Origin: a virus | Taxonomy: Duplodnaviria > Heunggongvirae > Uroviricota > Caudoviricetes | DNA length: 33,263 nt | IMG/VR virus record: IMGVR_UViG_2703718853_000003 | Coordinates: 1-33,263 of that record | Direction: 5' to 3' (one strand) | Shown here: piece by piece, positions 1 through 33,263 of the stretch | Numbering within the stretch: position 1 is the stretch's first letter | How the letters are laid out: each line of letters starts with the position of its first letter | The notes under the pieces: generated by a model | Seen by the model: only the letters and a program-made list of their open reading frames with translations | Told to the model about the DNA's origin: nothing | Databases searched by the model: none | Program-made: the position numbers and the translations under genes

Positions 1-996
1 TTATGGACGCATTATGGACATTCCTGACACCGGGTTAAGAGTCACAGCATCTTGTAAGAAATCCGGTGCAAAGTGTGCGTAGGTCATAGTTTGCTGAATG
101 TTAGAATGACCCAGGATGCGCTGCAATGTGATTATGTTACCTCCATTCATTATAAAATGTGTGGCAAATGTATGCCTCAAAACATGTACTGCTTGTCCGT
201 CAGGTAAATCGGGTTTTACTTCCCTGAGAGCGTTACGCACTTTGTAGTAACTGGCATTAAAAAGCCTGCCTGAATTTTTGGTCTTGATCCGTTTAATCAG
301 GTCCTGCGAAACGGGAATTGTCCTGCGTTTTCCGTTTTTAGTTTTCATAAACGTAACCATCTGGTTAATGATGTGTTCAGCTTTTAAATTAGACACTTCA
401 CTCCAGCGTCCACCAGTAGAAAGGCAGACCAGAGTTGCATTTAATTCATCACCATCGAGCATGGATAACAGCCGCGTAATCTCTTCACTGGACAAAAAAG
501 CCATTTCCGTAACAGCTTCACGTAACCGTTTAATCTCACGGAACGGGTTGTGAGAGTGGTATTCACCGGCGTCAATTAACTTGGTGAACATCCCACTCAT
601 TATTGCCAGATGTCGATTTACGCTGGCTGGTTTTAGACCATCGTTCATCATTACAACGCGATAATCAGTTATCGTTTTCTTTGTTAGCTGGTCAGCTCTG
701 GACACTCCCATTTCTGCAAATTTGGCGATTATTGTCGTTAAACGCCCCCGTTCAATATCTCCACGCTCATGTGATTTTCCGTGATATATCCACCATCTGC
801 CTAACAACTCTGTAAGAGTTCGGCGGTCGGCTGGTTTCTCCAACCACTCTTTGTTGTGGTAGTTAACCAGTACATGACGTTCGAATGCTTGAGCTTCACC
901 TTTAGTTTTAAATTTCCGCCTGATACGTTTTCCATCTGCACCCTGCGGTCTGACGTCCACTTCATAACGACCATCATCGAGCTTTTTAATAGACAT
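1..996 (-). CDS. int: P2-type integrase (tyrosine recombinase)
   Basis: 331-aa minus-strand ORF starting MSIKKLDDGRYEVD, like P2 Int as I recall it. C-terminal R...HxLRHTFAT...Y tyrosine-recombinase motifs. Stop codon lies at positions 1-3, so the window begins at the prophage edge. Confidence 0.9.
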   Translation of the reverse strand: MSIKKLDDGRYEVDVRPQGADGKRIRRKFKTKGEAQAFERHVLVNYHNKEWLEKPADRRTLTELLGRWWIYHGKSHERGDIERGRLTTIIAKFAEMGVSRADQLTKKTITDYRVVMMNDGLKPASVNRHLAIMSGMFTKLIDAGEYHSHNPFREIKRLREAVTEMAFLSSEEITRLLSMLDGDELNATLVCLSTGGRWSEVSNLKAEHIINQMVTFMKTKNGKRRTIPVSQDLIKRIKTKNSGRLFNASYYKVRNALREVKPDLPDGQAVHVLRHTFATHFIMNGGNIITLQRILGHSNIQQTMTYAHFAPDFLQDAVTLNPVSGMSIMRP

Positions 997-1089
997 AAAG
1001 CCCTCCGATGACGCTGTTTACTTCTACTACTTGAAAATTAATGCAATTTTCTTTCGTACATTTACTACACACATATGCTGAATAAATCG

Positions 1090-1389
1090 TCAGCCAGTCT
1101 TCTGGTCTGAGTGGTGCAAGGTTGTTGAGTCTTGCCCAATGTGTGCGAGAGCCGGGGCTATTTGTCCAGCTGCTGGATCTGTTTCATCAAACATGAACCA
1201 GTCACGATACTTGCGAAAGCGTGGATGCTTAAACAGCTTCATACCTGCTTCCATAGGCATTTTTGATTTTCCTGATTCATATCCATGATATGTGTAGTAA
1301 TTAATTCCAATTAATTCAGCAAGTTCCTTAGTTTTAAGGCGTTCGGATTCACGGATGAGCTTTAGTTTCTCACTTTGTTCACTTGACAT
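1090..1389 (-). CDS. C: Immunity repressor C (P2 C-like)
   Basis: ATG at 1389 preceded by GGAG gives 99 aa, the length I recall for P2 C. It is divergent from cox and directly upstream of int, the P2 lysogenic arrangement. The ORF-track start at 1407 is a TTG. Confidence 0.75.
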   Translation of the reverse strand: MSSEQSEKLKLIRESERLKTKELAELIGINYYTYHGYESGKSKMPMEAGMKLFKHPRFRKYRDWFMFDETDPAAGQIAPALAHIGQDSTTLHHSDQKTG

Positions 1390-1407
1390 AATTTTGCTAA
1401 TCTCCAA

Positions 1408-1482
1408 TTATATTGTTACTTGGCAATTTGCGATTCACTCAAAAAGGCTCTAGATGGCTCCAGTTGGTGAATCGCAAATCTT
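1408..1482. promoter_or_regulatory. C/cox divergent switch region with 13-bp perfect inverted repeat (candidate operator and face-to-face promoters)
   Basis: atttgcgattcac at 1426-1438 and its reverse complement gtgaatcgcaaat at 1468-1480, located between the divergent C and cox start codons. Confidence 0.5.
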
Positions 1483-1854
1483 ATGGAGGATAGCAAAGTG
1501 ACGACAAATGTAGAAATTTCTTGTCCAACTAGCGATGAGGCAAGTTTCGAAAATGAAGCCAAACGTAAAAGCATTCAGATTTCAGAGCGCCCATCTGATT
1601 TGCTGTCGAAAGAAGGTTTTGCTCTTTACATCGGTAAGACACCACGCGCGGTGGCTGAAATGGCTAAAGCAGGAAAGCTGCCAGCCTTCTACATGACAGA
1701 CCCATTAAAACCAAGAGGGAAAGCTGAATTATGGATTAATCGCCGTGAGTGGGACAAGTACGCAGCCCAACTGGTTGATGAAGCTCCGACAGAATGGCAT
1801 GACTGGAAAAATCGCATTAGTTACAGCAAATCAAGACATGGCCGTGCGGCTTAA
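1483..1854 (+). CDS. cox: Cox/Apl-like excisionase and transcriptional regulator
   Basis: First rightward gene after the switch. The segment GKTPRAVAEMAKAGKLPAFYMTDP resembles the Cox HTH region. At 123 aa it is longer than P2 Cox (91 aa). The start may instead be GTG 1498, which follows GGAGGA. Confidence 0.6.
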   Translation: MEDSKVTTNVEISCPTSDEASFENEAKRKSIQISERPSDLLSKEGFALYIGKTPRAVAEMAKAGKLPAFYMTDPLKPRGKAELWINRREWDKYAAQLVDEAPTEWHDWKNRISYSKSRHGRAA

Positions 1855-1864
1855 GGTGGAAAGG

Positions 1865-2035
1865 ATGAACGAGCCTCGTTGTATTGCTCAGTTACTGCGT
1901 AACGAAAGCCCCAGGGCGATTGACTTCACCATCACCCACGGTAAGGGGCGTAAGGGAATCATTATCCGCACCAAAAAACAGAGTCCGTTAAAAAAGGCTC
2001 TGACCTTTCTGAAAAGCCGGAGGGTCTGGAAATGA
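1865..2035 (+). CDS. Small early hypothetical protein (P2 orf78 position)
   Basis: ATG at 1865 preceded by AAGGTGGA; 56 aa; its stop overlaps the B start (ATGA). The ORF-track start at 1745 overlaps cox and is less likely. Confidence 0.4.
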   Translation: MNEPRCIAQLLRNESPRAIDFTITHGKGRKGIIIRTKKQSPLKKALTFLKSRRVWK

Positions 2036-2532
2036 CAGTGATGACGCTCAATCTCGTCGAAAAACAGCCAGCAACTATGCGCCGGATAATTGGTAAGCAT
2101 CTGGCCGTCCCTCGCTGGCGGGATACATGTGATTATTATAATCAGATGATGGAGCGCGAACGGTTAACGGTTTGCTTTCATGCGCAGTTAAAACAGCGTC
2201 ACGCAACGATGCGTTTTGAAGAAATGAACGACGTCGAACGTGAACGGCTGGTTTGTGCAATTGATGAATTGCGTGGGGCATTCTCAAAACGCCGTCAGGT
2301 TGGCGCAAGTGAGTATGCATATATTAGTTTTTTAACAGTCAGTCAGCGTCGTACTTTATTTATGCATGCCGGATTGACTGAAAAAGAATTCAACCAGCCA
2401 TACTGGCGAATTAATGAAGAGTCATGTTACTGGCGTGATGCTTTATTCCGTGCATTACGTGAATTATTCAGCCTGTTTGAGTATGCACCGACAATTCTGA
2501 CGTCGGTAAAACCAGAGCAATATCTGCATTAA
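2032..2532 (+). CDS. B: Replication protein B (P2 gpB-like)
   Basis: 166 aa, the length I recall for P2 B, and in the expected position after cox. Confidence 0.7.
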   Translation: MTVMTLNLVEKQPATMRRIIGKHLAVPRWRDTCDYYNQMMERERLTVCFHAQLKQRHATMRFEEMNDVERERLVCAIDELRGAFSKRRQVGASEYAYISFLTVSQRRTLFMHAGLTEKEFNQPYWRINEESCYWRDALFRALRELFSLFEYAPTILTSVKPEQYLH

Positions 2533-2595
2533 GTAATTAACCAGAGTTTTAAACGCACTTAATTGTGCGGGGCTTCTTTTTGCCTGGAGAAAGTC

Positions 2596-2820
2596 ATGCA
2601 TACAGTTTCTGAAAATCAGTGCGGTAAATACGCATTACTGCTGCAACAGGCCAGAACCGAAGCACAGGCCGACGCAGCGACGCGCTTTTCTTCTCATCTT
2701 GATGCCATGATTCGCCACATCACAAAGGCGGAGTTATCCCGCGTAGAGATAGTCGAGCTGCTCAGTCAGGAGTCGGAAAAATTTCACAATATCGGATTGT
2801 CTCGCGGGGAGGTGCTTTGA
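2596..2820 (+). CDS. Early hypothetical protein (P2 orf80 position)
   Basis: ATG at 2596 preceded by GGAGAAAG; 74 aa. Confidence 0.5.
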
Positions 2821-3122
2821 TGTCCTGTTCTCGTTCAGTTGTATTACTGAATAACGCCTTAAAAATCACCGTTATGAAAAATGGCGATTTATCTCTTATT
2901 CAACTTGGTCTTGATAAAGAAAAACGCGAAATAACTGAGTCTGTTATCGCGATTTATCAGAACGAATTAAATCTCCTGTCTGATGTGGTCAATTTACTTG
3001 TTAAGCGCGCTGTATTTCACAAGCAAATCTCCTCCGTGGATGAACTGACGAAATTAACGACAGAAATTGCCAGCTATTGCGCTGATGAATTTAAAAAACT
3101 TAACGACAAAAGGAGCTGGTAA
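2820..3122 (+). CDS. Early hypothetical protein (P2 orf81 position)
   Basis: ATG at 2820 overlaps the upstream stop and is preceded by GGGGAGGTG; 100 aa. Confidence 0.5.
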   Translation: MSCSRSVVLLNNALKITVMKNGDLSLIQLGLDKEKREITESVIAIYQNELNLLSDVVNLLVKRAVFHKQISSVDELTKLTTEIASYCADEFKKLNDKRSW

Positions 3123-3346
3123 TGCCGGACAACGTAGATTTTATTCAGGAACAACAGGCTGAATTACTGGAGCGTCAGATTAACGCGGCAAGGGTAAAAC
3201 ATGGCGGTGCTTCTGCGCTGGTTTGCGAAGAGTGTGACGCGCCAATACCTGCTGCCCGTCGTGCGGCTTACCCGTCAGCCACGCGTTGTGTTTCCTGTCA
3301 GTCAGTCTTTGAAGCAAAAAACAAACATTACCGGAGAACGGCATGA
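3122..3346 (+). CDS. TraR/DksA-family C4 zinc-finger protein (P2 orf82 position)
   Basis: 74 aa with CEECDAPIP...CVSCQ, a C4 zinc finger typical of phage TraR/DksA-like proteins. Start overlaps the upstream stop (TAATG). Confidence 0.7.
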   Translation: MPDNVDFIQEQQAELLERQINAARVKHGGASALVCEECDAPIPAARRAAYPSATRCVSCQSVFEAKNKHYRRTA

Positions 3347-3618
3347 GTATTCGTATTGAAATTGGCGAACGTTATGTCGTTACCAGTGACAGCTTTCAGT
3401 TTATTCTCCACGAGAAAAAGAGAGCGGAAAGCGGTAAAAACGCCGGTCAGGAATGGCTGGCGGTGGTTGGTTATTACCCGAAATTAAGCCAGCTCGTTTC
3501 CGGCCTGATGCATCACGATATTCTGACCGGAAGCGCAAAGTCTTTTGCTGATTTAAACGCGCAGGTTGAGCAACTCAGCAAGCGTTGTTCAGAGGCTTTT
3601 GGCTCATATGGCCGTTAA
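3343..3618 (+). CDS. Early hypothetical protein (P2 orf83 position)
   Basis: 91-aa ORF, ATGA-coupled to the upstream gene. Confidence 0.5.
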   Translation: MSIRIEIGERYVVTSDSFQFILHEKKRAESGKNAGQEWLAVVGYYPKLSQLVSGLMHHDILTGSAKSFADLNAQVEQLSKRCSEAFGSYGR

Positions 3619-5728
3619 AGCCTCCGGGCGTTTTGTCCCTCCGTCAGCATTTGCCGCAGGCACCGGTAAGGCGTTTACCGGTGCTTATGCATGGAACGCG
3701 CCACGCGAGGCTGTCGGGCGCGAAAGACCCCTTACACGTGACGAGATGCGTCAGGTGCAAGGTGTTTTATCCACGATTAACCGCCTGCCTTACTTTTTGC
3801 GCTCGCTGTTTACTTCACGCTATGACTACATCCGGCGCAATAAAAGCCCGGTACACGGGTTTTATTTCCTCACATCCACTTTTCAGCGTCGTTTATGGCC
3901 GCGCATTGAGCGTGTGAATCAGCGCCATGAAATGAACACCGACGCGTCGTTGCTGTTTCTGGCAGAGCGTGACCACTATGCGCGCCTGCCGGGAATGAAT
4001 GACAAGGAGCTGAAAAAGTTTGCCGCCCGTATCTCATCGCAGCTTTTCATGATGTATGAGGAACTCAGCGATGCCTGGGTGGATGCGCATGGCGAAAAAG
4101 AATCGCTGTTTACGGATGAGGCGCAGGCTCACCTGTATGGTCATGTTGCTGGCGCTGCACGTGCTTTCAATATTTCCCCTCTCTACTGGAAAAAATACCG
4201 TAAAGGACAGATGACCACGAGGCAGGCATATTCTGCCATTGCCCGTCTGTTTAACGATGAGTGGTGGACTCATCAGCTTAAAGGCCAGCGTATGCGCTGG
4301 CATGAGGCGTTACTGATTGCTGTCGGGGAGGTCAATAAAGACCGTTCTCCTTATGCCAGTAAACATGCCATTCGTGATGTGCGTGCGCGCCGCCAGGCAA
4401 ATCTGGAATTTCTTAAATCGTGTGACCTTGAAAACAGGGAAACCGGCGAGCGCATCGACCTTATCAGTAAGGTGATGGGCAGTATTTCTAATCCTGAAAT
4501 TCGCCGGATGGAGCTGATGAACACCATTGCCGGTATTGAGCGTTACGCCGCCGCAGAGGGTGATGTGGGGATGTTTATCACGCTGACCGCGCCGTCAAAG
4601 TATCACCCGACACGTCAGGTCGGAAAAGGCGAAAGTAAAACCGTCCAGCTAAATCACGGCTGGAACGATGAGGCATTTAATCCAAAGGATGCGCAGCGTT
4701 ATCTCTGCCGTATCTGGAGCCTGATGCGCACGGCATTCAAGGATAATGACTTACAGGTCTACGGTTTGCGTGTCGTCGAGCCACACCACGACGGAACGCC
4801 GCACTGGCATATGATGCTTTTTTGTAATCCACGCCAGCGTAACCAGATTATTGAAATCATGCGTCGCTACGCGCTCAAAGAGGATGGAGACGAAAGAGGA
4901 GCTGCGCGAAACCGTTTTCAGGCAAAACACCTTAACCGGGGCGGTGCTGCGGGGTATATCGCGAAATACATCTCAAAAAACATCGATGGCTATGCACTGG
5001 ATGGTCAGCTCGATAACGACACCGGCAGGCCGCTGAAAGACACAGCCGCGGCTGTTACCGCATGGGCGTCAACGTGGCGCATACCACAATTTAAAACGGT
5101 TGGCCTGCCGACAATGGGGGCTTACCGTGAACTACGCAAATTGCCCCGCGGCGTCAGCATTGCTGATGAGTTTGACGAGCGCGTCGAGGCTGCACGCGCC
5201 GCCGCAGACAGTGGTGATTTTGCGCTGTATATCAGCGCGCAGGGCGGGGCAAATGTCCCGCGCGATTGTCAGACTGTCAGGGTCGCCCGTAGTCCGTCGG
5301 ATGACGTTAACGAGTACGAGGAAGAAGTCGAGAGAGTGGTCGGCATTTACGCGCCGCATCTCGGCGCGCGTCATATTCATATCACCAGAACGACGGACTG
5401 GCACATTGTGCCGAAAGTTCCGGTCGTTGAGCCTTTGACTTTAAAAAGCGGCATCGCCGCGCCTCGGAGTCCTGTCAATAACTGTGGAAAGCTCTCCGGT
5501 GGTGATGCTTCGTTACCGGCTCCCACACCTTCTGAGCACGCCGCAGCAGTGCTTAATCTGGTTGATGACGGTGTTATCGAATGGAATGACCCGGAGGTCG
5601 TGAGGGCGCTCAGGGGCGCATTAAAACACGGGCTGAGAACGCCAAATCGTCAGCAAGGAAACGGAAGCCCGTTAAAACCACATGAAATAGCACCGTCGGG
5701 CAGATTGAACAGGTGGGAACGATTGTAA
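3608..5728 (+). CDS. A: Replication initiation endonuclease A (rolling-circle HUH nickase)
   Basis: About 706 aa from ATG 3608. Contains HWHMMLF (HUH motif) and a YIAKYISK catalytic-tyrosine motif. The track start at 3566 overlaps the previous gene more, so the internal ATG was preferred. Confidence 0.85.
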   Translation: MAVKASGRFVPPSAFAAGTGKAFTGAYAWNAPREAVGRERPLTRDEMRQVQGVLSTINRLPYFLRSLFTSRYDYIRRNKSPVHGFYFLTSTFQRRLWPRIERVNQRHEMNTDASLLFLAERDHYARLPGMNDKELKKFAARISSQLFMMYEELSDAWVDAHGEKESLFTDEAQAHLYGHVAGAARAFNISPLYWKKYRKGQMTTRQAYSAIARLFNDEWWTHQLKGQRMRWHEALLIAVGEVNKDRSPYASKHAIRDVRARRQANLEFLKSCDLENRETGERIDLISKVMGSISNPEIRRMELMNTIAGIERYAAAEGDVGMFITLTAPSKYHPTRQVGKGESKTVQLNHGWNDEAFNPKDAQRYLCRIWSLMRTAFKDNDLQVYGLRVVEPHHDGTPHWHMMLFCNPRQRNQIIEIMRRYALKEDGDERGAARNRFQAKHLNRGGAAGYIAKYISKNIDGYALDGQLDNDTGRPLKDTAAAVTAWASTWRIPQFKTVGLPTMGAYRELRKLPRGVSIADEFDERVEAARAAADSGDFALYISAQGGANVPRDCQTVRVARSPSDDVNEYEEEVERVVGIYAPHLGARHIHITRTTDWHIVPKVPVVEPLTLKSGIAAPRSPVNNCGKLSGGDASLPAPTPSEHAAAVLNLVDDGVIEWNDPEVVRALRGALKHGLRTPNRQQGNGSPLKPHEIAPSGRLNRWERL

Positions 5729-5949
5729 ATACCCCATATAAGAGTTGTTCTTGCTCAACATGGCATCTGAACGCAAAGATAAAAGCCTGGGAGGCATACA
5801 GATAGTCCTGCTGTAAGTTAGTTGGAAAAAGATTGATTTACTTTATTACAGGAAGCCTCGATAAAATAATTCTAACGTGGATAAGGATATAAATTTATTA
5901 TAATGAATCTGTCAATATTATAATAAATGTTATTTTTAAAGAGATGAAA

Positions 5950-5985
5950 GGTAGGGTTGTTGTTTGTTGGTTTTTGTGATATAAT
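5950..5985 (+). promoter_or_regulatory. Candidate sigma70 promoter with extended -10 (TGaTATAAT) for the cargo ATPase operon
   Basis: TGATATAAT at 5977-5985 with a TTGTTG-like -35 about 18 bp upstream, inside an AT-rich intergenic region about 40 bp before the ATPase start. Confidence 0.4.
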
Positions 5986-6025
5986 ATTAAATTCATGTAA
6001 CTAGTAAATGCAAATGGAAAAAAGC

Positions 6026-7162
6026 ATGAGAATAAAATCACTGGAGACATATAACTCTCACAGTAAATTGAAAATTAATAAAATAGAATTCAAATCACTG
6101 ACCTTATTGGTTGGTGCTTCAGGTGTAGGGAAAACACAAATACTTCGTTCTATCAATAAAATAAAGTCTATCGCACATGGTGATTCCGTTAGTGGGTTTT
6201 GCTGGAACGTTGAGTTTAATGCTGAAGGTAATGATTATCAATGGTCTGGTGAGTTTGAGGCGCTGGAGGATTATGATGATTTTACTTATGGAATGTTTCA
6301 TTTTGATGATGACGACAAGGTTGAACCAAAAATTATAAAAGAAGAAGTTAAAATCAATGGTTCAATTATTATCACCAGAAGTGGCGATGATATCGTTTAT
6401 AATGACAGTAAAACAGTTAAGCTGGCTTCTACAGTTAGTATAGTTCATCACTTGCGTGAGGAAGATGATATTTCGGTTATACACAAGTCATTTTCACGAA
6501 TTGTGCAAGTTGATGATGATGAAATGCATAAGGTGTTTCCTAGAAAAAATAAAGATGCTTCAGAGGATGAAGAGCTTAGCATCAATGATATCAGAGAGAA
6601 GTCATTCTCTTTGAGTGCTAAGTTGTATTTGTGTCAAGAAAAACAACCAGTCTACTTTCATCAAATTAAAAATTCATTTGTGGAGATTTTTCCATATATT
6701 GAAGATATAAAGGTGGTTAAGGTTGATACAAGAGGGATTCCTTTCTTTGTTCATTCTGTATATGCACTCAAGGTTAAGGAAAGAGGGATTGATGAGTGGA
6801 TTTCGCACAATTCAATGTCTACCGGGATGTTGAAAACATTTGTCCAACTGGCATATCTGCATCTTAGCCCGACGGGAACTGTGTTCTTAATTGATGAGTT
6901 CGAGAATGGCTTTGGTGTTAACTGTATTAATGATATAACAGATGTGCTACTACATCATGGTAATGATGTTCAGTTTATTTTGACGAGTCATCATCCTTAT
7001 ATTATAAATAACATACCGCTTGATAACTGGAAAATTATTTCAAGGAAGGCCGGGGTTGTTGATAACTATTCTGCGGATTTTTTTAATTTAAAAGAATCCA
7101 ATCATGAGGCGTTTACTAAATTAATAAATTTAAGCGTTTATTTTGATGGTGCGGATAGATGA
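6026..7162 (+). CDS. ABC/SMC-like P-loop ATPase (AAA_15/AAA_21-like; OLD N-terminal / AriA-like), cargo gene
   Basis: Walker A GASGVGKT, ABC-signature-like SMSTGMLK, Walker B VFLIDEFENG, H-loop-like LTSHHP. The N-terminus MRIKSLE is typical of this ATPase class. Start could also be ATG 6008 or 6014. AT-rich codon usage unlike the backbone. Confidence 0.8.
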   Translation: MRIKSLETYNSHSKLKINKIEFKSLTLLVGASGVGKTQILRSINKIKSIAHGDSVSGFCWNVEFNAEGNDYQWSGEFEALEDYDDFTYGMFHFDDDDKVEPKIIKEEVKINGSIIITRSGDDIVYNDSKTVKLASTVSIVHHLREEDDISVIHKSFSRIVQVDDDEMHKVFPRKNKDASEDEELSINDIREKSFSLSAKLYLCQEKQPVYFHQIKNSFVEIFPYIEDIKVVKVDTRGIPFFVHSVYALKVKERGIDEWISHNSMSTGMLKTFVQLAYLHLSPTGTVFLIDEFENGFGVNCINDITDVLLHHGNDVQFILTSHHPYIINNIPLDNWKIISRKAGVVDNYSADFFNLKESNHEAFTKLINLSVYFDGADR

Positions 7163-7869
7163 ATTTGTATATTTTGGCTGAGGGGCGACAAACAGAGCGC
7201 AGAATCTATCCGGCATGGATAGGCGTTCTATCTCCATCTTTAAAGCAAGTTGAGTGTTTGTCTGCAATAGATAAAAACAACTATTATTTTATAAGCGGCG
7301 AGGGATATCCTCGTATGATTGATGTGACGCTTATTAATGCAATTAAAGATATACATGATAACCCTAAATTTACCGATTTTTGGGTTGTGCTAGACTCTGA
7401 AGGAGAGGATGTTGAGGCAAGGAGAGAGCTTGTTAGAAATAAGATTGATTCTTCTGGTATAGATATATCTCATTGTGAAGTAAATATAATAGTTCAAAAT
7501 CCGTGCATAGAAACGTGGGGGCTAGGGAATCGAGTCATTATTTCGCCAAATAAGTTGACTGAATCTTTTTTGGACTATTATGAGCACTATGATGTGTCAT
7601 CCAATGATCCAGAGGGTATGGGGAAGCCTCTTGCCTATGACGGATCAATTGCTAAGTATCACGAGAGTTATTTAAAAAGTATGCTTGCTTTAAGAAATGC
7701 AATGTATACGAAAAAAAATCCAGCAGCATTGATGGAGCCTTCATATTTGCAACAGCTTATATCCAGAGCTTATGCTGAGGATGGACATATACCAAGCTTT
7801 AGGCATTTTCATACGTTGGCTACTCAGCTTGAGGCTAAAGCGAAAATGTTGGAAAGCCGTGTAGCGTAG
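7159..7869 (+). CDS. Small TOPRIM-like partner protein (DUF4276/DUF4435-like, putative nuclease), cargo gene
   Basis: 236 aa; start ATG overlaps the ATPase stop (ATGA). N-terminal LYILAEG (conserved Glu) and VVLDSEGED (acidic DxE/D cluster) fit a TOPRIM-like signature. The family call is inferred from motifs only. Confidence 0.6.
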   Translation: MNLYILAEGRQTERRIYPAWIGVLSPSLKQVECLSAIDKNNYYFISGEGYPRMIDVTLINAIKDIHDNPKFTDFWVVLDSEGEDVEARRELVRNKIDSSGIDISHCEVNIIVQNPCIETWGLGNRVIISPNKLTESFLDYYEHYDVSSNDPEGMGKPLAYDGSIAKYHESYLKSMLALRNAMYTKKNPAALMEPSYLQQLISRAYAEDGHIPSFRHFHTLATQLEAKAKMLESRVA

Positions 7870-7875
7870 AATTGA

Positions 7876-7919
7876 CGACATCATGCATTTTTGTGCATGA
7901 TGTCGCATTTGTTTTTTTA
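7876..7919 (+). terminator. Rho-independent terminator after the cargo operon
   Basis: 12-bp perfect stem cgacatcatgca / tgcatgatgtcg (7876-7887 and 7894-7905), followed by a T-rich tract ending in seven T. Confidence 0.7.
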
Positions 7920-8003
7920 TGTCCTCTCTAACCAATATTGCTCTGTTCGTTAGTATTTGTAGCGGGCATGCACCTGCATTAAAACCGACCCATGAAGTGG
8001 GCG

Positions 8004-8022
8004 GGCGAGGCGGGGAAAGCAC
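8004..8022. other. cos site (19-nt cohesive end GGCGAGGCGGGGAAAGCAC)
   Basis: Matches the P2 cohesive-end sequence as I remember it, at the expected place between the old/tin region and Q. Confidence 0.6.
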
Positions 8023-8162
8023 TGCGCGCTGGCGGTGGTGCTGATTTTATTTTTTCAGCGTCTCAGCGCGTCGTGATGGCATTTAGTCGGCCTGCAGGGG
8101 CGTTGGTGTGTCTGCGGGGTGTTTTGTGCGGTGGTGAGCGTGTGAGGGCGTGATGACGGGGT

Positions 8163-8187
8163 GTAAAAAAGCCGCCCGCAGGCGGCG
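8163..8187 (-). terminator. Rho-independent terminator downstream of Q (minus strand)
   Basis: gccgcc-cgca-ggcggc hairpin at 8171-8186; on the minus strand it is followed by a six-T run (plus-strand A-run 8165-8170), immediately 3' of the Q stop. Confidence 0.6.
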
Positions 8188-8191
8188 TTGT

Positions 8192-9226
8192 TCAGTCGTT
8201 GTCAGTGTCCAGTGAGTAGTTTTTAAAGCGGATGACCTCCTGACCGAGCCAGCCGTTTATCTCGCGGATCCTGTCCTGTAACGGGATAAGCTCATTGCGG
8301 ACAAAGACCTTTGCCACTTTCTCAATATCCCCCAGTGACCCGACGTTCTCCGGCTTGCCGCCCATCAACTGAAAGGGGATGCGGTGTGCGTCCAGCAGAT
8401 CTGCGGCGCTGACTTTTTTGATATTAAAAAAATCGTCCTTCGTTGCCACTTCACTGAGCGGGATAATTTTAATGCCGTCGGCTTTCCCCTGTGGGGCATA
8501 GAGAAACAGATTTTTAAAGTTGTTGCGGCCTTTCGACTTAACCATGTTTTCGCGAAGCATTTCGATATCGTTGCGATCCTGCACGGCATCGGTGACGTAC
8601 ATGATATATCCGGCATGAGCACCGTTTTCGTAATACTTGCGGCGAAACAGCGTGGCCGACTCATTCAGCCAGGCAGAGTTAAGGGCGCTGAGATATTCCG
8701 GCAGGCCGTACAGCTCCTGATTAATATCCGGCTCCAGCAGGTGAAACACGGAGCCGGGCGTGAAAGGTGTCGGCTCGTTGAAGGACGGCACCCACCAGTA
8801 AACATCCTCCTCCACGCCACGGCGGGTATATTTTGCCGGTGAGGTTTCCAGTCTGATGACCTTACCGGTGGTGCTGTAACGCTTTTCCAGAAACGCATTA
8901 CCGAACACCAGAAAATCCAGCACAAAGCGGCTGAAATCCTGCTGAGAAAGCCACGGATGCGGGATAAATGTTGAGGCCAGAATATTACGTTTGACGTAAA
9001 TCGGTGAGCTGTGATGCACGGCAGCACGCAGGCTTTTTGCCAGACCGGTAAAGCTGACCGGTGGCTCATACCATCTGCCGTTACTGATGCACTCGACGTA
9101 ATCCAGAATGTCACGGCGGTCGAGTACCGGCACCGGCTCACCAAAGGTGAATGCCTCCATTTTCGGGGCGCTGGCGGTCATTGTTTTTGCCGCAGGTCGC
9201 GGTGTTTTCCCTTTTTTCTTGCTCAT
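8192..9226 (-). CDS. Q: Portal protein (gpQ)
   Basis: 344 aa, the length I recall for P2 Q; minus strand next to cos, directly downstream of P. Confidence 0.85.
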   Translation of the reverse strand: MSKKKGKTPRPAAKTMTASAPKMEAFTFGEPVPVLDRRDILDYVECISNGRWYEPPVSFTGLAKSLRAAVHHSSPIYVKRNILASTFIPHPWLSQQDFSRFVLDFLVFGNAFLEKRYSTTGKVIRLETSPAKYTRRGVEEDVYWWVPSFNEPTPFTPGSVFHLLEPDINQELYGLPEYLSALNSAWLNESATLFRRKYYENGAHAGYIMYVTDAVQDRNDIEMLRENMVKSKGRNNFKNLFLYAPQGKADGIKIIPLSEVATKDDFFNIKKVSAADLLDAHRIPFQLMGGKPENVGSLGDIEKVAKVFVRNELIPLQDRIREINGWLGQEVIRFKNYSLDTDND

Positions 9227-10998
9227 CAGTAAAACTCCAGAATGGTGGATGTCAGCGGGGTGCTGATACCGGCGGTGAGTGGCTCATTTAACAGGGCGTG
9301 CATGGTCGCCCAGGCGAGGTCGGCGTGGCTGGCTTCCTCGCTGCGGCTGGCCTCATAGGTGGCGCTGCGTCCGCTGCTGGTCATGGTCTTGCGGATAGCC
9401 ATAAACGAGCTGGTGATGTCGGTGGCGCTGACGTCATATTCCAGACAGCCACGGCGGATAACGTCTTTTGCCTTGAGCACCATTGCGGTTTTCATTTCCG
9501 GCGTGTAGCGGATGTCGCGCGCGGCGGGATAGAACGAGCGCACGAGCTGGAACACGCCGACACCGAGGCCGGTGGCATCAATACCGATGTATTCGACGTT
9601 GTATTTTTCGGTGAGTTTGCGGATGGATTCCGCCTGAGTGGCAAAGTCCATGCCTTTCCACTGGTGACGCTCAAGTATTCTGAATTTGCCACCGGCCACC
9701 ACCGGCGGTGCCAGTACCACGCATCCGGCGCTGTCGCCACGGTGTGACGGGTCGTAACCAATCCATACCGGGCGGGAGCCGAACGGATTCGCGGCAAACG
9801 GCGCATAGTCTTCCCATTCTTCCAGCGTGTCGACCATGCAGCGTTGCAGCTCCTCGAACGGGAACACCGACGCCTTGTCGTCAACAAATTCACACATGAA
9901 CAGGTTTTTAAAATCGTCGGCGCTGTTTTCGCGTTTGAGCTGCTCAATGTCGAACAGCGTGCAGCCGCCTTTCAGGGCGTCCTCAATGGTGACAATCTGC
10001 CGCCACTGGCCGTCCGCACAGAGAAGTCCACCGGCAAGGGCGTTATGACTGACGTCGATTTCCACGCGTTCGGCGGCGCTGGCGCGTCCCCGGTTAAACA
10101 GTTCACCCGACCAGAACGGGTAGGCGTCGTGCGCCAGCGTGGACGGGGTGGAGAAATAGGTCGAACGCAGGTGACTCTGTGAGGCCATACCTGATGCCAC
10201 CTTACGCAGTACCTGAAAATTCGGGATCCAGAAAATCTCGTCGACGTACAGGTCGCCGTTATGGCTCTGTGCGGTGTTGGAGTTGGTGCCGAGAAAAATT
10301 AGTTTTGCGCCGTTATTGCCCAGGACAATCGGGTCACCGGTCAGGTCAACGTCAACCAGACGGGCAAAGGCGATGATGTATTCGCGGAACACATACGCCT
10401 GCGTTTTACTGGCCGACAGAAAAATCTGGTTATGGCCGGTTTTCAGGGCGCGCAGCAGCGCCTCGCGGGAAAAATAAAACGTTGCGCCAATCTGGCGGGA
10501 TTTCAGGATATCGCGGATGCGGTGCTCAAGCCCGGCGCGATACCAGTGCAACTGATAGTCGAAAGACTGCTCAAAGAAAATCTGCTCCAGCTTTTCGATG
10601 GCTTCGTCACTGAAAAAATTCTTTTTCGGTTTGCGACGCCCGCCTTTGTTGCGGTTAGCGACGTTCGGATTAAGGTCTGCCTCGTTGCCGGTCTGACTGT
10701 AACGGTTGACCCGTGCCAGTCGTTCAATCTGGCGTCCGAGCAGGTCAATTTCCTTGAAGTCACCGCCGGTTTTCTGCGGTTTGATGATGAGCTGGGTCAG
10801 CCGCGCTTCCAGACTCATTTCGACACGGCTGATGGGGGCAACACTGTCCCAGCCGTCGCGCTGTTTCCAGCTCTGCACCGTCGGGCGTTTCATCTGCAAC
10901 ATGGCGGCAATCTGCGGCACGGAAAACCCCTGCCAGTACAGCAGCGCCGCCTGACGACGCGGGTCGTGTAAAAGAGTGGTGTCTGTGGTGATGGTCAT
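9226..10998 (-). CDS. P: Terminase large (ATPase) subunit (gpP)
   Basis: About 590 aa from ATG 10998 (MTITTDTTLL) preceded by GAGG. The ORF-track start at 11028 is a TTG. Confidence 0.85.
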   Translation of the reverse strand: MTITTDTTLLHDPRRQAALLYWQGFSVPQIAAMLQMKRPTVQSWKQRDGWDSVAPISRVEMSLEARLTQLIIKPQKTGGDFKEIDLLGRQIERLARVNRYSQTGNEADLNPNVANRNKGGRRKPKKNFFSDEAIEKLEQIFFEQSFDYQLHWYRAGLEHRIRDILKSRQIGATFYFSREALLRALKTGHNQIFLSASKTQAYVFREYIIAFARLVDVDLTGDPIVLGNNGAKLIFLGTNSNTAQSHNGDLYVDEIFWIPNFQVLRKVASGMASQSHLRSTYFSTPSTLAHDAYPFWSGELFNRGRASAAERVEIDVSHNALAGGLLCADGQWRQIVTIEDALKGGCTLFDIEQLKRENSADDFKNLFMCEFVDDKASVFPFEELQRCMVDTLEEWEDYAPFAANPFGSRPVWIGYDPSHRGDSAGCVVLAPPVVAGGKFRILERHQWKGMDFATQAESIRKLTEKYNVEYIGIDATGLGVGVFQLVRSFYPAARDIRYTPEMKTAMVLKAKDVIRRGCLEYDVSATDITSSFMAIRKTMTSSGRSATYEASRSEEASHADLAWATMHALLNEPLTAGISTPLTSTILEFY

Positions 10999-11171
10999 GA
11001 ATACCTCGCCGTGATGAATACACGGCAAGGCTACTGAGTCGCGCCCCGCGATTCGCTAAGGTGCTGTTGTGTCAGTGATAAGCCATCCGGGACTGATGGC
11101 GGAGGATGCGCATCGTCGGGAAACTGATGCCGACATGTGACTCCTCTAATCACTATTCAGGACTCCTGACA

Positions 11172-12026
11172 ATGGCAAAAAAAGTCTCAAAATTCTTTCG
11201 TATCGGCGTTGAGGGTGACACCTGTGACGGGCGTGTCATCAGTGCGCAGGATATTCAGGAAATGGCCGAAACCTTTGACCCGCGAGTCTATGGTTGCCGC
11301 ATTAACCTGGAACATCTGCGCGGCATCCTGCCTGACGGTATTTTTAAGCGTTATGGCGATGTGGTCGAACTGAAGGCCGAAAAGATTGACGATGATTCGG
11401 CGCTGAAAGGCAAATGGGCGCTGTTTGCGAAAATCACCCCGACCGATGACCTTATCGCGATGAACAAGGCCGCGCAGAAGGTCTATACCTCAATGGAAAT
11501 TCAGCCGAACTTTGCCAATACAGGCAAATGTTATCTGGTGGGTCTGGCCGTCACCGATGACCCGGCAAGCCTCGGCACGGAATACCTGGAATTCTGCCGC
11601 ACGGCAAAACACAACCCTCTGAACCGCTTCAAATTAAGCCCTGAAAACCTGATTTCAGTGGCAACGCCTGTTGAGCTGGAATTTGAAGACCTGCCTGAAA
11701 CCGTGTTCACCGCCCTGACCGAAAAGGTGAAATCCATTTTTGGCCGCAAACAGGCCAGCGATGACGCCCGTCTGAATGACGTGCATGAAGCGGTGACCGC
11801 TGTTGCTGAACATGTGCAGGAAAAGCTGAGCGCCACTGAGCAGCGACTCGCTGAGATGGAAACCGCCTTTTCCGCACTTAAGCAGGAGGTGACTGACAGG
11901 GCGGATGAAACCAGCCAGGCATTCAGCCGCCTGAAAAACAGTCTCGACAACACCGAAAGTCTGATCCAGCAGCGCCGCAGCAAGGCCACCGGTGGTGGCG
12001 GTGACGCCCTGATGACGAACTGCTGA
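11172..12026 (+). CDS. O: Capsid scaffolding protein (gpO)
   Basis: 284 aa from ATG 11172 (MAKKVSKFF); divergent from P, with coiled-coil-like C-terminal half. Confidence 0.85.
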   Translation: MAKKVSKFFRIGVEGDTCDGRVISAQDIQEMAETFDPRVYGCRINLEHLRGILPDGIFKRYGDVVELKAEKIDDDSALKGKWALFAKITPTDDLIAMNKAAQKVYTSMEIQPNFANTGKCYLVGLAVTDDPASLGTEYLEFCRTAKHNPLNRFKLSPENLISVATPVELEFEDLPETVFTALTEKVKSIFGRKQASDDARLNDVHEAVTAVAEHVQEKLSATEQRLAEMETAFSALKQEVTDRADETSQAFSRLKNSLDNTESLIQQRRSKATGGGGDALMTNC

Positions 12027-12084
12027 CCGGCGTCAGTCAGTCCGGGAAAACCTTCACGATTACCCCTTAATTTCAGGAACAAAT

Positions 12085-13158
12085 ATGCGCCAGGAAACCC
12101 GTTTTAAATTTAATGCCTACCTGTCCCGTGTTGCCGAACTGAACGGCATCGACGCCGGTGATGTGTCGAAAAAATTCACCGTTGAACCGTCGGTCACCCA
12201 GACCCTGATGAACACCATGCAGGAGTCCTCTGACTTTCTGACCCGCATCAACATTGTGCCGGTCAGCGAAATGAAAGGGGAAAAAATTGGTATCGGTGTC
12301 ACCGGCTCCATCGCCAGCACCACCGACACCGCCGGTGGCACCGAGCGTCAGCCGAAGGACTTCTCGAAGCTGGCGTCCAACAAGTACGAATGCGACCAGA
12401 TTAATTTCGATTTTTATATCCGCTACAAAACGCTGGACCTGTGGGCGCGTTATCAGGATTTCCAGCTCCGTATCCGTAACGCCATTATCAAGCGTCAGTC
12501 CCTTGATTTCATCATGGCCGGTTTTAACGGCGTGAAGCGTGCCGAAAACTCTGACCGCAGCAGTAATCCGATGCTGCAGGATGTGGCGGTCGGCTGGCTG
12601 CAGAAATACCGCAATGAAGCCCCGGCGCGCGTGATGAGCAAGGTCACTGACGAGGAAGGTCACACGACCTCTGAGGTCATCCGCGTGGGTAAGGGCGGTG
12701 ATTATGCCAGCCTTGATGCACTGGTGATGGATGCGACCAACAACCTGATTGAACCGTGGTATCAGGAAGACCCTGACCTTGTGGTGATTGTGGGTCGTCA
12801 GCTACTGGCGGACAAGTATTTCCCCATCGTTAACAAGGAGCAGGACAACAGCGAAATGCTGGCCGCTGACGTCATCATCAGCCAGAAACGCATCGGTAAC
12901 CTGCCGGCGGTACGCGTCCCGTACTTCCCGGCGGATGCGATGCTCATCACGAAGCTGGAAAACCTGTCCATCTACTACATGGATGACAGCCATCGCCGCG
13001 TGATTGAGGAAAACCCGAAACTCGACCGCGTGGAGAACTACGAGTCAATGAACATTGATTACGTGGTGGAAGACTACGCCGCCGGTTGTCTGGTGGAAAA
13101 AATTAAGGTCGGTGATTTCTCCACACTGGCTAAAGCGACCGCAGAGCCGGGAGCGTAA
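12085..13158 (+). CDS. N: Major capsid protein (gpN)
   Basis: 357 aa, the length I recall for P2 N; follows O. Confidence 0.9.
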   Translation: MRQETRFKFNAYLSRVAELNGIDAGDVSKKFTVEPSVTQTLMNTMQESSDFLTRINIVPVSEMKGEKIGIGVTGSIASTTDTAGGTERQPKDFSKLASNKYECDQINFDFYIRYKTLDLWARYQDFQLRIRNAIIKRQSLDFIMAGFNGVKRAENSDRSSNPMLQDVAVGWLQKYRNEAPARVMSKVTDEEGHTTSEVIRVGKGGDYASLDALVMDATNNLIEPWYQEDPDLVVIVGRQLLADKYFPIVNKEQDNSEMLAADVIISQKRIGNLPAVRVPYFPADAMLITKLENLSIYYMDDSHRRVIEENPKLDRVENYESMNIDYVVEDYAAGCLVEKIKVGDFSTLAKATAEPGA

Positions 13159-13161
13159 CCG

Positions 13162-13905
13162 ATGACGAGTCCCGCACAGCGCCACATGATGCGGGTCTCG
13201 GCAGCGATGACCGCGCAGCGGGAAGCCGCCCCGCTGCGACATGCAACTGTCTATGAGCAGATGCTGGTTAAGCTCGCCGCAGACCAGCGCACACTGAAAG
13301 CGATTTATTCAAAAGAGCTGAAGGCCGCGAAAAAACGCGAACTGCTGCCGTTCTGGTTGCCGTGGGTGAACGGCGTGCTGGAGCAGGGCAAAGGTGCACA
13401 GGATGACATTCTGATGACGGTCATGCTGTGGCGTCTGGATACCGGCGATATTGCCGGTGCGCTGGAGATTGCCCGTTATGCCCTGAAGTACGGTCTGACC
13501 ATGCCGGGTAAACACCGCCGTACCCCGCCGTACATGTTCACCGAGGAGGTAGCGCTTGCGGCCATGCGCGCTCACGCTGCCGGTGAGTCTGTGGATACCC
13601 GCCTGCTGACGGAGACCCTTGAACTGACCGCCACGGCTGACATGCCTGATGAAGTGCGCGCAAAGCTGCACAAAATTACCGGTCTGTTTCTGCGTGACGG
13701 TGGTGATGCCGCCGGTGCGCTGGCGCACCTGCAACGTGCGACACAGCTCGACTGTCAGGCAGGCGTCAAAAAAGAGATTGAACGACTGGAGCGGGAACTG
13801 AAACCGAAGCCGGAGCCGCAGCCAAAAGCGGCCACCCGCGCCCCGCGTAAGACCCGGAGCGTGGCACCGGCAAAACGTGGACGCCCGAAAAAGAAAGCCA
13901 GTTAA
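13162..13905 (+). CDS. M: Terminase small/endonuclease subunit (gpM)
   Basis: 247 aa, the length I recall for P2 M; basic K/R-rich C-terminus. Confidence 0.85.
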   Translation: MTSPAQRHMMRVSAAMTAQREAAPLRHATVYEQMLVKLAADQRTLKAIYSKELKAAKKRELLPFWLPWVNGVLEQGKGAQDDILMTVMLWRLDTGDIAGALEIARYALKYGLTMPGKHRRTPPYMFTEEVALAAMRAHAAGESVDTRLLTETLELTATADMPDEVRAKLHKITGLFLRDGGDAAGALAHLQRATQLDCQAGVKKEIERLERELKPKPEPQPKAATRAPRKTRSVAPAKRGRPKKKAS

Positions 13906-14004
13906 CAACCGAATGCGCCCCGCGCCAGGGCGGCACGCCGGTCAGTGAGGGTGAATCACCTGACACTGCACCGGCGTCCACCGCCCGACTTTTCAGAGGT
14001 AGTC

Positions 14005-14514
14005 ATGATGACGCTGATTATTCCGCGAAAGGAGGCTCCCGTGTCCGGTGAGGGTACGGTGGTCATCCCGCAACCGGCAGGCGACGAGCCGGTGATTAAA
14101 AACACGTTCTTTTTTCCCGATATCGACCCGAAGCGCGTCCGGGAACGTATGCGCCTTGAGCAGACCGTCGCCCCCGCCCGTCTGCGTGAGGCCATCAAGT
14201 CAGGTATGGCGGAGACGAATGCGGAGCTGTACGAGTACCGCGAACAGAAAATTGCCGCCGGTTTTACGCGTCTGGCGGACGTCCCGGCGGACGACATCGA
14301 CGGTGAAAGCATCAAAGTTTTTTACTACGAGCGCGCCGTGTGTGCGATGGCGACCGCGTCGCTTTATGAGCGTTATCGAGGCGTGGATGCCAGTGCGAAA
14401 GGTGACAAGAAGGCTGACAGCATTGACAGCACCATTGATGAACTGTGGCGGGATATGCGCTGGGCGGTGGCGCGTATCCAGGACAAGCCGCGCTGCATCG
14501 TGAGTCAAATCTGA
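14005..14514 (+). CDS. L: Head completion/stabilisation protein (gpL)
   Basis: 169 aa from ATG 14005 preceded by AGAGG; stop overlaps the X start. Confidence 0.8.
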   Translation: MMTLIIPRKEAPVSGEGTVVIPQPAGDEPVIKNTFFFPDIDPKRVRERMRLEQTVAPARLREAIKSGMAETNAELYEYREQKIAAGFTRLADVPADDIDGESIKVFYYERAVCAMATASLYERYRGVDASAKGDKKADSIDSTIDELWRDMRWAVARIQDKPRCIVSQI

Positions 14515-14717
14515 TGAAGACCTTTGCGCTACAGGGCGACACGCTCGACGCCATTTGTGTCTGGTATTACGGGCGCACTGAAGGCGTGGTTGAGACCGTG
14601 CTCGCCGCAAATCCGGGACTGGCTGAACTGGGTGCGGTGCTGCCACACGGCACCGCCGTCGAACTGCCCGACGTTCAGACCGCGCCCGTGGCTGAAACTG
14701 TCAATCTGTGGGAGTAA
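14514..14717 (+). CDS. X: Tail protein X
   Basis: 67 aa from ATG 14514 (MKTFALQGDTLDAI), the length I recall for P2 X. Confidence 0.8.
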   Translation: MKTFALQGDTLDAICVWYYGRTEGVVETVLAANPGLAELGAVLPHGTAVELPDVQTAPVAETVNLWE

Positions 14718-14720
14718 CGC

Positions 14721-15002
14721 ATGACAGCAGAAGAAAAAAGCGTCCTGTCGCTTTTCATGATTGGGGTGCTGATTGTTGTCGGCAAGGTGCTTGCCGGTGG
14801 TGAACCCATCACCCCGCGTCTGTTTATCGGGCGCATGTTGCTCGGTGGTTTTGTCTCGATGGTTGCCGGTGTTGTTCTGGTGCAGTTTCCTGACCTGTCA
14901 CTGCCTGCGGTGTGCGGTATCGGCTCCATGCTGGGTATCGCCGGTTATCAGGTGATTGAGATTGCCATTCAGCGCCGCTTTAAGGGCAGGGGGAAACCGT
15001 AA
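14721..15002 (+). CDS. Y: Holin (gpY)
   Basis: 93 aa with hydrophobic TM segments, first gene of the lysis cassette. Confidence 0.85.
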   Translation: MTAEEKSVLSLFMIGVLIVVGKVLAGGEPITPRLFIGRMLLGGFVSMVAGVVLVQFPDLSLPAVCGIGSMLGIAGYQVIEIAIQRRFKGRGKP

Positions 15003-15499
15003 TGCCGGTAATTAACACGCACCAGAATATCGCCGCCTTTCTCGACATGCTGGCCGTGTCCGAAGGGACGGCGAATCATCCGCTGACGAAAAACCGGGGC
15101 TATGACGTGATAGTCACCGGACTGGACGGGAAGCCGGAAATTTTCACCGACTACAGTGACCACCCGTTCGCGCATGGCCGACCGGCGAAGGTGTTTAACC
15201 GTCGCGGTGAAAAATCCACGGCCTCCGGTCGCTATCAGCAGCTTTACCTGTTCTGGCCGCATTACCGCAAACAGCTTGCCCTGCCGGATTTCAGTCCGTT
15301 GTCACAGGACAGACTCGCCATTCAGTTGATCCGCGAACGCGGTGCACTGGATGACATCCGGGCGGGACGCATTGAGCGCGCCATTTCACGCTGTCGCAAT
15401 ATCTGGGCGTCCCTGCCGGGTGCCGGTTACGGTCAGCGTGAGCATTCACTGGAAAAACTGGTCACCGTCTGGCGTACCGCTGGCGGCGTACCGGCTTAA
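15002..15499 (+). CDS. K: Endolysin (gpK)
   Basis: 165 aa, the length I recall for P2 K, directly after the holin. Confidence 0.85.
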   Translation: MPVINTHQNIAAFLDMLAVSEGTANHPLTKNRGYDVIVTGLDGKPEIFTDYSDHPFAHGRPAKVFNRRGEKSTASGRYQQLYLFWPHYRKQLALPDFSPLSQDRLAIQLIRERGALDDIRAGRIERAISRCRNIWASLPGAGYGQREHSLEKLVTVWRTAGGVPA

Positions 15500-15513
15500 A
15501 CGGAGTAAACACC

Positions 15514-15939
15514 ATGAAGAAATTATCCCTTTCACTGATGCTGAACGTGTCGCTGGCGCTGATGCTGGCACTGTCCCTGATTTACCCGCAGAGCGTGGCC
15601 GTCAGTTTTGTCGCTGCCTGGGCGATTCTGGCGACGGTTATCTGTGTGGTTGCCGGTGGTGTCGGCGTGTATGCCACGGAGTATGTGCTGGAACGCTACG
15701 GGCGGGAGCTGCCGCCGGAATCGCTGGCCGTGAAGATTGTCACGTCGCTGTTTTTGCAGCCGGTGCCGTGGCGCAGACGGGCGGCGGCTCTGGTGGTGAT
15801 GGTGGCAACGTTTATCTCGCTGGTCGCTGCCGGGTGGATTTTTAGCGCGCTGATTTATCTTGTGGTGTCGCTGTTTTTCCGGCTGATACGTAAAGCCTGT
15901 CGTCAGCGTCTTGAGGGGCGGGAATTATGTCAAAGCTGA
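15514..15939 (+). CDS. lysA: Lysis regulatory membrane protein LysA
   Basis: 141 aa, very hydrophobic multi-TM protein in the P2 LysA position. Confidence 0.8.
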   Translation: MKKLSLSLMLNVSLALMLALSLIYPQSVAVSFVAAWAILATVICVVAGGVGVYATEYVLERYGRELPPESLAVKIVTSLFLQPVPWRRRAAALVVMVATFISLVAAGWIFSALIYLVVSLFFRLIRKACRQRLEGRELCQS

Positions 15940-16352
15940 TGATTGTGCTGGTCGTGTTGTTATCGCTGGCGGTGGCGGGGCTGTTTCTGGCGAAGCATGA
16001 AAACGCCAGCCTGCGCGCCTCGCTGGACAGGGTGAACAACGTCGCCAGTGAACAGCAGGTGACCATCACCATGCTGAAAAATCAGCTTCATGTTGCCCTC
16101 ACCAGAGCAGACAAAAACGAGCTGGCGCAGGTGGCACTGCGTCAGGAACTGGAAAACGCCGCGAAGCGTGAAGCTCAGCGCGAGAAAACCATCACGAGAT
16201 TACTCAATGAAAACGAAGATTTTCGCCGCTGGTACGGTGCTGACCTGCCTGATGCTGTGCGCCGGTTGCACCAGCGCCCGGCCTGCGCAGACGCCAGTGA
16301 TTGTCCACAACGCCTGCCCGAAAGTGAGTCTTTGCCCGATGCCGGGCAGTGA
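15927..16352 (+). CDS. lysB: Rz-like spanin LysB (inner-membrane subunit)
   Basis: 141 aa with an N-terminal TM segment and coiled-coil body. Confidence 0.8.
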   Translation: MSKLMIVLVVLLSLAVAGLFLAKHENASLRASLDRVNNVASEQQVTITMLKNQLHVALTRADKNELAQVALRQELENAAKREAQREKTITRLLNENEDFRRWYGADLPDAVRRLHQRPACADASDCPQRLPESESLPDAGQ

Positions 16353-16497
16353 CCCGCAGAAGAACGGCGATTTAAGTGCCGATATCCGGCTGCTTGAGAA
16401 CGCGCTGGCACGCTGTGCCAGCCAGGTAAAAATGATTAAACACTGTCAGGACGAAAACGATGCTCAAACCCGACAGCCTGCGCAGGGCGCTGACTGA
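16207..16497 (+). CDS. lysC: Rz1-like outer-membrane lipoprotein spanin LysC, embedded in the +1 frame of lysB
   Basis: 96 aa from ATG 16207 (MKTKIFAAGTVLTCLMLCAGC). Signal peptide plus lipobox LCAGC. It starts inside lysB and runs past its end. Confidence 0.75.
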   Translation: MKTKIFAAGTVLTCLMLCAGCTSARPAQTPVIVHNACPKVSLCPMPGSDPQKNGDLSADIRLLENALARCASQVKMIKHCQDENDAQTRQPAQGAD

Positions 16498-16927
16498 TGC
16501 CGTCACGGTGCTGAAAACTAACCCCGATATGCTGCGGATATTCGTGGATAACGGGAGTATTGCCTCCACACTGGCGACGTCGCTGTCATTCGAAAAGCGT
16601 TACACGCTCAATGTCATTGTGACCGACTTTACCGGTGATTTTGACCTGCTCATTGTGCCGGTGCTGGCGTGGCTGCGGGAAAATCAGCCCGACATCATGA
16701 CCACCGACGAAGGCCAGAAAAAGGGCTTCACGTTTTATGCAGACATCAACAATGACAGCAGCTTTGATATCAGCATCAGCCTGATGCTGACCGAGCGCAC
16801 GCTGGTTAGTGAGGTGGACGGCGCGCTGCATGTGAAGAATATCCCGGAACCCACGCCGCCGGAGTCGGTCACCCGCCCGATGGAGCTTTATATCAATGGC
16901 GAACTGGTGAGCAAGTGGGATGAATGA
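16460..16927 (+). CDS. R: Tail completion protein R
   Basis: 155 aa, the length I recall for P2 R. Confidence 0.8.
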   Translation: MLKPDSLRRALTDAVTVLKTNPDMLRIFVDNGSIASTLATSLSFEKRYTLNVIVTDFTGDFDLLIVPVLAWLRENQPDIMTTDEGQKKGFTFYADINNDSSFDISISLMLTERTLVSEVDGALHVKNIPEPTPPESVTRPMELYINGELVSKWDE

Positions 16928-17378
16928 GTTTAAGCGTTTTGAAGACCGGCTGACCGGACTGACTGAATCGCTGTCACCGTCAGGGCGTCGGCGACTGGCG
17001 ATAGATATTGCGAAGAAGCTGCGTCAGCGCCAGCAGCAGCGAATTAAATTACAAAAAGCCCCGGATGGTACGCCGTATGTACCGAGAAAAAACCAACCAG
17101 TACGAAATAAGAAAGGCCGGATAAAGCGGGAAATGTTTGTGAAATTACGCACTAACCGGTTTATGAAAGCAACAGGTAGCGAGAGTGCGGCGGTGGTGGA
17201 GTTTGCCAGCGGAGTACAACGAATTGCGCGAGTACATCAATTAGGGCTTAGGGATAAGCCGGGGCGTAATAGTGCTGTGGTGGAATATCCTGTTCGTGAG
17301 TTATTTGGTTTTGACAAGGAATCTATACAATTGATAGAAAGGGAGTTATTAGTGATTCTATCGAAAGATGTTATATGA
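16920..17378 (+). CDS. S: Tail completion protein S
   Basis: 152 aa in the P2 S position; the 3' end runs into AT-rich sequence. Confidence 0.8.
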   Translation: MNEFKRFEDRLTGLTESLSPSGRRRLAIDIAKKLRQRQQQRIKLQKAPDGTPYVPRKNQPVRNKKGRIKREMFVKLRTNRFMKATGSESAAVVEFASGVQRIARVHQLGLRDKPGRNSAVVEYPVRELFGFDKESIQLIERELLVILSKDVI

Positions 17379-18130
17379 GACGGGTGTTTGTGGATAAAAA
17401 GTTTTCCATTTTGAGAAAAAGAGTAAAGCATTCTCAAAAGAAAGTTATGGATTGTATTATTGCTGACCATAATGCTGATATATGTGTGTTATGCGGGAGT
17501 TCTGACGATATTACTCGTGAGCACATTATTCCTCAGTGGGCCTTTGAGTCAAATGCTGAAAAATCTTTAATTAATAAAAAGAATAATCAGTCAACTCATT
17601 ACATTAAAGCCACTGTACCAGCATGCAGAGTGTGCAATTCTGATTTGCTGGGAGTGTTTGAGTATAACCTGAAGAAATTTCTTACGGAAAAGAGGGGCGA
17701 TGAGTTAACAGATTATGAATATGATTGCATCATATGGTGGTTGCAATACATGGGCTTTAAGTTGCAATTAATGGATTTACGGACCCGCTTTCTCAGGTTT
17801 AAAGGGGGGGATTATATCCCTTTCCTTGCAAACTTCCCGGTTGCAATGTTTTGGGGGAATGTCGATACGACACCGGAGGATGTCTTCAGGATTATAAGAA
17901 AATCGCGACGCAATCTGATGTCGAAATGGAAGGATAAAAAACATAATTCTTTGATGGTTTTTGAAACATCAAACAAGAGTTTTCATTTCTTTCATAAGGT
18001 TGATGAATTTATTTTTATTGAAATGCCTCAGGTTAAGAAGGCGTTTTTCTTCTTTTTTAATAAAGAAATTGACAGCCATGATTTAGCTCATGAGGAGTGT
18101 ATGAAGATTATAGAGAAGTACTACAACTAA
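17375..18130 (+). CDS. HNH-motif protein (putative HNH endonuclease-domain moron, P2 orf30 position)
   Basis: 251 aa, AT-rich, ATGA-coupled to S. CVLCGSSDDITREHIIPQW ... CRVCNSDL matches a CxxC...(E/D)H..P...CxxCN HNH / His-Me finger pattern. Confidence 0.6.
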   Translation: MRRVFVDKKFSILRKRVKHSQKKVMDCIIADHNADICVLCGSSDDITREHIIPQWAFESNAEKSLINKKNNQSTHYIKATVPACRVCNSDLLGVFEYNLKKFLTEKRGDELTDYEYDCIIWWLQYMGFKLQLMDLRTRFLRFKGGDYIPFLANFPVAMFWGNVDTTPEDVFRIIRKSRRNLMSKWKDKKHNSLMVFETSNKSFHFFHKVDEFIFIEMPQVKKAFFFFFNKEIDSHDLAHEECMKIIEKYYN

Positions 18131-18207
18131 TATTTATTATGTTGTGTCACGGCTGACAGAGTCCTCCATGATTGCTGCTGGTATCGTCCGGCGGCATCCT
18201 TCCCGTC

Positions 18208-18843
18208 ATGAACACTCTCGCAAATATTCAGGAACTCGCGCGCGTACTGCGCAACATGATTCGCACCGGCATTATCGTCGAAACCGACCTTAACGCCGGT
18301 CGCTGCCGTGTGCAGACCGGCGGCATGTGTACCGACTGGCTTCAGTGGCTGACCCATCGCGCCGGACGTTCGCGCACATGGTGGGCACCTTCCGTGGGGG
18401 AGCAGGTGCTGATTCTGGCCGTGGGTGGTGAACTCGACACGGCGTTCGTTCTGCCGGGGATTTATTCCAGTGATAACCCCGCGCCGTCTGCGTCGGAGGA
18501 TGCCCTGCATATCCGTTTCCCTGACGGGGCGGTGATTGAGTATGAACCCGAAACCAGTGCACTCACGGCAAGCGGAATTAAAACGGCCAGCGTGATGGCT
18601 TCTGATTCTGTTACTGCCACGGTGCCGGTGGTCACGGTGAAAGCATCAACCCGCGTCACCCTGGACACACCGGAAGTGGTCTGCACCAACAAACTGACTA
18701 CCGGCACGCTGGAAGTGCAGAAGGGCGGGACGATGCGCGGCAACATCGCGCATACCGGCGGTGAACTCTCATCAAACGGTAAGGTACTGCATACCCATAA
18801 ACACCCCGGCGACAGCGGCGGCACAACCGGGAGTCCTCTATGA
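18208..18843 (+). CDS. V: Baseplate spike/assembly protein V
   Basis: 211 aa from ATG 18208 (MNTLANIQELA), the length I recall for P2 V. Confidence 0.85.
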   Translation: MNTLANIQELARVLRNMIRTGIIVETDLNAGRCRVQTGGMCTDWLQWLTHRAGRSRTWWAPSVGEQVLILAVGGELDTAFVLPGIYSSDNPAPSASEDALHIRFPDGAVIEYEPETSALTASGIKTASVMASDSVTATVPVVTVKASTRVTLDTPEVVCTNKLTTGTLEVQKGGTMRGNIAHTGGELSSNGKVLHTHKHPGDSGGTTGSPL

Positions 18844-19187
18844 CAGCGCGTTATCTCGGAATGAATCGCAGTGATGGCCTGACTGTCACTGACCTTGAAC
18901 ATATCAGCCAGAGTATCGGCGATATCCTGCGCACACCGGTCGGTTCACGGGTGATGCGTCGTGATTACGGCTCGTTGCTGGCGTCAATGATTGACCAGCC
19001 GCAGACCCCGGCGCTTGAGTTGCAGATTAAGGTCGCCTGTTACATGGCAGTGCTGAAATGGGAACCCCGCGTCACCCTGTCATCCGTCATCACTGAGCGC
19101 AGCTTTGACGGGCGAATGACGGTCACGTTAACCGGCCAGCACAACGACACCGGCCAGCCACTTTCGTTAACCATCCCTGTGAGTTGA
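18840..19187 (+). CDS. W: Baseplate protein W
   Basis: 115 aa, the length I recall for P2 W. Confidence 0.85.
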   Translation: MTARYLGMNRSDGLTVTDLEHISQSIGDILRTPVGSRVMRRDYGSLLASMIDQPQTPALELQIKVACYMAVLKWEPRVTLSSVITERSFDGRMTVTLTGQHNDTGQPLSLTIPVS

Positions 19188-19191
19188 AACC

Positions 19192-20100
19192 ATGCCGATT
19201 ATCGACCTGAACCAGCTACCCGCACCGGATGTGGTCGAGGAGCTGGACTTTGAAACCATTCTTGCCGAACGCAAGGCGACACTGATTTCCCTTTACCCGG
19301 AAGACCAGCAGGAGGCGGTCGCCCGTACCCTGACGCTGGAATCCGAGCCTCTCGTCAAACTGCTGGAGGAAAATGCTTATCGTGAGCTTATCTGGCGTCA
19401 GCGTGTGAATGAGGCCGCACGGGCGGTGATGCTGGCCTGTGCCGCCGGTAATGACCTTGATGTGATTGGTGCCAATTACAACACCACGCGCCTGATTATC
19501 ACTCCGGCAGATGATTCGACTATCCCGCCGACACCGGCAGTGATGGAATCTGACACCGATTATCGTCTGCGTATTCAGCAGGCGTTTGAGGGCTTAAGCG
19601 TCGCCGGGTCGGTGGGGGCCTATCAGTATCATGGTCGCAGTGCTGACGGGCGTGTCGCGGATATCTCTGTCACCAGTCCGTCTCCGGCCTGCGTCACCAT
19701 CTCCGTGCTGTCACGTGAAAATAACGGCGCCGCATCCGAAGACCTGCTGGCCGTGGTGCGTAACGCCCTTAATGGCGAGGACGTCAGGCCGGTGGCCGAC
19801 CGCGTGACCGTGCAGTCTGCCGCCATCGTTGAATACCAGATAAACGCCACGCTGTATCTTTACCCTGGTCCCGAAAGCGAACCCATTCGCGCTGCCGCCG
19901 TGAAAAAACTGGAAGCGTATATCACGGCACAGCACCGGCTGGGGCGTGACATCCGTCTGTCTGCCATTTATGCCGCTTTGCATGTGGAAGGTGTGCAGCG
20001 TGTCGAACTGGCTGCACCACTGGCCGACATCGTGCTCAACAGTACGCAGGCGTCTTTCTGTACTGAATACCGCGTCGTGACCGGAGGCTCGGATGAGTGA
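19192..20100 (+). CDS. J: Baseplate protein J
   Basis: 302 aa, the length I recall for P2 J. Confidence 0.85.
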   Translation: MPIIDLNQLPAPDVVEELDFETILAERKATLISLYPEDQQEAVARTLTLESEPLVKLLEENAYRELIWRQRVNEAARAVMLACAAGNDLDVIGANYNTTRLIITPADDSTIPPTPAVMESDTDYRLRIQQAFEGLSVAGSVGAYQYHGRSADGRVADISVTSPSPACVTISVLSRENNGAASEDLLAVVRNALNGEDVRPVADRVTVQSAAIVEYQINATLYLYPGPESEPIRAAAVKKLEAYITAQHRLGRDIRLSAIYAALHVEGVQRVELAAPLADIVLNSTQASFCTEYRVVTGGSDE

Positions 20101-20623
20101 TTCGCGACTGCTGCCGACCGGCTCATCACCGCTTGAGGTCGCCGCCGCAAAAGCCTGTGCGGAAATTGAAAAAACGCCGGTCAGTATTCGTGAGCTGTGG
20201 AACCCGGATACCTGTCCGGCAAATTTGCTGCCGTGGCTGGCGTGGGCGTTTTCGGTCGACAGGTGGGATGAGAAGTGGCCGGAAGCGACAAAACGCGCCG
20301 TTATCCGCGATGCGTATTTCATCCACTGTCATAAAGGCACTATAGGTGCAATCCGGCGTGTGGTGGAGCCGCTCGGCTATCTCATCAACGTGACGGAGTG
20401 GTGGGAAAACAGCGACCCGCCCGGCACCTTCCGGCTTGATATTGGTGTACTGGAAAGTGGCATCACAGAGGCAATGTATCAGGAAATGGAACGGCTGATT
20501 GCTGATGCCAAACCTGCAAGCCGTCACCTTATTGGCCTGAACATTACCCGGGACATTCCCGGCTACCTGTTCGCCGGTGGTGTGGCTTACGACGGCGATG
20601 TAATTACGGTTTACCCCGGATAA
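20093..20623 (+). CDS. I: Baseplate/tail-fibre attachment protein I
   Basis: 176 aa, the length I recall for P2 I. Confidence 0.85.
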   Translation: MSDSRLLPTGSSPLEVAAAKACAEIEKTPVSIRELWNPDTCPANLLPWLAWAFSVDRWDEKWPEATKRAVIRDAYFIHCHKGTIGAIRRVVEPLGYLINVTEWWENSDPPGTFRLDIGVLESGITEAMYQEMERLIADAKPASRHLIGLNITRDIPGYLFAGGVAYDGDVITVYPG

Positions 20624-20633
20624 GTGAGGAATA

Positions 20634-22883
20634 ATGAGCACAAAATTCAAAACCGTTATCACCACTGCCGGTGCAGCAAAGCTGGCAGCGGCAACCGCGC
20701 CGGGAGGGCGGAAGGTCAACATTACCACGATGGCCGTCGGGGATGGCGGTGGTAAATTGCCTGTCCCGGATGCCGGACAGACCGGGCTTATCCACGAAGT
20801 CTGGCGACATGCGCTGAACAAAATCAGCCAGGACAAACGAAACAGTAATTATATTATCGCAGAGCTGGTTATTCCGCCGGAGGTGGGCGGTTTCTGGATG
20901 CGTGAGCTTGGCCTGTACGATGATGCTGGAACGTTAATTGCCGTGGCGAACATGGCTGAAAGTTATAAGCCAGCTCTTGCCGAAGGCTCAGGGCGTTCGC
21001 AGACCTGCCGCATGGTCATCATCGTCAGCAGTGTGGCCTCAGTGGCGCTGACCATTGACACCACAACGGTGATGGCAACGCAGGATTACGTTGATGACAA
21101 AATTGCAGAACATGAACAGTCACGACGTCACCCGGACGCCTCGCTGACCGCCAAAGGTTTTACTCAGTTAAGCAGTGCGACCAACAGCACGTCTGAAACA
21201 CTCGCCGCAACACCAAAAGCGGTAAAAGCAGCATATGACCTTGCTAACGGGAAATACACTGCACAGGACGCCACCACAGCGCGAAAAGGCCTTGTCCAGC
21301 TCAGTAGTGCCACCAACAGCACGTCTGAAACGCTCGCCGCAACACCAAAAGCGGTAAAAGCAGCATATGACCTTGCTAACGGGAAATACACTGCACAGGA
21401 CGCCACCACAGCGCGAAAAGGCCTTGTCCAGCTCAGTAGCGCCACCAACAGCGATTCTGAAACGCTTGCGGCAACGCCAAAGGCGGTTAAGACAGCGTAT
21501 GACCTTGCTAACGGGAAATACACTGCACAGGATGCCACCACAGCGCGAAAAGGTCTTGTCCAGCTCAGTAGCGCCACCAACAGTGATTCTGAAACGCTGG
21601 CTGCAACACCAAAAGCGGTGAAGTCTGCCTATGACAATGCTGAAAAACGTCTTCAGAAAGATCAGAACGGTGCGGATATTCCTGATAAAGGACGCTTCCT
21701 GAGTAACATTAATGTTTACAGCAAAGGTGAAGTGGATAAGAAAAAGGGAATGCGAAAGTATTCGTTTGCAGCCCCTGCAAATGTCGTTGCCGGGAAGTGG
21801 TATCCCGTTATCTTTCGCCGTGCTGCCAGCCTTTCAGGAGAAATGGCATCCCGCGTCGTTATTTCAACTGGTTGTTATAACGGCGATTATGTAATGAATA
21901 ACTGCGAGTTTAATGGCATGGTTATGCCCGGAGGCTGGACCGATCGTGGTTCATATGCGGCAGGTTATTTCTGGACGTATCAGACTAATGAGCGTTCAAT
22001 CCATTCCATTGTTACAAGCCTGAAAGATGATGATGTATGTAGTGTTTTTTATGTTGAAGCCAGAGCTTTCCCAGTACAAATTCTTGCAGAGGAAGGGCTA
22101 ACGGTTATTGTTCCGACAGAGGATTATGTCGTCGGTCAGACGACATATAAGTGGGGGGCAACTAATCCCGCTACAGAAAGCACGAACGTACAGGCTATTC
22201 TGGATTTTAAAAATGGACGTGGTTATTACTGTTCACATCCATTTATTTCCAGCCTTTCAGGAAATGCTGCAACAGCAACTAAGTTAGCGAACGCAAGAAA
22301 TATTAATGGTGTCAGATTTGATGGCTCTGCCGATATAAATATTAATACACTGGTATCCAGAAACCGTGTTACTGCATTAGGTGGGAGCGTAAAGGGGACA
22401 CCAGGTATTCAGATGTATGAGGCATACAACAATGGCTACCCAACAGCCTATGGTAATGTGCTTCATCTCACTGGCGTAACCGCTGTAGGAGAGGGTGAGT
22501 TACTTATTGGCTGGAGTGGAACCAGCGGTGCTCATGCTCCGGCATATATTCGCTCCCGACGAGATACCACAGATGCTAACTGGTCTGGATGGGCGCAACT
22601 ATATACAACTGCTCATAAACCCTCAGCGGGAGATGTTGGTGCATACACCAAAGCTGAGTCAGATTCACGTTATGTGAGAGACATGCGGCTGGGCGGTGCA
22701 TCTACATATAAACCAGCAAATAATGGTACTACATGGACGCATCAGGCTCCGTCAGGTTGCGTATATACCGGCATTATTGTTCAGGATACCGGCTCAAACT
22801 CTGCCGATAACATTGGTGGCGTATATTACAGACCGGTGCAGAAATACATTAACGGGACATGGTATAACGTGGCGCAGGTATAA
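20634..22883 (+). CDS. H: Tail fibre protein H
   Basis: 749 aa. Conserved N-terminus, tandem tail-fibre repeats in the middle, and an AT-richer divergent C-terminal (receptor-binding) part. Confidence 0.85.
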   Translation: MSTKFKTVITTAGAAKLAAATAPGGRKVNITTMAVGDGGGKLPVPDAGQTGLIHEVWRHALNKISQDKRNSNYIIAELVIPPEVGGFWMRELGLYDDAGTLIAVANMAESYKPALAEGSGRSQTCRMVIIVSSVASVALTIDTTTVMATQDYVDDKIAEHEQSRRHPDASLTAKGFTQLSSATNSTSETLAATPKAVKAAYDLANGKYTAQDATTARKGLVQLSSATNSTSETLAATPKAVKAAYDLANGKYTAQDATTARKGLVQLSSATNSDSETLAATPKAVKTAYDLANGKYTAQDATTARKGLVQLSSATNSDSETLAATPKAVKSAYDNAEKRLQKDQNGADIPDKGRFLSNINVYSKGEVDKKKGMRKYSFAAPANVVAGKWYPVIFRRAASLSGEMASRVVISTGCYNGDYVMNNCEFNGMVMPGGWTDRGSYAAGYFWTYQTNERSIHSIVTSLKDDDVCSVFYVEARAFPVQILAEEGLTVIVPTEDYVVGQTTYKWGATNPATESTNVQAILDFKNGRGYYCSHPFISSLSGNAATATKLANARNINGVRFDGSADININTLVSRNRVTALGGSVKGTPGIQMYEAYNNGYPTAYGNVLHLTGVTAVGEGELLIGWSGTSGAHAPAYIRSRRDTTDANWSGWAQLYTTAHKPSAGDVGAYTKAESDSRYVRDMRLGGASTYKPANNGTTWTHQAPSGCVYTGIIVQDTGSNSADNIGGVYYRPVQKYINGTWYNVAQV
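21156..21645 (+). repeat. About 3.7 tandem copies of a 132-bp (44-aa) in-frame phage tail-fibre repeat inside H
   Basis: Repeated LSSATNS(T/D)SETLAATPKAVKAAYDLANGKYTAQDATTARKGLVQ units with nearly identical nucleotide sequence. This is what produces the long antisense ORF 21164..21580. Confidence 0.85.
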
Positions 22884-22886
22884 TTT

Positions 22887-23414
22887 ATGCAGCATTTAAA
22901 AAATATTACGGCGGGTAATCCAAAAACGGTTGAACAATATCAATTGACAAAGGACTTTGATGTTGTCTGGTTTTTTTCTGAAGATGGTAAGAACTGGTAC
23001 GAAGAACAAAAGTATTTTGCTGATGACACGATAAAAATAGCGTACGACAAAGATAATATCATCCGCTATGTGGAAAAGGATGTGACAGCTATCAGACCGG
23101 ATGGATTAAGTATTGTTGAAGTGGCGGATATTACTGCTAACCGACGGGCGGACATTTCAGGGAACTGGATGTTTAAGGACGGCAAAGTGATTAAACGCAT
23201 TTATACGGCAGAGGAATTACAGCAGCAGGCAGAAATTCAGAAAGCCAGACTTCTTGCAGATGCTGAATCCGTGATTTTGCCGCTGGAGCGCGCGGTCAGA
23301 CTGAACATGGCAACAGATGAGGAGCGCACACGGCTGGAGGCTTGGGAACGCTACAGCGTTGTGGTCAGTCGTGTAGATCCTGCAAATCCTGAATGGCCGG
23401 AAATGCCGCAATAA
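22887..23414 (+). CDS. G: Tail fibre assembly protein G
   Basis: 175 aa, the length I recall for P2 G, directly after H. Confidence 0.85.
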
Positions 23415-23592
23415 GTTGTATGAACTCTTGTGTGAGCTTACATACCTATAGAACAGAGTAAAGCCTAATCTGACAGTCCGCTCTGTGCCAGGAGCGGACG
23501 TTACTGACATCACAATGTGTTAATCAATAGAGAGCAGGTCACCATAATGTCATGGGTATCGCTGGTGATATGATCGCAATACACGACAATTA

Positions 23593-24267
23593 TTATTTAA
23601 TGATTTTAAAAAGTTCATTGTAGCTACAACCTTTGAATATTTCGAACTGATCATGGTAATTTGAATAAGCGCTTGCCATCATTCCGATATAACTATCCCA
23701 TGATGACTCAGAAACTACCCTTTCACCACGCTCTAATTCATCAATTAAAATATAAATAATATTAAATTGTGCAACAAGAGCAGTGTAGGTGGTGATGAGA
23801 TTATTTAGAAGGTCTGAATGATTAGGTTTGATTTTCCACAAACCAAAACTATCCCGAATTGCAACTAATTCGAATCGTAAATCTTTTGACTCAGAAAGTA
23901 ACTCCCTCCCACTTGTAGTGAGATGCTTGTAGAGTATGGGGTTCTCACTTTTTATTCTTGGCTGTATAGAAATAAGTGATTGATAACATTGATGATTTAA
24001 GTCCTTTGATCGAAACATGCTGTCGATGAACAATGTAGTTCTCTCGAAAGCCTTTTCTGATTTTTTGTTTTTAATCCATTCATTTACCCTTGTTAATGCA
24101 TAAATCGCTAGTCCAAGTGTTATTGTTGAAACTGTTGCAGTAATTGTTGATGGTTCAATTTTTTTAAAAAACCAGATATCAATCCATGCAAAAGAGACTG
24201 AGCCGAGATACATAAACAACATGTGACTCGCGAAGTATTCCCAAACACCTTTTAAATAGCTTTTCAT
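23593..24267 (-). CDS. Small membrane protein (two predicted N-terminal TM helices), cargo gene of unknown function
   Basis: AT-rich minus-strand ORF. The second ATG (24267) is preceded by AAGGA; the first ATG is at 24282. Hydrophobic stretches HMLFMYLGSVSFAWIDIWFF and ITATVSTITLGLAIYAL. A TATAAT-like -10 lies just upstream on the minus strand (plus 24290-24295). Confidence 0.6.
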   Translation of the reverse strand: MKSYLKGVWEYFASHMLFMYLGSVSFAWIDIWFFKKIEPSTITATVSTITLGLAIYALTRVNEWIKNKKSEKAFERTTLFIDSMFRSKDLNHQCYQSLISIQPRIKSENPILYKHLTTSGRELLSESKDLRFELVAIRDSFGLWKIKPNHSDLLNNLITTYTALVAQFNIIYILIDELERGERVVSESSWDSYIGMMASAYSNYHDQFEIFKGCSYNELFKIIK

Positions 24268-24443
24268 GTAGATCCTTAACATTTTCTTAATTATATTTTA
24301 TGGTGGTATTTTTGTTAGTATCGGCATGGATTAGAAATAGTTGATACTTTTATGCCCTGAGAGCATGAAAACTGGAAAAGCCTTGCTCATGATATAAATA
24401 GTGTTAGTTGCCACTGCTTTGGAAGTTATCCTTTAAATGGGCT

Positions 24444-24700
24444 ATCGGAAAGCCAGACTTCTAGCAGATGCTGAATCCGTGATTTTGCCGCTGGAGCGCG
24501 CTGTCAGGCTGAATATGGCAACAGATGAGGAGCGCAGTCGACTGGAGGCATGGGAACGCTACAGCGTTCTGGTCAGTCGTGTGGATCCTGCAAATCCTGA
24601 ATGGCCGGAAATGCCGCAAGAAGTTGTATGAGCTCTGGTGTGAACTTACATATCTATGGCACAGAGTAAAGCCTAATCTGACAGTCCGCTCTGTGCCGAA
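24444..24700 (+). repeat. Degenerate direct duplicate of the 3' end of G plus its downstream sequence (G' remnant)
   Basis: About 250 bp highly similar to 23236-23490. The encoded [57 protein letters not shown] copies the G C-terminus, with the G stop changed to a sense codon. Not an independent gene. Confidence 0.8.
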
Positions 24701-24921
24701 GCTAGCAAAGCCATGGTCCTTTCGCAGCAAGTTGCGTAAATAAGGCGTTTTTATCTCTTGAAGCATTCTACAAAGCCAACTCCTCGCTCAAACAGACGTG
24801 TCTGTTCAGCAATCTGCCCGCTTGGTATCAAGGGACGCCAGTAACGCGATACCGGGTGAATTCCTTCCTTAACTGCCCTCACATCATCTTTAATAATAGT
24901 TTACCCTGATATAACGGATGA

Positions 24922-26301
24922 TCAGAAGTCAATCAGGTCATCGAATTTCTGAGGTGGCTCTTGTTTTCGAACGCTATCTCCCTGATGAATCTCCGTCTCA
25001 CTTGTTTGGTATTTTACACCAGTAATTTTATGATAAGTCATACTGTTGGTTTTCAACAGTAGTGCATCATTTTTGTCATGCGAGGATGAAAATGAACCCA
25101 TATGTCTCGGTTTTATTTGTTCCTCAACTATCAACTGAATTTCCGGAACAAAAGCATACTGGTCATCTTCGATGTGTTCATACATCTCAACATTATATCG
25201 GCGAGATTTATCTGCGGCATGCCTGACGCCGGAAGACTTATTAAACAGAACGACATTATATCCTGTCTCAGCATCCTCACCGTTGGCATCTACCTGGGTA
25301 GATTTAAAGCTGACACCATCAAGCTTAAATTTATTTCGGTCACCTAGGTAATCGGCAACCACTTGGGTGATGAGGTAATCACTGTCCTGCCTTTTTCCAA
25401 AAGTAGGAAGCGTCAACTTACGGGAAAGCGTACTGAAAAAAATCGCGCGCTCACTGGTTTTGCGAGTCTGAGGATCAAATTTACTACCTGAGCCGAAACT
25501 AATCGAGTCAAGGGCAGAAATGTCCAGCACTTTTAGCTCGCGTAACGGTATAAAACAGGCCGTTACTACAATACTGCCGACGGGCGGCCTTACTTCAGCA
25601 ATTGCCAAATTCACTGAGGTTGCACCGTAAAATACTGAAATCCCCTGTGCGTTCATACGGCCCGACCGAGCCAAAGTTGTTGGGGGAGGTCCAAAATTTT
25701 TCTCGGGATGCTCCAAGGCTTGCTTTACTTCCTCTTGGTCCTCAAAAACCCTTGCACGAAAAAGATGAACCTCATCAGTCAGAGTTTTTATCGGTGAATT
25801 ACTGTCTCTGTTTTTTAGTTTATCGATATCACTGAAAAGTGAATCCAGGAAATCATTAACTTCACGGTTAAAATATCGTGTTTCTTTCATAAGGGAGTCA
25901 GTGGCTTTACTCCAGGTATGCGCAAGCTCTCCGCTATAGTGATTTATGTGCCGATAAAGAAACCCGTCATTATACCGGATGTAGTCATAATCGTTATGCG
26001 GATTATATTCATCACAAAGAAGTTCATAAATATCTTCAGCTACGTCCCATTCGACGCCCAGTTCTCCGTAGATGACATCCTGCGCGCTATCACCGCGCCC
26101 GGAATCATAGATATCCTCATATATATCATAATAGTACTCAAAAACCTCATTCATCATCTTGAGAATATATTTGAGGTGGATGTTTTTACGCTTCCTTTTG
26201 CAGTAAGAGCAAATCTGAAAATTATTTCCAGTTTTTATTATATGCTGCATGACATATTTATCGTTCACGCATTTATGACAAATATACTTATCTTCCCACA
26301 T
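24922..26301 (-). CDS. RES-domain protein with N-terminal zinc ribbon (candidate NAD+-targeting abortive-infection effector), cargo gene
   Basis: 459 aa, AT-rich, minus strand. N-terminal CHKC-x19-CSYC zinc ribbon. RES signature LFRARV ... SGRMNAQGISVFYGATSVNLAIAEV ... DGVSFKS...GYNVVLFN at about aa 178-356 (roughly nt 25234-25770). Domain call is by motif recognition only. Confidence 0.65.
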   Translation of the reverse strand: MWEDKYICHKCVNDKYVMQHIIKTGNNFQICSYCKRKRKNIHLKYILKMMNEVFEYYYDIYEDIYDSGRGDSAQDVIYGELGVEWDVAEDIYELLCDEYNPHNDYDYIRYNDGFLYRHINHYSGELAHTWSKATDSLMKETRYFNREVNDFLDSLFSDIDKLKNRDSNSPIKTLTDEVHLFRARVFEDQEEVKQALEHPEKNFGPPPTTLARSGRMNAQGISVFYGATSVNLAIAEVRPPVGSIVVTACFIPLRELKVLDISALDSISFGSGSKFDPQTRKTSERAIFFSTLSRKLTLPTFGKRQDSDYLITQVVADYLGDRNKFKLDGVSFKSTQVDANGEDAETGYNVVLFNKSSGVRHAADKSRRYNVEMYEHIEDDQYAFVPEIQLIVEEQIKPRHMGSFSSSHDKNDALLLKTNSMTYHKITGVKYQTSETEIHQGDSVRKQEPPQKFDDLIDF

Positions 26302-26537
26302 TTTTTACTCACTCATCATCAGCTGATACAGGGTCACTTTCCTGCAATTTTATAATTAAATCAAGCATAAAAACCCTCTTCACACATTAATGCTTTCAGT
26401 GTGAAAATAATTAGTGGTGCACTGTACTGATAATAATTACGAACTTCCGCTTCTCGCTCAAAGCAGACTGTCAGATTTGATAGCGTTTGGGCTATGTAAA
26501 TTGTCAGTCGTAAAATTAGTGAGTACAAATCAGGACA

Positions 26538-26564
26538 GGCGGGCGGATTGCCCGCCTTTTCTTT
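26538..26564 (+). terminator. Rho-independent terminator between the cargo island and FI
   Basis: ggcgggc / gcccgcc stem (26538-26544 and 26550-26556) followed by TTTTCTTT. Confidence 0.55.
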
Positions 26565-26660
26565 ATCTGTTGTTTCATCCACTGACCAGCCAGGTCAAAT
26601 AGCGTCTCATGCTCTGCACAACAGAAAATAGTTGCACCCATTAACCACGGAGTTAAACGG

Positions 26661-27851
26661 ATGAGTGACTATCATCACGGCGTGCAGGTGCTGGAGATTA
26701 ACGACGGCACCCGCGTCATTTCCACCGTATCCACGGCCATTGTCGGCATGGTCTGCACGGCCAGCGATGCGGATGCGGAAACCTTCCCCCTCAATAAACC
26801 TGTGCTGATTACCAATGTGCAGAGCGCAATTGCAAAGGCCGGTAAAAAAGGCACGCTGGCGGCATCGTTGCAGGCCATCGCCGACCAGTCAAAACCGGTC
26901 ACCGTTGTCGTGCGCGTGGAAGACGGCACCGGCGACGACGAAGAAACGAAACTCGCGCAGACCGTTTCCAATATCATCGGCACCACCGACGAAAACGGTC
27001 AGTACACCGGACTGAAAGCCCTGCTGGCGGCGGAGTCGGTAACCGGTGTTAAACCGCGTATTCTCGGCGTGCCGGGACTGGACACCAAAGAGGTGGCTGT
27101 TGCACTGGCATCAGTCTGTCAGAAGCTGCGCGCTTTCGGGTATATCAGCGCATGGGGCTGTAAAACCATTTCCGAGGTGAAAGCTTACCGCCAGAATTTC
27201 AGCCAGCGTGAGCTGATGGTCATCTGGCCGGATTTCCACGCATGGGATACGGTCACCAGTACCGCCGCCACCGCGTATGCCACCGCCCGTGCGCTGGGTC
27301 TGCGCGCTAAAATCGACCAGGAGCAGGGCTGGCATAAAACGTTGTCCAATGTCGGGGTGAACGGTGTTACCGGCATCAGCGCCTCTGTATTCTGGGATTT
27401 GCAGGAGTCCGGCACCGATGCTGACCTGCTTAACGAGTCTGGCGTCACAACGCTGATTCGCCGCGACGGTTTTCGCTTCTGGGGTAACCGTACCTGCTCT
27501 GATGACCCGCTGTTCCTCTTTGAAAACTACACCCGCACCGCGCAGGTGCTGGCCGACACGATGGCTGAGGCGCACATGTGGGCGGTGGACAAGCCAATCA
27601 CCGCAACGCTGATTCGCGACATCGTTGATGGCATCAATGCCAAATTCCGAGAGCTGAAAACAAACGGCTATATCGTGGATGCGACCTGCTGGTTCAGCGA
27701 AGAATCCAACGATGCGGAAACCCTTAAGGCCGGAAAACTGTATATCGACTACGACTATACCCCGGTGCCTCCTCTTGAAAACCTGACTCTGCGCCAGCGT
27801 ATTACCGATAAATACCTGGCAAATCTGGTCACCTCGGTTAACAGCAATTAA
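26661..27851 (+). CDS. FI: Tail sheath protein FI
   Basis: 396 aa, the length I recall for P2 FI; GGAG Shine-Dalgarno upstream. Confidence 0.9.
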   Translation: MSDYHHGVQVLEINDGTRVISTVSTAIVGMVCTASDADAETFPLNKPVLITNVQSAIAKAGKKGTLAASLQAIADQSKPVTVVVRVEDGTGDDEETKLAQTVSNIIGTTDENGQYTGLKALLAAESVTGVKPRILGVPGLDTKEVAVALASVCQKLRAFGYISAWGCKTISEVKAYRQNFSQRELMVIWPDFHAWDTVTSTAATAYATARALGLRAKIDQEQGWHKTLSNVGVNGVTGISASVFWDLQESGTDADLLNESGVTTLIRRDGFRFWGNRTCSDDPLFLFENYTRTAQVLADTMAEAHMWAVDKPITATLIRDIVDGINAKFRELKTNGYIVDATCWFSEESNDAETLKAGKLYIDYDYTPVPPLENLTLRQRITDKYLANLVTSVNSN

Positions 27852-27863
27852 GGAGCCTGACCG

Positions 27864-28382
27864 ATGGCAATGCCGCGCAAACTCAAGTTAATGAACGTCT
27901 TTCTGAACGGCTACAGCTATCAGGGCGTTGCAAAGTCCGTCACGCTGCCAAAACTGACCCGTAAGCTCGAAAACTATCGAGGTGCGGGGATGAACGGCAG
28001 CGCACCGGTAGACCTCGGCCTTGATGACGATGCGCTGTCAATGGAGTGGTCGCTCGGGGGCTTCCCGGATTCGGTTATCTGGGAGCTTTACTCCGCAACC
28101 GGTGTGGATGCCGTGCCGATTCGTTTTGCAGGCTCTTACCAGCGCGACGATACCGGCGAAACGGTGGCCGTCGAGGTGGTCATGCGTGGCCGTCAGAAAG
28201 AAATCGACACCGGCGAGGGGAAACAGGGAGAAGACACCGAGTCGAAAATCTCCGTGGTATGCACCTATTTCCGGCTGACGATGGACGGTAAGGAGCTGGT
28301 CGAAATCGACACCATCAGCATGATTGAGAAGGTGAACGGCGTCGACCGGCTGGAGCAACACCGCCGCAATATCGGCCTGTGA
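27864..28382 (+). CDS. FII: Tail tube protein FII
   Basis: 172 aa, the length I recall for P2 FII. Confidence 0.9.
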   Translation: MAMPRKLKLMNVFLNGYSYQGVAKSVTLPKLTRKLENYRGAGMNGSAPVDLGLDDDALSMEWSLGGFPDSVIWELYSATGVDAVPIRFAGSYQRDDTGETVAVEVVMRGRQKEIDTGEGKQGEDTESKISVVCTYFRLTMDGKELVEIDTISMIEKVNGVDRLEQHRRNIGL

Positions 28383-28438
28383 TTTTCATCCGGTCAGCCA
28401 GGCTGACCGGTTAACCCTGATTAAGAAGTGAGAAAACC

Positions 28439-28714
28439 ATGAACAAAGAAAATGTGATTACCCTGGACAATCCGGTGAAACGTGGTGAGCAGGTTATCGA
28501 ACAGGTCACGCTGATGAAACCCAGTGCCGGGACGCTGCGCGGTGTCAGTCTGGCAGCGGTCGCAAACTCCGAAGTCGATGCACTGATTAAGGTGCTGCCG
28601 CGCATGACTGCACCGATGCTGACCGAGCAGGAAGTCGCCGCACTGGAACTGCCTGACCTTGTGGCGCTGGCCGGTAAGGTGGTCGGTTTTTTGTCGCCGA
28701 ACTCGGTGCAGTGA
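28439..28714 (+). CDS. E: Tail assembly chaperone E
   Basis: 91 aa, the length I recall for P2 E; contains a T6G slippery run near its 3' end. Confidence 0.8.
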   Translation: MNKENVITLDNPVKRGEQVIEQVTLMKPSAGTLRGVSLAAVANSEVDALIKVLPRMTAPMLTEQEVAALELPDLVALAGKVVGFLSPNSVQ

Positions 28715-28866
28715 CGTTTCCGAAAAATCTGTCGGTCGATGACCTGATGGCGGATGTGGCAGTGATATTTCACTGGCCGCCATCAGAACTGTATCCCATG
28801 AGCCTGACCGAACTCATCACATGGCGCGAAAAGGCGCTCCGGCGAAGCGGAAACACGAATGAGTAA
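28439..28866 (+). CDS. E+E' -1 programmed-frameshift product (tail assembly chaperone extension)
   Basis: Slippery TTTTTTG at 28687-28693. The -1 frame stays open from there to TAA 28864-28866 (ending ...TWREKALRRSGNTNE), overlapping the start of T, as in P2 and lambda G/GT. Confidence 0.6.
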
Positions 28867-31306
28867 CAATGTAAAATTACAGGTATTGCTCAGGGCTGTT
28901 GACCAGGCATCCCGCCCGTTTAAATCCATCCGCACAGCGAGCAAATCGCTGTCGGGGGATATCCGGGAAACACAAAAATCACTGCGCGAGCTGAACGGTC
29001 AGGCATCCCGTATTGAGGGATTCCGCAAGACCAGTGCACAGCTCGCCGTGACTGGTCATGCACTTGAAAAGGCTCGGCAGGAGGCCGAAGCCCTTGCCAC
29101 ACAGTTTAAAAATACCGAACGTCCAACCCGTGCTCAGGCGAAAGTGCTGGAATCCGCAAAGCGTGCGGCGGAGGACTTACAGGCGAAATATAACCGCCTG
29201 ACGGATTCTGTTAAACGCCAGCAGCGGGAACTGGCCGCTGTGGGAATTAATACCCGCAATCTTGCACATGATGAGCAGGGGCTGAAAAACCGTATCAGTG
29301 AAACCACCGCACAACTTAACCGTCAGCGCGATGCACTGGCGCGTGTCAGTGCACAACAGGCAAAACTTAACGCAGTCAAACAGCGTTATCAGGCAGGAAA
29401 GGAACTGGCCGGAAATATGGCCTCAGTAGGCGCTGCCGGAGTGGGGATTGCGGCGGCGGGAACGATGGCCGGTGTTAAGATACTGATGCCCGGTTATGAG
29501 TTTGCGCAGAAAAACTCAGAATTGCAGGCCGTGCTCGGAGTGGCAAAAGACTCCGCCGAAATGACCGCACTACGCAAACAGGCGCGCCAGCTCGGCGACA
29601 ATACCGCCGCCTCGGCGGATGATGCGGCCGGTGCACAGATAATCATCGCGAAAGCGGGTGGGGATGTTGATGCCATTCAGGCGGCAACGCCGGTCACGCT
29701 GAATATGGCGCTGGCGAACCGCCGCACGATGGAAGAAAACGCCGCCCTGCTGATGGGGATGAAATCCGCCTTTCAGCTTTCAAACGATAAGGTCGCTCAT
29801 ATCGGGGATGTTCTCTCCATGACGATGAACAAAACCGCCGCCGATTTTGACGGCATGAGCGATGCGCTGACCTATGCCGCACCTGTGGCAAAAAATGCCG
29901 GTGTCAGCATTGAAGAAACCGCCGCAATGGTCGGGGCGCTGCATGATGCAAAAATCACAGGCTCAATGGCGGGGACGGGAAGCCGTGCCGTGTTAAGTCG
30001 CCTGCAGGCACCGACGGGAAAAGCATGGGATGCACTCAAAGAGCTTGGCGTGAAAACCTCAGACAGTAAGGGGAATACCCGACCAGTATTTACCATTCTG
30101 AAAGAAATGCAGGCCAGCTTTGAGAAAAACCGGCTCGGTACTGCCCAGCAGGCTGAATACATGAAAACTATTTTCGGGGAGGAGGCCAGCTCAGCCGCCG
30201 CCGTGCTGATGACTGCCGCCTCAACCGGAAAGCTGGACAAACTGACCGCTGCGTTTAAAGCCTCAGACGGGAAGACCGCCGAGCTGGTAAATATCATGCA
30301 GGACAACCTCGGCGGTGACTTTAAGGAGTTTCAGTCCGCTTATGAGGCGGTGGGGACAGACCTGTTTGACCAGCAGGAAGGCGCGCTACGTAAGCTCACG
30401 CAGACGGCCACAAAGTATTTGTTAAAACTCGACGGCTGGATACAGAAAAACAAATCACTGGCGTCAACCATTGGCCTCATTGCCGGTGGTGCGCTGGCGC
30501 TTACTGGCATCATCGGTGCAATTGGTCTTGTAGCCTGGCCGGTTATCACCGGCATCAATGCCATCATCGCGGCAGCAGGCGCAATGGGTGCAATCTTCAC
30601 GACGGTTGGTAGTGCCGTTATGACGGCCATCGGGGCGATTAGCTGGCCGGTTGTGGCCGTGGTGGCTGCAATTGTCGCCGGGGCGTTGCTTATCCGTAAA
30701 TACTGGGAGCCTGTCAGCGCATTCTTTGGCGGTGTGGTTGAAGGGCTGAAAGCGGCATTTGCGCCGGTGGGGGAACTGTTCACGCCACTTAAACCGGTTT
30801 TTGACTGGCTGGGGGAAAAGTTACAGGCCGCGTGGCAGTGGTTTAAAAATCTGATTGCCCCGGTCAAAGCCACCCAGGACACCCTGAACCATTGCCGTGA
30901 CACGGGCGTCATGTTCGGGCAGGCACTGGCTGACGCATTGATGCTGCCGCTTAATGCGTTCAACAAACTGCGCAGTGGTATTGACTGGGTACTGGAAAAA
31001 CTCGGTGTTATCAACAAAGAGTCAGACACACTTGACCAGACCGCCGCAAGGACTAATGCCGCCACGTATGGCACCGGTGGTTATATTCCGGCGATCAGCT
31101 CTTATACGGGGTATCAGGCTTATCAGCCGGTCACGGCACCGGCTGGCCGCTCTTATGTAGACCAGAGTAAAAACGAATATCACATCAGCCTGACGGGTGG
31201 TACTGCGCCGGGGACACAGTTTGACCGCCAGTTACAGGATGCGCTCGAAAAATACGAGCGGGATAAACGTGCGCGCGCCCGTGCCAGCATGATGCATGAC
31301 GGTTAA
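28859..31306 (+). CDS. T: Tail tape-measure protein T
   Basis: 815 aa, the length I recall for P2 T; coiled-coil N-terminal half and hydrophobic Gly/Ala-rich segments. Confidence 0.9.
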   Translation: MSNNVKLQVLLRAVDQASRPFKSIRTASKSLSGDIRETQKSLRELNGQASRIEGFRKTSAQLAVTGHALEKARQEAEALATQFKNTERPTRAQAKVLESAKRAAEDLQAKYNRLTDSVKRQQRELAAVGINTRNLAHDEQGLKNRISETTAQLNRQRDALARVSAQQAKLNAVKQRYQAGKELAGNMASVGAAGVGIAAAGTMAGVKILMPGYEFAQKNSELQAVLGVAKDSAEMTALRKQARQLGDNTAASADDAAGAQIIIAKAGGDVDAIQAATPVTLNMALANRRTMEENAALLMGMKSAFQLSNDKVAHIGDVLSMTMNKTAADFDGMSDALTYAAPVAKNAGVSIEETAAMVGALHDAKITGSMAGTGSRAVLSRLQAPTGKAWDALKELGVKTSDSKGNTRPVFTILKEMQASFEKNRLGTAQQAEYMKTIFGEEASSAAAVLMTAASTGKLDKLTAAFKASDGKTAELVNIMQDNLGGDFKEFQSAYEAVGTDLFDQQEGALRKLTQTATKYLLKLDGWIQKNKSLASTIGLIAGGALALTGIIGAIGLVAWPVITGINAIIAAAGAMGAIFTTVGSAVMTAIGAISWPVVAVVAAIVAGALLIRKYWEPVSAFFGGVVEGLKAAFAPVGELFTPLKPVFDWLGEKLQAAWQWFKNLIAPVKATQDTLNHCRDTGVMFGQALADALMLPLNAFNKLRSGIDWVLEKLGVINKESDTLDQTAARTNAATYGTGGYIPAISSYTGYQAYQPVTAPAGRSYVDQSKNEYHISLTGGTAPGTQFDRQLQDALEKYERDKRARARASMMHDG

Positions 31307-31320
31307 GGAGGTGACGAAAA

Positions 31321-31800
31321 ATGATGCTCGCGTTAGGTATGTTTGTTTTTATGCGCCAGACGCTGCCACACCAGACCATGCAGCGTGAATCAGATTATCG
31401 CTGGCCGTCAAATTCCCGTATCGGTAAACGGGATGCCTTTCAGTTTCTCGGTGTGGGTGAGGAAAACATTACGCTTGCCGGCGTGCTTTATCCCGAACTG
31501 ACCGGCGGCAAGCTGACGATGACCACGCTCAGGCTGATGGCAGAGGAAGGCCGGGCGTGGCCGTTGCTGGATGGCACCGGCATGATTTACGGCATGTATG
31601 TCATCAGCAGGGTGAGTGAAACAGGGAGTATTTTCTTTGCAGACGGCACACCCCGAAAAATTGATTTTACGCTGTCGCTCACCCGCGTGGATGAATCACT
31701 GGCCGCGCTTTATGGCGATATCGGTAAACAGGCGGAATCGCTCATCGGTAAGGCTGGCAGTATGGCGACCAGATTCACGGGTATGACGGGGGCGGGATAA
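31321..31800 (+). CDS. U: Tail protein U
   Basis: 159 aa, the length I recall for P2 U. Confidence 0.85.
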   Translation: MMLALGMFVFMRQTLPHQTMQRESDYRWPSNSRIGKRDAFQFLGVGEENITLAGVLYPELTGGKLTMTTLRLMAEEGRAWPLLDGTGMIYGMYVISRVSETGSIFFADGTPRKIDFTLSLTRVDESLAALYGDIGKQAESLIGKAGSMATRFTGMTGAG

Positions 31801-32963
31801 TGCTGGATGCGCTGACATTTGATGCAGGCAGTACGCTGACGCCGGATTACATGCTGATGCTCGACAGCAGGGATATTACCGGCAATATCAGCGACCGTCT
31901 GATGAGCATGACCCTGACGGATAACCGGGGCTTTGAGGCTGACCAGCTTGATATTGAACTGAACGACGCCGACGGGCAGGTCGGGCTACCGATTCGTGGC
32001 GCTGTCCTGACGGTGTATATCGGCTGGAAAGGTTTTGCCCTGGTATGCAAAGGGAAATTTACCGTTGATGAGGTTGAGCACCGGGGCGCGCCGGATGTGG
32101 TTACCATCCGTGCCCGGAGTGCAGATTTCCGCGGGACGCTTAATTCCCGCCGGGAAGGCTCCTGGCATGACACCACGCTCGGCGCGATTGTTGAGGCGAT
32201 AGCCTCCCGTAACAGGCTGGAAGCCAGTGTCGCTCCGTCACTGGCCGGAATTAAAATTCCGCACATCGACCAGTCGCAGGAGTCTGATGCGAAATTCCTG
32301 ACCCGTCTTGCAGAACGCAACGGCGGTGAGGTGTCGGTAAAAATGGGAAAACTGTTGTTTCTCAAAGCGGGGCAGGGGGTGACGGCCAGCGGTAAAAAAA
32401 TCCCGCAGGTCACCATCACCCGCAGCGACGGCGACCGCCATCATTTTGCGATTGCTGACCGCGGAGCCTACACCGGCGTAACGGCAAAGTGGTTACACAC
32501 CAAAGACCCGAAGCCACAAAAGCAGAAGGTAAAACTGAAACGCAAAAAGAAAGAGAAACACCTGCGCGCACTGGAGCACCCGAAAGCGAAACCGGTCACG
32601 CAGAAGAAAGCGCCAAAAGTACCGGAAGCGCGCGAAGGTGAATACATGGCCGGTGAGGCTGACAATGTTTTTGCCCTGACCACGGTATATGCCACGAAAG
32701 CGCAGGCCATGCGCGCCGCTCAGGCGAAGTGGGATAAACTGCAACGGGGTGTAGCGGAGTTCTCCATCAGTCTGGCTACTGGTCGGGCAGATATTTACAC
32801 GGAAACGCCGGTCAAAGTGTCAGGTTTTAAGCGCGTCATAGACGAGCAGGACTGGACAATCACTAAGGTGACACACTTTCTGAATAATAGCGGCTTCACG
32901 ACGTCCTTAGAGCTTGAGGTCAGGCTTTCTGATGTGGAGTACGAAACAGAAGGTGATGAGTAA
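31800..32963 (+). CDS. D: Tail protein D (late gene D)
   Basis: 387 aa, the length I recall for P2 D; start overlaps the U stop (TAATG). Confidence 0.85.
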   Translation: MLDALTFDAGSTLTPDYMLMLDSRDITGNISDRLMSMTLTDNRGFEADQLDIELNDADGQVGLPIRGAVLTVYIGWKGFALVCKGKFTVDEVEHRGAPDVVTIRARSADFRGTLNSRREGSWHDTTLGAIVEAIASRNRLEASVAPSLAGIKIPHIDQSQESDAKFLTRLAERNGGEVSVKMGKLLFLKAGQGVTASGKKIPQVTITRSDGDRHHFAIADRGAYTGVTAKWLHTKDPKPQKQKVKLKRKKKEKHLRALEHPKAKPVTQKKAPKVPEAREGEYMAGEADNVFALTTVYATKAQAMRAAQAKWDKLQRGVAEFSISLATGRADIYTETPVKVSGFKRVIDEQDWTITKVTHFLNNSGFTTSLELEVRLSDVEYETEGDE

Positions 32964-33044
32964 TGTTTTGTTTTTATCTGTTTGTTTTATAAGGGTAAAT
33001 TAACTAAAATGGCACCATCAACAAAACCGGAAGAGGTGCTCGCG

Positions 33045-33263
33045 ATGTTTCATTGTCCTTTATGCCAGCATGCCGCACATGCGCGTACAAGCCGCTATAT
33101 CACTGACACGACAAAAGAGCGTTATCACCAGTGTCAGAACGTGAATTGCAGTGCCACGTTCATCACTTATGAGTCGGTACAGCGATACATCGTGAAGCCG
33201 GGAGAAGTCCACGCCGTAAGGCCGCACCCGTTGCCATCAGGGCAGCAAATTATGTGGATGTAA
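33045..33263 (+). CDS. ogr: Late-gene transcription activator Ogr (C4 zinc finger)
   Basis: 72 aa from ATG 33045 (MFHCPLCQHAAHARTSRYI...CQNVNCSATF), matching P2 Ogr as I recall it. Stop codon is the last three bases of the window. Confidence 0.85.
   Translation: MFHCPLCQHAAHARTSRYITDTTKERYHQCQNVNCSATFITYESVQRYIVKPGEVHAVRPHPLPSGQQIMWM

Follow-up and report, generated by a model that had tools for sequence, protein, structure and literature searches.

A two-gene ABC ATPase and TOPRIM cassette in the gene A-cos hotspot of a P2-like prophage, a candidate defense module related to AbiL/RloAB

The P2 record places orf91, tin and old between replication gene A and cos, and the gpA-cos locus has been documented as a reservoir of defense genes (PMC9122126; PMC9519451). 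This raises the question of what occupies the equivalent position in the P2-like prophage analyzed here (a window of 33,263 nucleotides; IMG/VR record IMGVR_UViG_2703718853_000003), and what this cargo may do. Based on the list of open reading frames and the comparison with P2, a two-gene unit lies between gene A and cos/portal. The left flank is the replication gene A itself (gpA; 3608..5728, plus strand, 706 aa), 97.7% identical in DNA to its P2 counterpart as far as position 5725. The initial annotation had the cassette begin at 5729 and end at 7920; however, the stretch 5729..5850 (plus strand), which reads IPHIRVVLAQHGI followed by a stop and holds several stop codons, aligns with the gene A tails of P2, pro147 and 10W at ~60-65% identity and represents what is left of a decayed gpA 3' end, so that only the remainder is foreign cargo. 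In the alignment, the gpA of this prophage lineage is C-terminally truncated (706 aa vs. 761 aa for P2 A) and is without a conserved portion of ~55 aa.

Delimited by GC content and homology, the AT-rich island with the cassette covers 5851..7963: the GC content is 0.29-0.38 over ~5700-7900 vs. 0.52-0.59 in the flanks, and the P2-like homology picks up again at ~7964-7969. A DNA-level search with the island gave no match among 50,697 phage records; the flanks match P2-like phages at 95-98% identity. To the right, an exact match to the 19-mer GGCGAGGCGGGGAAAGCAC, which we take to be the P2 cos cohesive end, is located at 8004..8022 (plus strand), a position consistent with the P2 record, in which cosR is placed at the end. 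It is followed by the portal protein gene Q (8192..9226, minus strand), an ORF named "phage portal protein" in a 99.8%-identical E. coli record. The GC profile, the gpA identity, the portal gene and the cos match all confirm the earlier placement of an AT-rich island at the tin/old site of P2. In this P2-like phage, gene A is thus separated from cos and the portal gene Q by variable cargo, as described for the hotspot (PMC9122126). Only two genes separate gpA from cos, and no methyltransferase, restriction, ParB/DUF262 or Hma genes were found in the island. The second P2 hotspot of the prophage carries a RES-domain gene.

The two genes are intact and co-oriented (6008-7162, plus strand, 384 aa; 7159-7869, plus strand, 236 aa) and overlap by ATGA, in agreement with the initial annotation. 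The true start of the first is most likely the ATG at 6026 (MRIKS..., 378 aa) rather than 6008, because all homologs begin there. A promoter and a terminator had been ascribed to the cassette. An intrinsic terminator at 7876..7917 (plus strand; hairpin 7876-7905, 13-bp stem, 4-nt loop, T-rich tail) is the strongest of the five terminator-like sites found in the region against 1.8 expected. The candidate extended -10 element TGATATAAT (5977..5985, plus strand), which precedes the ATPase start by ~40 nt, matches the consensus and is the sole match to TGNTATAAT in the window by pattern search. As a promoter it is plausible, but by itself not statistically significant, because 0.69 matches are expected by chance in the whole window. 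A similar element, TGTGGCATAAT, stands at the same position in the Klebsiella homolog. A generic sigma-70 scan did not flag this candidate because its -35 is weak. A scan of 5500-8300 against Rfam revealed no RNA family and thus gives no support for an RNA antitoxin or a riboswitch.

The first gene (6026..7162, plus strand, 378 aa) encodes an ABC ATPase of the Rad50/SMC-head type, which we propose as the sensor and nuclease-restraining subunit. It matches Pfam AAA_21 (PF13304) at 57.3 bits (gathering score 27) over positions 1-304 of 304. All of the motifs by which an ABC/SMC-type ATPase had been recognized initially (GASGVGKT, SMSTGMLK, VFLIDEFE and SHH) were located on the plus strand, and their key residues are invariant among 35 homologs: Walker A GASGVGKT (6113..6136; G30, S32, G33, V34, G35, K36, T37), the ABC signature-like SMSTGMLK (6812..6835; S265, G267, M268), Walker B VFLIDE, with D290 and E291, together with the D-loop FENGFG (6881..6916; L288, D290, E291, F292, E293, N294, G297), and the H-loop TSHH (6983..6994; T320, S321, H322, H323). 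The structure model has a Rad50/SMC/AriA/PtuA-like fold, with the closest resemblance to Rad50/SMC heads in the fold comparison. Motifs and model together predict a catalytically complete Rad50/SMC-head ABC ATPase. The top PADLOC model is AbiLi (8.3e-19), with generic AAA_21-type models scoring only slightly lower, and matches were also obtained to AriA (1.1e-14), HEC-01A (3.7e-14), mad3 (8.5e-10) and NsnB (3.5e-9). All 35 family ATPases match AbiLi, and all 35 also match AriA. In NCBIfam, MAD3 was reached at 21 bits vs. a cutoff of 420, the other matches being to ABC-transporter P-loops far below cutoff; in PHROGs only unnamed families were matched, and a sequence search against the PDB gave nothing informative for this protein.

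The partner gene (7159..7869, plus strand) encodes an OLD-type TOPRIM domain followed by a C-terminal helical domain, which we propose as a metal-dependent nuclease effector. Structure prediction yielded a three-layer alpha/beta Toprim fold (pLDDT 95.2; strand 3-7, helix 12-24, strand 73-79), and the acidic motifs ILAEG and LDSEGED noticed earlier are present in it. The Toprim domain is defined by a glutamate after beta1 and a DxD after beta3 (PMC12065111). In the partner, E8 (of ILAEG) ends the strand 3-7 and D79-x-E81 ends the strand 73-79; E13 and E118 are further acidic residues. Among 147 distant family representatives (28-51% identity to the query), the acidic set E8, E13, D79, D/E81 and E118 is 97-100% conserved: E8 in 144 and E13 in 142 (7180..7197, plus strand), D79 in all 147 with D or E at position 81 in 99% (D79-S-E81; 7393..7401, plus strand), and the third-site glutamate E118 in 145. 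The last belongs to a CIETW motif after beta4 (7504..7518, plus strand), in which C116 is kept in 140 and W120 in 145 of the 147. The two-metal set of AriB consists of E26, D30, D88, E90 and E122 (PMC11464382), the same five-residue constellation in the same order. The model and the conservation thus point to a TOPRIM fold in which the two-metal acidic site is complete, joined to a helical domain. In the latter, D150-P151-E152, H168, Y171, Y183, K185 and R203 (7606..7770, plus strand) are each conserved in at least 87% of the 147 and possibly take part in substrate binding. The closest structures to the TOPRIM and helical region are BpOLD (6nk8) and TsOLD (6p74); the partner can be superimposed on the C-terminal regions of OLD proteins, whereas its fit to AriB is not convincing. 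For this protein the fold comparison alone was informative, as its profile gave only chance-level matches to PDB sequences (E ~0.5). Our confidence in the architecture and fold of the two cassette products is very high.

The profile searches that had been suggested for both proteins, against AAA_21, DUF4276, DUF4435 and OLD/TOPRIM models, were run: the ATPase passes AAA_21, and the partner is without DUF4435. Against Pfam RloB (PF13707) the partner scored 19.3 bits (E 1.4e-3), below the gathering score of 31.5 and over residues 59-122 only; there was no match to DUF4276 (PF14103) at E<=1. Its sole PADLOC match is AbiLii, a weak one (8.5e-6, profile positions 32-63 of 170). Among 33 relatives of the partner, 30 match AbiLii (best E-value 2.3e-8), 20 match RloB weakly (best 3.2e-6), 7 match DUF4276 (best 2.2e-6), 6 match HEC-01B models, 2 each match DUF3226 and OLD-like_TOPRIM (the latter at best 1.3e-3), and 1 matches mad4; neither the partner nor any of the 33 matches DUF4435/AriB models. 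By these profile matches the family falls, below threshold, between Pfam RloB and DUF4276. The initial guess of a distinct AAA_21 and DUF4276-type pair agrees with the AAA_21 match of the ATPase and with the mixture of RloB, DUF4276, DUF3226 and OLD-like_TOPRIM matches among the relatives. With ~800 clusters at 50% identity, the partner family is a large one; it is abundant in cyanobacteria and is mostly annotated as "hypothetical"; most members are without Pfam annotation, and several database names read 'DUF4276 family protein'. The 150 family representatives listed are all short (163-254 aa), and none of these is fused to an ATPase.

A split OLD-like or PARIS-like system had been suggested for the locus, and of this suggestion the assignment to the ATPase plus TOPRIM class holds. 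PARIS shares with the cassette an ABC ATPase with a separate TOPRIM effector, in identical gene order, and the carriage in P2/P4 hotspots, and its mechanism, in which the effector is sequestered, released on a trigger and cleaves tRNA, is the best template for the cassette. It is nevertheless very improbable that the cassette is a bona fide PARIS, in which an AriA sensor hexamer sequesters an AriB DUF4435 TOPRIM tRNase. The AriA match of the family ATPases is generic, because its coverage (1-304 of 304) is identical to that of Pfam AAA_21, and Rad50, SMC and retron ATPases score equal to or above AriA against the ATPase model. Of the two PARIS components, the cassette has the AAA_15/AAA_21 ATPase that characterizes AriA but not the DUF4435 domain that characterizes AriB, and the partner (236 aa, ~27 kDa) is smaller than AriB, which is reported to have 35 kDa. 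With 378 aa, compared to ~55 kDa for AriA, the cassette ATPase probably differs in the inserts from which the AriA hexamer is built.

P2 OLD and the class 1/2 OLD proteins follow the same ATPase and TOPRIM logic, and the cassette occupies the old locus of P2. However, OLD is one fused polypeptide, encoded on the opposite strand in P2, whereas the cassette consists of two separate, translationally coupled genes, and the sequence similarity to OLD is marginal (the 2 of 33 relatives mentioned above). A fused OLD was rejected, as the two ORFs have their own start and stop codons.

As judged by the profile matches, the nearest named system is AbiL/RloAB and not PARIS. AbiL of Lactococcus lactis (AbiLi and AbiLii) and the R-M-linked RloA/RloB of Campylobacter have the same order of an AAA_21-type ATPase and a small RloB/OLD-type TOPRIM protein, and AbiLi and AbiLii are the best PADLOC models for the two cassette proteins. 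Like the partner, AbiLii superimposes on the OLD C-terminal regions and not convincingly on AriB (PMC13064643). The similarity of the partner is remote, however, with AbiLii matched on a small profile stretch and RloB below its gathering score; furthermore, AbiL is located on a lactococcal plasmid and the cassette in an enterobacterial P2-like prophage, where, unlike RloAB, it is without R-M genes. AbiL protects Lactococcus by a mechanism that is unknown (PMC13064643), and since the AbiLii and RloB matches are weak, the transfer of function from AbiL is a long step.

Matches to components of larger systems could suggest that the pair is a fragment of an R-M-linked RloAB, of MADS (Mad3/Mad4), of Menshen or of an Hma-embedded HEC-01: the ATPase matches mad3, NsnB and HEC-01A, and some partner-family members match HEC-01B or, in one case, mad4. 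We find this scarcely credible in view of the two-gene content of the island, the NCBIfam MAD3 score far from its cutoff and the conservation of the pair alone over 15 loci. HEC-01, a PADLOC candidate embedded in Hma, has the same ABC ATPase and TOPRIM architecture, but membership was rejected, since the partner is without a HEC-01B match and no Hma genes are nearby. DUF4276 proteins occur as Mad4 of MADS and as some NsnC of Menshen, both of them multi-gene systems whose extra components are absent from the cassette; MADS, Menshen and R-M-linked RloAB were rejected because no companion methyltransferase, restriction or ParB-DUF262 genes accompany the pair. The models of PH0156/DUF3226 (PDB 2p62) and DUF4276 are reached by relatives only and not by the partner.

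In each of the 15 loci examined, from Brevibacillus to Enterobacterales, the TOPRIM gene directly follows the ATPase gene, with the 4-nt overlap mostly kept. In ten of these loci the pair is flanked by gpA and the portal gene of a P2-like element, with gpA identities of 32-99%; the pair was also found on 7 plasmids, including small ones of 9-15 kb, and in a Brevibacillus chromosome. It moves as a unit among prophages, small plasmids and chromosomal islets. The identities of the two proteins run in parallel (87/75, 62/55, 50/51, 47/48, 40/36 and 39/40%), no internal stops occur in any locus, and dN/dS of the ATPase is ~0.04 against the Klebsiella copy (dS was saturated in most comparisons, and dN/dS is given for some pairs only). 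Both genes are intact, co-diverging and under purifying selection. Among 5,426 complete E. coli genomes, the cassette was found in one. Our literature search found no paper testing this exact ATPase-TOPRIM family; the curation by Rousset et al. was limited to arrangements that occurred 10 times or more (PMC9122126).

This distribution bears on whether the pair could instead be a phage replication or recombination accessory. The RecR protein contains a Toprim domain, and a RecF/RecR-like pairing of an SMC-type ATPase with a TOPRIM protein beside a replication gene and cos would suit the orientation of the cassette, which is that of gene A with no predicted terminator between them. A core phage function is contradicted by the absence of the cassette from P2 and from the phage records at the DNA level and by its rarity in E. 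coli. The same pair, moreover, occurs beyond phages, and the cassette is shown to be cargo by its foreign, AT-rich composition. The accessory reading, to which we give very little credence, was rejected on distribution.

We therefore consider it likely that the cassette is a self-contained module of an ABC ATPase and an OLD-type TOPRIM nuclease, related to AbiL/RloAB and carried in the gpA-cos hotspot as accessory cargo. The core of the initial reading, a candidate ATPase and TOPRIM defense pair at this site, is supported by the AAA_21 match and the TOPRIM-related profile matches. By analogy, a role in defense or abortive infection is probable. The mechanism that we propose draws on PARIS, P2 OLD and the NetFlax AAA:TOPRIM toxin-antitoxin pairs. 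Upon its release in PARIS, AriB cleaves tRNA-Lys (PMC11464382), P2 OLD has been reported as an abortive tRNase (bioRxiv 10.64898/2026.07.10.737580), and in NetFlax AAA ATPases neutralize TOPRIM_OLD toxins (PMC10440598). In the lysogen, the nuclease would be kept inactive by an ATPase oligomer; the ATPase would sense, in an ATP-dependent manner, a product of the incoming phage or an aberrant nucleic-acid structure, and the nuclease, released or unmasked, would cleave an essential host nucleic acid. Growth arrest of the host cell and an aborted infection would follow, and the lysogen population and the prophage would be protected.

The NetFlax pairs, AAA (node D29) with TOPRIM_OLD or RloB (node D44), are bicistronic, with an AAA/ABC ATPase neutralizing a TOPRIM-type toxin (PMC10440598); the cassette shares the bicistronic organization and may share the neutralization. 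They lend some weight to a mainly addictive role, in which a TOPRIM toxin and an ATPase antitoxin stabilize the prophage or plasmid with no dedicated phage sensing: AAA antitoxins of TOPRIM_OLD toxins were validated in NetFlax, the RloB node is linked to the same hub (PMC10440598), the pair resides on small plasmids, and HEC-01 failed to protect against the classic coliphages and the BASEL subset with which it was challenged (bioRxiv 10.1101/2024.01.29.577857). We regard this as unlikely, given that anti-phage cargo dominates the hotspot (PMC9122126; PMC9519451), that AbiL is protective (PMC13064643) and that PARIS is a defense system despite TA-like behavior; addiction and defense are, besides, not exclusive.

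Within the defense reading, tRNA is our favored substrate, tentatively and at less than even confidence, because AriB and P2 OLD are reported as tRNases. OLD-family enzymes also cut DNA in vitro, and it is possible, if somewhat doubtful, that the effector of the same module nicks or degrades phage or host DNA instead of tRNA. The best structural matches (6nk8 and 6p74) are OLD-family nucleases crystallized as DNA nucleases, GajA has been described as a DNA endonuclease regulated by ATP (PMC10440598), and the ATPase is most like the DNA-binding Rad50/SMC heads; yet AriB and P2 OLD, the class members with targets determined in vivo, cleave tRNA, and the sequence features favor neither substrate.

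OLD, Gabija, PARIS and AbiL show that the ABC ATPase and TOPRIM combination forms a major class of bacterial immunity, within which triggers and targets have been worked out only for PARIS and OLD. The mechanism of the AbiL/RloAB-like branch is unknown, and its single recent test (HEC-01) was negative. According to our analysis, the cassette is expected hotspot cargo that belongs to a widespread branch of the AbiL/PARIS/OLD class, and not a new kind of system. That the family might be a mechanistically distinct defense system, rather than a copy of PARIS or OLD, is conceivable, but we doubt it. If it were so, the compact ABC ATPase, with its different inserts, would respond to triggers of a new class, the invariant helical cluster (DPE150-152, H168, Y171, Y183-x-K185 and R203) would specify a new substrate, and the repeated capture at the gpA/cos junction of very divergent P2-like phages would indicate a role in the competition of P2-like phages with one another or with P4-type satellites. 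The module adds a data point on cargo exchange in the P2 hotspot, as it recurs at one junction despite replication proteins that are only ~35% identical. With the cassette, a large and mostly unannotated sub-family is represented in a P2-like prophage of E. coli. Because old, tin and PARIS were dissected in this same genetic setting, the function, trigger and substrate of the cassette are directly testable with standard coliphage panels.

The window comprises a whole P2-like prophage, in which gene A and its upstream neighbors are 97.7% identical to P2 as far as position 5725, and P2-like phage homology starts again at ~7964. The P2 cos 19-mer lies at 8004–8022 and is followed by the portal gene Q on the minus strand. 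At the equivalent position, the P2 record carries orf91, tin, and old, and this gpA-cos locus is a documented reservoir of defense cargo (PMC9122126; PMC9519451). The AT-rich island that the initial annotation placed here is evident from the GC content, which is 0.29–0.38 across the cassette versus 0.52–0.59 on both sides; however, the ~120 nt at its left edge are not foreign but a remnant of the gpA tail. The search of 50,697 phage records with the cassette DNA returned no match. The cassette was present in one of 5,426 complete E. coli genomes, and the E. coli annotation of the pair reads “AAA family ATPase” and “hypothetical protein.” A further 53-aa “hypothetical protein,” called by RefSeq at 7992–8153 in a near-identical E. 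coli record, overlaps cos in GC-rich backbone DNA and is probably spurious.

Replication protein gpA (gene at 3608–5728, with a tail remnant to 5850) is truncated at its C-terminus in the window, with 706 aa as opposed to the 761 aa of P2 gpA. The codon at 5726–5728 is a TAA, which stands in place of a CAG/CAA codon of P2, pro147, and 10W, in which the conserved gpA tail has ~45–56 aa. The tail remnant 3′ of this TAA is 60–65% identical and reads IPHIRVVLAQHGI up to a stop, with several stops in all. Every other member of this cassette lineage (L001, L012, and L013) has the truncation as well, i.e., E. coli 23CRST009 and two IMG/VR contigs, all with an identical cassette, and the truncated gene A of E. 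coli 23CRST009 is flagged as a pseudogene in RefSeq. Either the gpA tail is dispensable, or this prophage may be defective in replication. In E. coli 23CRST009 (L001), a gene with a PAPS-reductase domain (5870–6877 of that locus) is located just upstream of gene A, and it is absent from the counterpart region of the window (~3340–3610). The two prophages thus have the hotspot cargo in common but differ elsewhere in the early region.

The two co-oriented genes described initially are present on the plus strand and overlap by ATGA: the ATPase gene at 6008–7162 (384 aa by the mechanical ORF call) and the partner gene at 7159–7869 (236 aa). Three in-frame ATGs occur at the 5′ end of the former (6008, 6014, and 6026), the second of which is used by RefSeq/PGAP in the near-identical E. 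coli record; the homologues from six loci all start at the equivalent of 6026 (MRIKS/MKIKS), and therefore the ATPase probably has a length of 378 aa. The cassette was proposed to have its own terminator, and a hairpin with a 13-bp stem and a T-rich tail at 7876–7917 is the strongest terminator-like site nearby. As for the proposed extended −10 promoter, an exact TGATATAAT lies at 5977–5985, ~40 nt 5′ of the likely ATPase start, as the sole such match in the window, and TGTGGCATAAT aligns with it in the Klebsiella homologue, but the element is suggestive only, because 0.69 matches are expected by chance. Gene A and the cassette have the same orientation, with no predicted terminator between them. 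Transcription of the early operon may therefore extend into the cassette during lytic growth, and in the lysogen the cassette may depend on its own candidate promoter.

All motifs quoted in the initial annotation were found in the window sequence. The ATPase matches Pfam AAA_21 over the whole model with 57.3 bits (gathering score 27), and the Walker A GxSGVGKT, the signature-like SxGM, the Walker B/D-loop LxDEFENxxG, and the H-loop TSHH are invariant in 35 homologues with 39–96% identity. A sequence search of the PDB with the ATPase gave no match. By its fold, the ATPase belongs to the defense-associated ABC clade, within which the fold does not discriminate.

The assignment of the partner as a TOPRIM-like protein is supported by its predicted structure. 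The AF2 model (pLDDT 95.2, pTM 0.91) has the order beta1 (3–7), alpha (12–24), beta (41–46), alpha, beta3 (73–79), alpha, beta4 (107–113), and a helical domain, with E8 just past beta1, D79-x-E81 ending beta3, and E118 past beta4; the placement of E8 and D79-x-E81 agrees with the Toprim signature (PMC12065111). Among 147 representatives of the partner family with 28–51% identity to the query, E8 is conserved in 144, E13 in 142, D79 in 147, E118 in 145, and D/E81 in 99%, and the helical domain contains a near-invariant set (DPE150–152, H168, Y171, Y183, K185, and R203). By this secondary-structure order and the conservation of the acidic residues, the partner therefore has a TOPRIM fold, the absence of which would have spoken against the initial interpretation. 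The acidic set also parallels the two-metal set of PARIS AriB, i.e., E26, D30, D88, E90, and E122 (PMC11464382). A Foldseek search with the partner model found nothing. By profile, the partner reaches 19.3 bits with Pfam RloB, under the gathering score of 31.5, and its only defense-model match is PADLOC AbiLii (8.5e-6); its 33 relatives match RloB (20), DUF4276 (7), DUF3226 (2), and OLD-like_TOPRIM (2).

The partner family is large, with 1,088 clusters at 90% identity and, at 50% identity, 805 representatives at E ≤ 1e-3 and 382 at E ≤ 1e-30. Many originate from Nostoc, Tolypothrix, and Anabaena, others from Firmicutes, Bacteroidota, and Proteobacteria, and they are mostly annotated as “hypothetical.” Among the matches listed, the representatives are short proteins of 163–254 aa, without a single ATPase fusion. 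An AAA_21 ATPase of 370–382 aa is encoded immediately 5′ of the partner gene in all 15 loci examined, usually with a 4-nt overlap as in the window, and both genes are intact in every locus. The dN/dS of the ATPase against the Klebsiella copy is ~0.04; for the partner, dN is 0.18 and dS is saturated. The ATPase/partner identities rise and fall together across the loci (87/75, 62/55, 50/51, 47/48, 40/36, and 39/40%), and the GC content of the module is 0.29–0.40 irrespective of the host. In ten of the 15 loci, the pair has gpA on one side and the portal gene on the other, within P2-like elements (gpA 32–99% and portal 63–99% identical to the window); the remaining loci adjoin a lambdoid integrase, form two-gene chromosomal islets, or are located on short contigs with little flanking context (L003 and L015). 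Separate tblastn searches revealed the partner on seven plasmids and one unannotated fecal viral contig. The constant pairing, intactness, selection, co-tracking identities, and varied vehicles thus show that the pair is a conserved, mobile, co-inherited functional unit.

In L004, L006–L010, and L014, the module occupies the gpA-portal junction with an ATPase 49–92% identical to that of the window, although gpA is only 32–62% identical. The same junction in such divergent P2-like elements points to an old hotspot association or to repeated capture there. In part of this group, the gpA-ATPase gap contains one or two additional small ORFs (57–87 aa), which are absent from the window.

The second P2 hotspot of the prophage, Z/fun, is located at 23593–26301 on the minus strand, between the tail-fiber genes H/G and the tail sheath FI, and contains three ORFs of lower GC. 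The product of the first has 459 aa and a RES domain that passes the Pfam gathering score (4.2e-14), while HEPN_RES_NTD1 matches its N-terminus below threshold; the 101-aa and 229-aa products had no match in Pfam or PADLOC, and none of the PADLOC models matched any of the three. This region is a candidate second toxin or defense locus.

Overall, the initial interpretation was essentially right: a real ATPase and TOPRIM pair, built like other members of the ABC ATPase plus TOPRIM class, resides in the P2 defense-cargo hotspot. Of the affiliations suggested, i.e., an OLD-like, PARIS-like, or DUF4276-type pair, the general architecture and the DUF4276 matches of some relatives stand, but membership in PARIS and in fused OLD does not: a DUF4435 signal was found in none of the 33 partner relatives, and OLD is a single fused polypeptide, in contrast to the two genes here. 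The companion genes of MADS, Menshen, and R-M-linked RloAB are absent from the locus. HEC-01, the Hma-embedded ABC ATPase and TOPRIM candidate of PADLOC, was rejected as well, as the partner has no HEC-01B match and the pair is not embedded in Hma. AbiLi was the top model for 35/35 ATPases and AbiLii the most-matched model among the partners (30/33); like AbiLii (PMC13064643), the partner superimposes on the C-terminal regions of OLD, but not convincingly on AriB. AbiL/RloAB is the nearest named system, with remote similarity. Because of this remoteness and the sub-threshold RloB score, the pair is filed as an AbiL-like sister family and not as AbiL proper.

In PARIS, an AriA hexamer sequesters AriB, and ATP-dependent trigger binding frees AriB, which dimerizes and cleaves tRNA-Lys (PMC11464382). 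P2 OLD is reportedly a tRNase that acts by abortive infection and opens when its tetramer is destabilized (bioRxiv 10.64898/2026.07.10.737580), and in NetFlax, TOPRIM_OLD toxins are neutralized by AAA ATPases (PMC10440598). For our pair, the analysis establishes the two genes with their motifs and folds, as well as their pairing, selection, and mobility. The most likely scheme, by analogy, would be one of restraint, release, and cleavage: translationally coupled expression would yield an ATPase oligomer restraining the TOPRIM nuclease, the ATPase would sense an infection cue and free or activate the nuclease, and the latter would cut tRNA (or DNA), aborting the infection. The negative defense result for HEC-01 (bioRxiv 10.1101/2024.01.29.577857) is a real caveat for the anti-phage reading.

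The class is already well known, and such cargo is expected at the P2 hotspot; the literature already counts AbiL and RloAB, together with “an unnamed two-gene system in Nostoc,” among the ATPase plus TOPRIM systems with an open mode of action (PMC13064643; PMC11464382). For a large sub-family that lacks annotation, the cassette provides a representative that is native to E. coli/P2 and easy to test.

Follow-up and report, generated by a model that had tools for sequence, protein, structure and literature searches.

The P-O spacer and its flanking genes

The DNA analysed here, which we call the window, is 33,263 nucleotides long and was found to be a P2-type prophage reaching from the stop codon of int to the stop codon of ogr. 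Its gene order is collinear with positions 1-8992 of phage P2. A BLAST map against P2 yielded approximately 97% identity in the shared blocks and revealed non-P2 segments at 1-1864, 5758-8003, 16998-18206 and 21353-26441, which makes the window a mosaic relative of P2.

Genes P and O lie back-to-back in this prophage. The start codon of P is located on the reverse strand at 10996-10998 and that of O at 11172-11174. The spacer of 173 bp (10999-11171) that the original prediction had placed between the divergent starts was thus borne out by the sequence, and the spacer of P2, between the end of P at 2993 and the start of O at 3167, is of equal length. Window positions 10970-11200 aligned without gaps to positions 2965-3195 of P2 (AF063097), with an identity of 100%. 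Hence, the DNA is identical to the P2 late promoters PP and PO (AF063097 features 3016, 3057..3087 and 3127) over the spacer and both gene starts; spacer length and Ogr are also the same, and no difference was observed within the spacer. In a megablast comparison with phage records, 98 records had a query coverage of 80% or more, and for 74 of these the identity was at least 99%. In near-identical phages, the two flanking genes carry the annotations large terminase (P) and capsid scaffold (O). The leftward late operon P-Q begins with P (its open reading frame ends at 9226) and the rightward late operon with O, so that both promoters drive structural (late) operons, with the terminase on the left and the scaffold on the right.

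Longer reading frames were considered for both genes. A TTG-initiated frame of P extends up to 11028, and an in-frame ATG of O is found at 11106. Since each begins upstream of the respective transcription start, neither was used and the P2 start codons stand. The sequence AGGA at 11160-11163 is likely the ribosome-binding site of O. It is covered by a palindrome, TCAGGA-C-TCCTGA (11157-11169), which lies just before the ATG and is conserved in seven of the nine phages compared below. A hairpin of TCAGGA and TCCTGA in the O leader was rejected, as its folding was no better than that of shuffled sequences (z = -0.85); the palindrome may simply be the ribosome-binding region.

Table 1 Features of the P-O spacer and related sites, given in window positions
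Feature	Position	Strand	Basis or remark
Gene P, large terminase subunit	9226..10998	-	ATG at 10998; equals P2 P CDS 1221..2993, offset 8005
P operon transcription start (promoter PP)	11021	-	AF063097 misc_feature 3016(-), moved over via 100% identity
PP -10 hexamer TAGCCT (likely)	11028..11033	-	-12 to -7, from position relative to the annotated start
Activator (Ogr) binding region common to PP and PO	11062..11092	.	AF063097 misc_feature 3057..3087
Matrix match, pP/pO site	11064-11089	+	Rank 1 of 66,476, 17.6 bits
Core partial dyad TGT-N12-CCA	11068..11085	.	Read from sequence, aligned with other late-promoter sites
PO -10 hexamer GAAACT (likely)	11120..11125	+	-12 to -7, from position; inside invariant GGAAACT
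O operon transcription start (promoter PO)	11132	+	AF063097 misc_feature 3127(+), moved over via 100% identity
TGT-N12-CAC of the original prediction	11136..11153	+	Chance match in O mRNA leader, +5 to +22
Gene O, capsid scaffold/protease	11172..12026	+	P2 O CDS 3167..4021 plus 8005; ORF end 12026
Matrix match, window pV site	18139-18164		Rank 4, 14.1 bits
pV activator site TGT-N12-AGA	18143..18160	+	Matrix rank 4, 14.1 bits
Matrix match, rejected	23077-23102	-	Rank tied 2-3, 14.7 bits
Matrix match, window pF site	26567-26592		Rank tied 2-3, 14.7 bits
pF activator site TGT-N12-CCA	26571..26588	+	14.7 bits, tied 2nd-3rd; upstream of FI (ATG 26662)
ogr, trans-acting late activator, 72 aa, zinc-binding	33045..33263	+	72/72 residues identical to P2 Ogr

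Promoters and activator site of the spacer

The transcription starts of PP and PO were transferred from the P2 record AF063097 through the gap-free alignment. The two promoters are arranged back-to-back and their starts are separated by 111 bp. Judged by their distance from the starts, TAGCCT on the minus strand is likely the -10 hexamer of PP and GAAACT that of PO. No recognisable -35 element was observed at PP or PO; the -35 zones are non-consensus and have a conservation of 0.69. A sigma-70 consensus scan did not yield a promoter in the body of the spacer, and its sole match (11166-11193) overlaps the start codon of O. A weak core without a consensus promoter is the expected picture for activator-dependent promoters.

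The P2 record labels its feature 3057..3087 'activator binding site; pO, pP promoters', i.e. as a single site, and the sequence in the window is identical. Within this region, the core reads TGT-N12-CCA towards O and TGG-N12-ACA towards P, and matches the consensus TGT-N12-ACA at five of six positions. This consensus was described for PP, PO, PV and PF (PMC3931495), and Ogr binds inverted repeats centred at approximately -55 and works through RNA polymerase's alpha subunit (PMC3152322). The centre of the dyad (11076.5) is located 55.5 bp from both starts, a geometry that fits the published -55 rule as well as the consensus. An alignment with P2 late promoters, proposed as a check in the original prediction, places the dyad in register with P2 pV and P2 pF, and likewise with 186 pV, 186 pJ and P4 Psid I and II; its left half is conserved.

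Conservation was analysed in nine sequences, comprising the window and the P-O spacers of eight diverged Peduoviridae that are approximately 75-83% identical to the query. The relatives were Klebsiella phage ST147-VIM1phi7.1, Salmonella phages BIS20 and SW9, Erwinia phage EtG, Yersinia phage MDG45, Enterobacter phage ENT4 and the Yersinia enterocolitica phages 201.16 and 56.17, and the set includes the genera Peduovirus, Vimunumvirus, Eganvirus and Duonihilunusvirus. The mean column identity over the spacer was 0.71. Only two blocks were fully invariant, namely CTGTTGTG (11064-11071, 8/8), which is the left half-site of the dyad, and GGAAACT (11119-11125, 7/7), which holds the -10 element of PO. 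The distance from the TGT of the left half-site to GGAAACT is constant (52 bp in 9/9 sequences). A block of 10 bp in the -10 region of PP (11024-11033) showed a mean column identity of 0.91. In the right half of the dyad, CCA occurs in six phages, ACA in two (both from Y. enterocolitica) and ACT in one (ENT4), with the middle C being invariant; the Y. enterocolitica phages carry a perfect GTTGTG-N10-CACAAC. Three other inverted repeats in the spacer, I1 (11004-11030), I2 (11102-11117) and I4 (11082-11100), are not kept in the diverged phages and were rejected as chance occurrences. In the two Y. enterocolitica phages, a hypothetical CDS of 31 aa is annotated inside the P-O spacer (L010 343-438, L011 343-438), on the P strand and overlapping the PP region. 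It is probably an over-annotation.

A weight matrix of 26 columns was built from five annotated or recognisable sites outside the P/O spacer: P2 pV, P2 pF, 186 pJ and P4 Psid I and II, the P4 pair being two perfect dyads upstream of sid. In the position-weight-matrix scan that the original prediction had suggested, the plus strand at 11064-11089 came first of 66,476 positions, and a core-only matrix restricted to the half-site columns also ranked it first. The top three true matches fall just upstream of three places where late operons start. The match on the minus strand at 23077-23102, which tied with the pF site, was rejected; it lacks a TGT, its location is antisense within the tail-fibre assembly gene, and 68 of 200 shuffles contained scores of 14.1 bits or more.

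Statistically, the motif is weak. Of 200 dinucleotide-shuffled versions of the complete window, 13 attained the score of 17.6 bits at some position, and the five-site matrix is overfitted. Among random 173-mers taken from the window, 51% contain a TGT-N12-ACA with at most one mismatch. Perfect copies number 5 in the window, compared to 8.6 expected by chance, and none of them is found in the spacer or at any late promoter. The relaxed form TGT-N12-MMA has 65 matches in the window against 80 expected, which is uninformative alone. An extended pattern (N9 spacer) matched only the pO site, and the pF site of the window thus differs from P2 pF. Given these weak sequence statistics, the case rests on the identity to P2, the conservation, the -55.5/-55.5 geometry and the position of the top true matches.

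The window also carries the cognate activator. Ogr of P2 is a small zinc-binding protein, and its counterpart in the window includes the CX2C...CX4C cysteines.

The remaining late promoters follow the same pattern. The pV site is centred 56.5 bp upstream of the start codon of V (18208), the same geometry as in P2 (site 10243-10260, annotated start 10308). It lies inside a segment without homology to the pV region of P2, to which homology resumes only at 18207. The pF site is part of a segment whose P2 homologue is 17429-24254, the stretch in which the pF site of P2 (17555..17583) is also found. All four late promoters of the prophage match the consensus at five of six positions and none is perfect, which explains why a clean dyad could not be found by eye; the original prediction had reported no clean TGT-N12-ACA dyad, and the spacer indeed lacks a perfect one.

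The segment that replaces the orf30/pV region of P2 (window 16998-18206) features an ORF of 251 aa (17375-18130, plus strand) that precedes V and has no Pfam or PADLOC hit. The pV site of the window reads TGTGTCACGGCTGACAGA, unlike that of P2, and a perfect TGTCA-N4-TGACA palindrome spans 18145-18158.

Taken together, we conclude with high confidence that the spacer (10999-11171) is the pP/pO control region of P2, in which both promoters are served by one Ogr partial dyad at 11068-11085. The proposed divergent Ogr-dependent late promoters are thereby supported by the identity to P2, by the annotated starts and single site, and by the identical Ogr. Where the original prediction spoke of late promoters in the plural with a dyad, the site is real, but a single dyad is common to both. 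The present analysis itself established the sequence identity to P2, where the site lies and with what geometry, how well it is conserved, and that Ogr is identical; for the transcription starts, the Ogr dependence and the contact to the alpha subunit, we rely on the records of P2 and 186 and on the literature. With its dyad, a centre at -55, a weak core, a cognate activator, late operons on both sides and conservation among diverged phages, the region would, as far as sequence can indicate, be assigned to the P2-type (Ogr/B/delta-dependent) late promoter class. For P2, the pP/pO region already has its annotation in GenBank, as has the homologous region of 186, and in this respect nothing is new. 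Beyond correct annotation, the importance is small: the coordinates of two late promoters and of their shared Ogr site are fixed. For annotation practice, a literal search for TGT-N12-ACA would miss all four late promoters of this prophage, none being perfect, and the bare six-base consensus cannot tell real sites from chance matches. Annotation of such promoters in other prophages of the P2 type calls for either an extended matrix anchored on GTTGTG or homology to P2 or 186.

Alternative readings, comparison with 186 and P4, and the course of late expression

The shared site is asymmetric, scoring 17.6 bits when read towards O and 3.7 bits towards P, and in all unidirectional late promoters the strong TTGTG half is distal to the promoter. 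These observations would be compatible with separate sites, i.e. with 11068-11085 serving PO only and a second, degenerate Ogr site serving PP. We consider this very improbable. Elsewhere in the spacer, no position on either strand exceeds -3.8 bits, the records of P2 and 186 each annotate one site for both promoters, and between the two -10 regions the only conserved blocks belong to the site at 11068-11085. Moreover, since the starts of PP and PO are just 111 bp apart, the -55 positions of both promoters must be the same DNA.

The original prediction had pointed to a TGT-N12-CAC element near 11136-11153. This string is present, but its reading as an activator site did not hold. It resembles the consensus, with TGT in place and a permuted right half, and is situated just upstream of the start codon of O. 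In relation to the transcription start, however, it falls at +5 to +22, only 19 bp before the ATG, and a -55 site at this position would place the start of transcription inside gene O. TGT-N12-CAC is no commoner than chance, with 15 matches in the window compared to 17 ± 4 expected from shuffles. The matrix score of the element is -18.7 bits (rank 10,740). Its mean column identity (0.54) is the lowest in the spacer, and it spans an insertion of 8 bp that is found only in the P2 clade and is missing from all eight diverged relatives. The probability that it is the Ogr site of the O promoter is therefore regarded as negligible.

There is practically no chance that the spacer contains ordinary constitutive sigma-70 promoters with the conserved blocks as core elements and no activator: GGAAACT and TAGCCT(TGCC) do resemble weak -10 elements, but the sigma-70 scan found none within the spacer body, conservation of the -35 zones is poor and their sequence non-consensus, the invariant CTGTTGTG lies at approximately -68 to -61 when counted from the start of PO and approximately -43 to -50 when counted from that of PP, neither of which is a core-element position, and the literature reports strict Ogr dependence.

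The single shared Ogr site has a close counterpart in coliphage 186 (U32222), where a single B-protein site lies between the divergent promoters p12 and pV; it spans 3798..3817 and bears the label 'activation of pV and p12 promoters'. The architecture is the same: the terminase operon runs leftward, the scaffold operon runs rightward, and a single TGT-N12-CCA lies halfway between them. Measured to the outer ends of the promoter features in the record, the distance from the centre of the 186 site (3808.5) is approximately 55.5-56.5 bp. Both GTTGTG in the left half and the block GGAAACT are identical to those of the window. Differences concern the activator, which is B, a homologue of Ogr, as well as the 12-bp dyad interior, the leaders and the spacer length (165 compared to 173 bp). 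P4 Psid, which is activated by delta or Ogr, shares the half-site motif and the 12-bp spacing, and the interior of its site I begins with GTCAG as in pO. However, Psid is unidirectional and has two perfect TGT-N12-ACA sites (P4 9493 and 9531), whereas P2 has at pP/pO just one site, which is bidirectional and imperfect (CCA).

On the reading of one shared Ogr site, late expression from this region would proceed as follows. Ogr is made once replication is under way. Both weak-core promoters would depend on one Ogr dyad located exactly midway, at -55.5 from each start. Its action would then turn on two operons simultaneously, P-Q (terminase, portal) to the left and O-N-M-L... (scaffold, capsid, lysis, tail completion) to the right. 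In P2, the late expression of packaging and head genes is coordinated. Strict Ogr dependence was reported for the late promoters of P2 (PMC3931495, PMC3152322), and P2 late transcription requires Ogr together with an intact C-terminal domain of the RNA polymerase alpha subunit and is blocked by rpoA109 (PMC3152322).

The orientation of the site deserves mention in this context. The two halves have the same orientation in P2, 186 and the Klebsiella relative: the strong GTTGTG is always turned towards P and the degenerate CCA towards O. In the direction of O, the shared site resembles every unidirectional late promoter; in the direction of P, it is inverted. Such a polarity could be deliberate and set an unequal output, with low terminase and portal and high scaffold and capsid expression, a speculative idea to which we attach only a low probability. 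If true, the Y. enterocolitica phages with their perfect dyad would be without that bias.

Accessory segments of the prophage

The non-P2 segment at 5758-8003 harbours two overlapping genes (6008-7869, plus strand) where P2 has orf91/tin/old. The first codes for a 384-aa AAA_21/AbiEii-type ATPase, with AbiLi (8e-19) and AriA (1e-14) as best PADLOC matches, and the second for a 236-aa protein with a weak AbiLii match (8.5e-6). We regard the pair as a candidate anti-phage defence cassette of two genes, located in the known P2 hotspot.

In the non-P2 segment 21353-26441, a 459-aa RES-domain protein (4e-14) is encoded on the minus strand (24922-26301), where P2 has Z/fun. It has a weak match to a HEPN/RES N-terminal domain and no PADLOC match, and may represent toxin or defence cargo. 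The neighbouring ORFs at 23593-24282 and 24461-24766, both on the minus strand, matched no family.

The tail-fibre gene H (ORF 20634-22883) contains the 18-mer TGTATTTCCCGTTAGCAA, which recurs at 21241, 21373 and 21505 (21241-21522, minus strand). The resulting period of 132 bp suggests that the fibre contains tandem repeats of 44 aa. Off-register self-matches occur in this part of H in P2 as well.

The integrase/immunity end of the window (1-1864) yielded no blastn match to P2. It comprises an ORF of 331 aa (1-996, minus strand), which from its position we take to be int, a 105-aa HTH_19 repressor-like ORF (1090-1407, minus strand) and a 123-aa Phage_Cox protein (1483-1854, plus strand), suggesting that the immunity type of the window is different from that of P2.

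Follow-up and report, generated by a model that had tools for sequence, protein, structure and literature searches.

A predicted HNH nuclease gene carried as mobile-element cargo between genes S and V of P2-like prophages

A gene lodged between the tail-completion gene S and the baseplate gene V of a P2-like prophage is predicted from its sequence to encode an HNH nuclease that forms part of the cargo of mobile elements; it is neither P2 Orf30 nor a packaging HNH. The prophage, which is complete, makes up the stretch of DNA analysed here (33,263 nucleotides, positions 1 to 33,263 of IMG/VR record IMGVR_UViG_2703718853_000003; hereafter, the window). The protein family is uncharacterised, and its nuclease activity is a prediction. 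The reading that we favor, with a probability of roughly 0.45, is that the product would be a stand-alone accessory nuclease for mobile-element conflicts, encoded in P2-like phages by a gene squeezed into the end of the late O operon.

The open reading frame between gpS and gpV (17375..18130, plus strand) encodes 251 aa. It had been described as AT-rich, with a product rich in Lys, Asn and Phe, and it is so: its GC content is 0.359, compared with 0.507 for the window, 0.596 for V and about 58% for its neighbours, and the predicted product (~29 kDa, basic, pI 8.8) contains 11% K, 8.9% F, 7.7% I and 5.7% N. Comparison with the copy in phage R18C gives a dN/dS of 0.18, indicative of purifying selection; in deeper comparisons dS is saturated, and dN ranges from 0.22 to 0.52. 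This is a real, conserved gene, far beyond what chance would yield. The observation that prompted the analysis is thereby confirmed, and its original interpretation is supported in part. The features considered below are listed in Table 1.

Table 1. Features of the prophage and of its S-V interval (window coordinates).
Feature	Position	Strand	Remarks
Integrase	1..996	-	
gpA	3566..5728		
Defence-type cargo, classical hotspot	6008..7869		AbiL/PARIS-like ATPase and partner
Portal	8192..9226	-	
Terminase gene P	9226..11028		
gpS, tail-completion	16920..17378	+	Pfam Phage_tail_S, 4e-29
Mosaic block relative to the P2/L-413C backbone	16994..18140	+	Most of S (from about codon 25), HNH-like gene, short spacer
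Candidate N-terminal extension	17375..17389	+	Five codons, MRRVF, from sequence; E. coli/R18C lineage only
HNH-like CDS, conserved start	17390..18130	+	GTG; 246 aa plus stop; start supported by MDKKF, the R18C ATG and PGAP
His-Me finger (HNH) core, predicted	17483..17638	+	Numbered from ATG 17375: C37xxC40, E49-H50, P53, W55, N70, C84xxC87-N88
C-terminal region, aa 113-251	17711..18127	+	Two long helices, four-stranded Phe-rich sheet, terminal helix (predicted)
Region kept upstream of V	18141..18207	+	Position of the pV late promoter/activator site; aligns with the L-413C S-V spacer
gpV	ATG 18208	+	Matches Pfam Phage_base_V and Phage_spike
Tail fibre/assembly genes	20634..23414		
Defence-type cargo, other classical hotspot	24922..26301		RES-domain protein

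The nuclease proposal had its origin in a CxxC...EH..P...CxxCN pattern, which is found in the protein as C37-x2-C40, E49-H50-x2-P53, N70 and C84-x2-C87-N88. In family alignments of 23 and 40 sequences, at 25-70% identity to the window protein, the columns without variation include both CxxC pairs, E-H, P and W, as well as the middle and the last N. E49-H50, N88, C40, C84 and C87 are invariant in both alignments, N70 is invariant or nearly so, and C37 is invariant in one alignment and conserved in at least 90% of the sequences of the other.

Assignment to a named profile is less straightforward. Against Pfam HNH_5 (PF14279), the window protein scores 16.2 bits (E 0.0099) over aa 37-54 only, and formal membership of HNH_5 was rejected because the gathering score is 27.5. 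Among 23 relatives, 21 match HNH_5 with a best E of 3e-5, likewise below threshold. A profile search against 1.84 billion representative proteins retrieved 878 relatives, with about 25 full-length clusters; many of the others are proteins of 300-360 aa that share the first ~105 positions only and match the family profile with E values of about 1e-9 to 1e-11. One such remote relative, P0153 (family profile E 1.5e-9), reaches 27.6 bits against HNH_5, and the other 300-360 aa proteins are sub-threshold or borderline. In the search against HNH profiles that had been suggested as a check, the window protein thus falls short of HNH_5, and P0153 attains the gathering score. Neither a single-protein sequence search of the PDB nor an NCBIfam search with the HNH-like protein gave a match, and the family profile run against the PDB reached Gme HNH 4h9d, in which the VPACkeCNN string recurs, but the E of 0.15 is not significant. 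PHROG 10503, annotated as function unknown, matches the protein along its full length (1.9e-178).

A full-length AlphaFold model (pLDDT 74, pTM 0.78) predicts a strand at 46-50 that ends in H50, a second strand at 80-84, and a helix at 85-105 holding C84xxC87-N88. This beta-beta-alpha order is that of the beta-beta-alpha-metal fold by which the His-Me finger superfamily is recognised; a 30-residue insert separates the two core strands, and the core is embedded in long helices. On the strength of alignments and model, we place the protein in the His-Me/HNH superfamily, with intact catalytic residues. The original prediction of a nuclease-like HNH protein was thus right at the superfamily level, with the invariant catalytic residues, the HNH_5 matches of the relatives and the AlphaFold core on its side. 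The two CxxC pairs fit the zinc-containing HNH subgroup, and a zinc site is predicted. Because the HNH_5 match is sub-threshold and covers only the first CxxC...EH part, the protein might also be viewed as a non-catalytic zinc finger, either a DNA-binding regulator or a structural adaptor, built on an HNH-like scaffold. Degenerate HNH domains, however, usually lose their catalytic residues, while in this family the catalytic E49-H50, N70 and N88 are invariant, and not just the four cysteines. We regard a zinc finger of this kind as the least probable of the explanations considered, and very improbable.

The best structural matches are members of HNH_5 / His-Me group 1, namely Gme HNH (4h9d), GVE2 HNH (5h0o) and ZRANB3 HNH (5mkw). 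The motif order CxxC ... D/E-H ... N ... CxxC-N is common to this group and the window protein (PMC5714182), as are the predicted beta-beta-alpha-metal core and the VPACxxCN string. In contrast with group 1, the window protein adds the 30-residue insert and a domain of ~140 aa without known relative: the C-terminal region (aa 113-251) belongs to no recognised family, and no Pfam match was obtained outside the HNH core. Fusion of an HNH core to another domain, which would provide specificity or control, is also found in HNH nucleases of defence systems, namely the type IV restriction enzymes McrA/TagI, Cap5 (CBASS) and PtuB (Septu/retron Eco7); however, HNH comes first in the window protein, unlike in McrA, and there is no SAVED or ATPase partner.

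The HNH-like gene was detected, always on the chromosome, in 79 of 5426 complete E. coli genomes, with at least 97.9% identity among the matches listed (30 of the 79 genomes). P2-like flanks (R plus 5' S on one side, V plus W on the other) are found in 1635 E. coli genomes, and both flanks lie close together in 1080. An even sample of flank matches contained 36 of 1730-1736 nt, which correspond to an empty slot, and 3 of 2488-2499 nt, which correspond to the HNH allele. About 5-7% of E. coli P2-like prophages carry the gene, and the usual allele is the empty slot. Since there are 79 carriers for 1080-1635 genomes with P2-like flanks, the gene is accessory and not core. Comparison of the S-V interval across P2-like prophages, another check proposed at the outset, revealed HNH and empty alleles (2499 vs 1730 nt) between the same flanks. 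The idea that this interval is a variable moron site also finds support in the literature, where three moron regions are listed for P2-like phages, the S-V position among them (PMC6823313, PMC3091744). Among 50,697 phage records, R18C is the sole carrier of the gene. In a few E. coli genomes, the gene is annotated as two pieces.

Such a distribution is relevant to a possible role in the lytic cycle. Packaging HNH proteins of the HK97 gp74 type are about 100-130 aa long, lie beside terminase/portal genes, and are required for cos cleavage. Like the window protein, they (and GVE2 HNH) possess a phage-encoded core of the same superfamily group; unlike them, the window protein has 246 aa, is encoded between S and V, is rare in P2-like phages, and occurs outside phages as well. 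A packaging-associated HNH had been one of the options contemplated in the original prediction, and it was abandoned in view of the S-V location, ~6 kb from P, and of the small fraction of flank-bearing genomes that harbor the gene (79 vs 1080-1635). A broader version of this idea is that a late-made nuclease might help lytic growth by degrading host DNA, by processing replication/recombination intermediates, or in packaging as in HK97-like phages. Location at the end of a late structural operon, lack of an own promoter, and conservation of the slot across P2-like lineages would suit a helper of this kind. The gene is, however, missing in 93-95% of E. coli P2-like prophages and in all sequenced P2-like phages but R18C; it lies ~6 kb away from the terminase genes P and M; its product is twice the size of a packaging HNH and has an extra domain; and relatives exist outside phages. 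Because most P2-like phages and prophages lack the gene, a requirement for packaging or growth is excluded, and a lytic helper in general seems distinctly unlikely.

In wider searches, full-length versions of the protein were found in 130 species-representative genomes, as well as in 50 viral contigs. Relatives with at least 45% identity (about 60 loci) lie in the S-V slot of P2-like elements, with the exception of an Erwinia copy, 61% identical, that is located in an ICE. Carriers of the occupied slot include Escherichia, Enterobacter, Klebsiella, Kosakonia, Kluyvera and deeper P2-like lineages; in the more distant slot lineages, R, S and V are 51-64% identical to those of the window. Among slot copies, identity in the gene goes hand in hand with identity in R, S, V and W. 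Given this parallel and a dN/dS of 0.18, the gene is an old, selected resident of the S-V slot.

The start of the gene deserves comment because the original prediction had an ATG that overlaps the S stop codon. The overlap is present in the window, where ATG 17375 and the gpS TGA form an ATGA at 17375-17378; however, the conserved start is GTG 17390, and the overlap is lineage-specific. Twenty-one relatives open with MDKKF or a similar sequence, which corresponds to V6 of the ORF (GTG 17390). R18C has an ATG at the equivalent codon, which is also where the PGAP/RefSeq annotation starts, and a purine-rich stretch is found 7-14 nt upstream of GTG 17390. In Enterobacter, Klebsiella, Kosakonia and deeper P2-like prophages, the S stop lies ~8-20 nt before the start, with a purine-rich gap and no overlap, so that a stop codon and a gap of 8-20 nt are found where the MRRVF extension would be; in the window, GTG 17390 is 11 nt past the S stop. 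Because relatives, R18C and other lineages share this start, the conserved product is the 246 aa protein encoded from 17390. The ATGA overlap is confined to the E. coli/R18C lineage, and translation might or might not start there. Whichever start applies, the gene abuts S.

Examination of the flanks indicated that the gene is part of a larger segment. Blastn alignment to L-413C halts at 17077 and restarts at 18171, and the GC content of 17078-18170 is 0.383. For most E. coli copies, the stretch of dense substitutions opens at ~16994, and for L105 at ~17029; conservation with L-413C returns at GTTGTG, 18141. The S protein is 55% identical overall to its L-413C counterpart, with the first ~25 residues nearly identical, and its C-terminal 99 aa are closest (60-69%) to the S proteins of 186-, Klebsiella- and Erwinia-type P2-like phages. 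The flanks are otherwise 94-95% similar to those of HNH-less phages, which is also the similarity of such phages among themselves. The block arrived by recombination from another P2-like lineage. Horizontal acquisition, as initially proposed, is therefore consistent with a low-GC foreign block, although its boundary is not at the ORF start but inside S, at ~16994. A specific tie between the S variant and the HNH-like gene was considered and discarded: 186-, Klebsiella- and Erwinia-type phages, which are absent from the phage-collection protein matches to the gene (R18C only), carry S C-termini that are 60-69% alike, and hence the S variant is not gene-specific.

A mosaic S gene next to a putative nuclease brings in the main rival of our interpretation, a selfish free-standing HNH homing endonuclease whose target would be the S-V slot left empty in related P2-like phages, or their P2-type S/V. 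Upon co-infection, or superinfection of a lysogen, recombinational repair of the cut would copy the gene in and drag flanking S along. Several traits are those expected from such an element: an AT-rich gene is wedged tightly between two conserved phage genes without signals of its own; it is sporadic on near-identical backbones (5-7% of E. coli P2-like prophages) that also have an intact empty allele; late expression would suit the enzyme; and the divergent 3' S travels with the gene like a co-conversion tract, with a left junction at ~16994 or ~17029. Variable junctions are, however, also expected from ordinary homologous recombination. Furthermore, the gene has diverged alongside the P2-like backbone down to 45% identity under purifying selection, while repeated invasion and decay would look different. 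Pfam finds no DNA-binding module of known homing enzymes, and the absence of a NUMOD/AP2 module sets the protein apart from T4 MobA-E, the T5 SciA/F-Tfl enzymes and I-HmuI, as does the fact that the family is found mostly in non-phage islands. Were the protein a homing endonuclease, P2-like phages would have their first described one, and the mosaic S would be accounted for; on balance, we consider this unlikely.

The wider family provides a further argument. Seventy-eight loci, with 29-41% identity except for the 61% copy in Erwinia, have no P2 genes nearby; the Erwinia copy sits in the ICE beside TraG_N, an integrase and a KAP NTPase. Their hosts include Vibrio, Photobacterium, Shewanella, Colwellia, Halomonas, Acinetobacter and Desulfobulbaceae, many Flavobacterium, Chryseobacterium, Pedobacter and Sphingobacterium, and also Ignavibacteriota, Gracilibacteria and Peribacteria. 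When three genes on each side of the 78 loci were clustered, no family was common beyond close relatives; a conserved partner gene was therefore rejected, as only local synteny among close relatives is seen. The members of the family are stand-alone genes of Proteobacteria, Bacteroidota and other phyla, dispersed over variable islands and mobile elements. Its presence at these 78 loci, in chromosomes or an ICE, with unrelated neighbours and defence genes, is not what a homing element would be expected to show, since its family should be confined to homologous sites of phages, introns or inteins.

Defence genes were scanned as family counts at the ±1 and ±2 positions around some 75 loci, which belong to the distant clade and not to the P2 clade. 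Housekeeping genes and MGE genes (relaxase, TraG) are found at these positions, as well as many strong defence matches, to Mrr_cat (three), type IV REase (two), Hhe (two; 2e-149), PDC-S37 (two) and Mokosh-like (two). PDC-S31, PDC-S02, PD-Lambda-3_B, bSEFIR, GajB, LmuA, PDC-M02A and B, Drt2 (3e-131), HamA (4e-90), ThsA, a type IIG RM and several methyltransferases were also detected. By a rough, uncontrolled tally from these family counts, roughly a quarter of the loci have a defence gene within two positions, a proportion that seems well above that of random genes. The neighbourhoods of the distant clade are thus suggestive of an association with defence. The family shares with single-protein defence HNHs the format of a single gene that has no immunity partner, and it has defence genes among its neighbours. 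PADLOC 2.0.0 yielded nothing significant for the HNH-like protein (best, PDC-M01B, E 0.033), and no match for ten remote relatives, proteins of 300-360 aa included. As no PADLOC, NCBIfam or Pfam model is matched above threshold, the protein has no link to a validated defence system.

How the gene is expressed in the prophage can be approached by comparison with P2. In the P2 record, the features after S are, in order, a rho-independent terminator annotated for the O operon, Orf30 (261 aa, opposite strand), the pV activator-binding site, annotated 42-69 nt upstream of V, and V. The gene had been placed at the orf30 position, and it does occupy the same S-V slot; its sequence, however, is unrelated and its orientation opposite to that of Orf30. 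Homology was rejected (BLASTP E 0.45; Orf30 is hydrophobic and on the minus strand). In the window, just 10 nt lie between the stop codon of the HNH-like gene and the sequence upstream of V that empty-slot phages share. No terminator-like hairpin was found in the right place on either side of the gene, and no sigma-70-like site on the plus strand upstream of the gene (3' end of S) passed the scan. Because neither terminator nor promoter was found, and because the gene abuts S and precedes the V promoter region, it is most likely the last cistron of the late O operon. A perfect TTGACA can be seen by eye at 17311-17316, and the best -10 that accompanies it is TAGAAA, with 18-nt spacing.

Putting these elements together, we propose that the N-terminal third of the protein would be a zinc-stabilised His-Me finger nuclease domain in which the two CxxC pairs hold zinc, His50 acts as the general base, Asn88 holds the catalytic metal and Asn70 supports the loop. 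Helices would surround this domain as a scaffold, and an alpha/beta domain of no known fold would come after it. One clade of the family has long resided between S and V of P2-like phages. Its gene lies there 8-20 nt past the S stop and ahead of the V promoter, and is most likely transcribed last in the late O operon. The nuclease would then cut DNA of competing phages or satellites, and P2 morphogenesis and packaging would be independent of it. Since there is no immunity partner, the nuclease must be kept in check by target specificity or through activation; the C-terminal domain, which may supply target choice or activation control, is the obvious candidate. A role in conflict fits the neighbourhoods, the fact that most P2-like phages do without the gene, the defence-type cargo present in the two classical hotspots of the same prophage (Table 1), and the lytic growth of R18C. 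The latter phage carries the gene yet forms plaques (PMC6823313), and growing lytically with it indicates that the gene is not self-destructive.

The weak point of a conflict nuclease is its expression: a gene tied to late transcription would leave a quiescent lysogen unprotected. The P2 prophage expresses its classical morons old, tin and fun(Z); unlike them, the window gene appears joined to the late operon. This wiring leaves room for the homing endonuclease considered above, and also for a variant of the conflict reading in which late control is itself the trigger. In a lysogen, the nuclease would remain off until the late operons of the prophage are activated by the delta protein of a P4-like satellite or by the Ogr/B of a superinfecting P2/186-like phage, and would then turn against the intruder. 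During lytic growth, the nuclease would shield the phage's own burst from satellites or co-infecting relatives. Trans-activation of this sort is a long shot, but, if true, it would amount to a helper-phage counter-measure against satellites, or to a defence gene that has neither promoter nor sensor of its own.

If the protein is indeed an active conflict nuclease, a widespread single-gene family would be added to the weapons carried by phages. The family lacks a curated model, and its 130 species-representative genomes extend from Enterobacterales to Bacteroidota and candidate phyla. The S-V slot would then be a site where cargo fuses to the late structural operon instead of relying on prophage expression, and the question would be whether the targets are other invaders of the host, satellites such as P4, or sibling phages. 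In the literature, we found no described function for the gene: the papers on P2 hotspots (A-Q, Z/fun and other regions) do not specifically discuss either this gene or the S-V slot, and the only mention is a 2019 note on R18C, where it is a hypothetical moron (PMC6823313). There, the same gene is ORF16, 741 bp long and hypothetical, for which PSI-BLAST was uninformative (PMC6823313). As a plaque-forming carrier of the gene, R18C offers a ready experimental system.

E. coli copies differ in the left edge of the imported block that carries most of S and the HNH-like gene; this edge varies between about positions 16994 and 17030 of the window. In one viral locus (L105), P2-type sequence extends ~35 nt deeper into S than in other E. 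coli-type viral loci. This shift shows that recombination took place at least one additional time close to the imported block.

The HNH-like gene itself is not always intact. In 4 of the 30 E. coli genomes listed (H57-H60), PGAP annotates it as two hypothetical proteins, and product clusters of 170, 181 and 228 aa were also found (proteins P0037, P0038 and P0209). These split or truncated copies, a minority in E. coli, show that the gene is occasionally inactivated. The 3' end of S contains a perfect -35 hexamer (TTGACA), 74 nt upstream of the conserved start of the HNH-like gene. It went unreported by the promoter scan because the best -10 element is only TAGAAA, at a spacing of 18 nt.

The S-V slot was also considered in relatives. 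Four Klebsiella pneumoniae P2-like prophages (L009-L012) harbor a second cargo gene between the HNH-like gene and V, in the orientation opposite to that of the former. The interval between the HNH-like gene and V is similarly enlarged in a contig titled Chryseobacterium sp. (L016) and in viral contigs L125-L128. Therefore, the slot has room for more than one gene. In phage P2, the sequence upstream of V is unlike that of both the window and L-413C, and the RefSeq record (NC_001895) carries an annotated O-operon terminator before Orf30, the gene that occupies the slot. The R18C paper (PMC6823313) describes ORF30 as "261-bp-long"; this figure appears to count amino acids rather than base pairs, since the RefSeq annotation gives Orf30 786 nt and 261 aa.

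An enterobacterial-type P2-like segment that includes the HNH-like gene was also detected under unexpected host titles: a MAG titled Sporobacter termitidis (L015) and an assembly titled Chryseobacterium sp. 18061 (L016). The R, S, V, W and J genes of both show 63-82% identity to those of the window. Neither a Firmicutes MAG nor an isolate of Bacteroidota would be expected to carry such a segment, which suggests contamination or mis-binning.

Cargo is found elsewhere in the window as well. The interval between gpA and the portal gene, which is the classical old/tin hotspot, holds a two-gene cassette whose members overlap and probably constitute an AbiL/PARIS-like defence pair. The Z/fun slot, flanked by the gene for tail-fibre assembly and by FI, contains three ORFs. 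The two smaller ones (101 and 229 aa) are without any match, and a PADLOC search with all three gave 0 matches. The Z/fun-slot ORFs may represent toxin-type cargo.

Coordinates of the features described in the S-V, Z/fun and old/tin regions
Feature	Sequence	Position	Strand	Match
TTGACA hexamer	window	17311..17316		
Orf30 region	P2 RefSeq record (locus L144)	998..1825	- (Orf30)	
Second cargo gene, ~216 aa	L009-L012	about 6926..7576	-	no Pfam match
AAA_21 ATPase, 384 aa	window	6008..7162	+	PADLOC AbiLi 8e-19, AriA 1e-14, HEC-01A
236-aa protein	window	7159..7869	+	weak AbiLii, 8.5e-6
Z/fun slot	window	23593..26301	-	
Largest Z/fun-slot ORF, 459 aa	window	24922..26301	-	RES domain 4e-14; weak HEPN/RES N-terminal domain

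Follow-up and report, generated by a model that had tools for sequence, protein, structure and literature searches.

Four fibre repeats, a patchwork of distal cassettes and a co-varying chaperone in the tail fibre gene H of a P2-like prophage

The tail fibre gene H (20634..22883, plus strand) of the window, by which we mean the whole 33,263-nucleotide stretch of DNA analysed in this work, encodes a protein of 749 amino acids, whilst its counterpart in phage P2 has 669. An earlier note on this DNA had remarked on the difference, and both lengths agree with what the open reading frame and the P2 record (AF063097) give. The question raised by this locus is how the fibre came by its length and its unusual distal part: by recent multiplication of a repeat, by exchange of modules with other phages, or merely by faulty assembly of a repetitive region.

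The genes of the window are those of a P2-like (Peduovirus) prophage: an integrase gene (1-996, minus strand), a gene for the gpA replication protein (3566-5728) and the usual late genes. H sits in a P2-type operon of the order V-W-J-I-H-G, where its upstream neighbour is the baseplate gene I (PF09684, Tail_P2_I) and where G, the gene of a tail fibre assembly protein or chaperone (22887..23414, plus strand; PF02413, Caudo_TAP, E = 1e-33), starts 3 nt past its end. The first 151 residues of H (20634..21086, plus strand) match PF12571 (‘Phage tail-collar fibre protein, N-terminal’) with E = 2e-58 and a score of 197 bits (cut-off 23), and this N-terminal domain is at least 98% identical across 80 related IMG/VR loci. 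RefSeq labels the same allele ‘tail fiber protein’ in dozens of complete genomes. With the PF12571 domain, the position of the gene between V-W-J-I and G, the PF03406 repeats and a tip of the gpH/Mu S type, the sequences of H and G show every feature of a P2-type gpH/gpG pair that can be tested on them. The locus is very probably that of a P2-like prophage H with its chaperone G, in which H is a chain of interchangeable modules.

The comparison with P2 itself shows where such a chain may be cut. The two phages share the operon position and 96.7% DNA identity from V up to about 21352-21358 within H, and their H proteins have in common the PF12571 domain, the first two PF03406 units and the last 17 residues. 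P2 H, however, has two repeat units only and a shaft of its own (TVMDETNKK...), which joins within unit 2. DNA similarity is undetectable over 21359-22828 and resumes, at 77%, in the last 55 nt (from 22829); the C-terminus, then, does not align throughout with P2 H. The two G genes are homologous, with 77% DNA identity.

The repeats themselves are real and far above what chance would produce. They form a tandem array of period 132 bp and about 3.8 copies (21141..21641, plus strand), which repeat detection, Pfam and the register of the units together resolve into four PF03406 units of 44 amino acids. Tandem Repeats Finder reports 21180-21619 (period 132, 3.3 copies, 93% matches, score 733), a second repeat search widens this to 21153-21641, and Pfam recognizes four stretches of the ‘Phage tail fibre repeat’ family (E = 6e-81). 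The units, taken in register, begin at 21141, 21273, 21405 and 21537 and occupy residues 170-345. The DNA identity of neighbouring units is 85%, 90% and 74%, and the perfect runs listed for the successive pairs are about 93, 47 and 47 nt; the last 94 nt of units 1 and 2 are identical bar one base, and units 2 and 3 share perfect runs of 47 and 45 nt, one at each end. The figure of about 3.7 copies in the earlier note was therefore fair, whilst its ‘near-identical’ was slightly generous. The central parts of the units define two types in the order A-A-B-B (i.e., NSTSE...KAAYD twice, then NSDSE...K[T/S]AYD twice).

The repeat length is a multiple of three (132 = 3 x 44) and the copies have long perfect runs in common, so that slippage or unequal recombination would add or remove whole units, shifting the length of the shaft and leaving the protein intact. 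In the variants with two to five units, the frame and the C-terminus are always kept. Three-unit alleles have the order A-B-B, the product expected of unequal crossing-over between the perfect runs. A different kind of repeat, the phase-variable contingency locus that acts by shifting the reading frame, is ruled out by the length of the unit, which is 132 nt, or 44 codons, and divisible by three.

Could the count of four be an artefact, as the earlier note feared, i.e., the outcome of a mis-joined or inflated array? The array is indeed hard to assemble: many H proteins of draft genomes are ‘partial’, 200-300 amino acids long and terminate within it, and all the proteins returned by a search with the N-domain were shorter than 300 amino acids. 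A large protein collection contains, besides, about 47 distinct proteins of 705 amino acids (three units) and 13 of 661 (two units) whose C-terminus is 99-100% identical to that of the window. The two-unit forms, however, are confined to short-read contigs of at most 354 kb, in Logan and k141 metagenome assemblies, and a synthetic two-unit query found no such allele in 5,426 complete genomes. When the array with both its unique flanks (20900-22400) was compared to complete E. coli genomes, 43 of the 45 matched over the full query, NCTC9699 among them, had the exact span of the window (i.e., four units), and the remaining two (PapRG-06-3 and SWHEFF_58) were 132 nt shorter (i.e., three units). 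Ten IMG/VR loci encode the 749-aa type of the protein, and four units are likewise present in the sequenced phages P22H4 and 9W. An artefactual four is, in the light of all this, extremely improbable, and where assembly does go wrong the error is one of collapse rather than inflation: the short two-unit and partial forms most likely arose when the assembly of short reads collapsed the repeats or broke the contig. Such assemblies probably under-count the units or break within the array, and the lengths of H in draft genomes (661 or 705 amino acids instead of 749) should not be regarded as biological variants unless long reads support them. The warning of the earlier note that the locus is prone to slippage and misassembly is borne out by these observations, together with the occurrence of three-, four- and five-unit variants on one and the same C-terminus.

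If the four units are genuine, are they an expansion? Unit number was determined by locating the junction behind the repeats in 76 full-length H genes, the window, P2 and P22H4 included, drawn from the comparison with the 80 IMG/VR loci most similar in the H N-domain (at least 98% identical). In this sample, whose frequencies are biased towards the window's own lineage, two units were found in 14 of the 76, all with the P2-type shaft (TVMDETNKK...), four in 50 and five in 12, the latter two classes with a DNAEK linker. Thus, the ‘extra copies’ claimed previously are extra in relation to P2 (four against two) but not to close relatives, where four is the modal number and P2 the short outlier. 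Gain and loss of units does occur, as four- and five-unit forms are found within one C-terminal cluster (772 against 816 amino acids in one case, 657 against 701 in another). It could then be argued that recent slippage in place widened a two-unit array like that of P2, independently of any exchange at the C-terminus, and both the near-perfect identity of the ends of units 1 to 3 and the variation in unit number on a single C-terminus would agree with this. We nevertheless regard such a history as unlikely. Among the 76 genes, two units are restricted to those with the P2-type shaft, which joins inside unit 2 (at 21352), and four or five to the DNAEK-linker types; units 3 and 4 form a separate type that differs from units 1 and 2 at several synonymous sites; and four units are the common state and not a derived oddity. 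Unit number is thus tied to the distal module: P2 has two units since the join to its own shaft module lies within the second one, and the difference between P2 and the window goes with the attached module and is no simple recent expansion.

What follows the array is different in composition as well. GC content and GC at third codon positions (GC3), computed per segment of H, fall from 0.555 and 0.59 in the N-domain and 0.535 and 0.49 in the array to 0.444 and 0.36, 0.466 and 0.36, and 0.473 and 0.39 in the three consecutive distal segments, which we call cassettes C, D and E. The shift pointed out in the earlier note is real; it concerns, however, not the C-terminal third of H but its C-terminal 55%, beginning directly past the array at about 21642 (residue 337), and it extends over the N-terminal half of G (GC 0.39), the C-terminal half of that gene being back at 0.53. 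In principle, a tip rich in Asn, Tyr, Lys and Ile, residues abundant in fibre tips and favouring AT-rich codons, could become AT-rich through constraints on its amino acids or codons and without any foreign origin. This explanation is very unlikely, given that the shift is greatest at third codon positions (GC3 from 0.59 to 0.36), starts at a recombination junction, coincides with the abrupt end of DNA identity to P2 and P22H4, and affects segments whose close homologues are in unrelated phage families.

The junctions themselves recur. In a megablast of the window against the 80 related loci, similarity repeatedly ends on the left at 21352, 21635, 21692 and 22276, and resumes on the right at 22617, 22662 and 22824-22839. 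Together, these points delimit cassettes C, D and E. Two of these left-hand breakpoints (21635 and 21692), seen in many loci, fall in the conserved linker SAYDNAEKRLQKDQNGADIPDKG (21624..21692, plus strand; identified by comparison of the loci), which follows the last repeat in most of the non-P2 C-terminal types. The four- and five-unit alleles all run on into the conserved linker SAYDNAEKRLQKDQNGADIP; in Mu S and S′, the one PF03406 unit is likewise followed by this linker. Conserved sequences such as these would double as homology patches for the swapping of cassettes.

The first of the segments beyond the linker, cassette C (21693..22276, plus strand; residues 354-548), belongs to no Pfam family and seems to be an all-beta central domain. 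It is recognized by its homology to siphovirus side tail fibres, with 54-77% protein identity (residues ~353-570) to those of HdSG1, 9g, JenK1 and the lambdoid mEp332; these fibres belong to other virion types and have other N-terminal anchors and distal ends, so that the internal domain alone is common to them and H. At the DNA level, cassette C is 97-99% identical in P22H4, 9W and several IMG/VR loci, the match ending exactly at 22276, and several prophages that carry it go on to a different tip. The C-terminal 400 residues of H had no match in a Pfam scan, and an AlphaFold2 model of the monomer (residues 331-749, from an alignment of 20 sequences) reached a mean pLDDT of 34.5, with an all-beta stretch at about residues 365-525 that can be taken as a hint.

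Cassette D (22277..22661, plus strand; residues 549-676) is P1 Sv′-like and bounded on the right by the junctions at 22617 and 22662, and it is this segment that sets the allele apart from its nearest relatives. The closest sequenced phages, P22H4 (LR595869) and 9W (OM475431), have H proteins of 748 amino acids and 97-98% DNA identity to the window over 20634-22276 and 95.6% over 22584-23490, G included. Between these two stretches, about 307 nt (residues 549-650; 22277-22583 in the comparison with P22H4) are without DNA similarity, which amounts to a single internal cassette swap. The exact allele of the window is found in E. coli chromosomes but not in the phage collection, in which coverage by any one record stays below 80%.

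Cassette E (22662..22883, plus strand; residues 677-749), known elsewhere as the ‘gpH domain’, is the distal tip and ends in RPVQKYINGTWYNVAQV, a terminus common to P2. In phmmer it matches solved structures, namely Mu S′ (8JU3; residues 638-747), Mu S (5YVQ; residues 673-748) and a short tail fiber (9CUY; residues 677-746). Its identity in fiAA91-ss, P24E6b and P24C9 is 94-96%, and it is present as a ‘gpH domain’ in large myoviruses such as phAPEC8 and CR3. Cassettes D and E together (residues 540-749) are 61.5% identical to the alternative fibre end Sv′ of P1. The resemblance to Mu S/S′ (with U/U′) and to P1 S (Sv′) extends to the PF03406 unit followed by a linker of the form D-N-A-x-x-R-L-x-K-D-x-N-G-A-D-I-P, to a homologous tip ending INGTWYN and to a chaperone of the Tfa type, and solved structures exist for these fibres (5YVQ, 8JU3). 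Mu and P1 fibres differ from H in their N-terminal attachment, and the identity is about 45-61%.

The comparison of the C-terminus with other phage families thus finds matches in P1, Mu and several siphovirus fibres. These matches, the interruption of P2 identity between about 21352 and 22829, and the recurrent junctions in the 80 loci strongly support the module exchange proposed in the earlier note. Its single ‘divergent C-terminal domain’ is divergent indeed, but it is not one module: at least three cassettes, bounded by junctions that recur, are pieced together over 55% of H, and the exchanged unit reaches into G.

The N-terminal half of G (to about 23200) belongs to the exchanged module and the C-terminal half is conserved. 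The final 70 residues of H were used to sort 69 loci by tip class. In all 42 loci of the window-like class, the N-terminal half of G was 95-100% identical to that of the window, and in all 27 of the P2-like class, to which P2 belongs, it was 67-69% identical at the protein level, so that tip class and N-terminal half of G co-vary perfectly (69/69); the C-terminal half, on the other hand, was 80-100% identical across all 69. In the Tfa model, the tip of the fibre is bound by a variable N-domain of the chaperone, whose conserved C-domain trimerises (PMC9608196, citing North et al. 2019), and G fits this type of chaperone (gpG, Mu U, lambda Tfa). Because its N-terminal half would bind the tip and its conserved C-terminal half would trimerise, tip and N-terminal half would be exchanged together, each travelling with the other.

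Downstream of G there is an orphan second copy of its 3′ end, 253 nt long (24445..24697, plus strand) and 93% identical to 23237-23489. It resembles the G of P22H4 (95%) more than it does the G of the window itself, and no further copies of the G 3′ end were found in 74 related IMG/VR loci. This fragment is likely a scar of an earlier recombination in which the conserved end of G served as right-hand homology. Its position 1.2 kb downstream, together with the homology of tip and linker to Mu S/S′ and P1 Sv′ and the fact that the related phage P88 carries a DNA invertase and alternative fibre genes, might otherwise evoke a switchable fibre system with an invertible segment, like the G segment of Mu or the C segment of P1, of which the duplicated end would be part. 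The probability of such a switch here is close to nil. The duplication is direct and not inverted; the sole inverted pair in 20600-25000 is a weak one of 20 nt and 80% complementarity, and no inverted crossover repeats accompanied by an invertase were found in that interval and in the two scanned ORFs between G and FI; these ORFs encode a 229-aa protein of no known kind and a RES-domain protein, neither of them an invertase; and no fibre or chaperone gene lies on the opposite strand. Invertible segments with their invertase are a property of the Mu and P1 systems which the present one does not share. The 229-aa and RES-domain proteins had no match in PADLOC.

From the N-domain onwards, the order of modules in H is four PF03406 units, the linker and at least three distal cassettes, and their working can be proposed by analogy with the fibres of P2, Mu and P1. 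The conserved N-domain would plug the trimeric fibre into the baseplate, where it presumably docks; the four 44-residue ‘phage tail fibre repeats’ would form part of the proximal shaft, each adding to the length of the fibre. The distal half consists of a central domain like that of siphovirus side fibres, a P1 Sv′-like segment and a tip of the Mu S′/gpH type, very probably brought together by recombination with the fibres of unrelated phages. Trimerisation of H probably starts at the tip, with the assistance of G.

In the P2-family phage P88, a swap of 31 residues near the C-terminus of the fibre (positions 716-746) altered host range (PMC5285337), which supports the tip as a determinant of specificity; the H of this phage, from its coordinates, has 764 amino acids. 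By analogy with such published relatives, the distal cassettes of the present fibre would set receptor specificity (probably towards LPS) and host range, and the number of units would alter its reach. It is tempting to go further and speculate that selection may fit the number of units to the distal module or to the surface of the host (i.e., reach against the depth of O-antigen or capsule) and, separately, that cassette C may offer a further site for glycan binding, which, if true, would provide two receptor contacts in one fibre. Taken jointly, these two conjectures are rather doubtful. As an observation in its own right, five units go with one of the shortest C-termini (335 amino acids) and two units only with the long P2 shaft, and this, beside the pairing of shaft type and unit number, hints at a selected number of units.

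None of this is new in kind. It is a textbook case of tail fibre mosaicism, the allele was already public, and PF03406 is a curated Pfam repeat. The sequencing of P2 H and G by Haggard-Ljungquist et al. in 1992 reportedly led to the view that segments of tail fibres had been exchanged horizontally among P2, P1, Mu and lambdoid phages.

The value of the results is practical rather than conceptual. They provide a map of the points at which P2-type fibres can be cut and re-joined (21352, 21635/21692, 22276, 22617/22662 and 22824), and with it the rule that a tip must be moved along with the N-terminal half of G. Both the map and the rule are useful for the engineering of P2/P4 delivery particles or of retargeted tailocins.

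Two overlapping genes on the + strand probably make up an AbiL-type defence system, the first (6008-7162) encoding an AAA_21 ATPase with a PADLOC match to AbiLi (E = 8e-19) and the second (7159-7869) a 236-aa partner with a weak match to AbiLii (E = 9e-6). The pair has gene A on one side and, on the other, ORFs at 8192-11028 (- strand) whose position in the P2 gene order makes them the presumed portal and terminase genes. Its site (6008-7869) is the old/tin variable locus of P2. A further variable slot lies at 17375-18130 (+ strand), just upstream of the start of the similarity to P2 gene V (18207), since the 251-aa ORF found here stands where P2 has the non-essential orf30, on the opposite strand. 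No family was found for this ORF in Pfam or PADLOC.

Two proteins from outside the window contain sequence of the tail fibre gene H. In one of them (P0121, E. coli, 621 aa), the N-terminal part of the baseplate spike gpV (PF04717, PF18715) is fused directly to one fibre repeat, after which the C-terminus is 100% identical to that of the window's H; either a decayed prophage has lost the DNA between V and H, or the contig was misassembled. Another (P0001) is a 229-aa H fragment whose frame shifts inside the second repeat unit (...DATTREKALSSSVGHQQL), and the 688 member sequences it stands for suggest that a frameshifted (defective) form of H is widespread or that the array is repeatedly misread in sequencing. 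In the P2-family phage P88 (KP063541), a DNA invertase adjoins alternative fibre and chaperone genes lying on both strands (1261-5470), in the manner of the Mu/P1 switch, whereas the window has no such invertase switch.

Next to the fibre genes, 253-nt direct repeats of the 3′ end of the chaperone gene G (23237-23489 and 24445-24697) enclose a segment (23490-24444) with a very AT-rich (GC 0.35) 229-aa ORF on the - strand (23593-24282). The encoded protein has hydrophobic stretches at its N-terminus and belongs to no family found in Pfam, PHROG or PADLOC. Only about eight complete E. coli genomes share this arrangement, and all 74 related IMG/VR loci lack it; recombination between the repeats could remove the ORF.

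The place of the T5-exclusion gene fun(Z) of P2 is taken in the window by a gene on the - strand (24922-26301), without an obvious partner, for a 459-aa RES-domain protein (E = 4e-14; RefSeq label 'RES family NAD+ phosphorylase'), which also weakly matches HEPN/RES N-terminal domain 1. PADLOC has no model for this protein, which is a candidate for phage-defence cargo.

Follow-up and report, generated by a model that had tools for sequence, protein, structure and literature searches.

The variable region between the tail fibre assembly gene G and the tail sheath gene FI of a P2-like prophage holds two cargo modules with a piece of P2 backbone between them. A single out-of-register, non-homologous join of two P2-like genomes, the product of which was later moved as a block, is likely to explain this region. 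The DNA analyzed (the window) is a stretch of 33,263 nt from an IMG/VR virus record (IMGVR_UViG_2703718853_000003). It is a P2-like (Peduovirus) prophage, and the region of interest is its G-FI (Z/fun) variable locus. The evidence supports reading the second copy of G in this locus as a non-functional remnant (G′), trapped between cassette A (23465-24444) on the left and a RES module (24698-26441) on the right.

Genes H, G, and FI were assigned by Pfam; GPA, GPD, and an integrase were found elsewhere in the window, and the backbone was collinear with P2 records. The resident G (22887-23414, plus strand) is intact and encodes a 175-aa tail fibre assembly protein (Caudo_TAP, PF02413; E 1.2e-33, profile positions 2-131 of 131); the equivalent gene of AHB5 is annotated as intact by RefSeq. 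FI (26661-27851, plus strand), which forms the right flank of the hotspot, matched Phage_sheath_1, Phage_sheath_1C, and Gp18_domIII_N, and the cargo region sits between these two genes. In other P2-like phages the backbone matched the window up to position 23502 (23538 in locus L007) and resumed at 26442-26446, with unrelated cargo in between; 36 distinct contents of 1077-3661 nt were counted in 65 P2-like hotspots. Conserved inverted repeats were present on both sides. The left border motif, L (23467-23502, plus strand), consists of a constant half (AATCTGACAGTCCGCTCTGTGCC) and a cassette-linked half (AGGAGCGGACGTT), with a hairpin at 23476-23499, and its DNA fold had an energy of -9.5 kcal/mol (z -2.6). 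The right border motif, R (26442-26477, minus strand), consists of a cassette-linked half (AACTTCCGCTTC) and a constant half (TCGCTCAAAGCAGACTGTCAGATT), and its 36 nt are 83% complementary to L. In GenBank, L falls within the "left inverted repeat" of AJ512680 and of AJ512685, and R within the "right inverted repeat" of AJ512680; these annotated features map to about 23387-23501 and 26444-26534 of the window. A backbone hairpin followed by a T run, resembling an intrinsic terminator, was conserved in all aligned hotspots downstream of the cargo and upstream of FI (26537-26557, plus strand). An Rfam scan of 23300-26700 returned one chance-level match and nothing more.

An initial annotation of this DNA had placed a duplicated 3′ end of G at 23236-23490 and 24444-24698, comprising the last ~180 bp of G and ~75 bp downstream, with a mutated stop codon in the second copy, and had suggested a pairwise alignment of the two segments. 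When this was performed (MAFFT, repeat search, and column count), the segments were clearly similar: 23237-23489 recurs at 24445-24697, with 235 of 253 nt identical (92.9%) and no gaps, which places the earlier coordinates within 1-2 nt. The copies are direct, in the same orientation, and 1208 nt apart from start to start. A 253-nt repeat of this identity cannot have occurred by chance in a 33-kb window. Copy 1 (plus strand) contains the last 178 nt of G, from the third base of codon 117 through codon 175 and the stop codon, followed by 75 nt of P2 backbone. Copy 2 (plus strand), the G′ remnant, contains codons 118-175 and, after them, about 55 nt of backbone that lead into a second L motif, of which the constant half is present at 24675-24697 (about 77 nt of downstream sequence in all). 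Its stop codon is changed from TAA to GAA, as the column count showed, so the frame reads three codons on, to 24631. Codons 1-117 are absent and the Caudo_TAP match covers only profile positions 71-131 of 131. PGAP labels G′ a tail fibre assembly protein pseudogene ("incomplete; missing N-terminus"), and in strain 19SZHZ663Rt a deletion takes out its start. On these grounds the earlier description of the second copy as a remnant is sustained.

The two copies appear to have come from different phages. Copy 2 was 98.0% identical to the intact G of another P2 prophage (L019; the same figure was obtained for strain 89-3156) and 96.8% identical to that of L006, compared with 92.9% to the resident G, and this indicates that the substitutions are allelic and that the copies derive from two phages. 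All but one or two of the differences between the copies also occur in intact G alleles, and those in the coding part are nearly all synonymous, with two amino-acid changes in 57 residues; they therefore fit divergence between working genes and do not fit decay. The TAA to GAA change was the sole substitution private to all G′ copies compared, and one further substitution was seen in the window alone. Decay of a duplicate was considered as the source of the 7% divergence and was ruled out by the 98.0% match to intact G alleles. The direct, gapless, like-oriented repeats would also be expected if the 3′ region of G had been tandemly duplicated in situ, with cassette A inserted between the copies and the spare copy slowly diverging. 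We consider such a history highly improbable, as the copies were not each other's closest relatives (92.9%, versus up to 98.0% elsewhere), their differences are those of intact alleles and mostly synonymous, and cassette A has its own L motif at the left and is truncated at the right. In the near-identical prophages L003 and L012 the final part of copy 1 has copy-2-type variants; the copies or their alleles thus keep exchanging sequence, which blurs their history.

The left edge of G′ is where the two sources meet. At this junction, J2 (24444/24445), the right flank of the truncated cassette A is fused to a second G allele at its codon 117/118. Cassette A stands alone in a chromosomal island (L008), where positions 4963-5942 match window positions 23465-24444 at 99.1%, and its bounds were taken from that copy. 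The island sequence runs 31 nt past the breakpoint to a degenerate R-type motif at 5974-6000, whereas the window copy of the cassette is cut short at its right end and has no R motif of its own. The window reads ...AAATGGGCTA/TCGGAAAGCC across J2, the cassette A parent state in the island reads ...AAATGGGCTA/CTCTCC, and the G parent state in L019 and L006 reads ...GCAGAAAA/TCGGAAAGCC. No more than 1 nt is common to the cassette A flank and G at this point, and the sequence shared by both parents that a homologous-recombination product would carry is missing. Judged by these three sequences, J2 is an illegitimate (non-homologous) join, and because the left edge of G′ shares at most 1 nt with either parent, the stack would have required such a join. 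The coinciding right ends of cassette A in the window and in the island were also considered as a site-specific end. This was rejected, since the island retains the ancestral flank and homology therefore necessarily ends at the breakpoint of the window.

We propose that one parent was a P2-like genome with G (allele 1), an L motif, and cassette A, and that the other was a P2-like genome with G (allele 2), an L motif, the RES module, an R motif, and FI. One out-of-register, non-homologous join would have put codon 117/118 of the second parent's G next to the right flank of the first parent's cassette A, 31 nt short of the R motif that the cassette has in the island. The product would be G-L-A-G′-L(constant half)-RES-R-FI. 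The 7% difference between the repeat copies would predate the join, being that between two alleles, and the G′ stop codon would have been mutated after the join. The order of these events, and the nature of both parents as complete phage genomes, we infer; a fragment-based event and a whole-genome unequal crossover fit the data equally well. Single-cassette parents (G-RES-FI or G-A-FI) were absent from 5426 complete E. coli genomes and a phage collection (megablast with 22800-26700). Exact junction searches returned only stacked or transferred forms, and no single-cassette parent, in IMG/VR, and 12 matches among GTDB species representatives, none with detectable similarity to the window region. 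Flank linkage, calculated from the identities of H, the 5′ part of G, copy 1, copy 2, the right flank, and FI in fetched P2-like loci, gave correlations of about 0 and could not name the parents because P2 genomes are too mosaic. In the comparison with related prophages that had also been suggested at the outset, the modules proved separable, cassette A standing alone in the chromosomal island and the RES module in a lambdoid prophage (L002).

The initial annotation had attributed the scar to successive homologous recombination events, each anchored on the conserved 3′ end of G. The scar is indeed one of stacked cassettes in the G-FI hotspot; the repeated G-anchored route does not hold, given that J2 shares no more than 1 nt with the parents and that such an exchange swaps the cargo and leaves G single. 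The 3′ end of G is indeed widely conserved (the 253-nt copy-2 query matched 1401 of the 5426 complete E. coli genomes), and a workable form of the stepwise model, homology-facilitated illegitimate recombination, can be drawn in which the left end of an incoming G3′-L-A segment pairs with the resident G and its right end is joined illegitimately at a point upstream of the anchor. This would attain the observed product and would likewise need one illegitimate join. Nevertheless, we regard stepwise G-anchored recombination as unlikely, because the anchor is not duplicated by pure homologous exchange and J2 is without homology. In other multi-cassette hotspots, moreover, stacked cassettes are normally divided by the conserved ~27-nt R/L hairpin motifs, and an extra G fragment was found in the window's own arrangement only, i.e., in 1 of the 36 cargo types from the 65 P2-like hotspots. 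Since no other hotspot has G′, G-anchored stacking is not a general route, and by this survey stacking does not usually leave a G′ remnant.

The product of the join appears to have moved since. Window positions 23476-26468 were found at 99.5-99.6% identity, with identical foreign flanks, in L001, L011, L013, and L014, and these matches indicate that A-G′-RES was copied as one block into a hairpin-delimited cassette array beside pinE in another prophage remnant. The direction of transfer, from P2 to the other locus, follows from the P2-type sequence that G′ carries downstream of G. The composite now behaves as a single cassette, and it also decays: in L004 an IS1 replaces window positions 23611-24321, which include the cassette A gene, and L009, which has the same foreign flanks, lacks 24351-24456 (106 bp). 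Conservation of the block in two genomic contexts might suggest that G′ is kept because it is useful, whether by encoding a C-terminal piece of the tail fibre chaperone (64 aa) or by spacing or regulating the RES and A transcription units. A chimeric 64-aa ORF starts at an ATG in the cassette A flank and continues over the junction in the frame of G′ (24437-24631, plus strand), the ATG and two codons coming from the flank and the rest from G′. Retention for a function seems very doubtful to us, since the natural stop codon is gone, PGAP calls a pseudogene, no ribosome-binding site is evident by eye upstream of the ATG, and the deletion in L009-type strains removes the ATG together with 12 nt from the start of G′ while both cargo genes are retained; the strong conservation of the block is consistent with young age. 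The chimeric ORF is most likely not a gene.

Cassette A contains one cargo gene on the minus strand (23593-24267), in agreement with the minus-strand gene of about 224 aa noted earlier between the copies. The start codon of the 224-aa ORF is that used in RefSeq and in all homologues, every one of which is 224 aa long and begins MKSYLK; use of an upstream ATG would give 229 aa. A promoter-like site that matches at 10 of 12 positions lies at 24318-24290 on the minus strand. The protein had been described as having two transmembrane segments. This is plausible though not secure: two N-terminal hydrophobic helices are present, but their Kyte-Doolittle 19-residue peaks (1.53 and 1.46) fall slightly below the usual cut-off of 1.6, and the AlphaFold2 model (pLDDT 75) has low confidence at these helices. 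The model predicts an N-terminal two-helix hairpin, probably inserted in the membrane, and a C-terminal four-helix bundle. No family match was found in Pfam, PADLOC, NCBIfam, or PHROGs, and a comparison of the model with the PDB returned generic four-helix bundles only (best E 6e-3).

The left end of the RES module was set where constant sequence meets cassette-specific sequence in other hotspots. Copy 2 ends in ...CTGTGCC, the point at which the 36 cargo types diverge from the backbone, and G′ with the RES module therefore resembles an ordinary G-RES-FI hotspot. Window positions 24696-26469 match positions 4001-5783 of the lambdoid prophage at 97.1%. In the second L motif the half that faces RES is degenerate (about 5 of 12 consensus matches by eye) and the same RES end in the lambdoid prophage adjoins DNA without the motif, so that 24697/24698 could be an older illegitimate join and not a canonical cassette border. 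The module encodes a 459-aa protein on the minus strand (24922-26301) with a RES domain (PF08808; E 4.2e-14, 53.3 bits, cut-off 23.2), named "RES family NAD+ phosphorylase" by RefSeq, and with a weak N-terminal likeness to PF18870 (HEPN/RES NTD1; 21.1 bits, below the cut-off of 27.4). Toxins of RES-Xre toxin-antitoxin systems are NAD+ phosphorylases of the MbcT type. The RES domain, above the Pfam cut-off here, is common to those toxins and the 459-aa protein; in contrast to them, the latter is a single protein with a long N-terminal extension and no Xre-type neighbour in the ORF list. The ORFs beside 24922-26301 are short and unconserved, and the RefSeq annotation of the same block names no adjacent HTH gene. 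Searches with the PADLOC-DB 2.0 defence models (E up to 0.1) gave no match for the cassette A protein, the RES protein, or the G′ ORF.

The L/R hairpin motifs, which bracket unrelated cargo genes in P2 hotspots, were found to do the same in chromosomal islands and, following the replication genes, in lambdoid prophages; they mark cassette ends in other prophage types and islands as well. Their consensus is GTCCGCTCTGTGCC/AGGAGCGGACGTT and AACGTCCGCTCC/TCGCTCAAAGCAGAC. Among the 36 cargo types, conservation steps sharply, on the left from 0.99 in the L constant half through 0.81 in the next 13 nt to 0.41, and on the right from 0.38 through 0.72 to 0.97 in the R constant half, and four shared modules end in or at the motifs. 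Where cassettes are stacked, the junction consists of R, an 18-nt linker, and L, an imperfect palindrome of about 75 nt, which occurs unannotated in 793 of the 5426 complete E. coli genomes. Tentatively, the motifs could be the ends of a general cassette-exchange system and not P2 backbone, a possibility to which we give somewhat less than even weight. A 2004 study by Nilsson, Karlsson, and Haggard-Ljungquist reportedly proposed a site-specific recombination cassette for the P2 Z/fun locus; short-arm homologous recombination suits the border data equally well. The prophage integrase was the only recombinase gene identified in the window. Some arrays (L017, L018, and L115) contain a gene for a 200-aa Fim-like tyrosine recombinase (WP_001305361), which was considered as a candidate for the cassette recombinase but lies in a position that fits either actor or cargo. 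A literature search with the motif sequences returned no relevant paper.

Short elements at module ends are known from other systems, among them integron attC sites and the pdif modules of Acinetobacter, and promoter-stem-loop cassettes (PeSLs) of T4-type phages are said to have been described by Arbiol et al. in 2010. As with these, short stem-loop or palindromic elements flank unrelated accessory genes here and mark module ends across different backbones. Integron cassettes are recognized by attC with RYYYAAC/GTTRRRY core sites and by an IntI integrase heading the array. The L/R consensus is unlike the attC core sites by eye, the motifs show no sequence relationship to attC, dif, or PeSL, and neither an integron integrase nor an Xer-type site is present. 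Moreover, the complementarity of left and right cassette ends, an attC-like signature, was not significant (8.41 matches versus 8.21 in permuted pairs, with 826 of 5000 permutations as good), so the cassette ends show no covariation beyond their common consensus, which sets them apart from attC, PeSL, and pdif.

The G′ scar itself is an ordinary recombination scar between related phages. Under the mosaic-genome model, phages evolve by unequal or illegitimate recombination between related genomes, and one out-of-register, non-homologous join of collinear genomes duplicates the backbone between the breakpoints, which is the structure seen here; being a general process, such recombination does not define a family. 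The P2 Z/fun loci in GenBank (AJ512680-AJ512685) have the same site between G and FI, the same border repeats, and unrelated cargo in each phage. In contrast to the window, the annotations of AJ512680 and AJ512685 show no duplicated G fragment, and the window's stack is joined by a backbone remnant instead of a repeat junction.

Two papers describe the hotspots of P2-like phages and P4 satellites as sites where accessory or defence genes are swapped rapidly (Rousset et al., 2022, PMC9122126; Moura de Sousa et al., 2026, PMC13586616). According to the latter, loci associated with defence contain about half of all pseudogenes, many pseudogenes resemble core genes, and near-identical defence genes also occur in other elements and at cryptic chromosomal sites (PMC13586616), a pattern of cargo that is paralleled here by L001, L002, and L008. 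Both papers leave the route of exchange among homologous, illegitimate, or transposon-borne (PMC9122126, PMC13586616), and a term search within them found no mention of hairpin border motifs. Whereas the route is undecided there, one scar is read to the base here.

Although ordinary, the scar is thus readable to the base as two cargo modules stacked by one illegitimate join between related phages, and it both dates and orients the events, the block having formed in P2 and then moved to another prophage remnant. A composite made by stacking can later travel as a single unit to another locus, and the 253-nt direct repeats could delete cassette A again. The rare, probable membrane protein of 224 aa and the 459-aa RES protein are candidates for phage exclusion. 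The comparison of borders revives an under-used observation from the GenBank entries tied to the 2004 paper and bears on the mechanism of defence-gene exchange. If the motifs are indeed the ends of a general exchange system, A-G′-RES would be a natural tracer of it, assembled in P2 and later carried as one cassette into a different array. A dedicated recombinase, or phage single-strand annealing on portable arms of ~25-40 nt, would then explain the movement of defence genes between P2 and unrelated elements.

The window was found to consist essentially of a single P2-like prophage, in which the integrase, GPA, the late genes, H, G, FI and GPD are present, and its G-FI interval corresponds to the classical Z/fun variable locus. 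P2-like phages align with the window up to position 23502 (23538 in one case, L007) and resume at 26442-26446, with unrelated cargo in between. Gene G (22887-23414) encodes a 175-aa tail fibre assembly protein with a full Caudo_TAP domain and is followed by a low-G+C cassette (cassette A), a remnant of G (G', within 24445-24697) and a module carrying a RES-domain gene; a terminator-like hairpin of the backbone lies at 26537-26557. Upstream of G, tail fibre gene H contains a 225-nt unit occurring three times at 21153-21641 (plus strand), in overlapping copies spaced 132 nt apart, that are 83-90% identical to the reference copy and encode Phage_fiber_2 repeats. At a second P2 hotspot, between replication gene A and the portal gene, an AbiL-like pair was observed (6008-7869, plus strand), comprising an AAA_21 ATPase (PADLOC AbiLi, E 8e-19) and a weak AbiLii-like partner.

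The initial annotation described a direct duplication of the 3′ end of G, with a mutated stop codon in the second copy, around a minus-strand gene for a 224-aa protein; all of these features were confirmed. Aligned pairwise, copy 1 (23237-23489) and copy 2 (24445-24697) agree at 235 of 253 nt (92.9%) with no gaps. Copy 1 comprises the final 178 nt of G plus 75 nt beyond; copy 2 spans codons 118-175 of G, has GAA in place of the TAA stop, and continues into the same 3′ flanking sequence. The intervening ORF, gene A, occupies 23593-24267. We considered whether copy 2 is a decayed duplicate of the resident G and rejected this, as it is 98.0% identical to the intact G of other P2 prophages (e.g., 89-3156) and 96.8% identical to that of L006, vs. 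92.9% to copy 1. Nearly all differences between the copies, which alter just 2 of 57 amino acids, also occur in working G alleles, and the stop-codon change is the only substitution private to all G' copies compared. From these patterns we infer that the copies derive from two different P2-like genomes and that the scar is young. Two prophages ~99% identical to the window (L003, 3438-3703, and L012) carry copy-2-type variants in the final part of copy 1 (compared over window 23237-23502). Such variants suggest either gene conversion involving both repeats or an exchange of alleles with other phages; exchange at the 253-nt repeat is ongoing.

The duplication had been attributed to serial homologous recombination events anchored in G. 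At the left G' junction (24444/24445), the right flank of cassette A meets G at an internal position. Strain CU42ET-1 carries, in a chromosomal island, cassette A without G' (counterpart of window 23465-24444, 99.1% identity), and there the cassette runs 31 nt further, up to its own degenerate R-type motif. At this joint the window reads ...AAATGGGCTA|TCGGAAAGCC; the corresponding parental sequences are ...AAATGGGCTA|CTCTCC for cassette A and ...GCAGAAAA|TCGGAAAGCC for G. Because these have at most one base in common, the joint is an illegitimate join and not a homologous crossover. The right end of copy 2 (24697/24698, at ...CTGTGCC) is the point where 36 cargo types leave the backbone, and the left end of the RES module is identical in position in a lambdoid prophage (L002) that carries this module alone, next to a Lit-family gene (counterpart of window 24696-26469, 97.1%). 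G' and the RES module therefore resemble a standard G-RES-FI hotspot to which a truncated cassette A has been joined on the left. The evidence points to a single illegitimate, out-of-register join between two P2-like genomes, which would have produced the A-G'-RES stack in one step. The proposed scar of cassette stacking therefore holds in outline, with G' lying between two cassettes, but its mechanism does not.

The comparison covered 65 hotspots: that of the window, four from E. coli or phage records, and 60 from IMG/VR relatives (of 80, those in which G and FI were both present). Among their 36 distinct cargo contents, an extra G fragment was found only in the window's own arrangement; other multi-cassette hotspots have conserved motifs as dividers between cassettes. 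The composite block of A, G' and RES (window 23476-26468) recurs at 99.5-99.6% identity, with identical foreign flanks, beside pinE and tail fibre genes in a prophage remnant that lacks P2 backbone, a site present in several genomes of E. coli and in contigs from IMG/VR (L001, L011, L013, L014 and, with an internal deletion, strain 19SZHZ663Rt). Since G' bears P2-type sequence 3′ of G, the block was built in a P2 context and then exported to the pinE-adjacent site. The composite also decays: in UTAK-5 (L004, 2812-3579), IS1 stands in place of window 23611-24321, so that little remains of gene A or its promoter, with G' and RES intact. The deletion in 19SZHZ663Rt (106 bp, 24351-24456) takes away the ATG of a 64-aa chimeric ORF together with 12 nt at the start of G', which argues against a function for G'. 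This deletion, the lost stop and the retention of only codons 118-175 agree with its description as a remnant. Taken as a whole, the scar represents a type of event that is already known, here resolved in detail, and is of modest interest.

The start of gene A is that used in RefSeq and in every homologue. Its product had been called a two-TM protein; two N-terminal hydrophobic helices are present, but their Kyte-Doolittle peaks are moderate (1.53 and 1.46) and model confidence is low there, making this topology probable rather than certain. The family is very small (12 clusters among 5.8 billion sequences), all source-named members are from Enterobacteriaceae, and its contexts are P2-like, lambdoid and P1-like phages. 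The predicted structure consists of an N-terminal helical hairpin and a four-helix bundle, for which a structure search returned no significant neighbour. The first ~85 residues (the hydrophobic hairpin and a basic juxtamembrane stretch) are almost invariant, and the C-terminal ~140 residues, which form the bundle, fall to ~45% identity, as would be expected if a constant effector were coupled to a variable sensing part. The conservation and the phage contexts suggest that it is an accessory protein carried by phages, which may act in exclusion. Non-coding DNA upstream of gene A (24287-24436) resembles, at 71-75%, intergenic stretches that carry no annotation in plasmids of Enterobacter, Klebsiella, Citrobacter and related genera (e.g., an IncHI2A plasmid, L010, 2501-2629); a promoter or other regulatory element may be common to them. 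The 459-aa RES protein (24922-26301, minus strand) matches PF08808 above its cut-off and HEPN/RES NTD1 below its own, and had no match in PADLOC; by domain only, it is a candidate NAD+-targeting effector.

At the left border of the hotspot, the sequence is invariant up to and including AATCTGACAGTCCGCTCTGTGCC (mean majority fraction 0.99); the next 13 nt vary around a consensus of AGGAGCGGACGTT (0.81), beyond which the sequences are unrelated (0.41). The right border has the reverse order, passing from unrelated sequence (0.38) through AACGTCCGCTCC (0.72) to invariant TCGCTCAAAGCAGACTGTCAGATT (0.97), and the consensus of one variable half is the reverse complement of the other. The left motif (L; GTCCGCTCTGTGCCAGGAGCGGACGTT), of ~27 nt, folds into an 8-bp hairpin, and the right motif (R) is its imperfect inverse. 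"Left" and "right inverted repeat" features annotated in GenBank entries AJ512680 and AJ512685, from a 2004 study of the Z/fun locus, cover the border positions, so these repeats of P2 were already known. Motif sites were located at 23467-23502 and 26442-26477 in the window, and at L001 3950-4030, L017 4500-4571, L018 4492-4563 and L117 4001-4074. The motifs also bound unrelated cassettes in lambdoid prophages (L002, L018 and L101, in the last directly after gene P), in chromosomal islands (L008, L017, L115 of Nissle and L116 of O157) and in the pinE-adjacent array. A fourth shared module, a Lit-family cassette with both ends inside motifs, occurs in a P2 hotspot and in an island.

The sharp conservation step at the borders and the location of module ends within motifs fit site-specific recombination, but no recombinase was identified and, when tested, the left and right ends showed no significant cassette-specific pairing. 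Short-arm homologous exchange, with the motifs as portable homology, fits the same two observations equally well. The 2026 P2/P4 hotspot survey (PMC13586616) leaves the exchange mechanism open, and term searches of it yielded no mention of the border motifs. A 200-aa Fim-like tyrosine recombinase (PF00589 only) is encoded inside motif-delimited arrays (L017 6110-6712, L018 6541-7143, L115 2342-2944), followed by an "ETEC_3214 family" gene in L017 and Nissle and by an unnamed hypothetical gene in L018; it may be a cassette recombinase or mere cargo. Junctions between stacked cassettes consist of R, an 18-nt linker and L (81 nt), and occur, unannotated, in 793 of 5426 complete E. coli genomes, two-cassette P2 hotspots included. 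This motif-delimited cassette architecture is a more interesting lead than the G' scar itself.

Follow-up and report, generated by a model that had tools for sequence, protein, structure and literature searches.

The G-FI interval of a P2-like prophage, an already published cargo hotspot, probably carries two separately acquired cassettes that encode aRES and a 224-aa membrane protein

The gap that separates tail genes G and FI in P2-like prophages (the Z/fun locus) has been named moron position 2 in print since at least 2013 (Wiles 2013, PMC3573123), and was called a P2 defence hotspot in 2022 (Vassallo 2022, PMC9519451); some of the cargo known from it, for instance the acyltransferase gene neaT, is not defensive (PMC3573123). 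According to a 2026 survey of P2/P4 hotspots, the recombination mechanism behind them is still to be elucidated. The closest described relative of one of the genes analysed here is aRES, reported in a January 2026 preprint (Osterman et al., bioRxiv 10.64898/2026.01.28.702374) to stop phages and to convert NAD+ into nicotinamide and ADPR-1''-phosphate. In that work, the aRES of E. coli UC5 defended alone when cloned, was non-toxic until infection and produced ADPR-1P, a HEPN/RES-NTD1 domain (PF18870) with an HHsearch probability >80% was among the criteria for the family, and defence islands were covered with no mention of prophages.

The window, that is, the whole stretch of viral DNA that was analysed (33,263 nt), contains a P2-like prophage whose G-FI gap (23415-26660) is the published moron position 2, the second P2 hotspot for cargo and defence genes. 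We consider it probable that this gap harbors two stacked cassettes of separate acquisition, one for aRES and the other for a 224-aa membrane protein, which do not constitute one system, and that the resulting island lies inside the late transcript. The interval and its backbone anchors are composed of the following features:

22887-23414, plus strand: gene G for tail fibre assembly, which ends the late V-G operon and is the left backbone anchor (Pfam Caudo_TAP, 1.2e-33)
23415-23502, no strand assigned: left arm of the scaffold, holding the 35-nt hairpin TAATCTGACAGTCCGCTCTGTGCCAGGAGCGGAC at 23465-23499
23503-24444, minus strand: cargo module 1, made up of the gene for the small membrane protein and the region upstream of it (GC 0.342)
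23593-24267, minus strand: gene for the 224-aa protein, of an uncharacterised family, with a pair of transmembrane helices at the N-terminus and a four-helix bundle at the C-terminus
24290-24318, minus strand: candidate sigma-70-like promoter of the small gene (CTAACA-17-TATAAT, 10/12, a consensus match only)
24445-24697, plus strand: G' remnant of a second G allele, comprising its 3' 187 nt and 66 nt of downstream scaffold (direct repeat D1)
24698-24921, minus strand: non-coding 3' tail of aRES, which always travels with this aRES allele
24922-26301, minus strand: aRES, encoding a stand-alone 459-aa protein (N-terminal Zn ribbon, putative HEPN/RES-NTD1, RES domain)
26302-26441, minus strand: region upstream of aRES and presumed location of its promoter (GC 0.329), within the module common to the lambdoid-prophage copy
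26442-26536, no strand assigned: right arm of the scaffold, repeating the left arm in inverse orientation (inverted repeats I1 and I3)
26537-26564, plus strand: intrinsic terminator of the late V-G operon, a backbone feature (terminator scan)
26565-26660, plus strand: region upstream of FI, 96-97% conserved in all the P2-like loci compared, empty sites included
26661-27851, plus strand: FI, tail sheath gene and right backbone anchor (Pfam Phage_sheath_1, 7.9e-34)

The corresponding locus of E. coli AHB5 was 99.2% identical, and G is annotated there as a tail fiber assembly protein. The counterpart of 26565-26660 in P2 is the location of the Ogr-dependent late promoter PF. No RNA family was detected by Rfam within 23300-26800.

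A sequence-only reading of this DNA had described the gap as an AT-rich island with two cargo genes on the opposing strand, at the position that holds Z/fun in P2. The windowed GC calculation agreed with this description, since the interval had a GC content of 0.405 (40.5%) as compared with 0.560 for the late-gene backbone, the lowest value (rank 1/601) among the sliding windows of 3246 nt across the stretch, and both minus-strand ORFs (23593-24282 and 24922-26301) were intact. The island is not uniform but a composite in which module 1 (23503-24444) had a GC of 0.342, the duplicate of the G 3' end with its downstream scaffold (24445-24697) 0.526 and module 2 (24698-26441) 0.413. The truly variable portion spans about 23503-26441; P2-like phages with other cargo keep the 88 nt to the left of it and the 219 nt to the right. 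Two further AT-rich cargo islands were observed in the stretch, at 5729-8191 and 17375-18130.

The flanks were matched in 1818 of the 5426 complete E. coli genomes, and the entire interval was present in seven of them (n = 7/5426). At this G-FI position, where flank identity was 88-97%, the unrelated cargoes numbered at least seven, the alternatives in other prophages including Lit-family, S1 peptidase, HTH plus acetyltransferase, NUDIX/HAD and HNH genes. Foreign cargo at the Z/fun position, as previously proposed, is supported and in line with the published moron and defence hotspot (PMC3573123, PMC9519451). With the hotspot in print and aRES described in January 2026, the main elements of the locus are already known, and our main reading adds little beyond them.

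The terminator consists of a 9-bp stem (seven G-C pairs) at 26537-26557 followed by a T-run to 26564. Its presence, noted earlier at 26538-26564, was corroborated, but it does not lie just before the FI ribosome-binding site, because 103 nt separate the end of its stem from the FI ATG. In empty G-FI sites (NCTC11151 and M45) the same hairpin was found 4-5 nt past the G stop codon, and the terminator is a feature of the phage backbone and not a part of the island. The proposal that the cargo is insulated from late transcription was not supported: as the terminator directly follows G in the empty sites, the island has come to separate G from the terminator of its operon and would be part of the late transcript, and late transcripts would have to cross it antisense. 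In the lysogen the late promoters would be off and each cargo gene would be driven by its own promoter; late in the lytic cycle, transcripts reading through from G would traverse both cargo genes in the antisense direction.

The ORF of the small gene covers 23593-24282, and its true start is most likely at 24267, where the ATG is preceded at 7 nt by an AAGGA Shine-Dalgarno sequence, yielding a protein of 224 aa whose hydrophobic membrane helices occupy approximately residues 12-34 and 40-60. Module 1 was recovered from nine of the 5426 complete E. coli genomes, and E. coli CU42ET-1 carries it, with an identical right end (24444), in a non-P2 island. The family is tiny, rare and unannotated (36 clusters), and all the homologue contexts examined were phage accessory regions or genomic islands: homologues lay in a P1-like element, at the ends of siphovirus-type prophages or in chromosomal islands. 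The gene codes for a membrane protein of prophage accessory loci. When compared with the homologues of P1-like phages (P0129-P0132), the N-terminal 85 aa were 84-87% identical, whereas the C-terminal 139 aa were only 18-21% identical. Searches of Pfam, PADLOC, NCBIfam and PHROGs gave no match, remote family members appearing below threshold only, and no homology to a described superinfection-exclusion or Abi family was detected in these databases; tblastn likewise gave no match among 50,697 phage records or 72,556 plasmid records. Homology to the Z/fun-position protein of a P2 record was considered and rejected (hhalign probability 0.2%).

Our tentative suggestion is that the 224-aa protein could be an inner-membrane superinfection-exclusion protein, or a membrane-acting abortive-infection protein, expressed in the lysogen. 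The near-invariant two-helix membrane hairpin may act as anchor or effector, and the highly variable four-helix bundle may set specificity. This functional proposal draws no support from homology, and four-helix bundles are generic. An alternative, which we regard as rather unlikely, is that the protein is not directed against phages, acting instead in lysogenic conversion or host physiology, or serving the carrying phage itself through lysis timing or counter-defence; the small size of the family (36 clusters), the lack of homology to any defence family and the presence of non-defence genes such as neaT among the hotspot cargo would fit such a role. Against it, all the contexts found were accessory or moron positions or islands, running against or apart from late-gene transcription, the contrast between C-terminal divergence and N-terminal conservation is extreme, as is typical of conflict genes, and in related P4 hotspot work six of the eight tested genes of unknown function gave protection. 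The 224-aa protein, tentatively read as an exclusion or abortive-infection protein, is a cheap testable lead that could yield a new defence gene.

The 459-aa RES protein is, by sequence comparison, a near-identical copy of aRES. Its length falls within 300-600 aa and it carries the RES domain (PF08808, Pfam match 4e-14); PF18870 (HEPN_RES_NTD1) was matched with an hmmscan E of 4.2e-4 and 21.1 bits, under the gathering score of 27.4, and the same profile was matched at E <=0.01 by 36 of the 40 aligned members of the family. Identity reached 97.4% with the UC5 aRES, 74.9% with an Enterobacter member and 44.5% with a Klebsiella member; for UC5, the comparison covered the first 399 aa and the C-terminal end, the latter translated from 399 nt of DNA (Supplementary Table S4). 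The differences from this experimentally validated relative amounted to 12 of 459 residues (positions 3, 28, 29, 60, 78, 94, 115, 198, 208, 251, 346 and 457), none of them on columns invariant in the 40-homologue alignment. The RES active site was intact, with R182, R184, E236 and S273 present and invariant in the 40 homologues, and all the catalytic and Zn-ribbon invariant residues of the family were retained.

Near-identity to the UC5 protein argues that the aRES of the window is a stand-alone abortive-infection enzyme. It would stay inactive until phage infection, and once activated would phosphorolyse NAD+ to nicotinamide and ADPR-1''-phosphate, arresting the cell and depriving the phage of NAD+ by turning it into a form that cannot be recycled through NARP1, the common repair pathway of phages. 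The support for aRES comes from a single preprint. Neighbouring genes differed in every one of the seven contexts in which aRES or its homologues were found (P2 G-FI, lambdoid prophage, a Rahnella element, the A-Q hotspot of an Aeromonas P2, Burkholderia, Klebsiella and plasmid-like contigs), with no conserved neighbour, in keeping with a stand-alone gene. A gene so far described in defence islands is carried by temperate phages: it occupies both hotspots of P2 as well as a lambdoid prophage, although deposited phage genomes lack it, and prophage hotspots may therefore be a route of its spread.

The 3' tail of aRES was detected in 12 of the 5426 genomes, each time adjoining the RES gene. A 43-aa ORF located there (24751-24882) was evaluated as an antitoxin and rejected, given that indels break its frame in relatives; convergent genes of 325 aa and 336 aa beside two aRES homologues proved unrelated to each other and to this stretch. 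A consensus scan of the minus strand of 26302-26441 gave no promoter match of >=9/12. For aRES, nothing was retrieved from PADLOC, NCBIfam or PHROGs, tblastn against 50,697 deposited phage genomes yielded none, and the alignment profile had no sequence-level match to any chain among the PDB sequences, only spurious gremlin matches.

The RES gene might instead stabilise the prophage as the toxin component of a toxin-antitoxin or addiction module, or encode a ParT-like protein ADP-ribosyltransferase and not an NAD+-depleting defence enzyme; its nearest solved folds are indeed toxins of such modules (MbcT, NatT, ParT and Res), and its PGAP name is RES family NAD+ phosphorylase. We regard this as very unlikely, because no Xre/HTH ORF that could be an antitoxin adjoins the gene in the stretch or in seven other contexts, the protein has 459 aa including a 200-aa N-terminal regulatory region, and the near-identical UC5 protein was reportedly non-toxic until infection and made ADPR-1P.

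Whether the two cargo genes are independent or cooperate, as a membrane sensor plus a RES effector, had been left undecided in the earlier reading. The distribution of the genes speaks for independence: aRES was found without the small gene in the lambdoid prophages of four genomes, the small gene without aRES in the CU42ET-1 island, and in UTAK-5 the small gene had been removed by IS1 and aRES was kept. The small gene and aRES do not form one system. It is highly improbable that they make up a single defence in which infection, once detected at the envelope by the membrane protein, would lead that protein to switch on the RES enzyme, a scheme suggested by their adjacency on the same strand and their co-occurrence in all seven complete E. 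coli genomes with the whole interval. Instead of an operon, 654 nt separate the genes (24268-24921), a stretch that takes in the pseudogene fragment of G; a separate promoter-like site (consensus match only) precedes the small gene, each gene occurs without the other, the homologues of aRES have no conserved neighbour, and the 97.4% identical UC5 protein is reported to defend alone when cloned. Among the complete E. coli genomes, the P2-prophage copies of this aRES allele always had the small gene, or its IS1-truncated remnant, alongside. The adjacency of both genes in P2 prophages could be read as linkage, yet across the region these copies are at least 98.6% identical, which indicates a single recent lineage.

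The G' remnant (253 nt) was 93% identical to 23237-23489, and its break lies within the hairpin element's loop; it retained a C-terminal Caudo_TAP match (5.5e-18) and is annotated as a partial pseudogene in AHB5. Its 93% identity to G indicates that it stems from a different G allele and not from a fresh duplication. The two cassettes were probably acquired separately and then stacked by unequal recombination between two P2-like phages, which would have left behind the 253-nt stub of the second phage's G. Such a stacked layout provides a concrete, datable example of two P2 phages merging their defence cargo. That the island could be inert debris left by recombination, without any function under selection, as the G' pseudogene fragment and the IS1 of one strain might suggest, is scarcely credible in view of two ORFs that are intact in seven genomes and annotated as CDS, and of an aRES that preserves the catalytic and Zn-ribbon invariant residues of its family, with 0/12 of the UC5 differences on invariant columns.

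The cargo is bracketed by a palindromic scaffold of about 180 nt, the left arm being an inverted copy of 26442-26477. Both arms were kept in P2-like loci, the left one beside six other cargoes, and both were missing from the empty sites. When joined, they folded into a single hairpin (-61.7 kcal/mol, z -4.6); covariation across eight P2 loci revealed only one or two compensatory pairs, too little for claiming selection on pairing. The 16-nt core of the hairpin element occurred three times in the stretch, against 0.02 expected, and the 35-nt hairpin was the exact point of cargo change in the unrelated E. coli chromosomal islands of CFT073, SC492 and CU42ET-1, the last of which contains the same 224-aa gene module. 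In a scan of one genome per species the 20-nt junction core was found in just five genomes, and it is therefore not a widespread repeat. It is conceivable, though we would give it little weight at present, that the hairpin is a dedicated exchange site by which single-gene cassettes for defence pass from P2 prophages to chromosomal islands and back, and that the 224-aa protein is a new stand-alone anti-phage gene. The junction element bears on the unexplained mechanism of cassette swapping, and constitutes a cheap testable lead.

As regards known systems, the junction element resembles the attC sites of integron cassettes in having a short imperfect palindrome 3' of each cargo ORF that marks where cargo diverges between otherwise identical backbones; here, in contrast, it has no linked integrase, its break points shift by several nt within or after the hairpin, and the arms are inverted around the whole cargo instead of one per cassette. 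This is a resemblance only, and membership is not claimed. Lambda RexB, T4 Imm and P22 SieA are prophage or phage membrane proteins that exclude or abort superinfecting phages; the 224-aa protein has no detectable homology to any of them, and its likeness is one of kind only, as a small inner-membrane protein and accessory cargo of a prophage, presumably expressed in the lysogen.

Unlike the RES-Xre toxins (MbcT, NatT, Res and ParT), the aRES of the window has no antitoxin gene; it is longer by about 200 residues at the N-terminus (Zn ribbon plus putative HEPN/RES-NTD1), and a beta-rich part extends its C-terminus. It shares with the aRES of Osterman et al. the stand-alone organization, PF08808 (with PF18870 matched below its gathering score), the length of 300-600 aa and 97.4% identity to the tested UC5 member, and would be expected to share infection-triggered NAD+ phosphorolysis with growth arrest; it differs in 12 substitutions and in being cargo of a P2 hotspot, while relatives are located in a lambdoid prophage and, in an Aeromonas P2-like prophage, at the other hotspot. 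With moron position 2 of P2, the locus has in common its place between G and FI, low GC, variable content, conserved flanks and cargo that, as is frequent there, opposes tail-gene transcription, whereas its two stacked cassettes with a G' stub between them, and the combination of aRES with an uncharacterised gene instead of fun, neaT or the PD systems reported, set it apart.

The window harbored a P2-like (Peduovirus) prophage, with an integrase at the left end, a gpA replication protein, a portal, and baseplate and tail genes. The interval between tail fibre assembly gene G and sheath gene FI (positions 23415-26660) had a GC content of 0.405, compared with 0.560 in the late-gene backbone, and was the lowest of 601 sliding windows of equal length. 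The sequence-only reading had described an AT-rich island with two genes transcribed against the late operon and a plus-strand terminator at its end; both genes were intact ORFs, and a strong terminator-like hairpin followed by a T-run was found at 26537-26557. The island flanks were 93-96% identical to P2-like phages, and its interior matched none of 50,697 phage records. That reading had missed a 253-nt direct repeat, 93% identical, at 23237-23489 and 24445-24697, which duplicates the 3'-terminal 178 nt of G together with some 75 nt that follow. When translated, the second copy, here called the G' stub, yields a tail fibre assembly protein C-terminus (Caudo_TAP, 5.5e-18), and the annotation of the E. 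coli AHB5 locus (99.2% identical) lists it as a partial pseudogene. The island is therefore composite, arranged as follows:

20634-22883, tail fibre gene H
22887-23414, tail fibre assembly gene G
23415-23502, left scaffold arm
23503-24444, module 1 (GC 0.342), with the small membrane-protein gene, ORF 23593-24282 (-)
24445-24697, G' stub (GC 0.526)
24698-26441, module 2 (GC 0.413), with the RES-domain gene, ORF 24922-26301 (-)
26442-26536, right scaffold arm
26537-26557, plus-strand terminator hairpin
26661-27851, sheath gene FI

Empty G-FI sites of 128 nt in E. coli NCTC11151 (locus L028, 763-890) and 132 nt in M45 (locus L029, 746-877) consisted of the G stop codon, the same hairpin (ACAGGCGGGCGGATTGCCCGCC-TTTTCTTT) 4-5 nt further on, and the conserved region upstream of FI. 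Because it lies directly 3' of the G stop codon in these sites, the hairpin is a backbone feature that terminates the late operon V-W-J-I-H-G, and in the window the island was inserted between G and this terminator. No other convincing plus-strand terminator was detected between G and the hairpin, the two weak candidates not exceeding what shuffled sequence would give. Transcripts of the late genes would thus have to traverse the island, some 3.1 kb, in antisense to both cargo genes unless halted by Rho, the opposite of the insulation from late transcription that had been proposed. P2 late promoters are silent in the lysogen, where each cargo gene would rely on a promoter of its own. For the small gene there is a good consensus-matching candidate, CTAACA-17-TATAAT, at 24318-24290, and an AAGGA Shine-Dalgarno sequence ahead of the ATG at 24267; the consensus scan gave no good match for the RES-domain gene.

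The 459-aa product of the latter matched the Pfam RES domain (4.2e-14) and, weakly, HEPN/RES-NTD1 (4.2e-4). Across 40 homologues a four-cysteine N-terminal motif and residues R182, R184, E236 and S273 were invariant. The fusion of Zn-ribbon, HEPN/RES-NTD1 and RES was catalogued computationally in 2013 (PMC3710099). A recent preprint (Osterman et al., 28 January 2026, bioRxiv 10.64898/2026.01.28.702374) applies the name aRES to RES proteins that stand alone, measure 300-600 aa and carry both Pfam domains, and reports that three cloned members guard E. coli against diverse phages, with growth arrest. It further describes NAD+ depletion upon T7 infection, yielding nicotinamide and ADPR-1''-phosphate, products that the phage NARP1 pathway cannot recycle, and phage counters in the form of a Macro-domain phosphatase or the inhibitor aRad1. 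Compared with the E. coli UC5 aRES sequence in Supplementary Table S4 of that preprint, the window protein differed at 12 of 459 positions (97.4% identity), none of them an invariant column; identities to the other two validated members were 74.9% and 44.5%. On account of these identities the gene is, judged by sequence, an aRES allele, its activity being presumed from near-identity to the UC5 protein. A 224-nt non-coding tail (24698-24921) accompanied this allele every time (12/5426 genomes), and approximately its first 135 nt were 74% conserved beside a Klebsiella variicola homologue; it had no Rfam match, and the frame of a 43-aa ORF inside it was not conserved.

The two genes had been suggested to be either independent or a cooperating pair of membrane sensor and RES effector, and their distribution bears out the former and gives no support to the latter. 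The aRES module without the small gene (24696-26469, 97% identity) was found in a lambdoid prophage of four E. coli genomes, including PF9285 (locus L002, 6236-7615), adjoining a Lit-family exclusion gene and hokD. Among more distant aRES relatives, one in Rahnella adjoined an integrase, another occupied the other P2 hotspot (gpA-ogr/portal) in a P2-like prophage of Aeromonas caviae (locus L009, 5001-6392), and others came from Burkholderia, Klebsiella and plasmid-like contigs, with no conserved neighbour gene beside any of them. No aRES homologue was detected by tblastn in 50,697 deposited phage genomes. Conversely, E. coli CU42ET-1 had the small-gene module without aRES (23465-24444, 99% identity) in a chromosomal island, adjoining dynamin-like and patatin genes. 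In E. coli UTAK-5 (locus L004, 2890-3587) an IS1 replaced 23611-24321, which covers the small gene and its candidate promoter, leaving G, the G' stub and aRES intact.

The small protein starts at MKSYLKG (window 24267) in all homologues and in the PGAP annotation, giving 224 aa. Its family is rare: a word search of 5.8 billion proteins gave 12 clusters and a profile search of 1.84 billion gave 36 representative clusters, all of about 220-235 aa. No member had a convincing Pfam or PADLOC match, and tblastn found nothing in deposited phages or plasmids. In the contexts examined, family members were located in P2 hotspot 2, in a P1-like element beside an ImpB/UmuC-like gene, at the extreme ends of siphovirus-type prophages of Pantoea and Enterobacter, in a Citrobacter chromosomal locus with phage-like genes a few kb away, and in a chromosomal island. 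Alignments A2 and A5 revealed a mosaic, the E. coli and P1-like types being 84-87% identical over residues 1-85 but only 18-21% over residues 86-224. We tentatively propose a lysogen-expressed membrane protein acting on incoming phages, in which the conserved two-helix membrane hairpin would be the anchor or effector and specificity would lie in the variable four-helix bundle; the chief rival reading is an accessory role outside defence.

The scaffold arms, one of 88 nt following the G stop codon and one of 95 nt preceding the terminator, bracket the cargo in filled sites and are absent from empty ones. They are inverted copies of each other and together make up a conserved palindromic scaffold of roughly 180 nt; when joined, they fold over their whole length into one imperfect hairpin (-61.7 kcal/mol, z -4.6; 0/200 shuffles as stable). 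Eight P2-like loci that differ in cargo all retained this symmetry, though compensatory changes numbered only one or two. The window contained three copies of a 16-nt core, AATCTGACAGTCYGCT, at 23467 (+), 24675 (+) and 26462 (-), against a chance expectation of 0.02. The 35-nt hairpin around the left core was also found by itself in E. coli chromosomal islands, those of CFT073, SC492 and CU42ET-1. These three islands (loci L003, L031 and L032, not in the order of the strains; hairpin at 6001-6038, 4001-4035 and 4001-4038, respectively) share the upstream flank and lose homology right at or after the hairpin, where three different cargoes follow, one of them module 1. The G' stub likewise breaks in the hairpin loop, at 24697. 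The exact 20-mer of the element was found in only 5/185,579 species-representative genomes, which shows that the repeat is not widespread. Cassette exchange may take place at this site, or the element may be no more than a shared terminator-like remnant; this element and the small membrane protein hold the residual interest of the island.

An identity of just 93% between the G' stub and G marks them as copies of different G alleles, in keeping with the independence of the two cargo genes. The simplest history would be unequal recombination between two P2-like phages carrying one cassette each. The H C-terminus (GC 0.46) and G (0.45) were also below the backbone, which fits a tail-fibre module arriving along with module 1. 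H contained four tandem copies of a ~44-aa peptide (…SSATNS(T/D)SETLAATPKAVKAAYDLANGKYTAQDATTARKGLVQL…) at about 21150-21620; these copies and the lower GC of the H C-terminal part and G suggest an exchanged host-range module.

Two other AT-rich inserts were observed. The island at 5729-8191, between gpA and the portal gene, is the other P2 hotspot (old/tin position) and carried an AbiL-like pair at 6008-7869 (+; GC 0.376), an AAA_21 ATPase (PADLOC AbiLi, 8e-19) and a 236-aa partner (AbiLii, 8.5e-6). The insert at 17375-18130 (+; GC 0.361), between tail completion gene S and spike gene V, occupies the P2 orf30 position; its 251-aa product matched nothing in Pfam or PADLOC.

The flanking parts of the G-FI interval matched in 1818/5426 complete E. 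coli genomes, and the whole interval in only seven of them. The conserved left flank ended at about 23490-23509 and the right one began at 26441-26446. Cargo seen at this position in other prophages and phages included an exclusion gene of the Lit family, an S1 peptidase, an HTH gene with an acetyltransferase, hydrolases of the NUDIX and HAD types, an HNH endonuclease, and various hypothetical genes on either strand. The site had already been named, as moron position 2 (Wiles et al., PMC3573123), and as a second defence-enriched locus of P2-like phages, which housed three of the new systems of Vassallo et al. (2022, PMC9519451) as well as P2's fun gene; a 2026 survey added further, less populated hotspots, some within P2 late genes. 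Set beside these, there is nothing unusual in the interval as an example of this known hotspot; it combines a known, recently described defence gene with one uncharacterised gene.

Follow-up and report, generated by a model that had tools for sequence, protein, structure and literature searches.

The closest described relatives of the gene examined in this study belong to aRES (antiphage RES-domain protein), a system that owes its name and characterisation to a preprint of January 2026, not yet peer reviewed (Osterman...Sorek, bioRxiv 10.64898/2026.01.28.702374); no further paper on aRES was found in the literature searched. According to the preprint, aRES are standalone RES-domain proteins located in defence islands, defined by a length of 300-600 aa, the presence of RES and PF18870, and standalone status, and occurring in approximately 4% of genomes. 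The type member comes from E. coli UC5 (IMG gene 2729545185), and each of the three aRES tested (E. coli UC5, E. chengduensis and K. pneumoniae) gave E. coli MG1655 protection from a diverse set of phages, accompanied by growth arrest. During T7 infection NAD+ drops in the presence of aRES, active-site mutants are defence-less, and the alanine mutants that abolish defence by the UC5 protein are R182A, R184A, R215A, Y225A, E236A and S334A. The reaction is a phosphorolysis of NAD+ to nicotinamide and ADP-ribose-1''-phosphate (ADPR-1''P); because of this product, from which it cannot rebuild NAD+, the phage pathway NARP1 is ineffective against aRES, which can be overcome by NARP2 (the NARP1 operon plus a Macro-domain phosphatase) or by the inhibitor aRad1. 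The word 'prophage' is absent from the preprint, which names neither the trigger nor the sensor of aRES.

Fusions of an N-terminal Zn ribbon, HEPN/RES-NTD1 and RES, which is exactly the architecture of the protein described below, had been catalogued computationally in earlier work (Anantharaman et al. 2013, Biol Direct 8:15), where they were predicted to be abortive-infection-type toxins and where the HEPN/RES-NTD1 module was also reported fused to HEPN RNases. In that work RES was predicted to be an RNase, whereas its activity is now known to be NAD+ phosphorolysis. Compared to the toxins of RES-Xre modules (MbcT, 6fkg; NatT, 8qnl; P. putida Res, 9r35), aRES lacks an antitoxin gene, is two to three times larger, with N-terminal sensor-like and C-terminal extensions, and becomes active on phage infection instead of on loss of an antitoxin. 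A functional likeness is found in DSR1, DSR2 (SIR2) and the TIR- and SEFIR-domain systems, where, as in aRES, sensing and an NADase effector are united in a single polypeptide and abortive infection or growth arrest results (preprint introduction and established knowledge). However, the effector fold of aRES is an ART-superfamily RES rather than SIR2 or TIR, and its product is ADPR-1''P, which defeats NARP1, rather than the ADPR of the SIR2/TIR systems. With respect to genomic position, the relevant comparison is P2 Fun(Z) (NP_046777.1; 528 aa; 15675-17261, minus strand), whose position between G and FI and whose orientation are those of the gene studied here. Both are nonessential lysogenic-conversion cargo, and Fun(Z) blocks T5.

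A copy of aRES between G and FI

The window, that is, the whole stretch of 33,263 nucleotides that was analysed (IMG/VR record IMGVR_UViG_2703718853_000003), is a P2-like prophage that seems complete from the integrase (1-996) to the tail gene D region, and includes replication protein gpA (3566-5728), tail-fibre assembly protein G (22887-23414) and tail sheath FI (26661-27851). The original prediction, made from the letters alone, had singled out an AT-rich minus-strand ORF of 459 aa opposing the late operon, and such a gene is indeed present at 24922..26301 (minus strand, ATG start) between G and FI. Its GC content is 0.414, compared to 0.569 in the FI-FII tail genes just downstream and 0.507 in the whole window.

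Judged by its sequence, this gene is a copy of aRES, the already named and characterised single-protein antiphage system. The window protein is identical to UC5 aRES at 447 of 459 positions (97.4%), with equal length and zero gaps; 388 of 399 residues are identical over the protein printed in Supplementary Table S4 of the preprint, and the remainder was compared using the translated printed 3'-end DNA. The 12 substitutions (window residue first, UC5 residue second) are E3K, F28V, Q29R, I60M, Y78C, L94F, L115V, H198Q, T208S, I251V, T346I and I457M. The window protein is also related to the other two tested aRES, with 75% identity for E. chengduensis and 45% for K. pneumoniae. All six defence-essential residues of the UC5 protein are kept with the same numbering, and half of them are those that the original prediction had proposed as catalytic: Arg in SGRMN (R215), Glu in AIAEV (E236) and Ser in GVSFKS (S334).

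The features by which the preprint delimits the family were also found: the window protein has a RES domain, PF18870 and the six active-site residues, its 459 aa lie within 300-600, it is standalone, and it is kin to a validated member, the UC5 protein (97.4% identical) being in the authors' final aRES list. The preprint accepted PF18870 at an HHsearch probability >80%, and the domain was judged here by hmmscan and homologue matches instead. With the single sequence, hmmscan aligned profile positions 6-127 of 131 (E=4.2e-4), at a score of 21.1 bits that, against the aRES identity, is lower than the Pfam gathering cutoff of 27.4; among the 47 full-length homologues described below, 40 matched PF18870 at E<=0.01 (best 4.6e-11). 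We place the probability at approximately 90% that the ORF is aRES and that, as a moron of a P2-like prophage inserted between G and FI (the Fun(Z) slot), it provides abortive-infection defence by means of a single protein.

The original prediction did not recognise a named defence system in the protein, a statement overtaken by the naming of aRES and by the 2013 description of its architecture. The locus is of little discovery value, since aRES was characterised in January 2026 and the window copy is essentially the type protein. A reading of raw sequence nevertheless predicted, correctly, a real defence system and its catalytic residues. What the window adds is context. The UC5 allele is that of a Rac-like prophage copy, whereas the window copy is carried by a P2-like prophage between its G and FI genes, a setting that the preprint does not discuss. 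Here aRES is prophage cargo at the site classically taken by Fun(Z) in P2. Residual interest lies in this prophage-cassette context, in the trigger of aRES and in its silence without an antitoxin.

The original prediction had allowed that the ORF might simply be an ordinary P2 Fun(Z) homologue. A homologue or functional equivalent of Fun(Z) would act in T5 exclusion or FUdR sensitivity by the mechanism of that protein, and the two genes do share the slot between G and FI, the opposing strand and a similar size (459 versus 528 aa). However, the proteins lack sequence similarity, the best BLASTP match being 23 residues long with E=0.17; Fun(Z) gave no Pfam match, to RES or otherwise; and a tblastn search with aRES of 50,697 phage records, in which the P2 reference record was included, returned no homologue. 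At the level of sequence, homology between aRES and Fun(Z) is refuted, and we regard the chance that the gene is a Fun(Z) equivalent as negligible.

Domain organisation and family conservation

All of the motifs quoted in the original prediction were found in the window protein, namely CHKC (8-11), CSYC (31-34), SGRMN (213-217), QGISVFYGATS (219-229), AIAEV (233-237), GVSFKS (329-334) and GYNVVLFN (347-354). The first two form a CxxC-x19-CxxC zinc ribbon (C8, C11, C31 and C34; codons 8-34, 26200..26280, minus strand). HEPN/RES N-terminal domain 1 (PF18870) covers codons 29-147 (25861..26217, minus strand) and is presumed to be a regulatory or sensor module. The RES catalytic domain extends over codons about 171-361 (25219..25792, minus strand) with R182, R184, R215, Y225, E236 and S334. 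The RES assignment was borne out by Pfam, where PF08808 matched aa 205-361 with 53.3 bits against a cutoff of 23.2. A conserved C-terminal beta-rich region and then a disordered tail make up codons 362-459 (24925..25218, minus strand).

The AlphaFold2 model of the protein (mean pLDDT 79.2) divides into three parts: an N-terminal Zn ribbon with helices, a central alpha/beta domain, and a C-terminal beta-rich region with a disordered tail. Structure prediction had been proposed as a check on the RES assignment, and it agrees with it, as the modelled fold matches the RES toxins MbcT, NatT and ParT. For the N-terminal part of the model, fold matches were sub-threshold, with a weak but recurrent winged-helix-like likeness, and a phmmer search with the whole protein against PDB sequences gave noise only. 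The C-terminal region is left uncovered by the two-domain scheme of the preprint (residues 362-459). In the AlphaFold2 secondary structure it contains beta strands at 369-376, 382-390 and 412-425, most of the strand-bearing blocks have a pLDDT of 84-89, and P386, L414 and G428 are nearly invariant in the 47-homologue alignment.

A database search with the window protein yielded 777 homologues. Those listed typically have a length of approximately 450 aa; their sources are numerous Proteobacteria plus Rothia and Mucilaginibacter, and for most of them RES and PF18870 are both already annotated. When 47 homologues, ranging down to 30% identity, were aligned, no variation was seen at the four Cys residues, R182, R184, R215, Y225, E236 and N349, conservation of S334 was at least 90%, and the RES match was present in all 47. 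Homologues of aRES were also found in 782 plasmid records, most of them from Klebsiella. The window protein had no match in PADLOC-DB 2023, NCBIfam or PHROGs; PADLOC-DB 2023 and PHROGs predate aRES, and NCBIfam is without a specific aRES model.

The fold shared with MbcT, NatT and ParT, together with the RES domain itself and the frequency of toxin-antitoxin (TA) modules on prophages, could point to a type II RES-Xre toxin that serves prophage maintenance or persistence and whose antitoxin is unannotated, lost or located elsewhere. The surroundings of the gene argue against this reading. The absence of an adjacent antitoxin claimed in the original prediction holds, in that the small ORFs flanking aRES carry no Pfam domain, including no HTH or antitoxin domain, and the DNA common to three genomic contexts of aRES (see below) contains one gene. 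The upstream 73-aa ORF, likewise without a Pfam match, spans the boundary of the aRES cassette and therefore cannot be an antitoxin inherited with it. In addition, the protein has 459 aa, compared to about 150-250 aa for a small single-domain toxin of the RES-Xre type. The TA reading is largely refuted already, and we consider it very improbable. UC5 aRES is likewise a standalone protein of 459 aa consisting of Zn ribbon, PF18870 and RES.

Standalone cassettes in several prophage contexts

In E. coli, aRES was found in 12 of 5,426 complete genomes and was chromosomal in all of them. Three prophage contexts were distinguished: the P2-like G-FI slot (E. coli AHB5 and UTAK-5), an e14/pin-type prophage region adjoining pao genes (19SZHZ886Rt), and a Rac-like lambdoid prophage in which aRES lies beside a Lit-family exclusion gene and hokD (PF9285). 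Half of the E. coli copies (6 of 12) are in the e14/pin-type region adjoining pao genes, of which one representative was examined. By blastn, window positions 24696-26469 are 97.2% identical to the Rac-like locus (L002), and positions 23476-26468 are 99.6% identical to the e14/pin-type locus (L003). The sole DNA common to the P2-like, Rac-like and e14-type contexts is a 1.77-kb cassette at 24697..26469, consisting of one gene and its flanks. Its presence in three unrelated prophage backbones is a concrete case of the shuttling of defence cassettes known from P2 and P4 elements.

The alleles differ between these contexts. UC5 aRES is 100% identical to the Rac-context allele, while two residues separate the window protein from WP_021563595.1, the allele of the P2 and e14 contexts. 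In E. coli PF9285, the UC5-identical allele lies in a Rac-like lambdoid prophage (positions 4851-8418 of that locus), between the Lit-family exclusion gene and hokD. The data suggest that the 'defence island' of the published UC5 aRES may be a prophage moron cluster too.

For more distant homologues the surroundings are unrelated: in Rahnella an FRG-domain protein is adjacent, in Burkholderia there are PLD and nucleotidyltransferase genes, and in Aeromonas the homologue lies in a P2-like portal-side hotspot. The Rahnella arrangement was seen in three separately sampled contigs (loci L009-L011, Rahnella and metagenome contigs; 4001-6903), where a 51%-identical homologue is followed, 84 nt downstream on the same strand, by a gene for a 486-aa FRG-domain (PF08867) protein; the pair may be a two-gene variant or just adjacent defence genes. 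In Aeromonas caviae (4001-5392 of locus L014), a 41%-identical homologue is located on the portal side of a P2-like prophage, beside Ogr/Delta, portal and terminase genes, and not between G and FI. Carriage of the family by P2-like phages is therefore not confined to a single hotspot or a single genus.

Within the window, a repeat search identified an imperfect inverted repeat of 36 nt whose arms flank the G-FI cargo region (23503-26441). Its left arm (23467..23502, plus strand) contains the hairpin GTCCGCTC-N8-GAGCGGAC, and its right arm (26442..26477, plus strand) likewise has its own hairpin. The same repeat is present in loci L005, L006, L008 (which is P2) and L004. Homology with P2 and with P2-like prophages of other cargo stops at 23502/23503, and homology with L005, L006 and P2 restarts at 26441/26442, so that the breaks lie exactly at the cargo-facing edge of each arm. 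Cassette exchange might use the arms as recombination substrates, or else they might be terminators.

Three elements follow one another inside the slot: a 980-bp cassette encoding an orphan protein of 229 or 224 aa, a stretch of 253 nt that repeats the 3' end of G together with the left arm, and the aRES cassette. The second copy (24445..24697, plus strand; a direct repeat, 93%), also identified by repeat search, is annotated by PGAP as a truncated tail-fibre-assembly pseudogene in L001, L003 and L015. This 253-nt repeat is a scar which suggests that the two cassettes were brought in one after the other by recombination where G ends. On its left side the aRES cassette is joined within the loop of the arm hairpin; on its right side it takes most of the right arm along into the non-P2 contexts. 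In UTAK-5, IS1 takes the place of the 229-aa cassette. Earlier work reported that defence loci swap rapidly on P2 and P4 elements, and the anatomy of the slot fits such swapping.

A rearranged slot of this kind, with its duplicated G 3' end, the pseudogene derived from it and IS1 in the sister locus of UTAK-5, could also house an inactive or decaying passenger, the remnant of a defence cassette in a degrading prophage, and the six copies beside pao genes may be taken in the same sense. Against decay, all 12 complete E. coli genomes that carry the gene have an intact, full-length ORF, with nucleotide identities of 98.7-99.9%, every catalytic and zinc-binding residue is retained, and the prophage in the window seems complete, as described above. 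It is therefore highly doubtful that the gene is a relic, and the reading as a functional aRES moron is preferred.

Proposed action and accompanying cargo

In an uninfected cell, aRES would be kept inactive without an antitoxin. When another phage infects, the RES domain would phosphorolyse NAD+ to nicotinamide and ADP-ribose-1''-phosphate, and the resulting depletion of NAD+ would arrest the growth of the infected cell and block phage replication; the product would not be usable by NARP1, a common phage pathway for rebuilding NAD+. The N-terminal module of Zn ribbon and HEPN/RES-NTD1, possibly together with the C-terminal beta region, may sense infection and lift autoinhibition, a proposal based on the protein being tolerated when expressed alone. 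By shielding the lysogen from competing phages, aRES would benefit the prophage, and it would move between prophages as a 1.77-kb one-gene cassette.

The catalytic, growth-arrest and protection steps of this scheme rest on the 97.4%-identical UC5 protein of the preprint. It is for that protein that the central proposal of the original prediction, a self-contained protein causing abortive infection by NAD+ depletion, has been shown. The prediction that NAD+ is degraded stands as well, the chemistry being phosphorolysis and not simple hydrolysis. Because all of the defence-essential residues are kept, we infer from the sequence that the window allele acts like UC5 aRES. Since no convincing sigma-70 promoter was found upstream of aRES on the minus strand, its expression from the prophage is an assumption.

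Seven of the 12 substitutions relative to UC5 fall in the first 115 residues. This N-terminal enrichment has p=0.013 at the boundary of 115, which was chosen post hoc, and p=0.12 at the domain boundary of 160. Between the window and UC5/Rac alleles, omega (dN/dS) is about 0.5 overall, based on 18 nucleotide differences, which are too few to localise selection or to make these statistics robust. One tentative possibility, to which we give rather low weight, is that the Zn ribbon and HEPN/RES-NTD1 act as a portable sensor that binds phage nucleic acid or protein directly and frees an autoinhibited effector, in which case the N-terminal substitutions would reflect a trigger specificity other than that of UC5. 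The reasons for considering it are the weak winged-helix-like fold matches and the occurrence of the same module on HEPN RNases (Anantharaman et al. 2013).

The neighbour of aRES in the slot is a gene for a 229-aa protein (224 aa from the second Met; 23593-24282, minus strand; GC 0.336) with two N-terminal hydrophobic segments (aa 21-39 and 45-64). The protein had no match in Pfam, PADLOC, PHROG or NCBIfam and no homologue among 50,697 phage genomes by tblastn; only 12 homologues were found, belonging to Enterobacteriaceae wherever the source organism was named. It is a candidate exclusion or defence gene that is so far uncharacterised. A role as partner of aRES was considered and rejected, as aRES occurs alone in the Rac-like locus of PF9285, the 229-aa gene occurs without aRES in an island of E. 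coli CU42ET-1 (L004), and in the window the duplicated G 3' fragment lies between them.

The prophage also bears an AbiL-like pair in its other hotspot, between gpA and gpQ (old/tin). It consists of an AAA_21 ATPase gene (6008-7162, plus strand; PADLOC AbiLi E=8e-19, Pfam AAA_21 57 bits) and an overlapping ORF of 236 aa (7159-7869, plus strand) with a weak AbiLii match (E=8.5e-6), in a region with a GC content of 0.34-0.41. By these matches the pair is a candidate second defence system, and the prophage therefore carries cargo in two hotspots. A further AT-rich ORF, of 251 aa (17375-18130, plus strand; GC about 0.38-0.42), is inserted in the late genes for tail and baseplate. Its product matches PHROG 10503, of unknown function, from end to end (E=1.9e-178) and matches nothing in Pfam or PADLOC; we take its location to be, probably, the P2 orf30 position.
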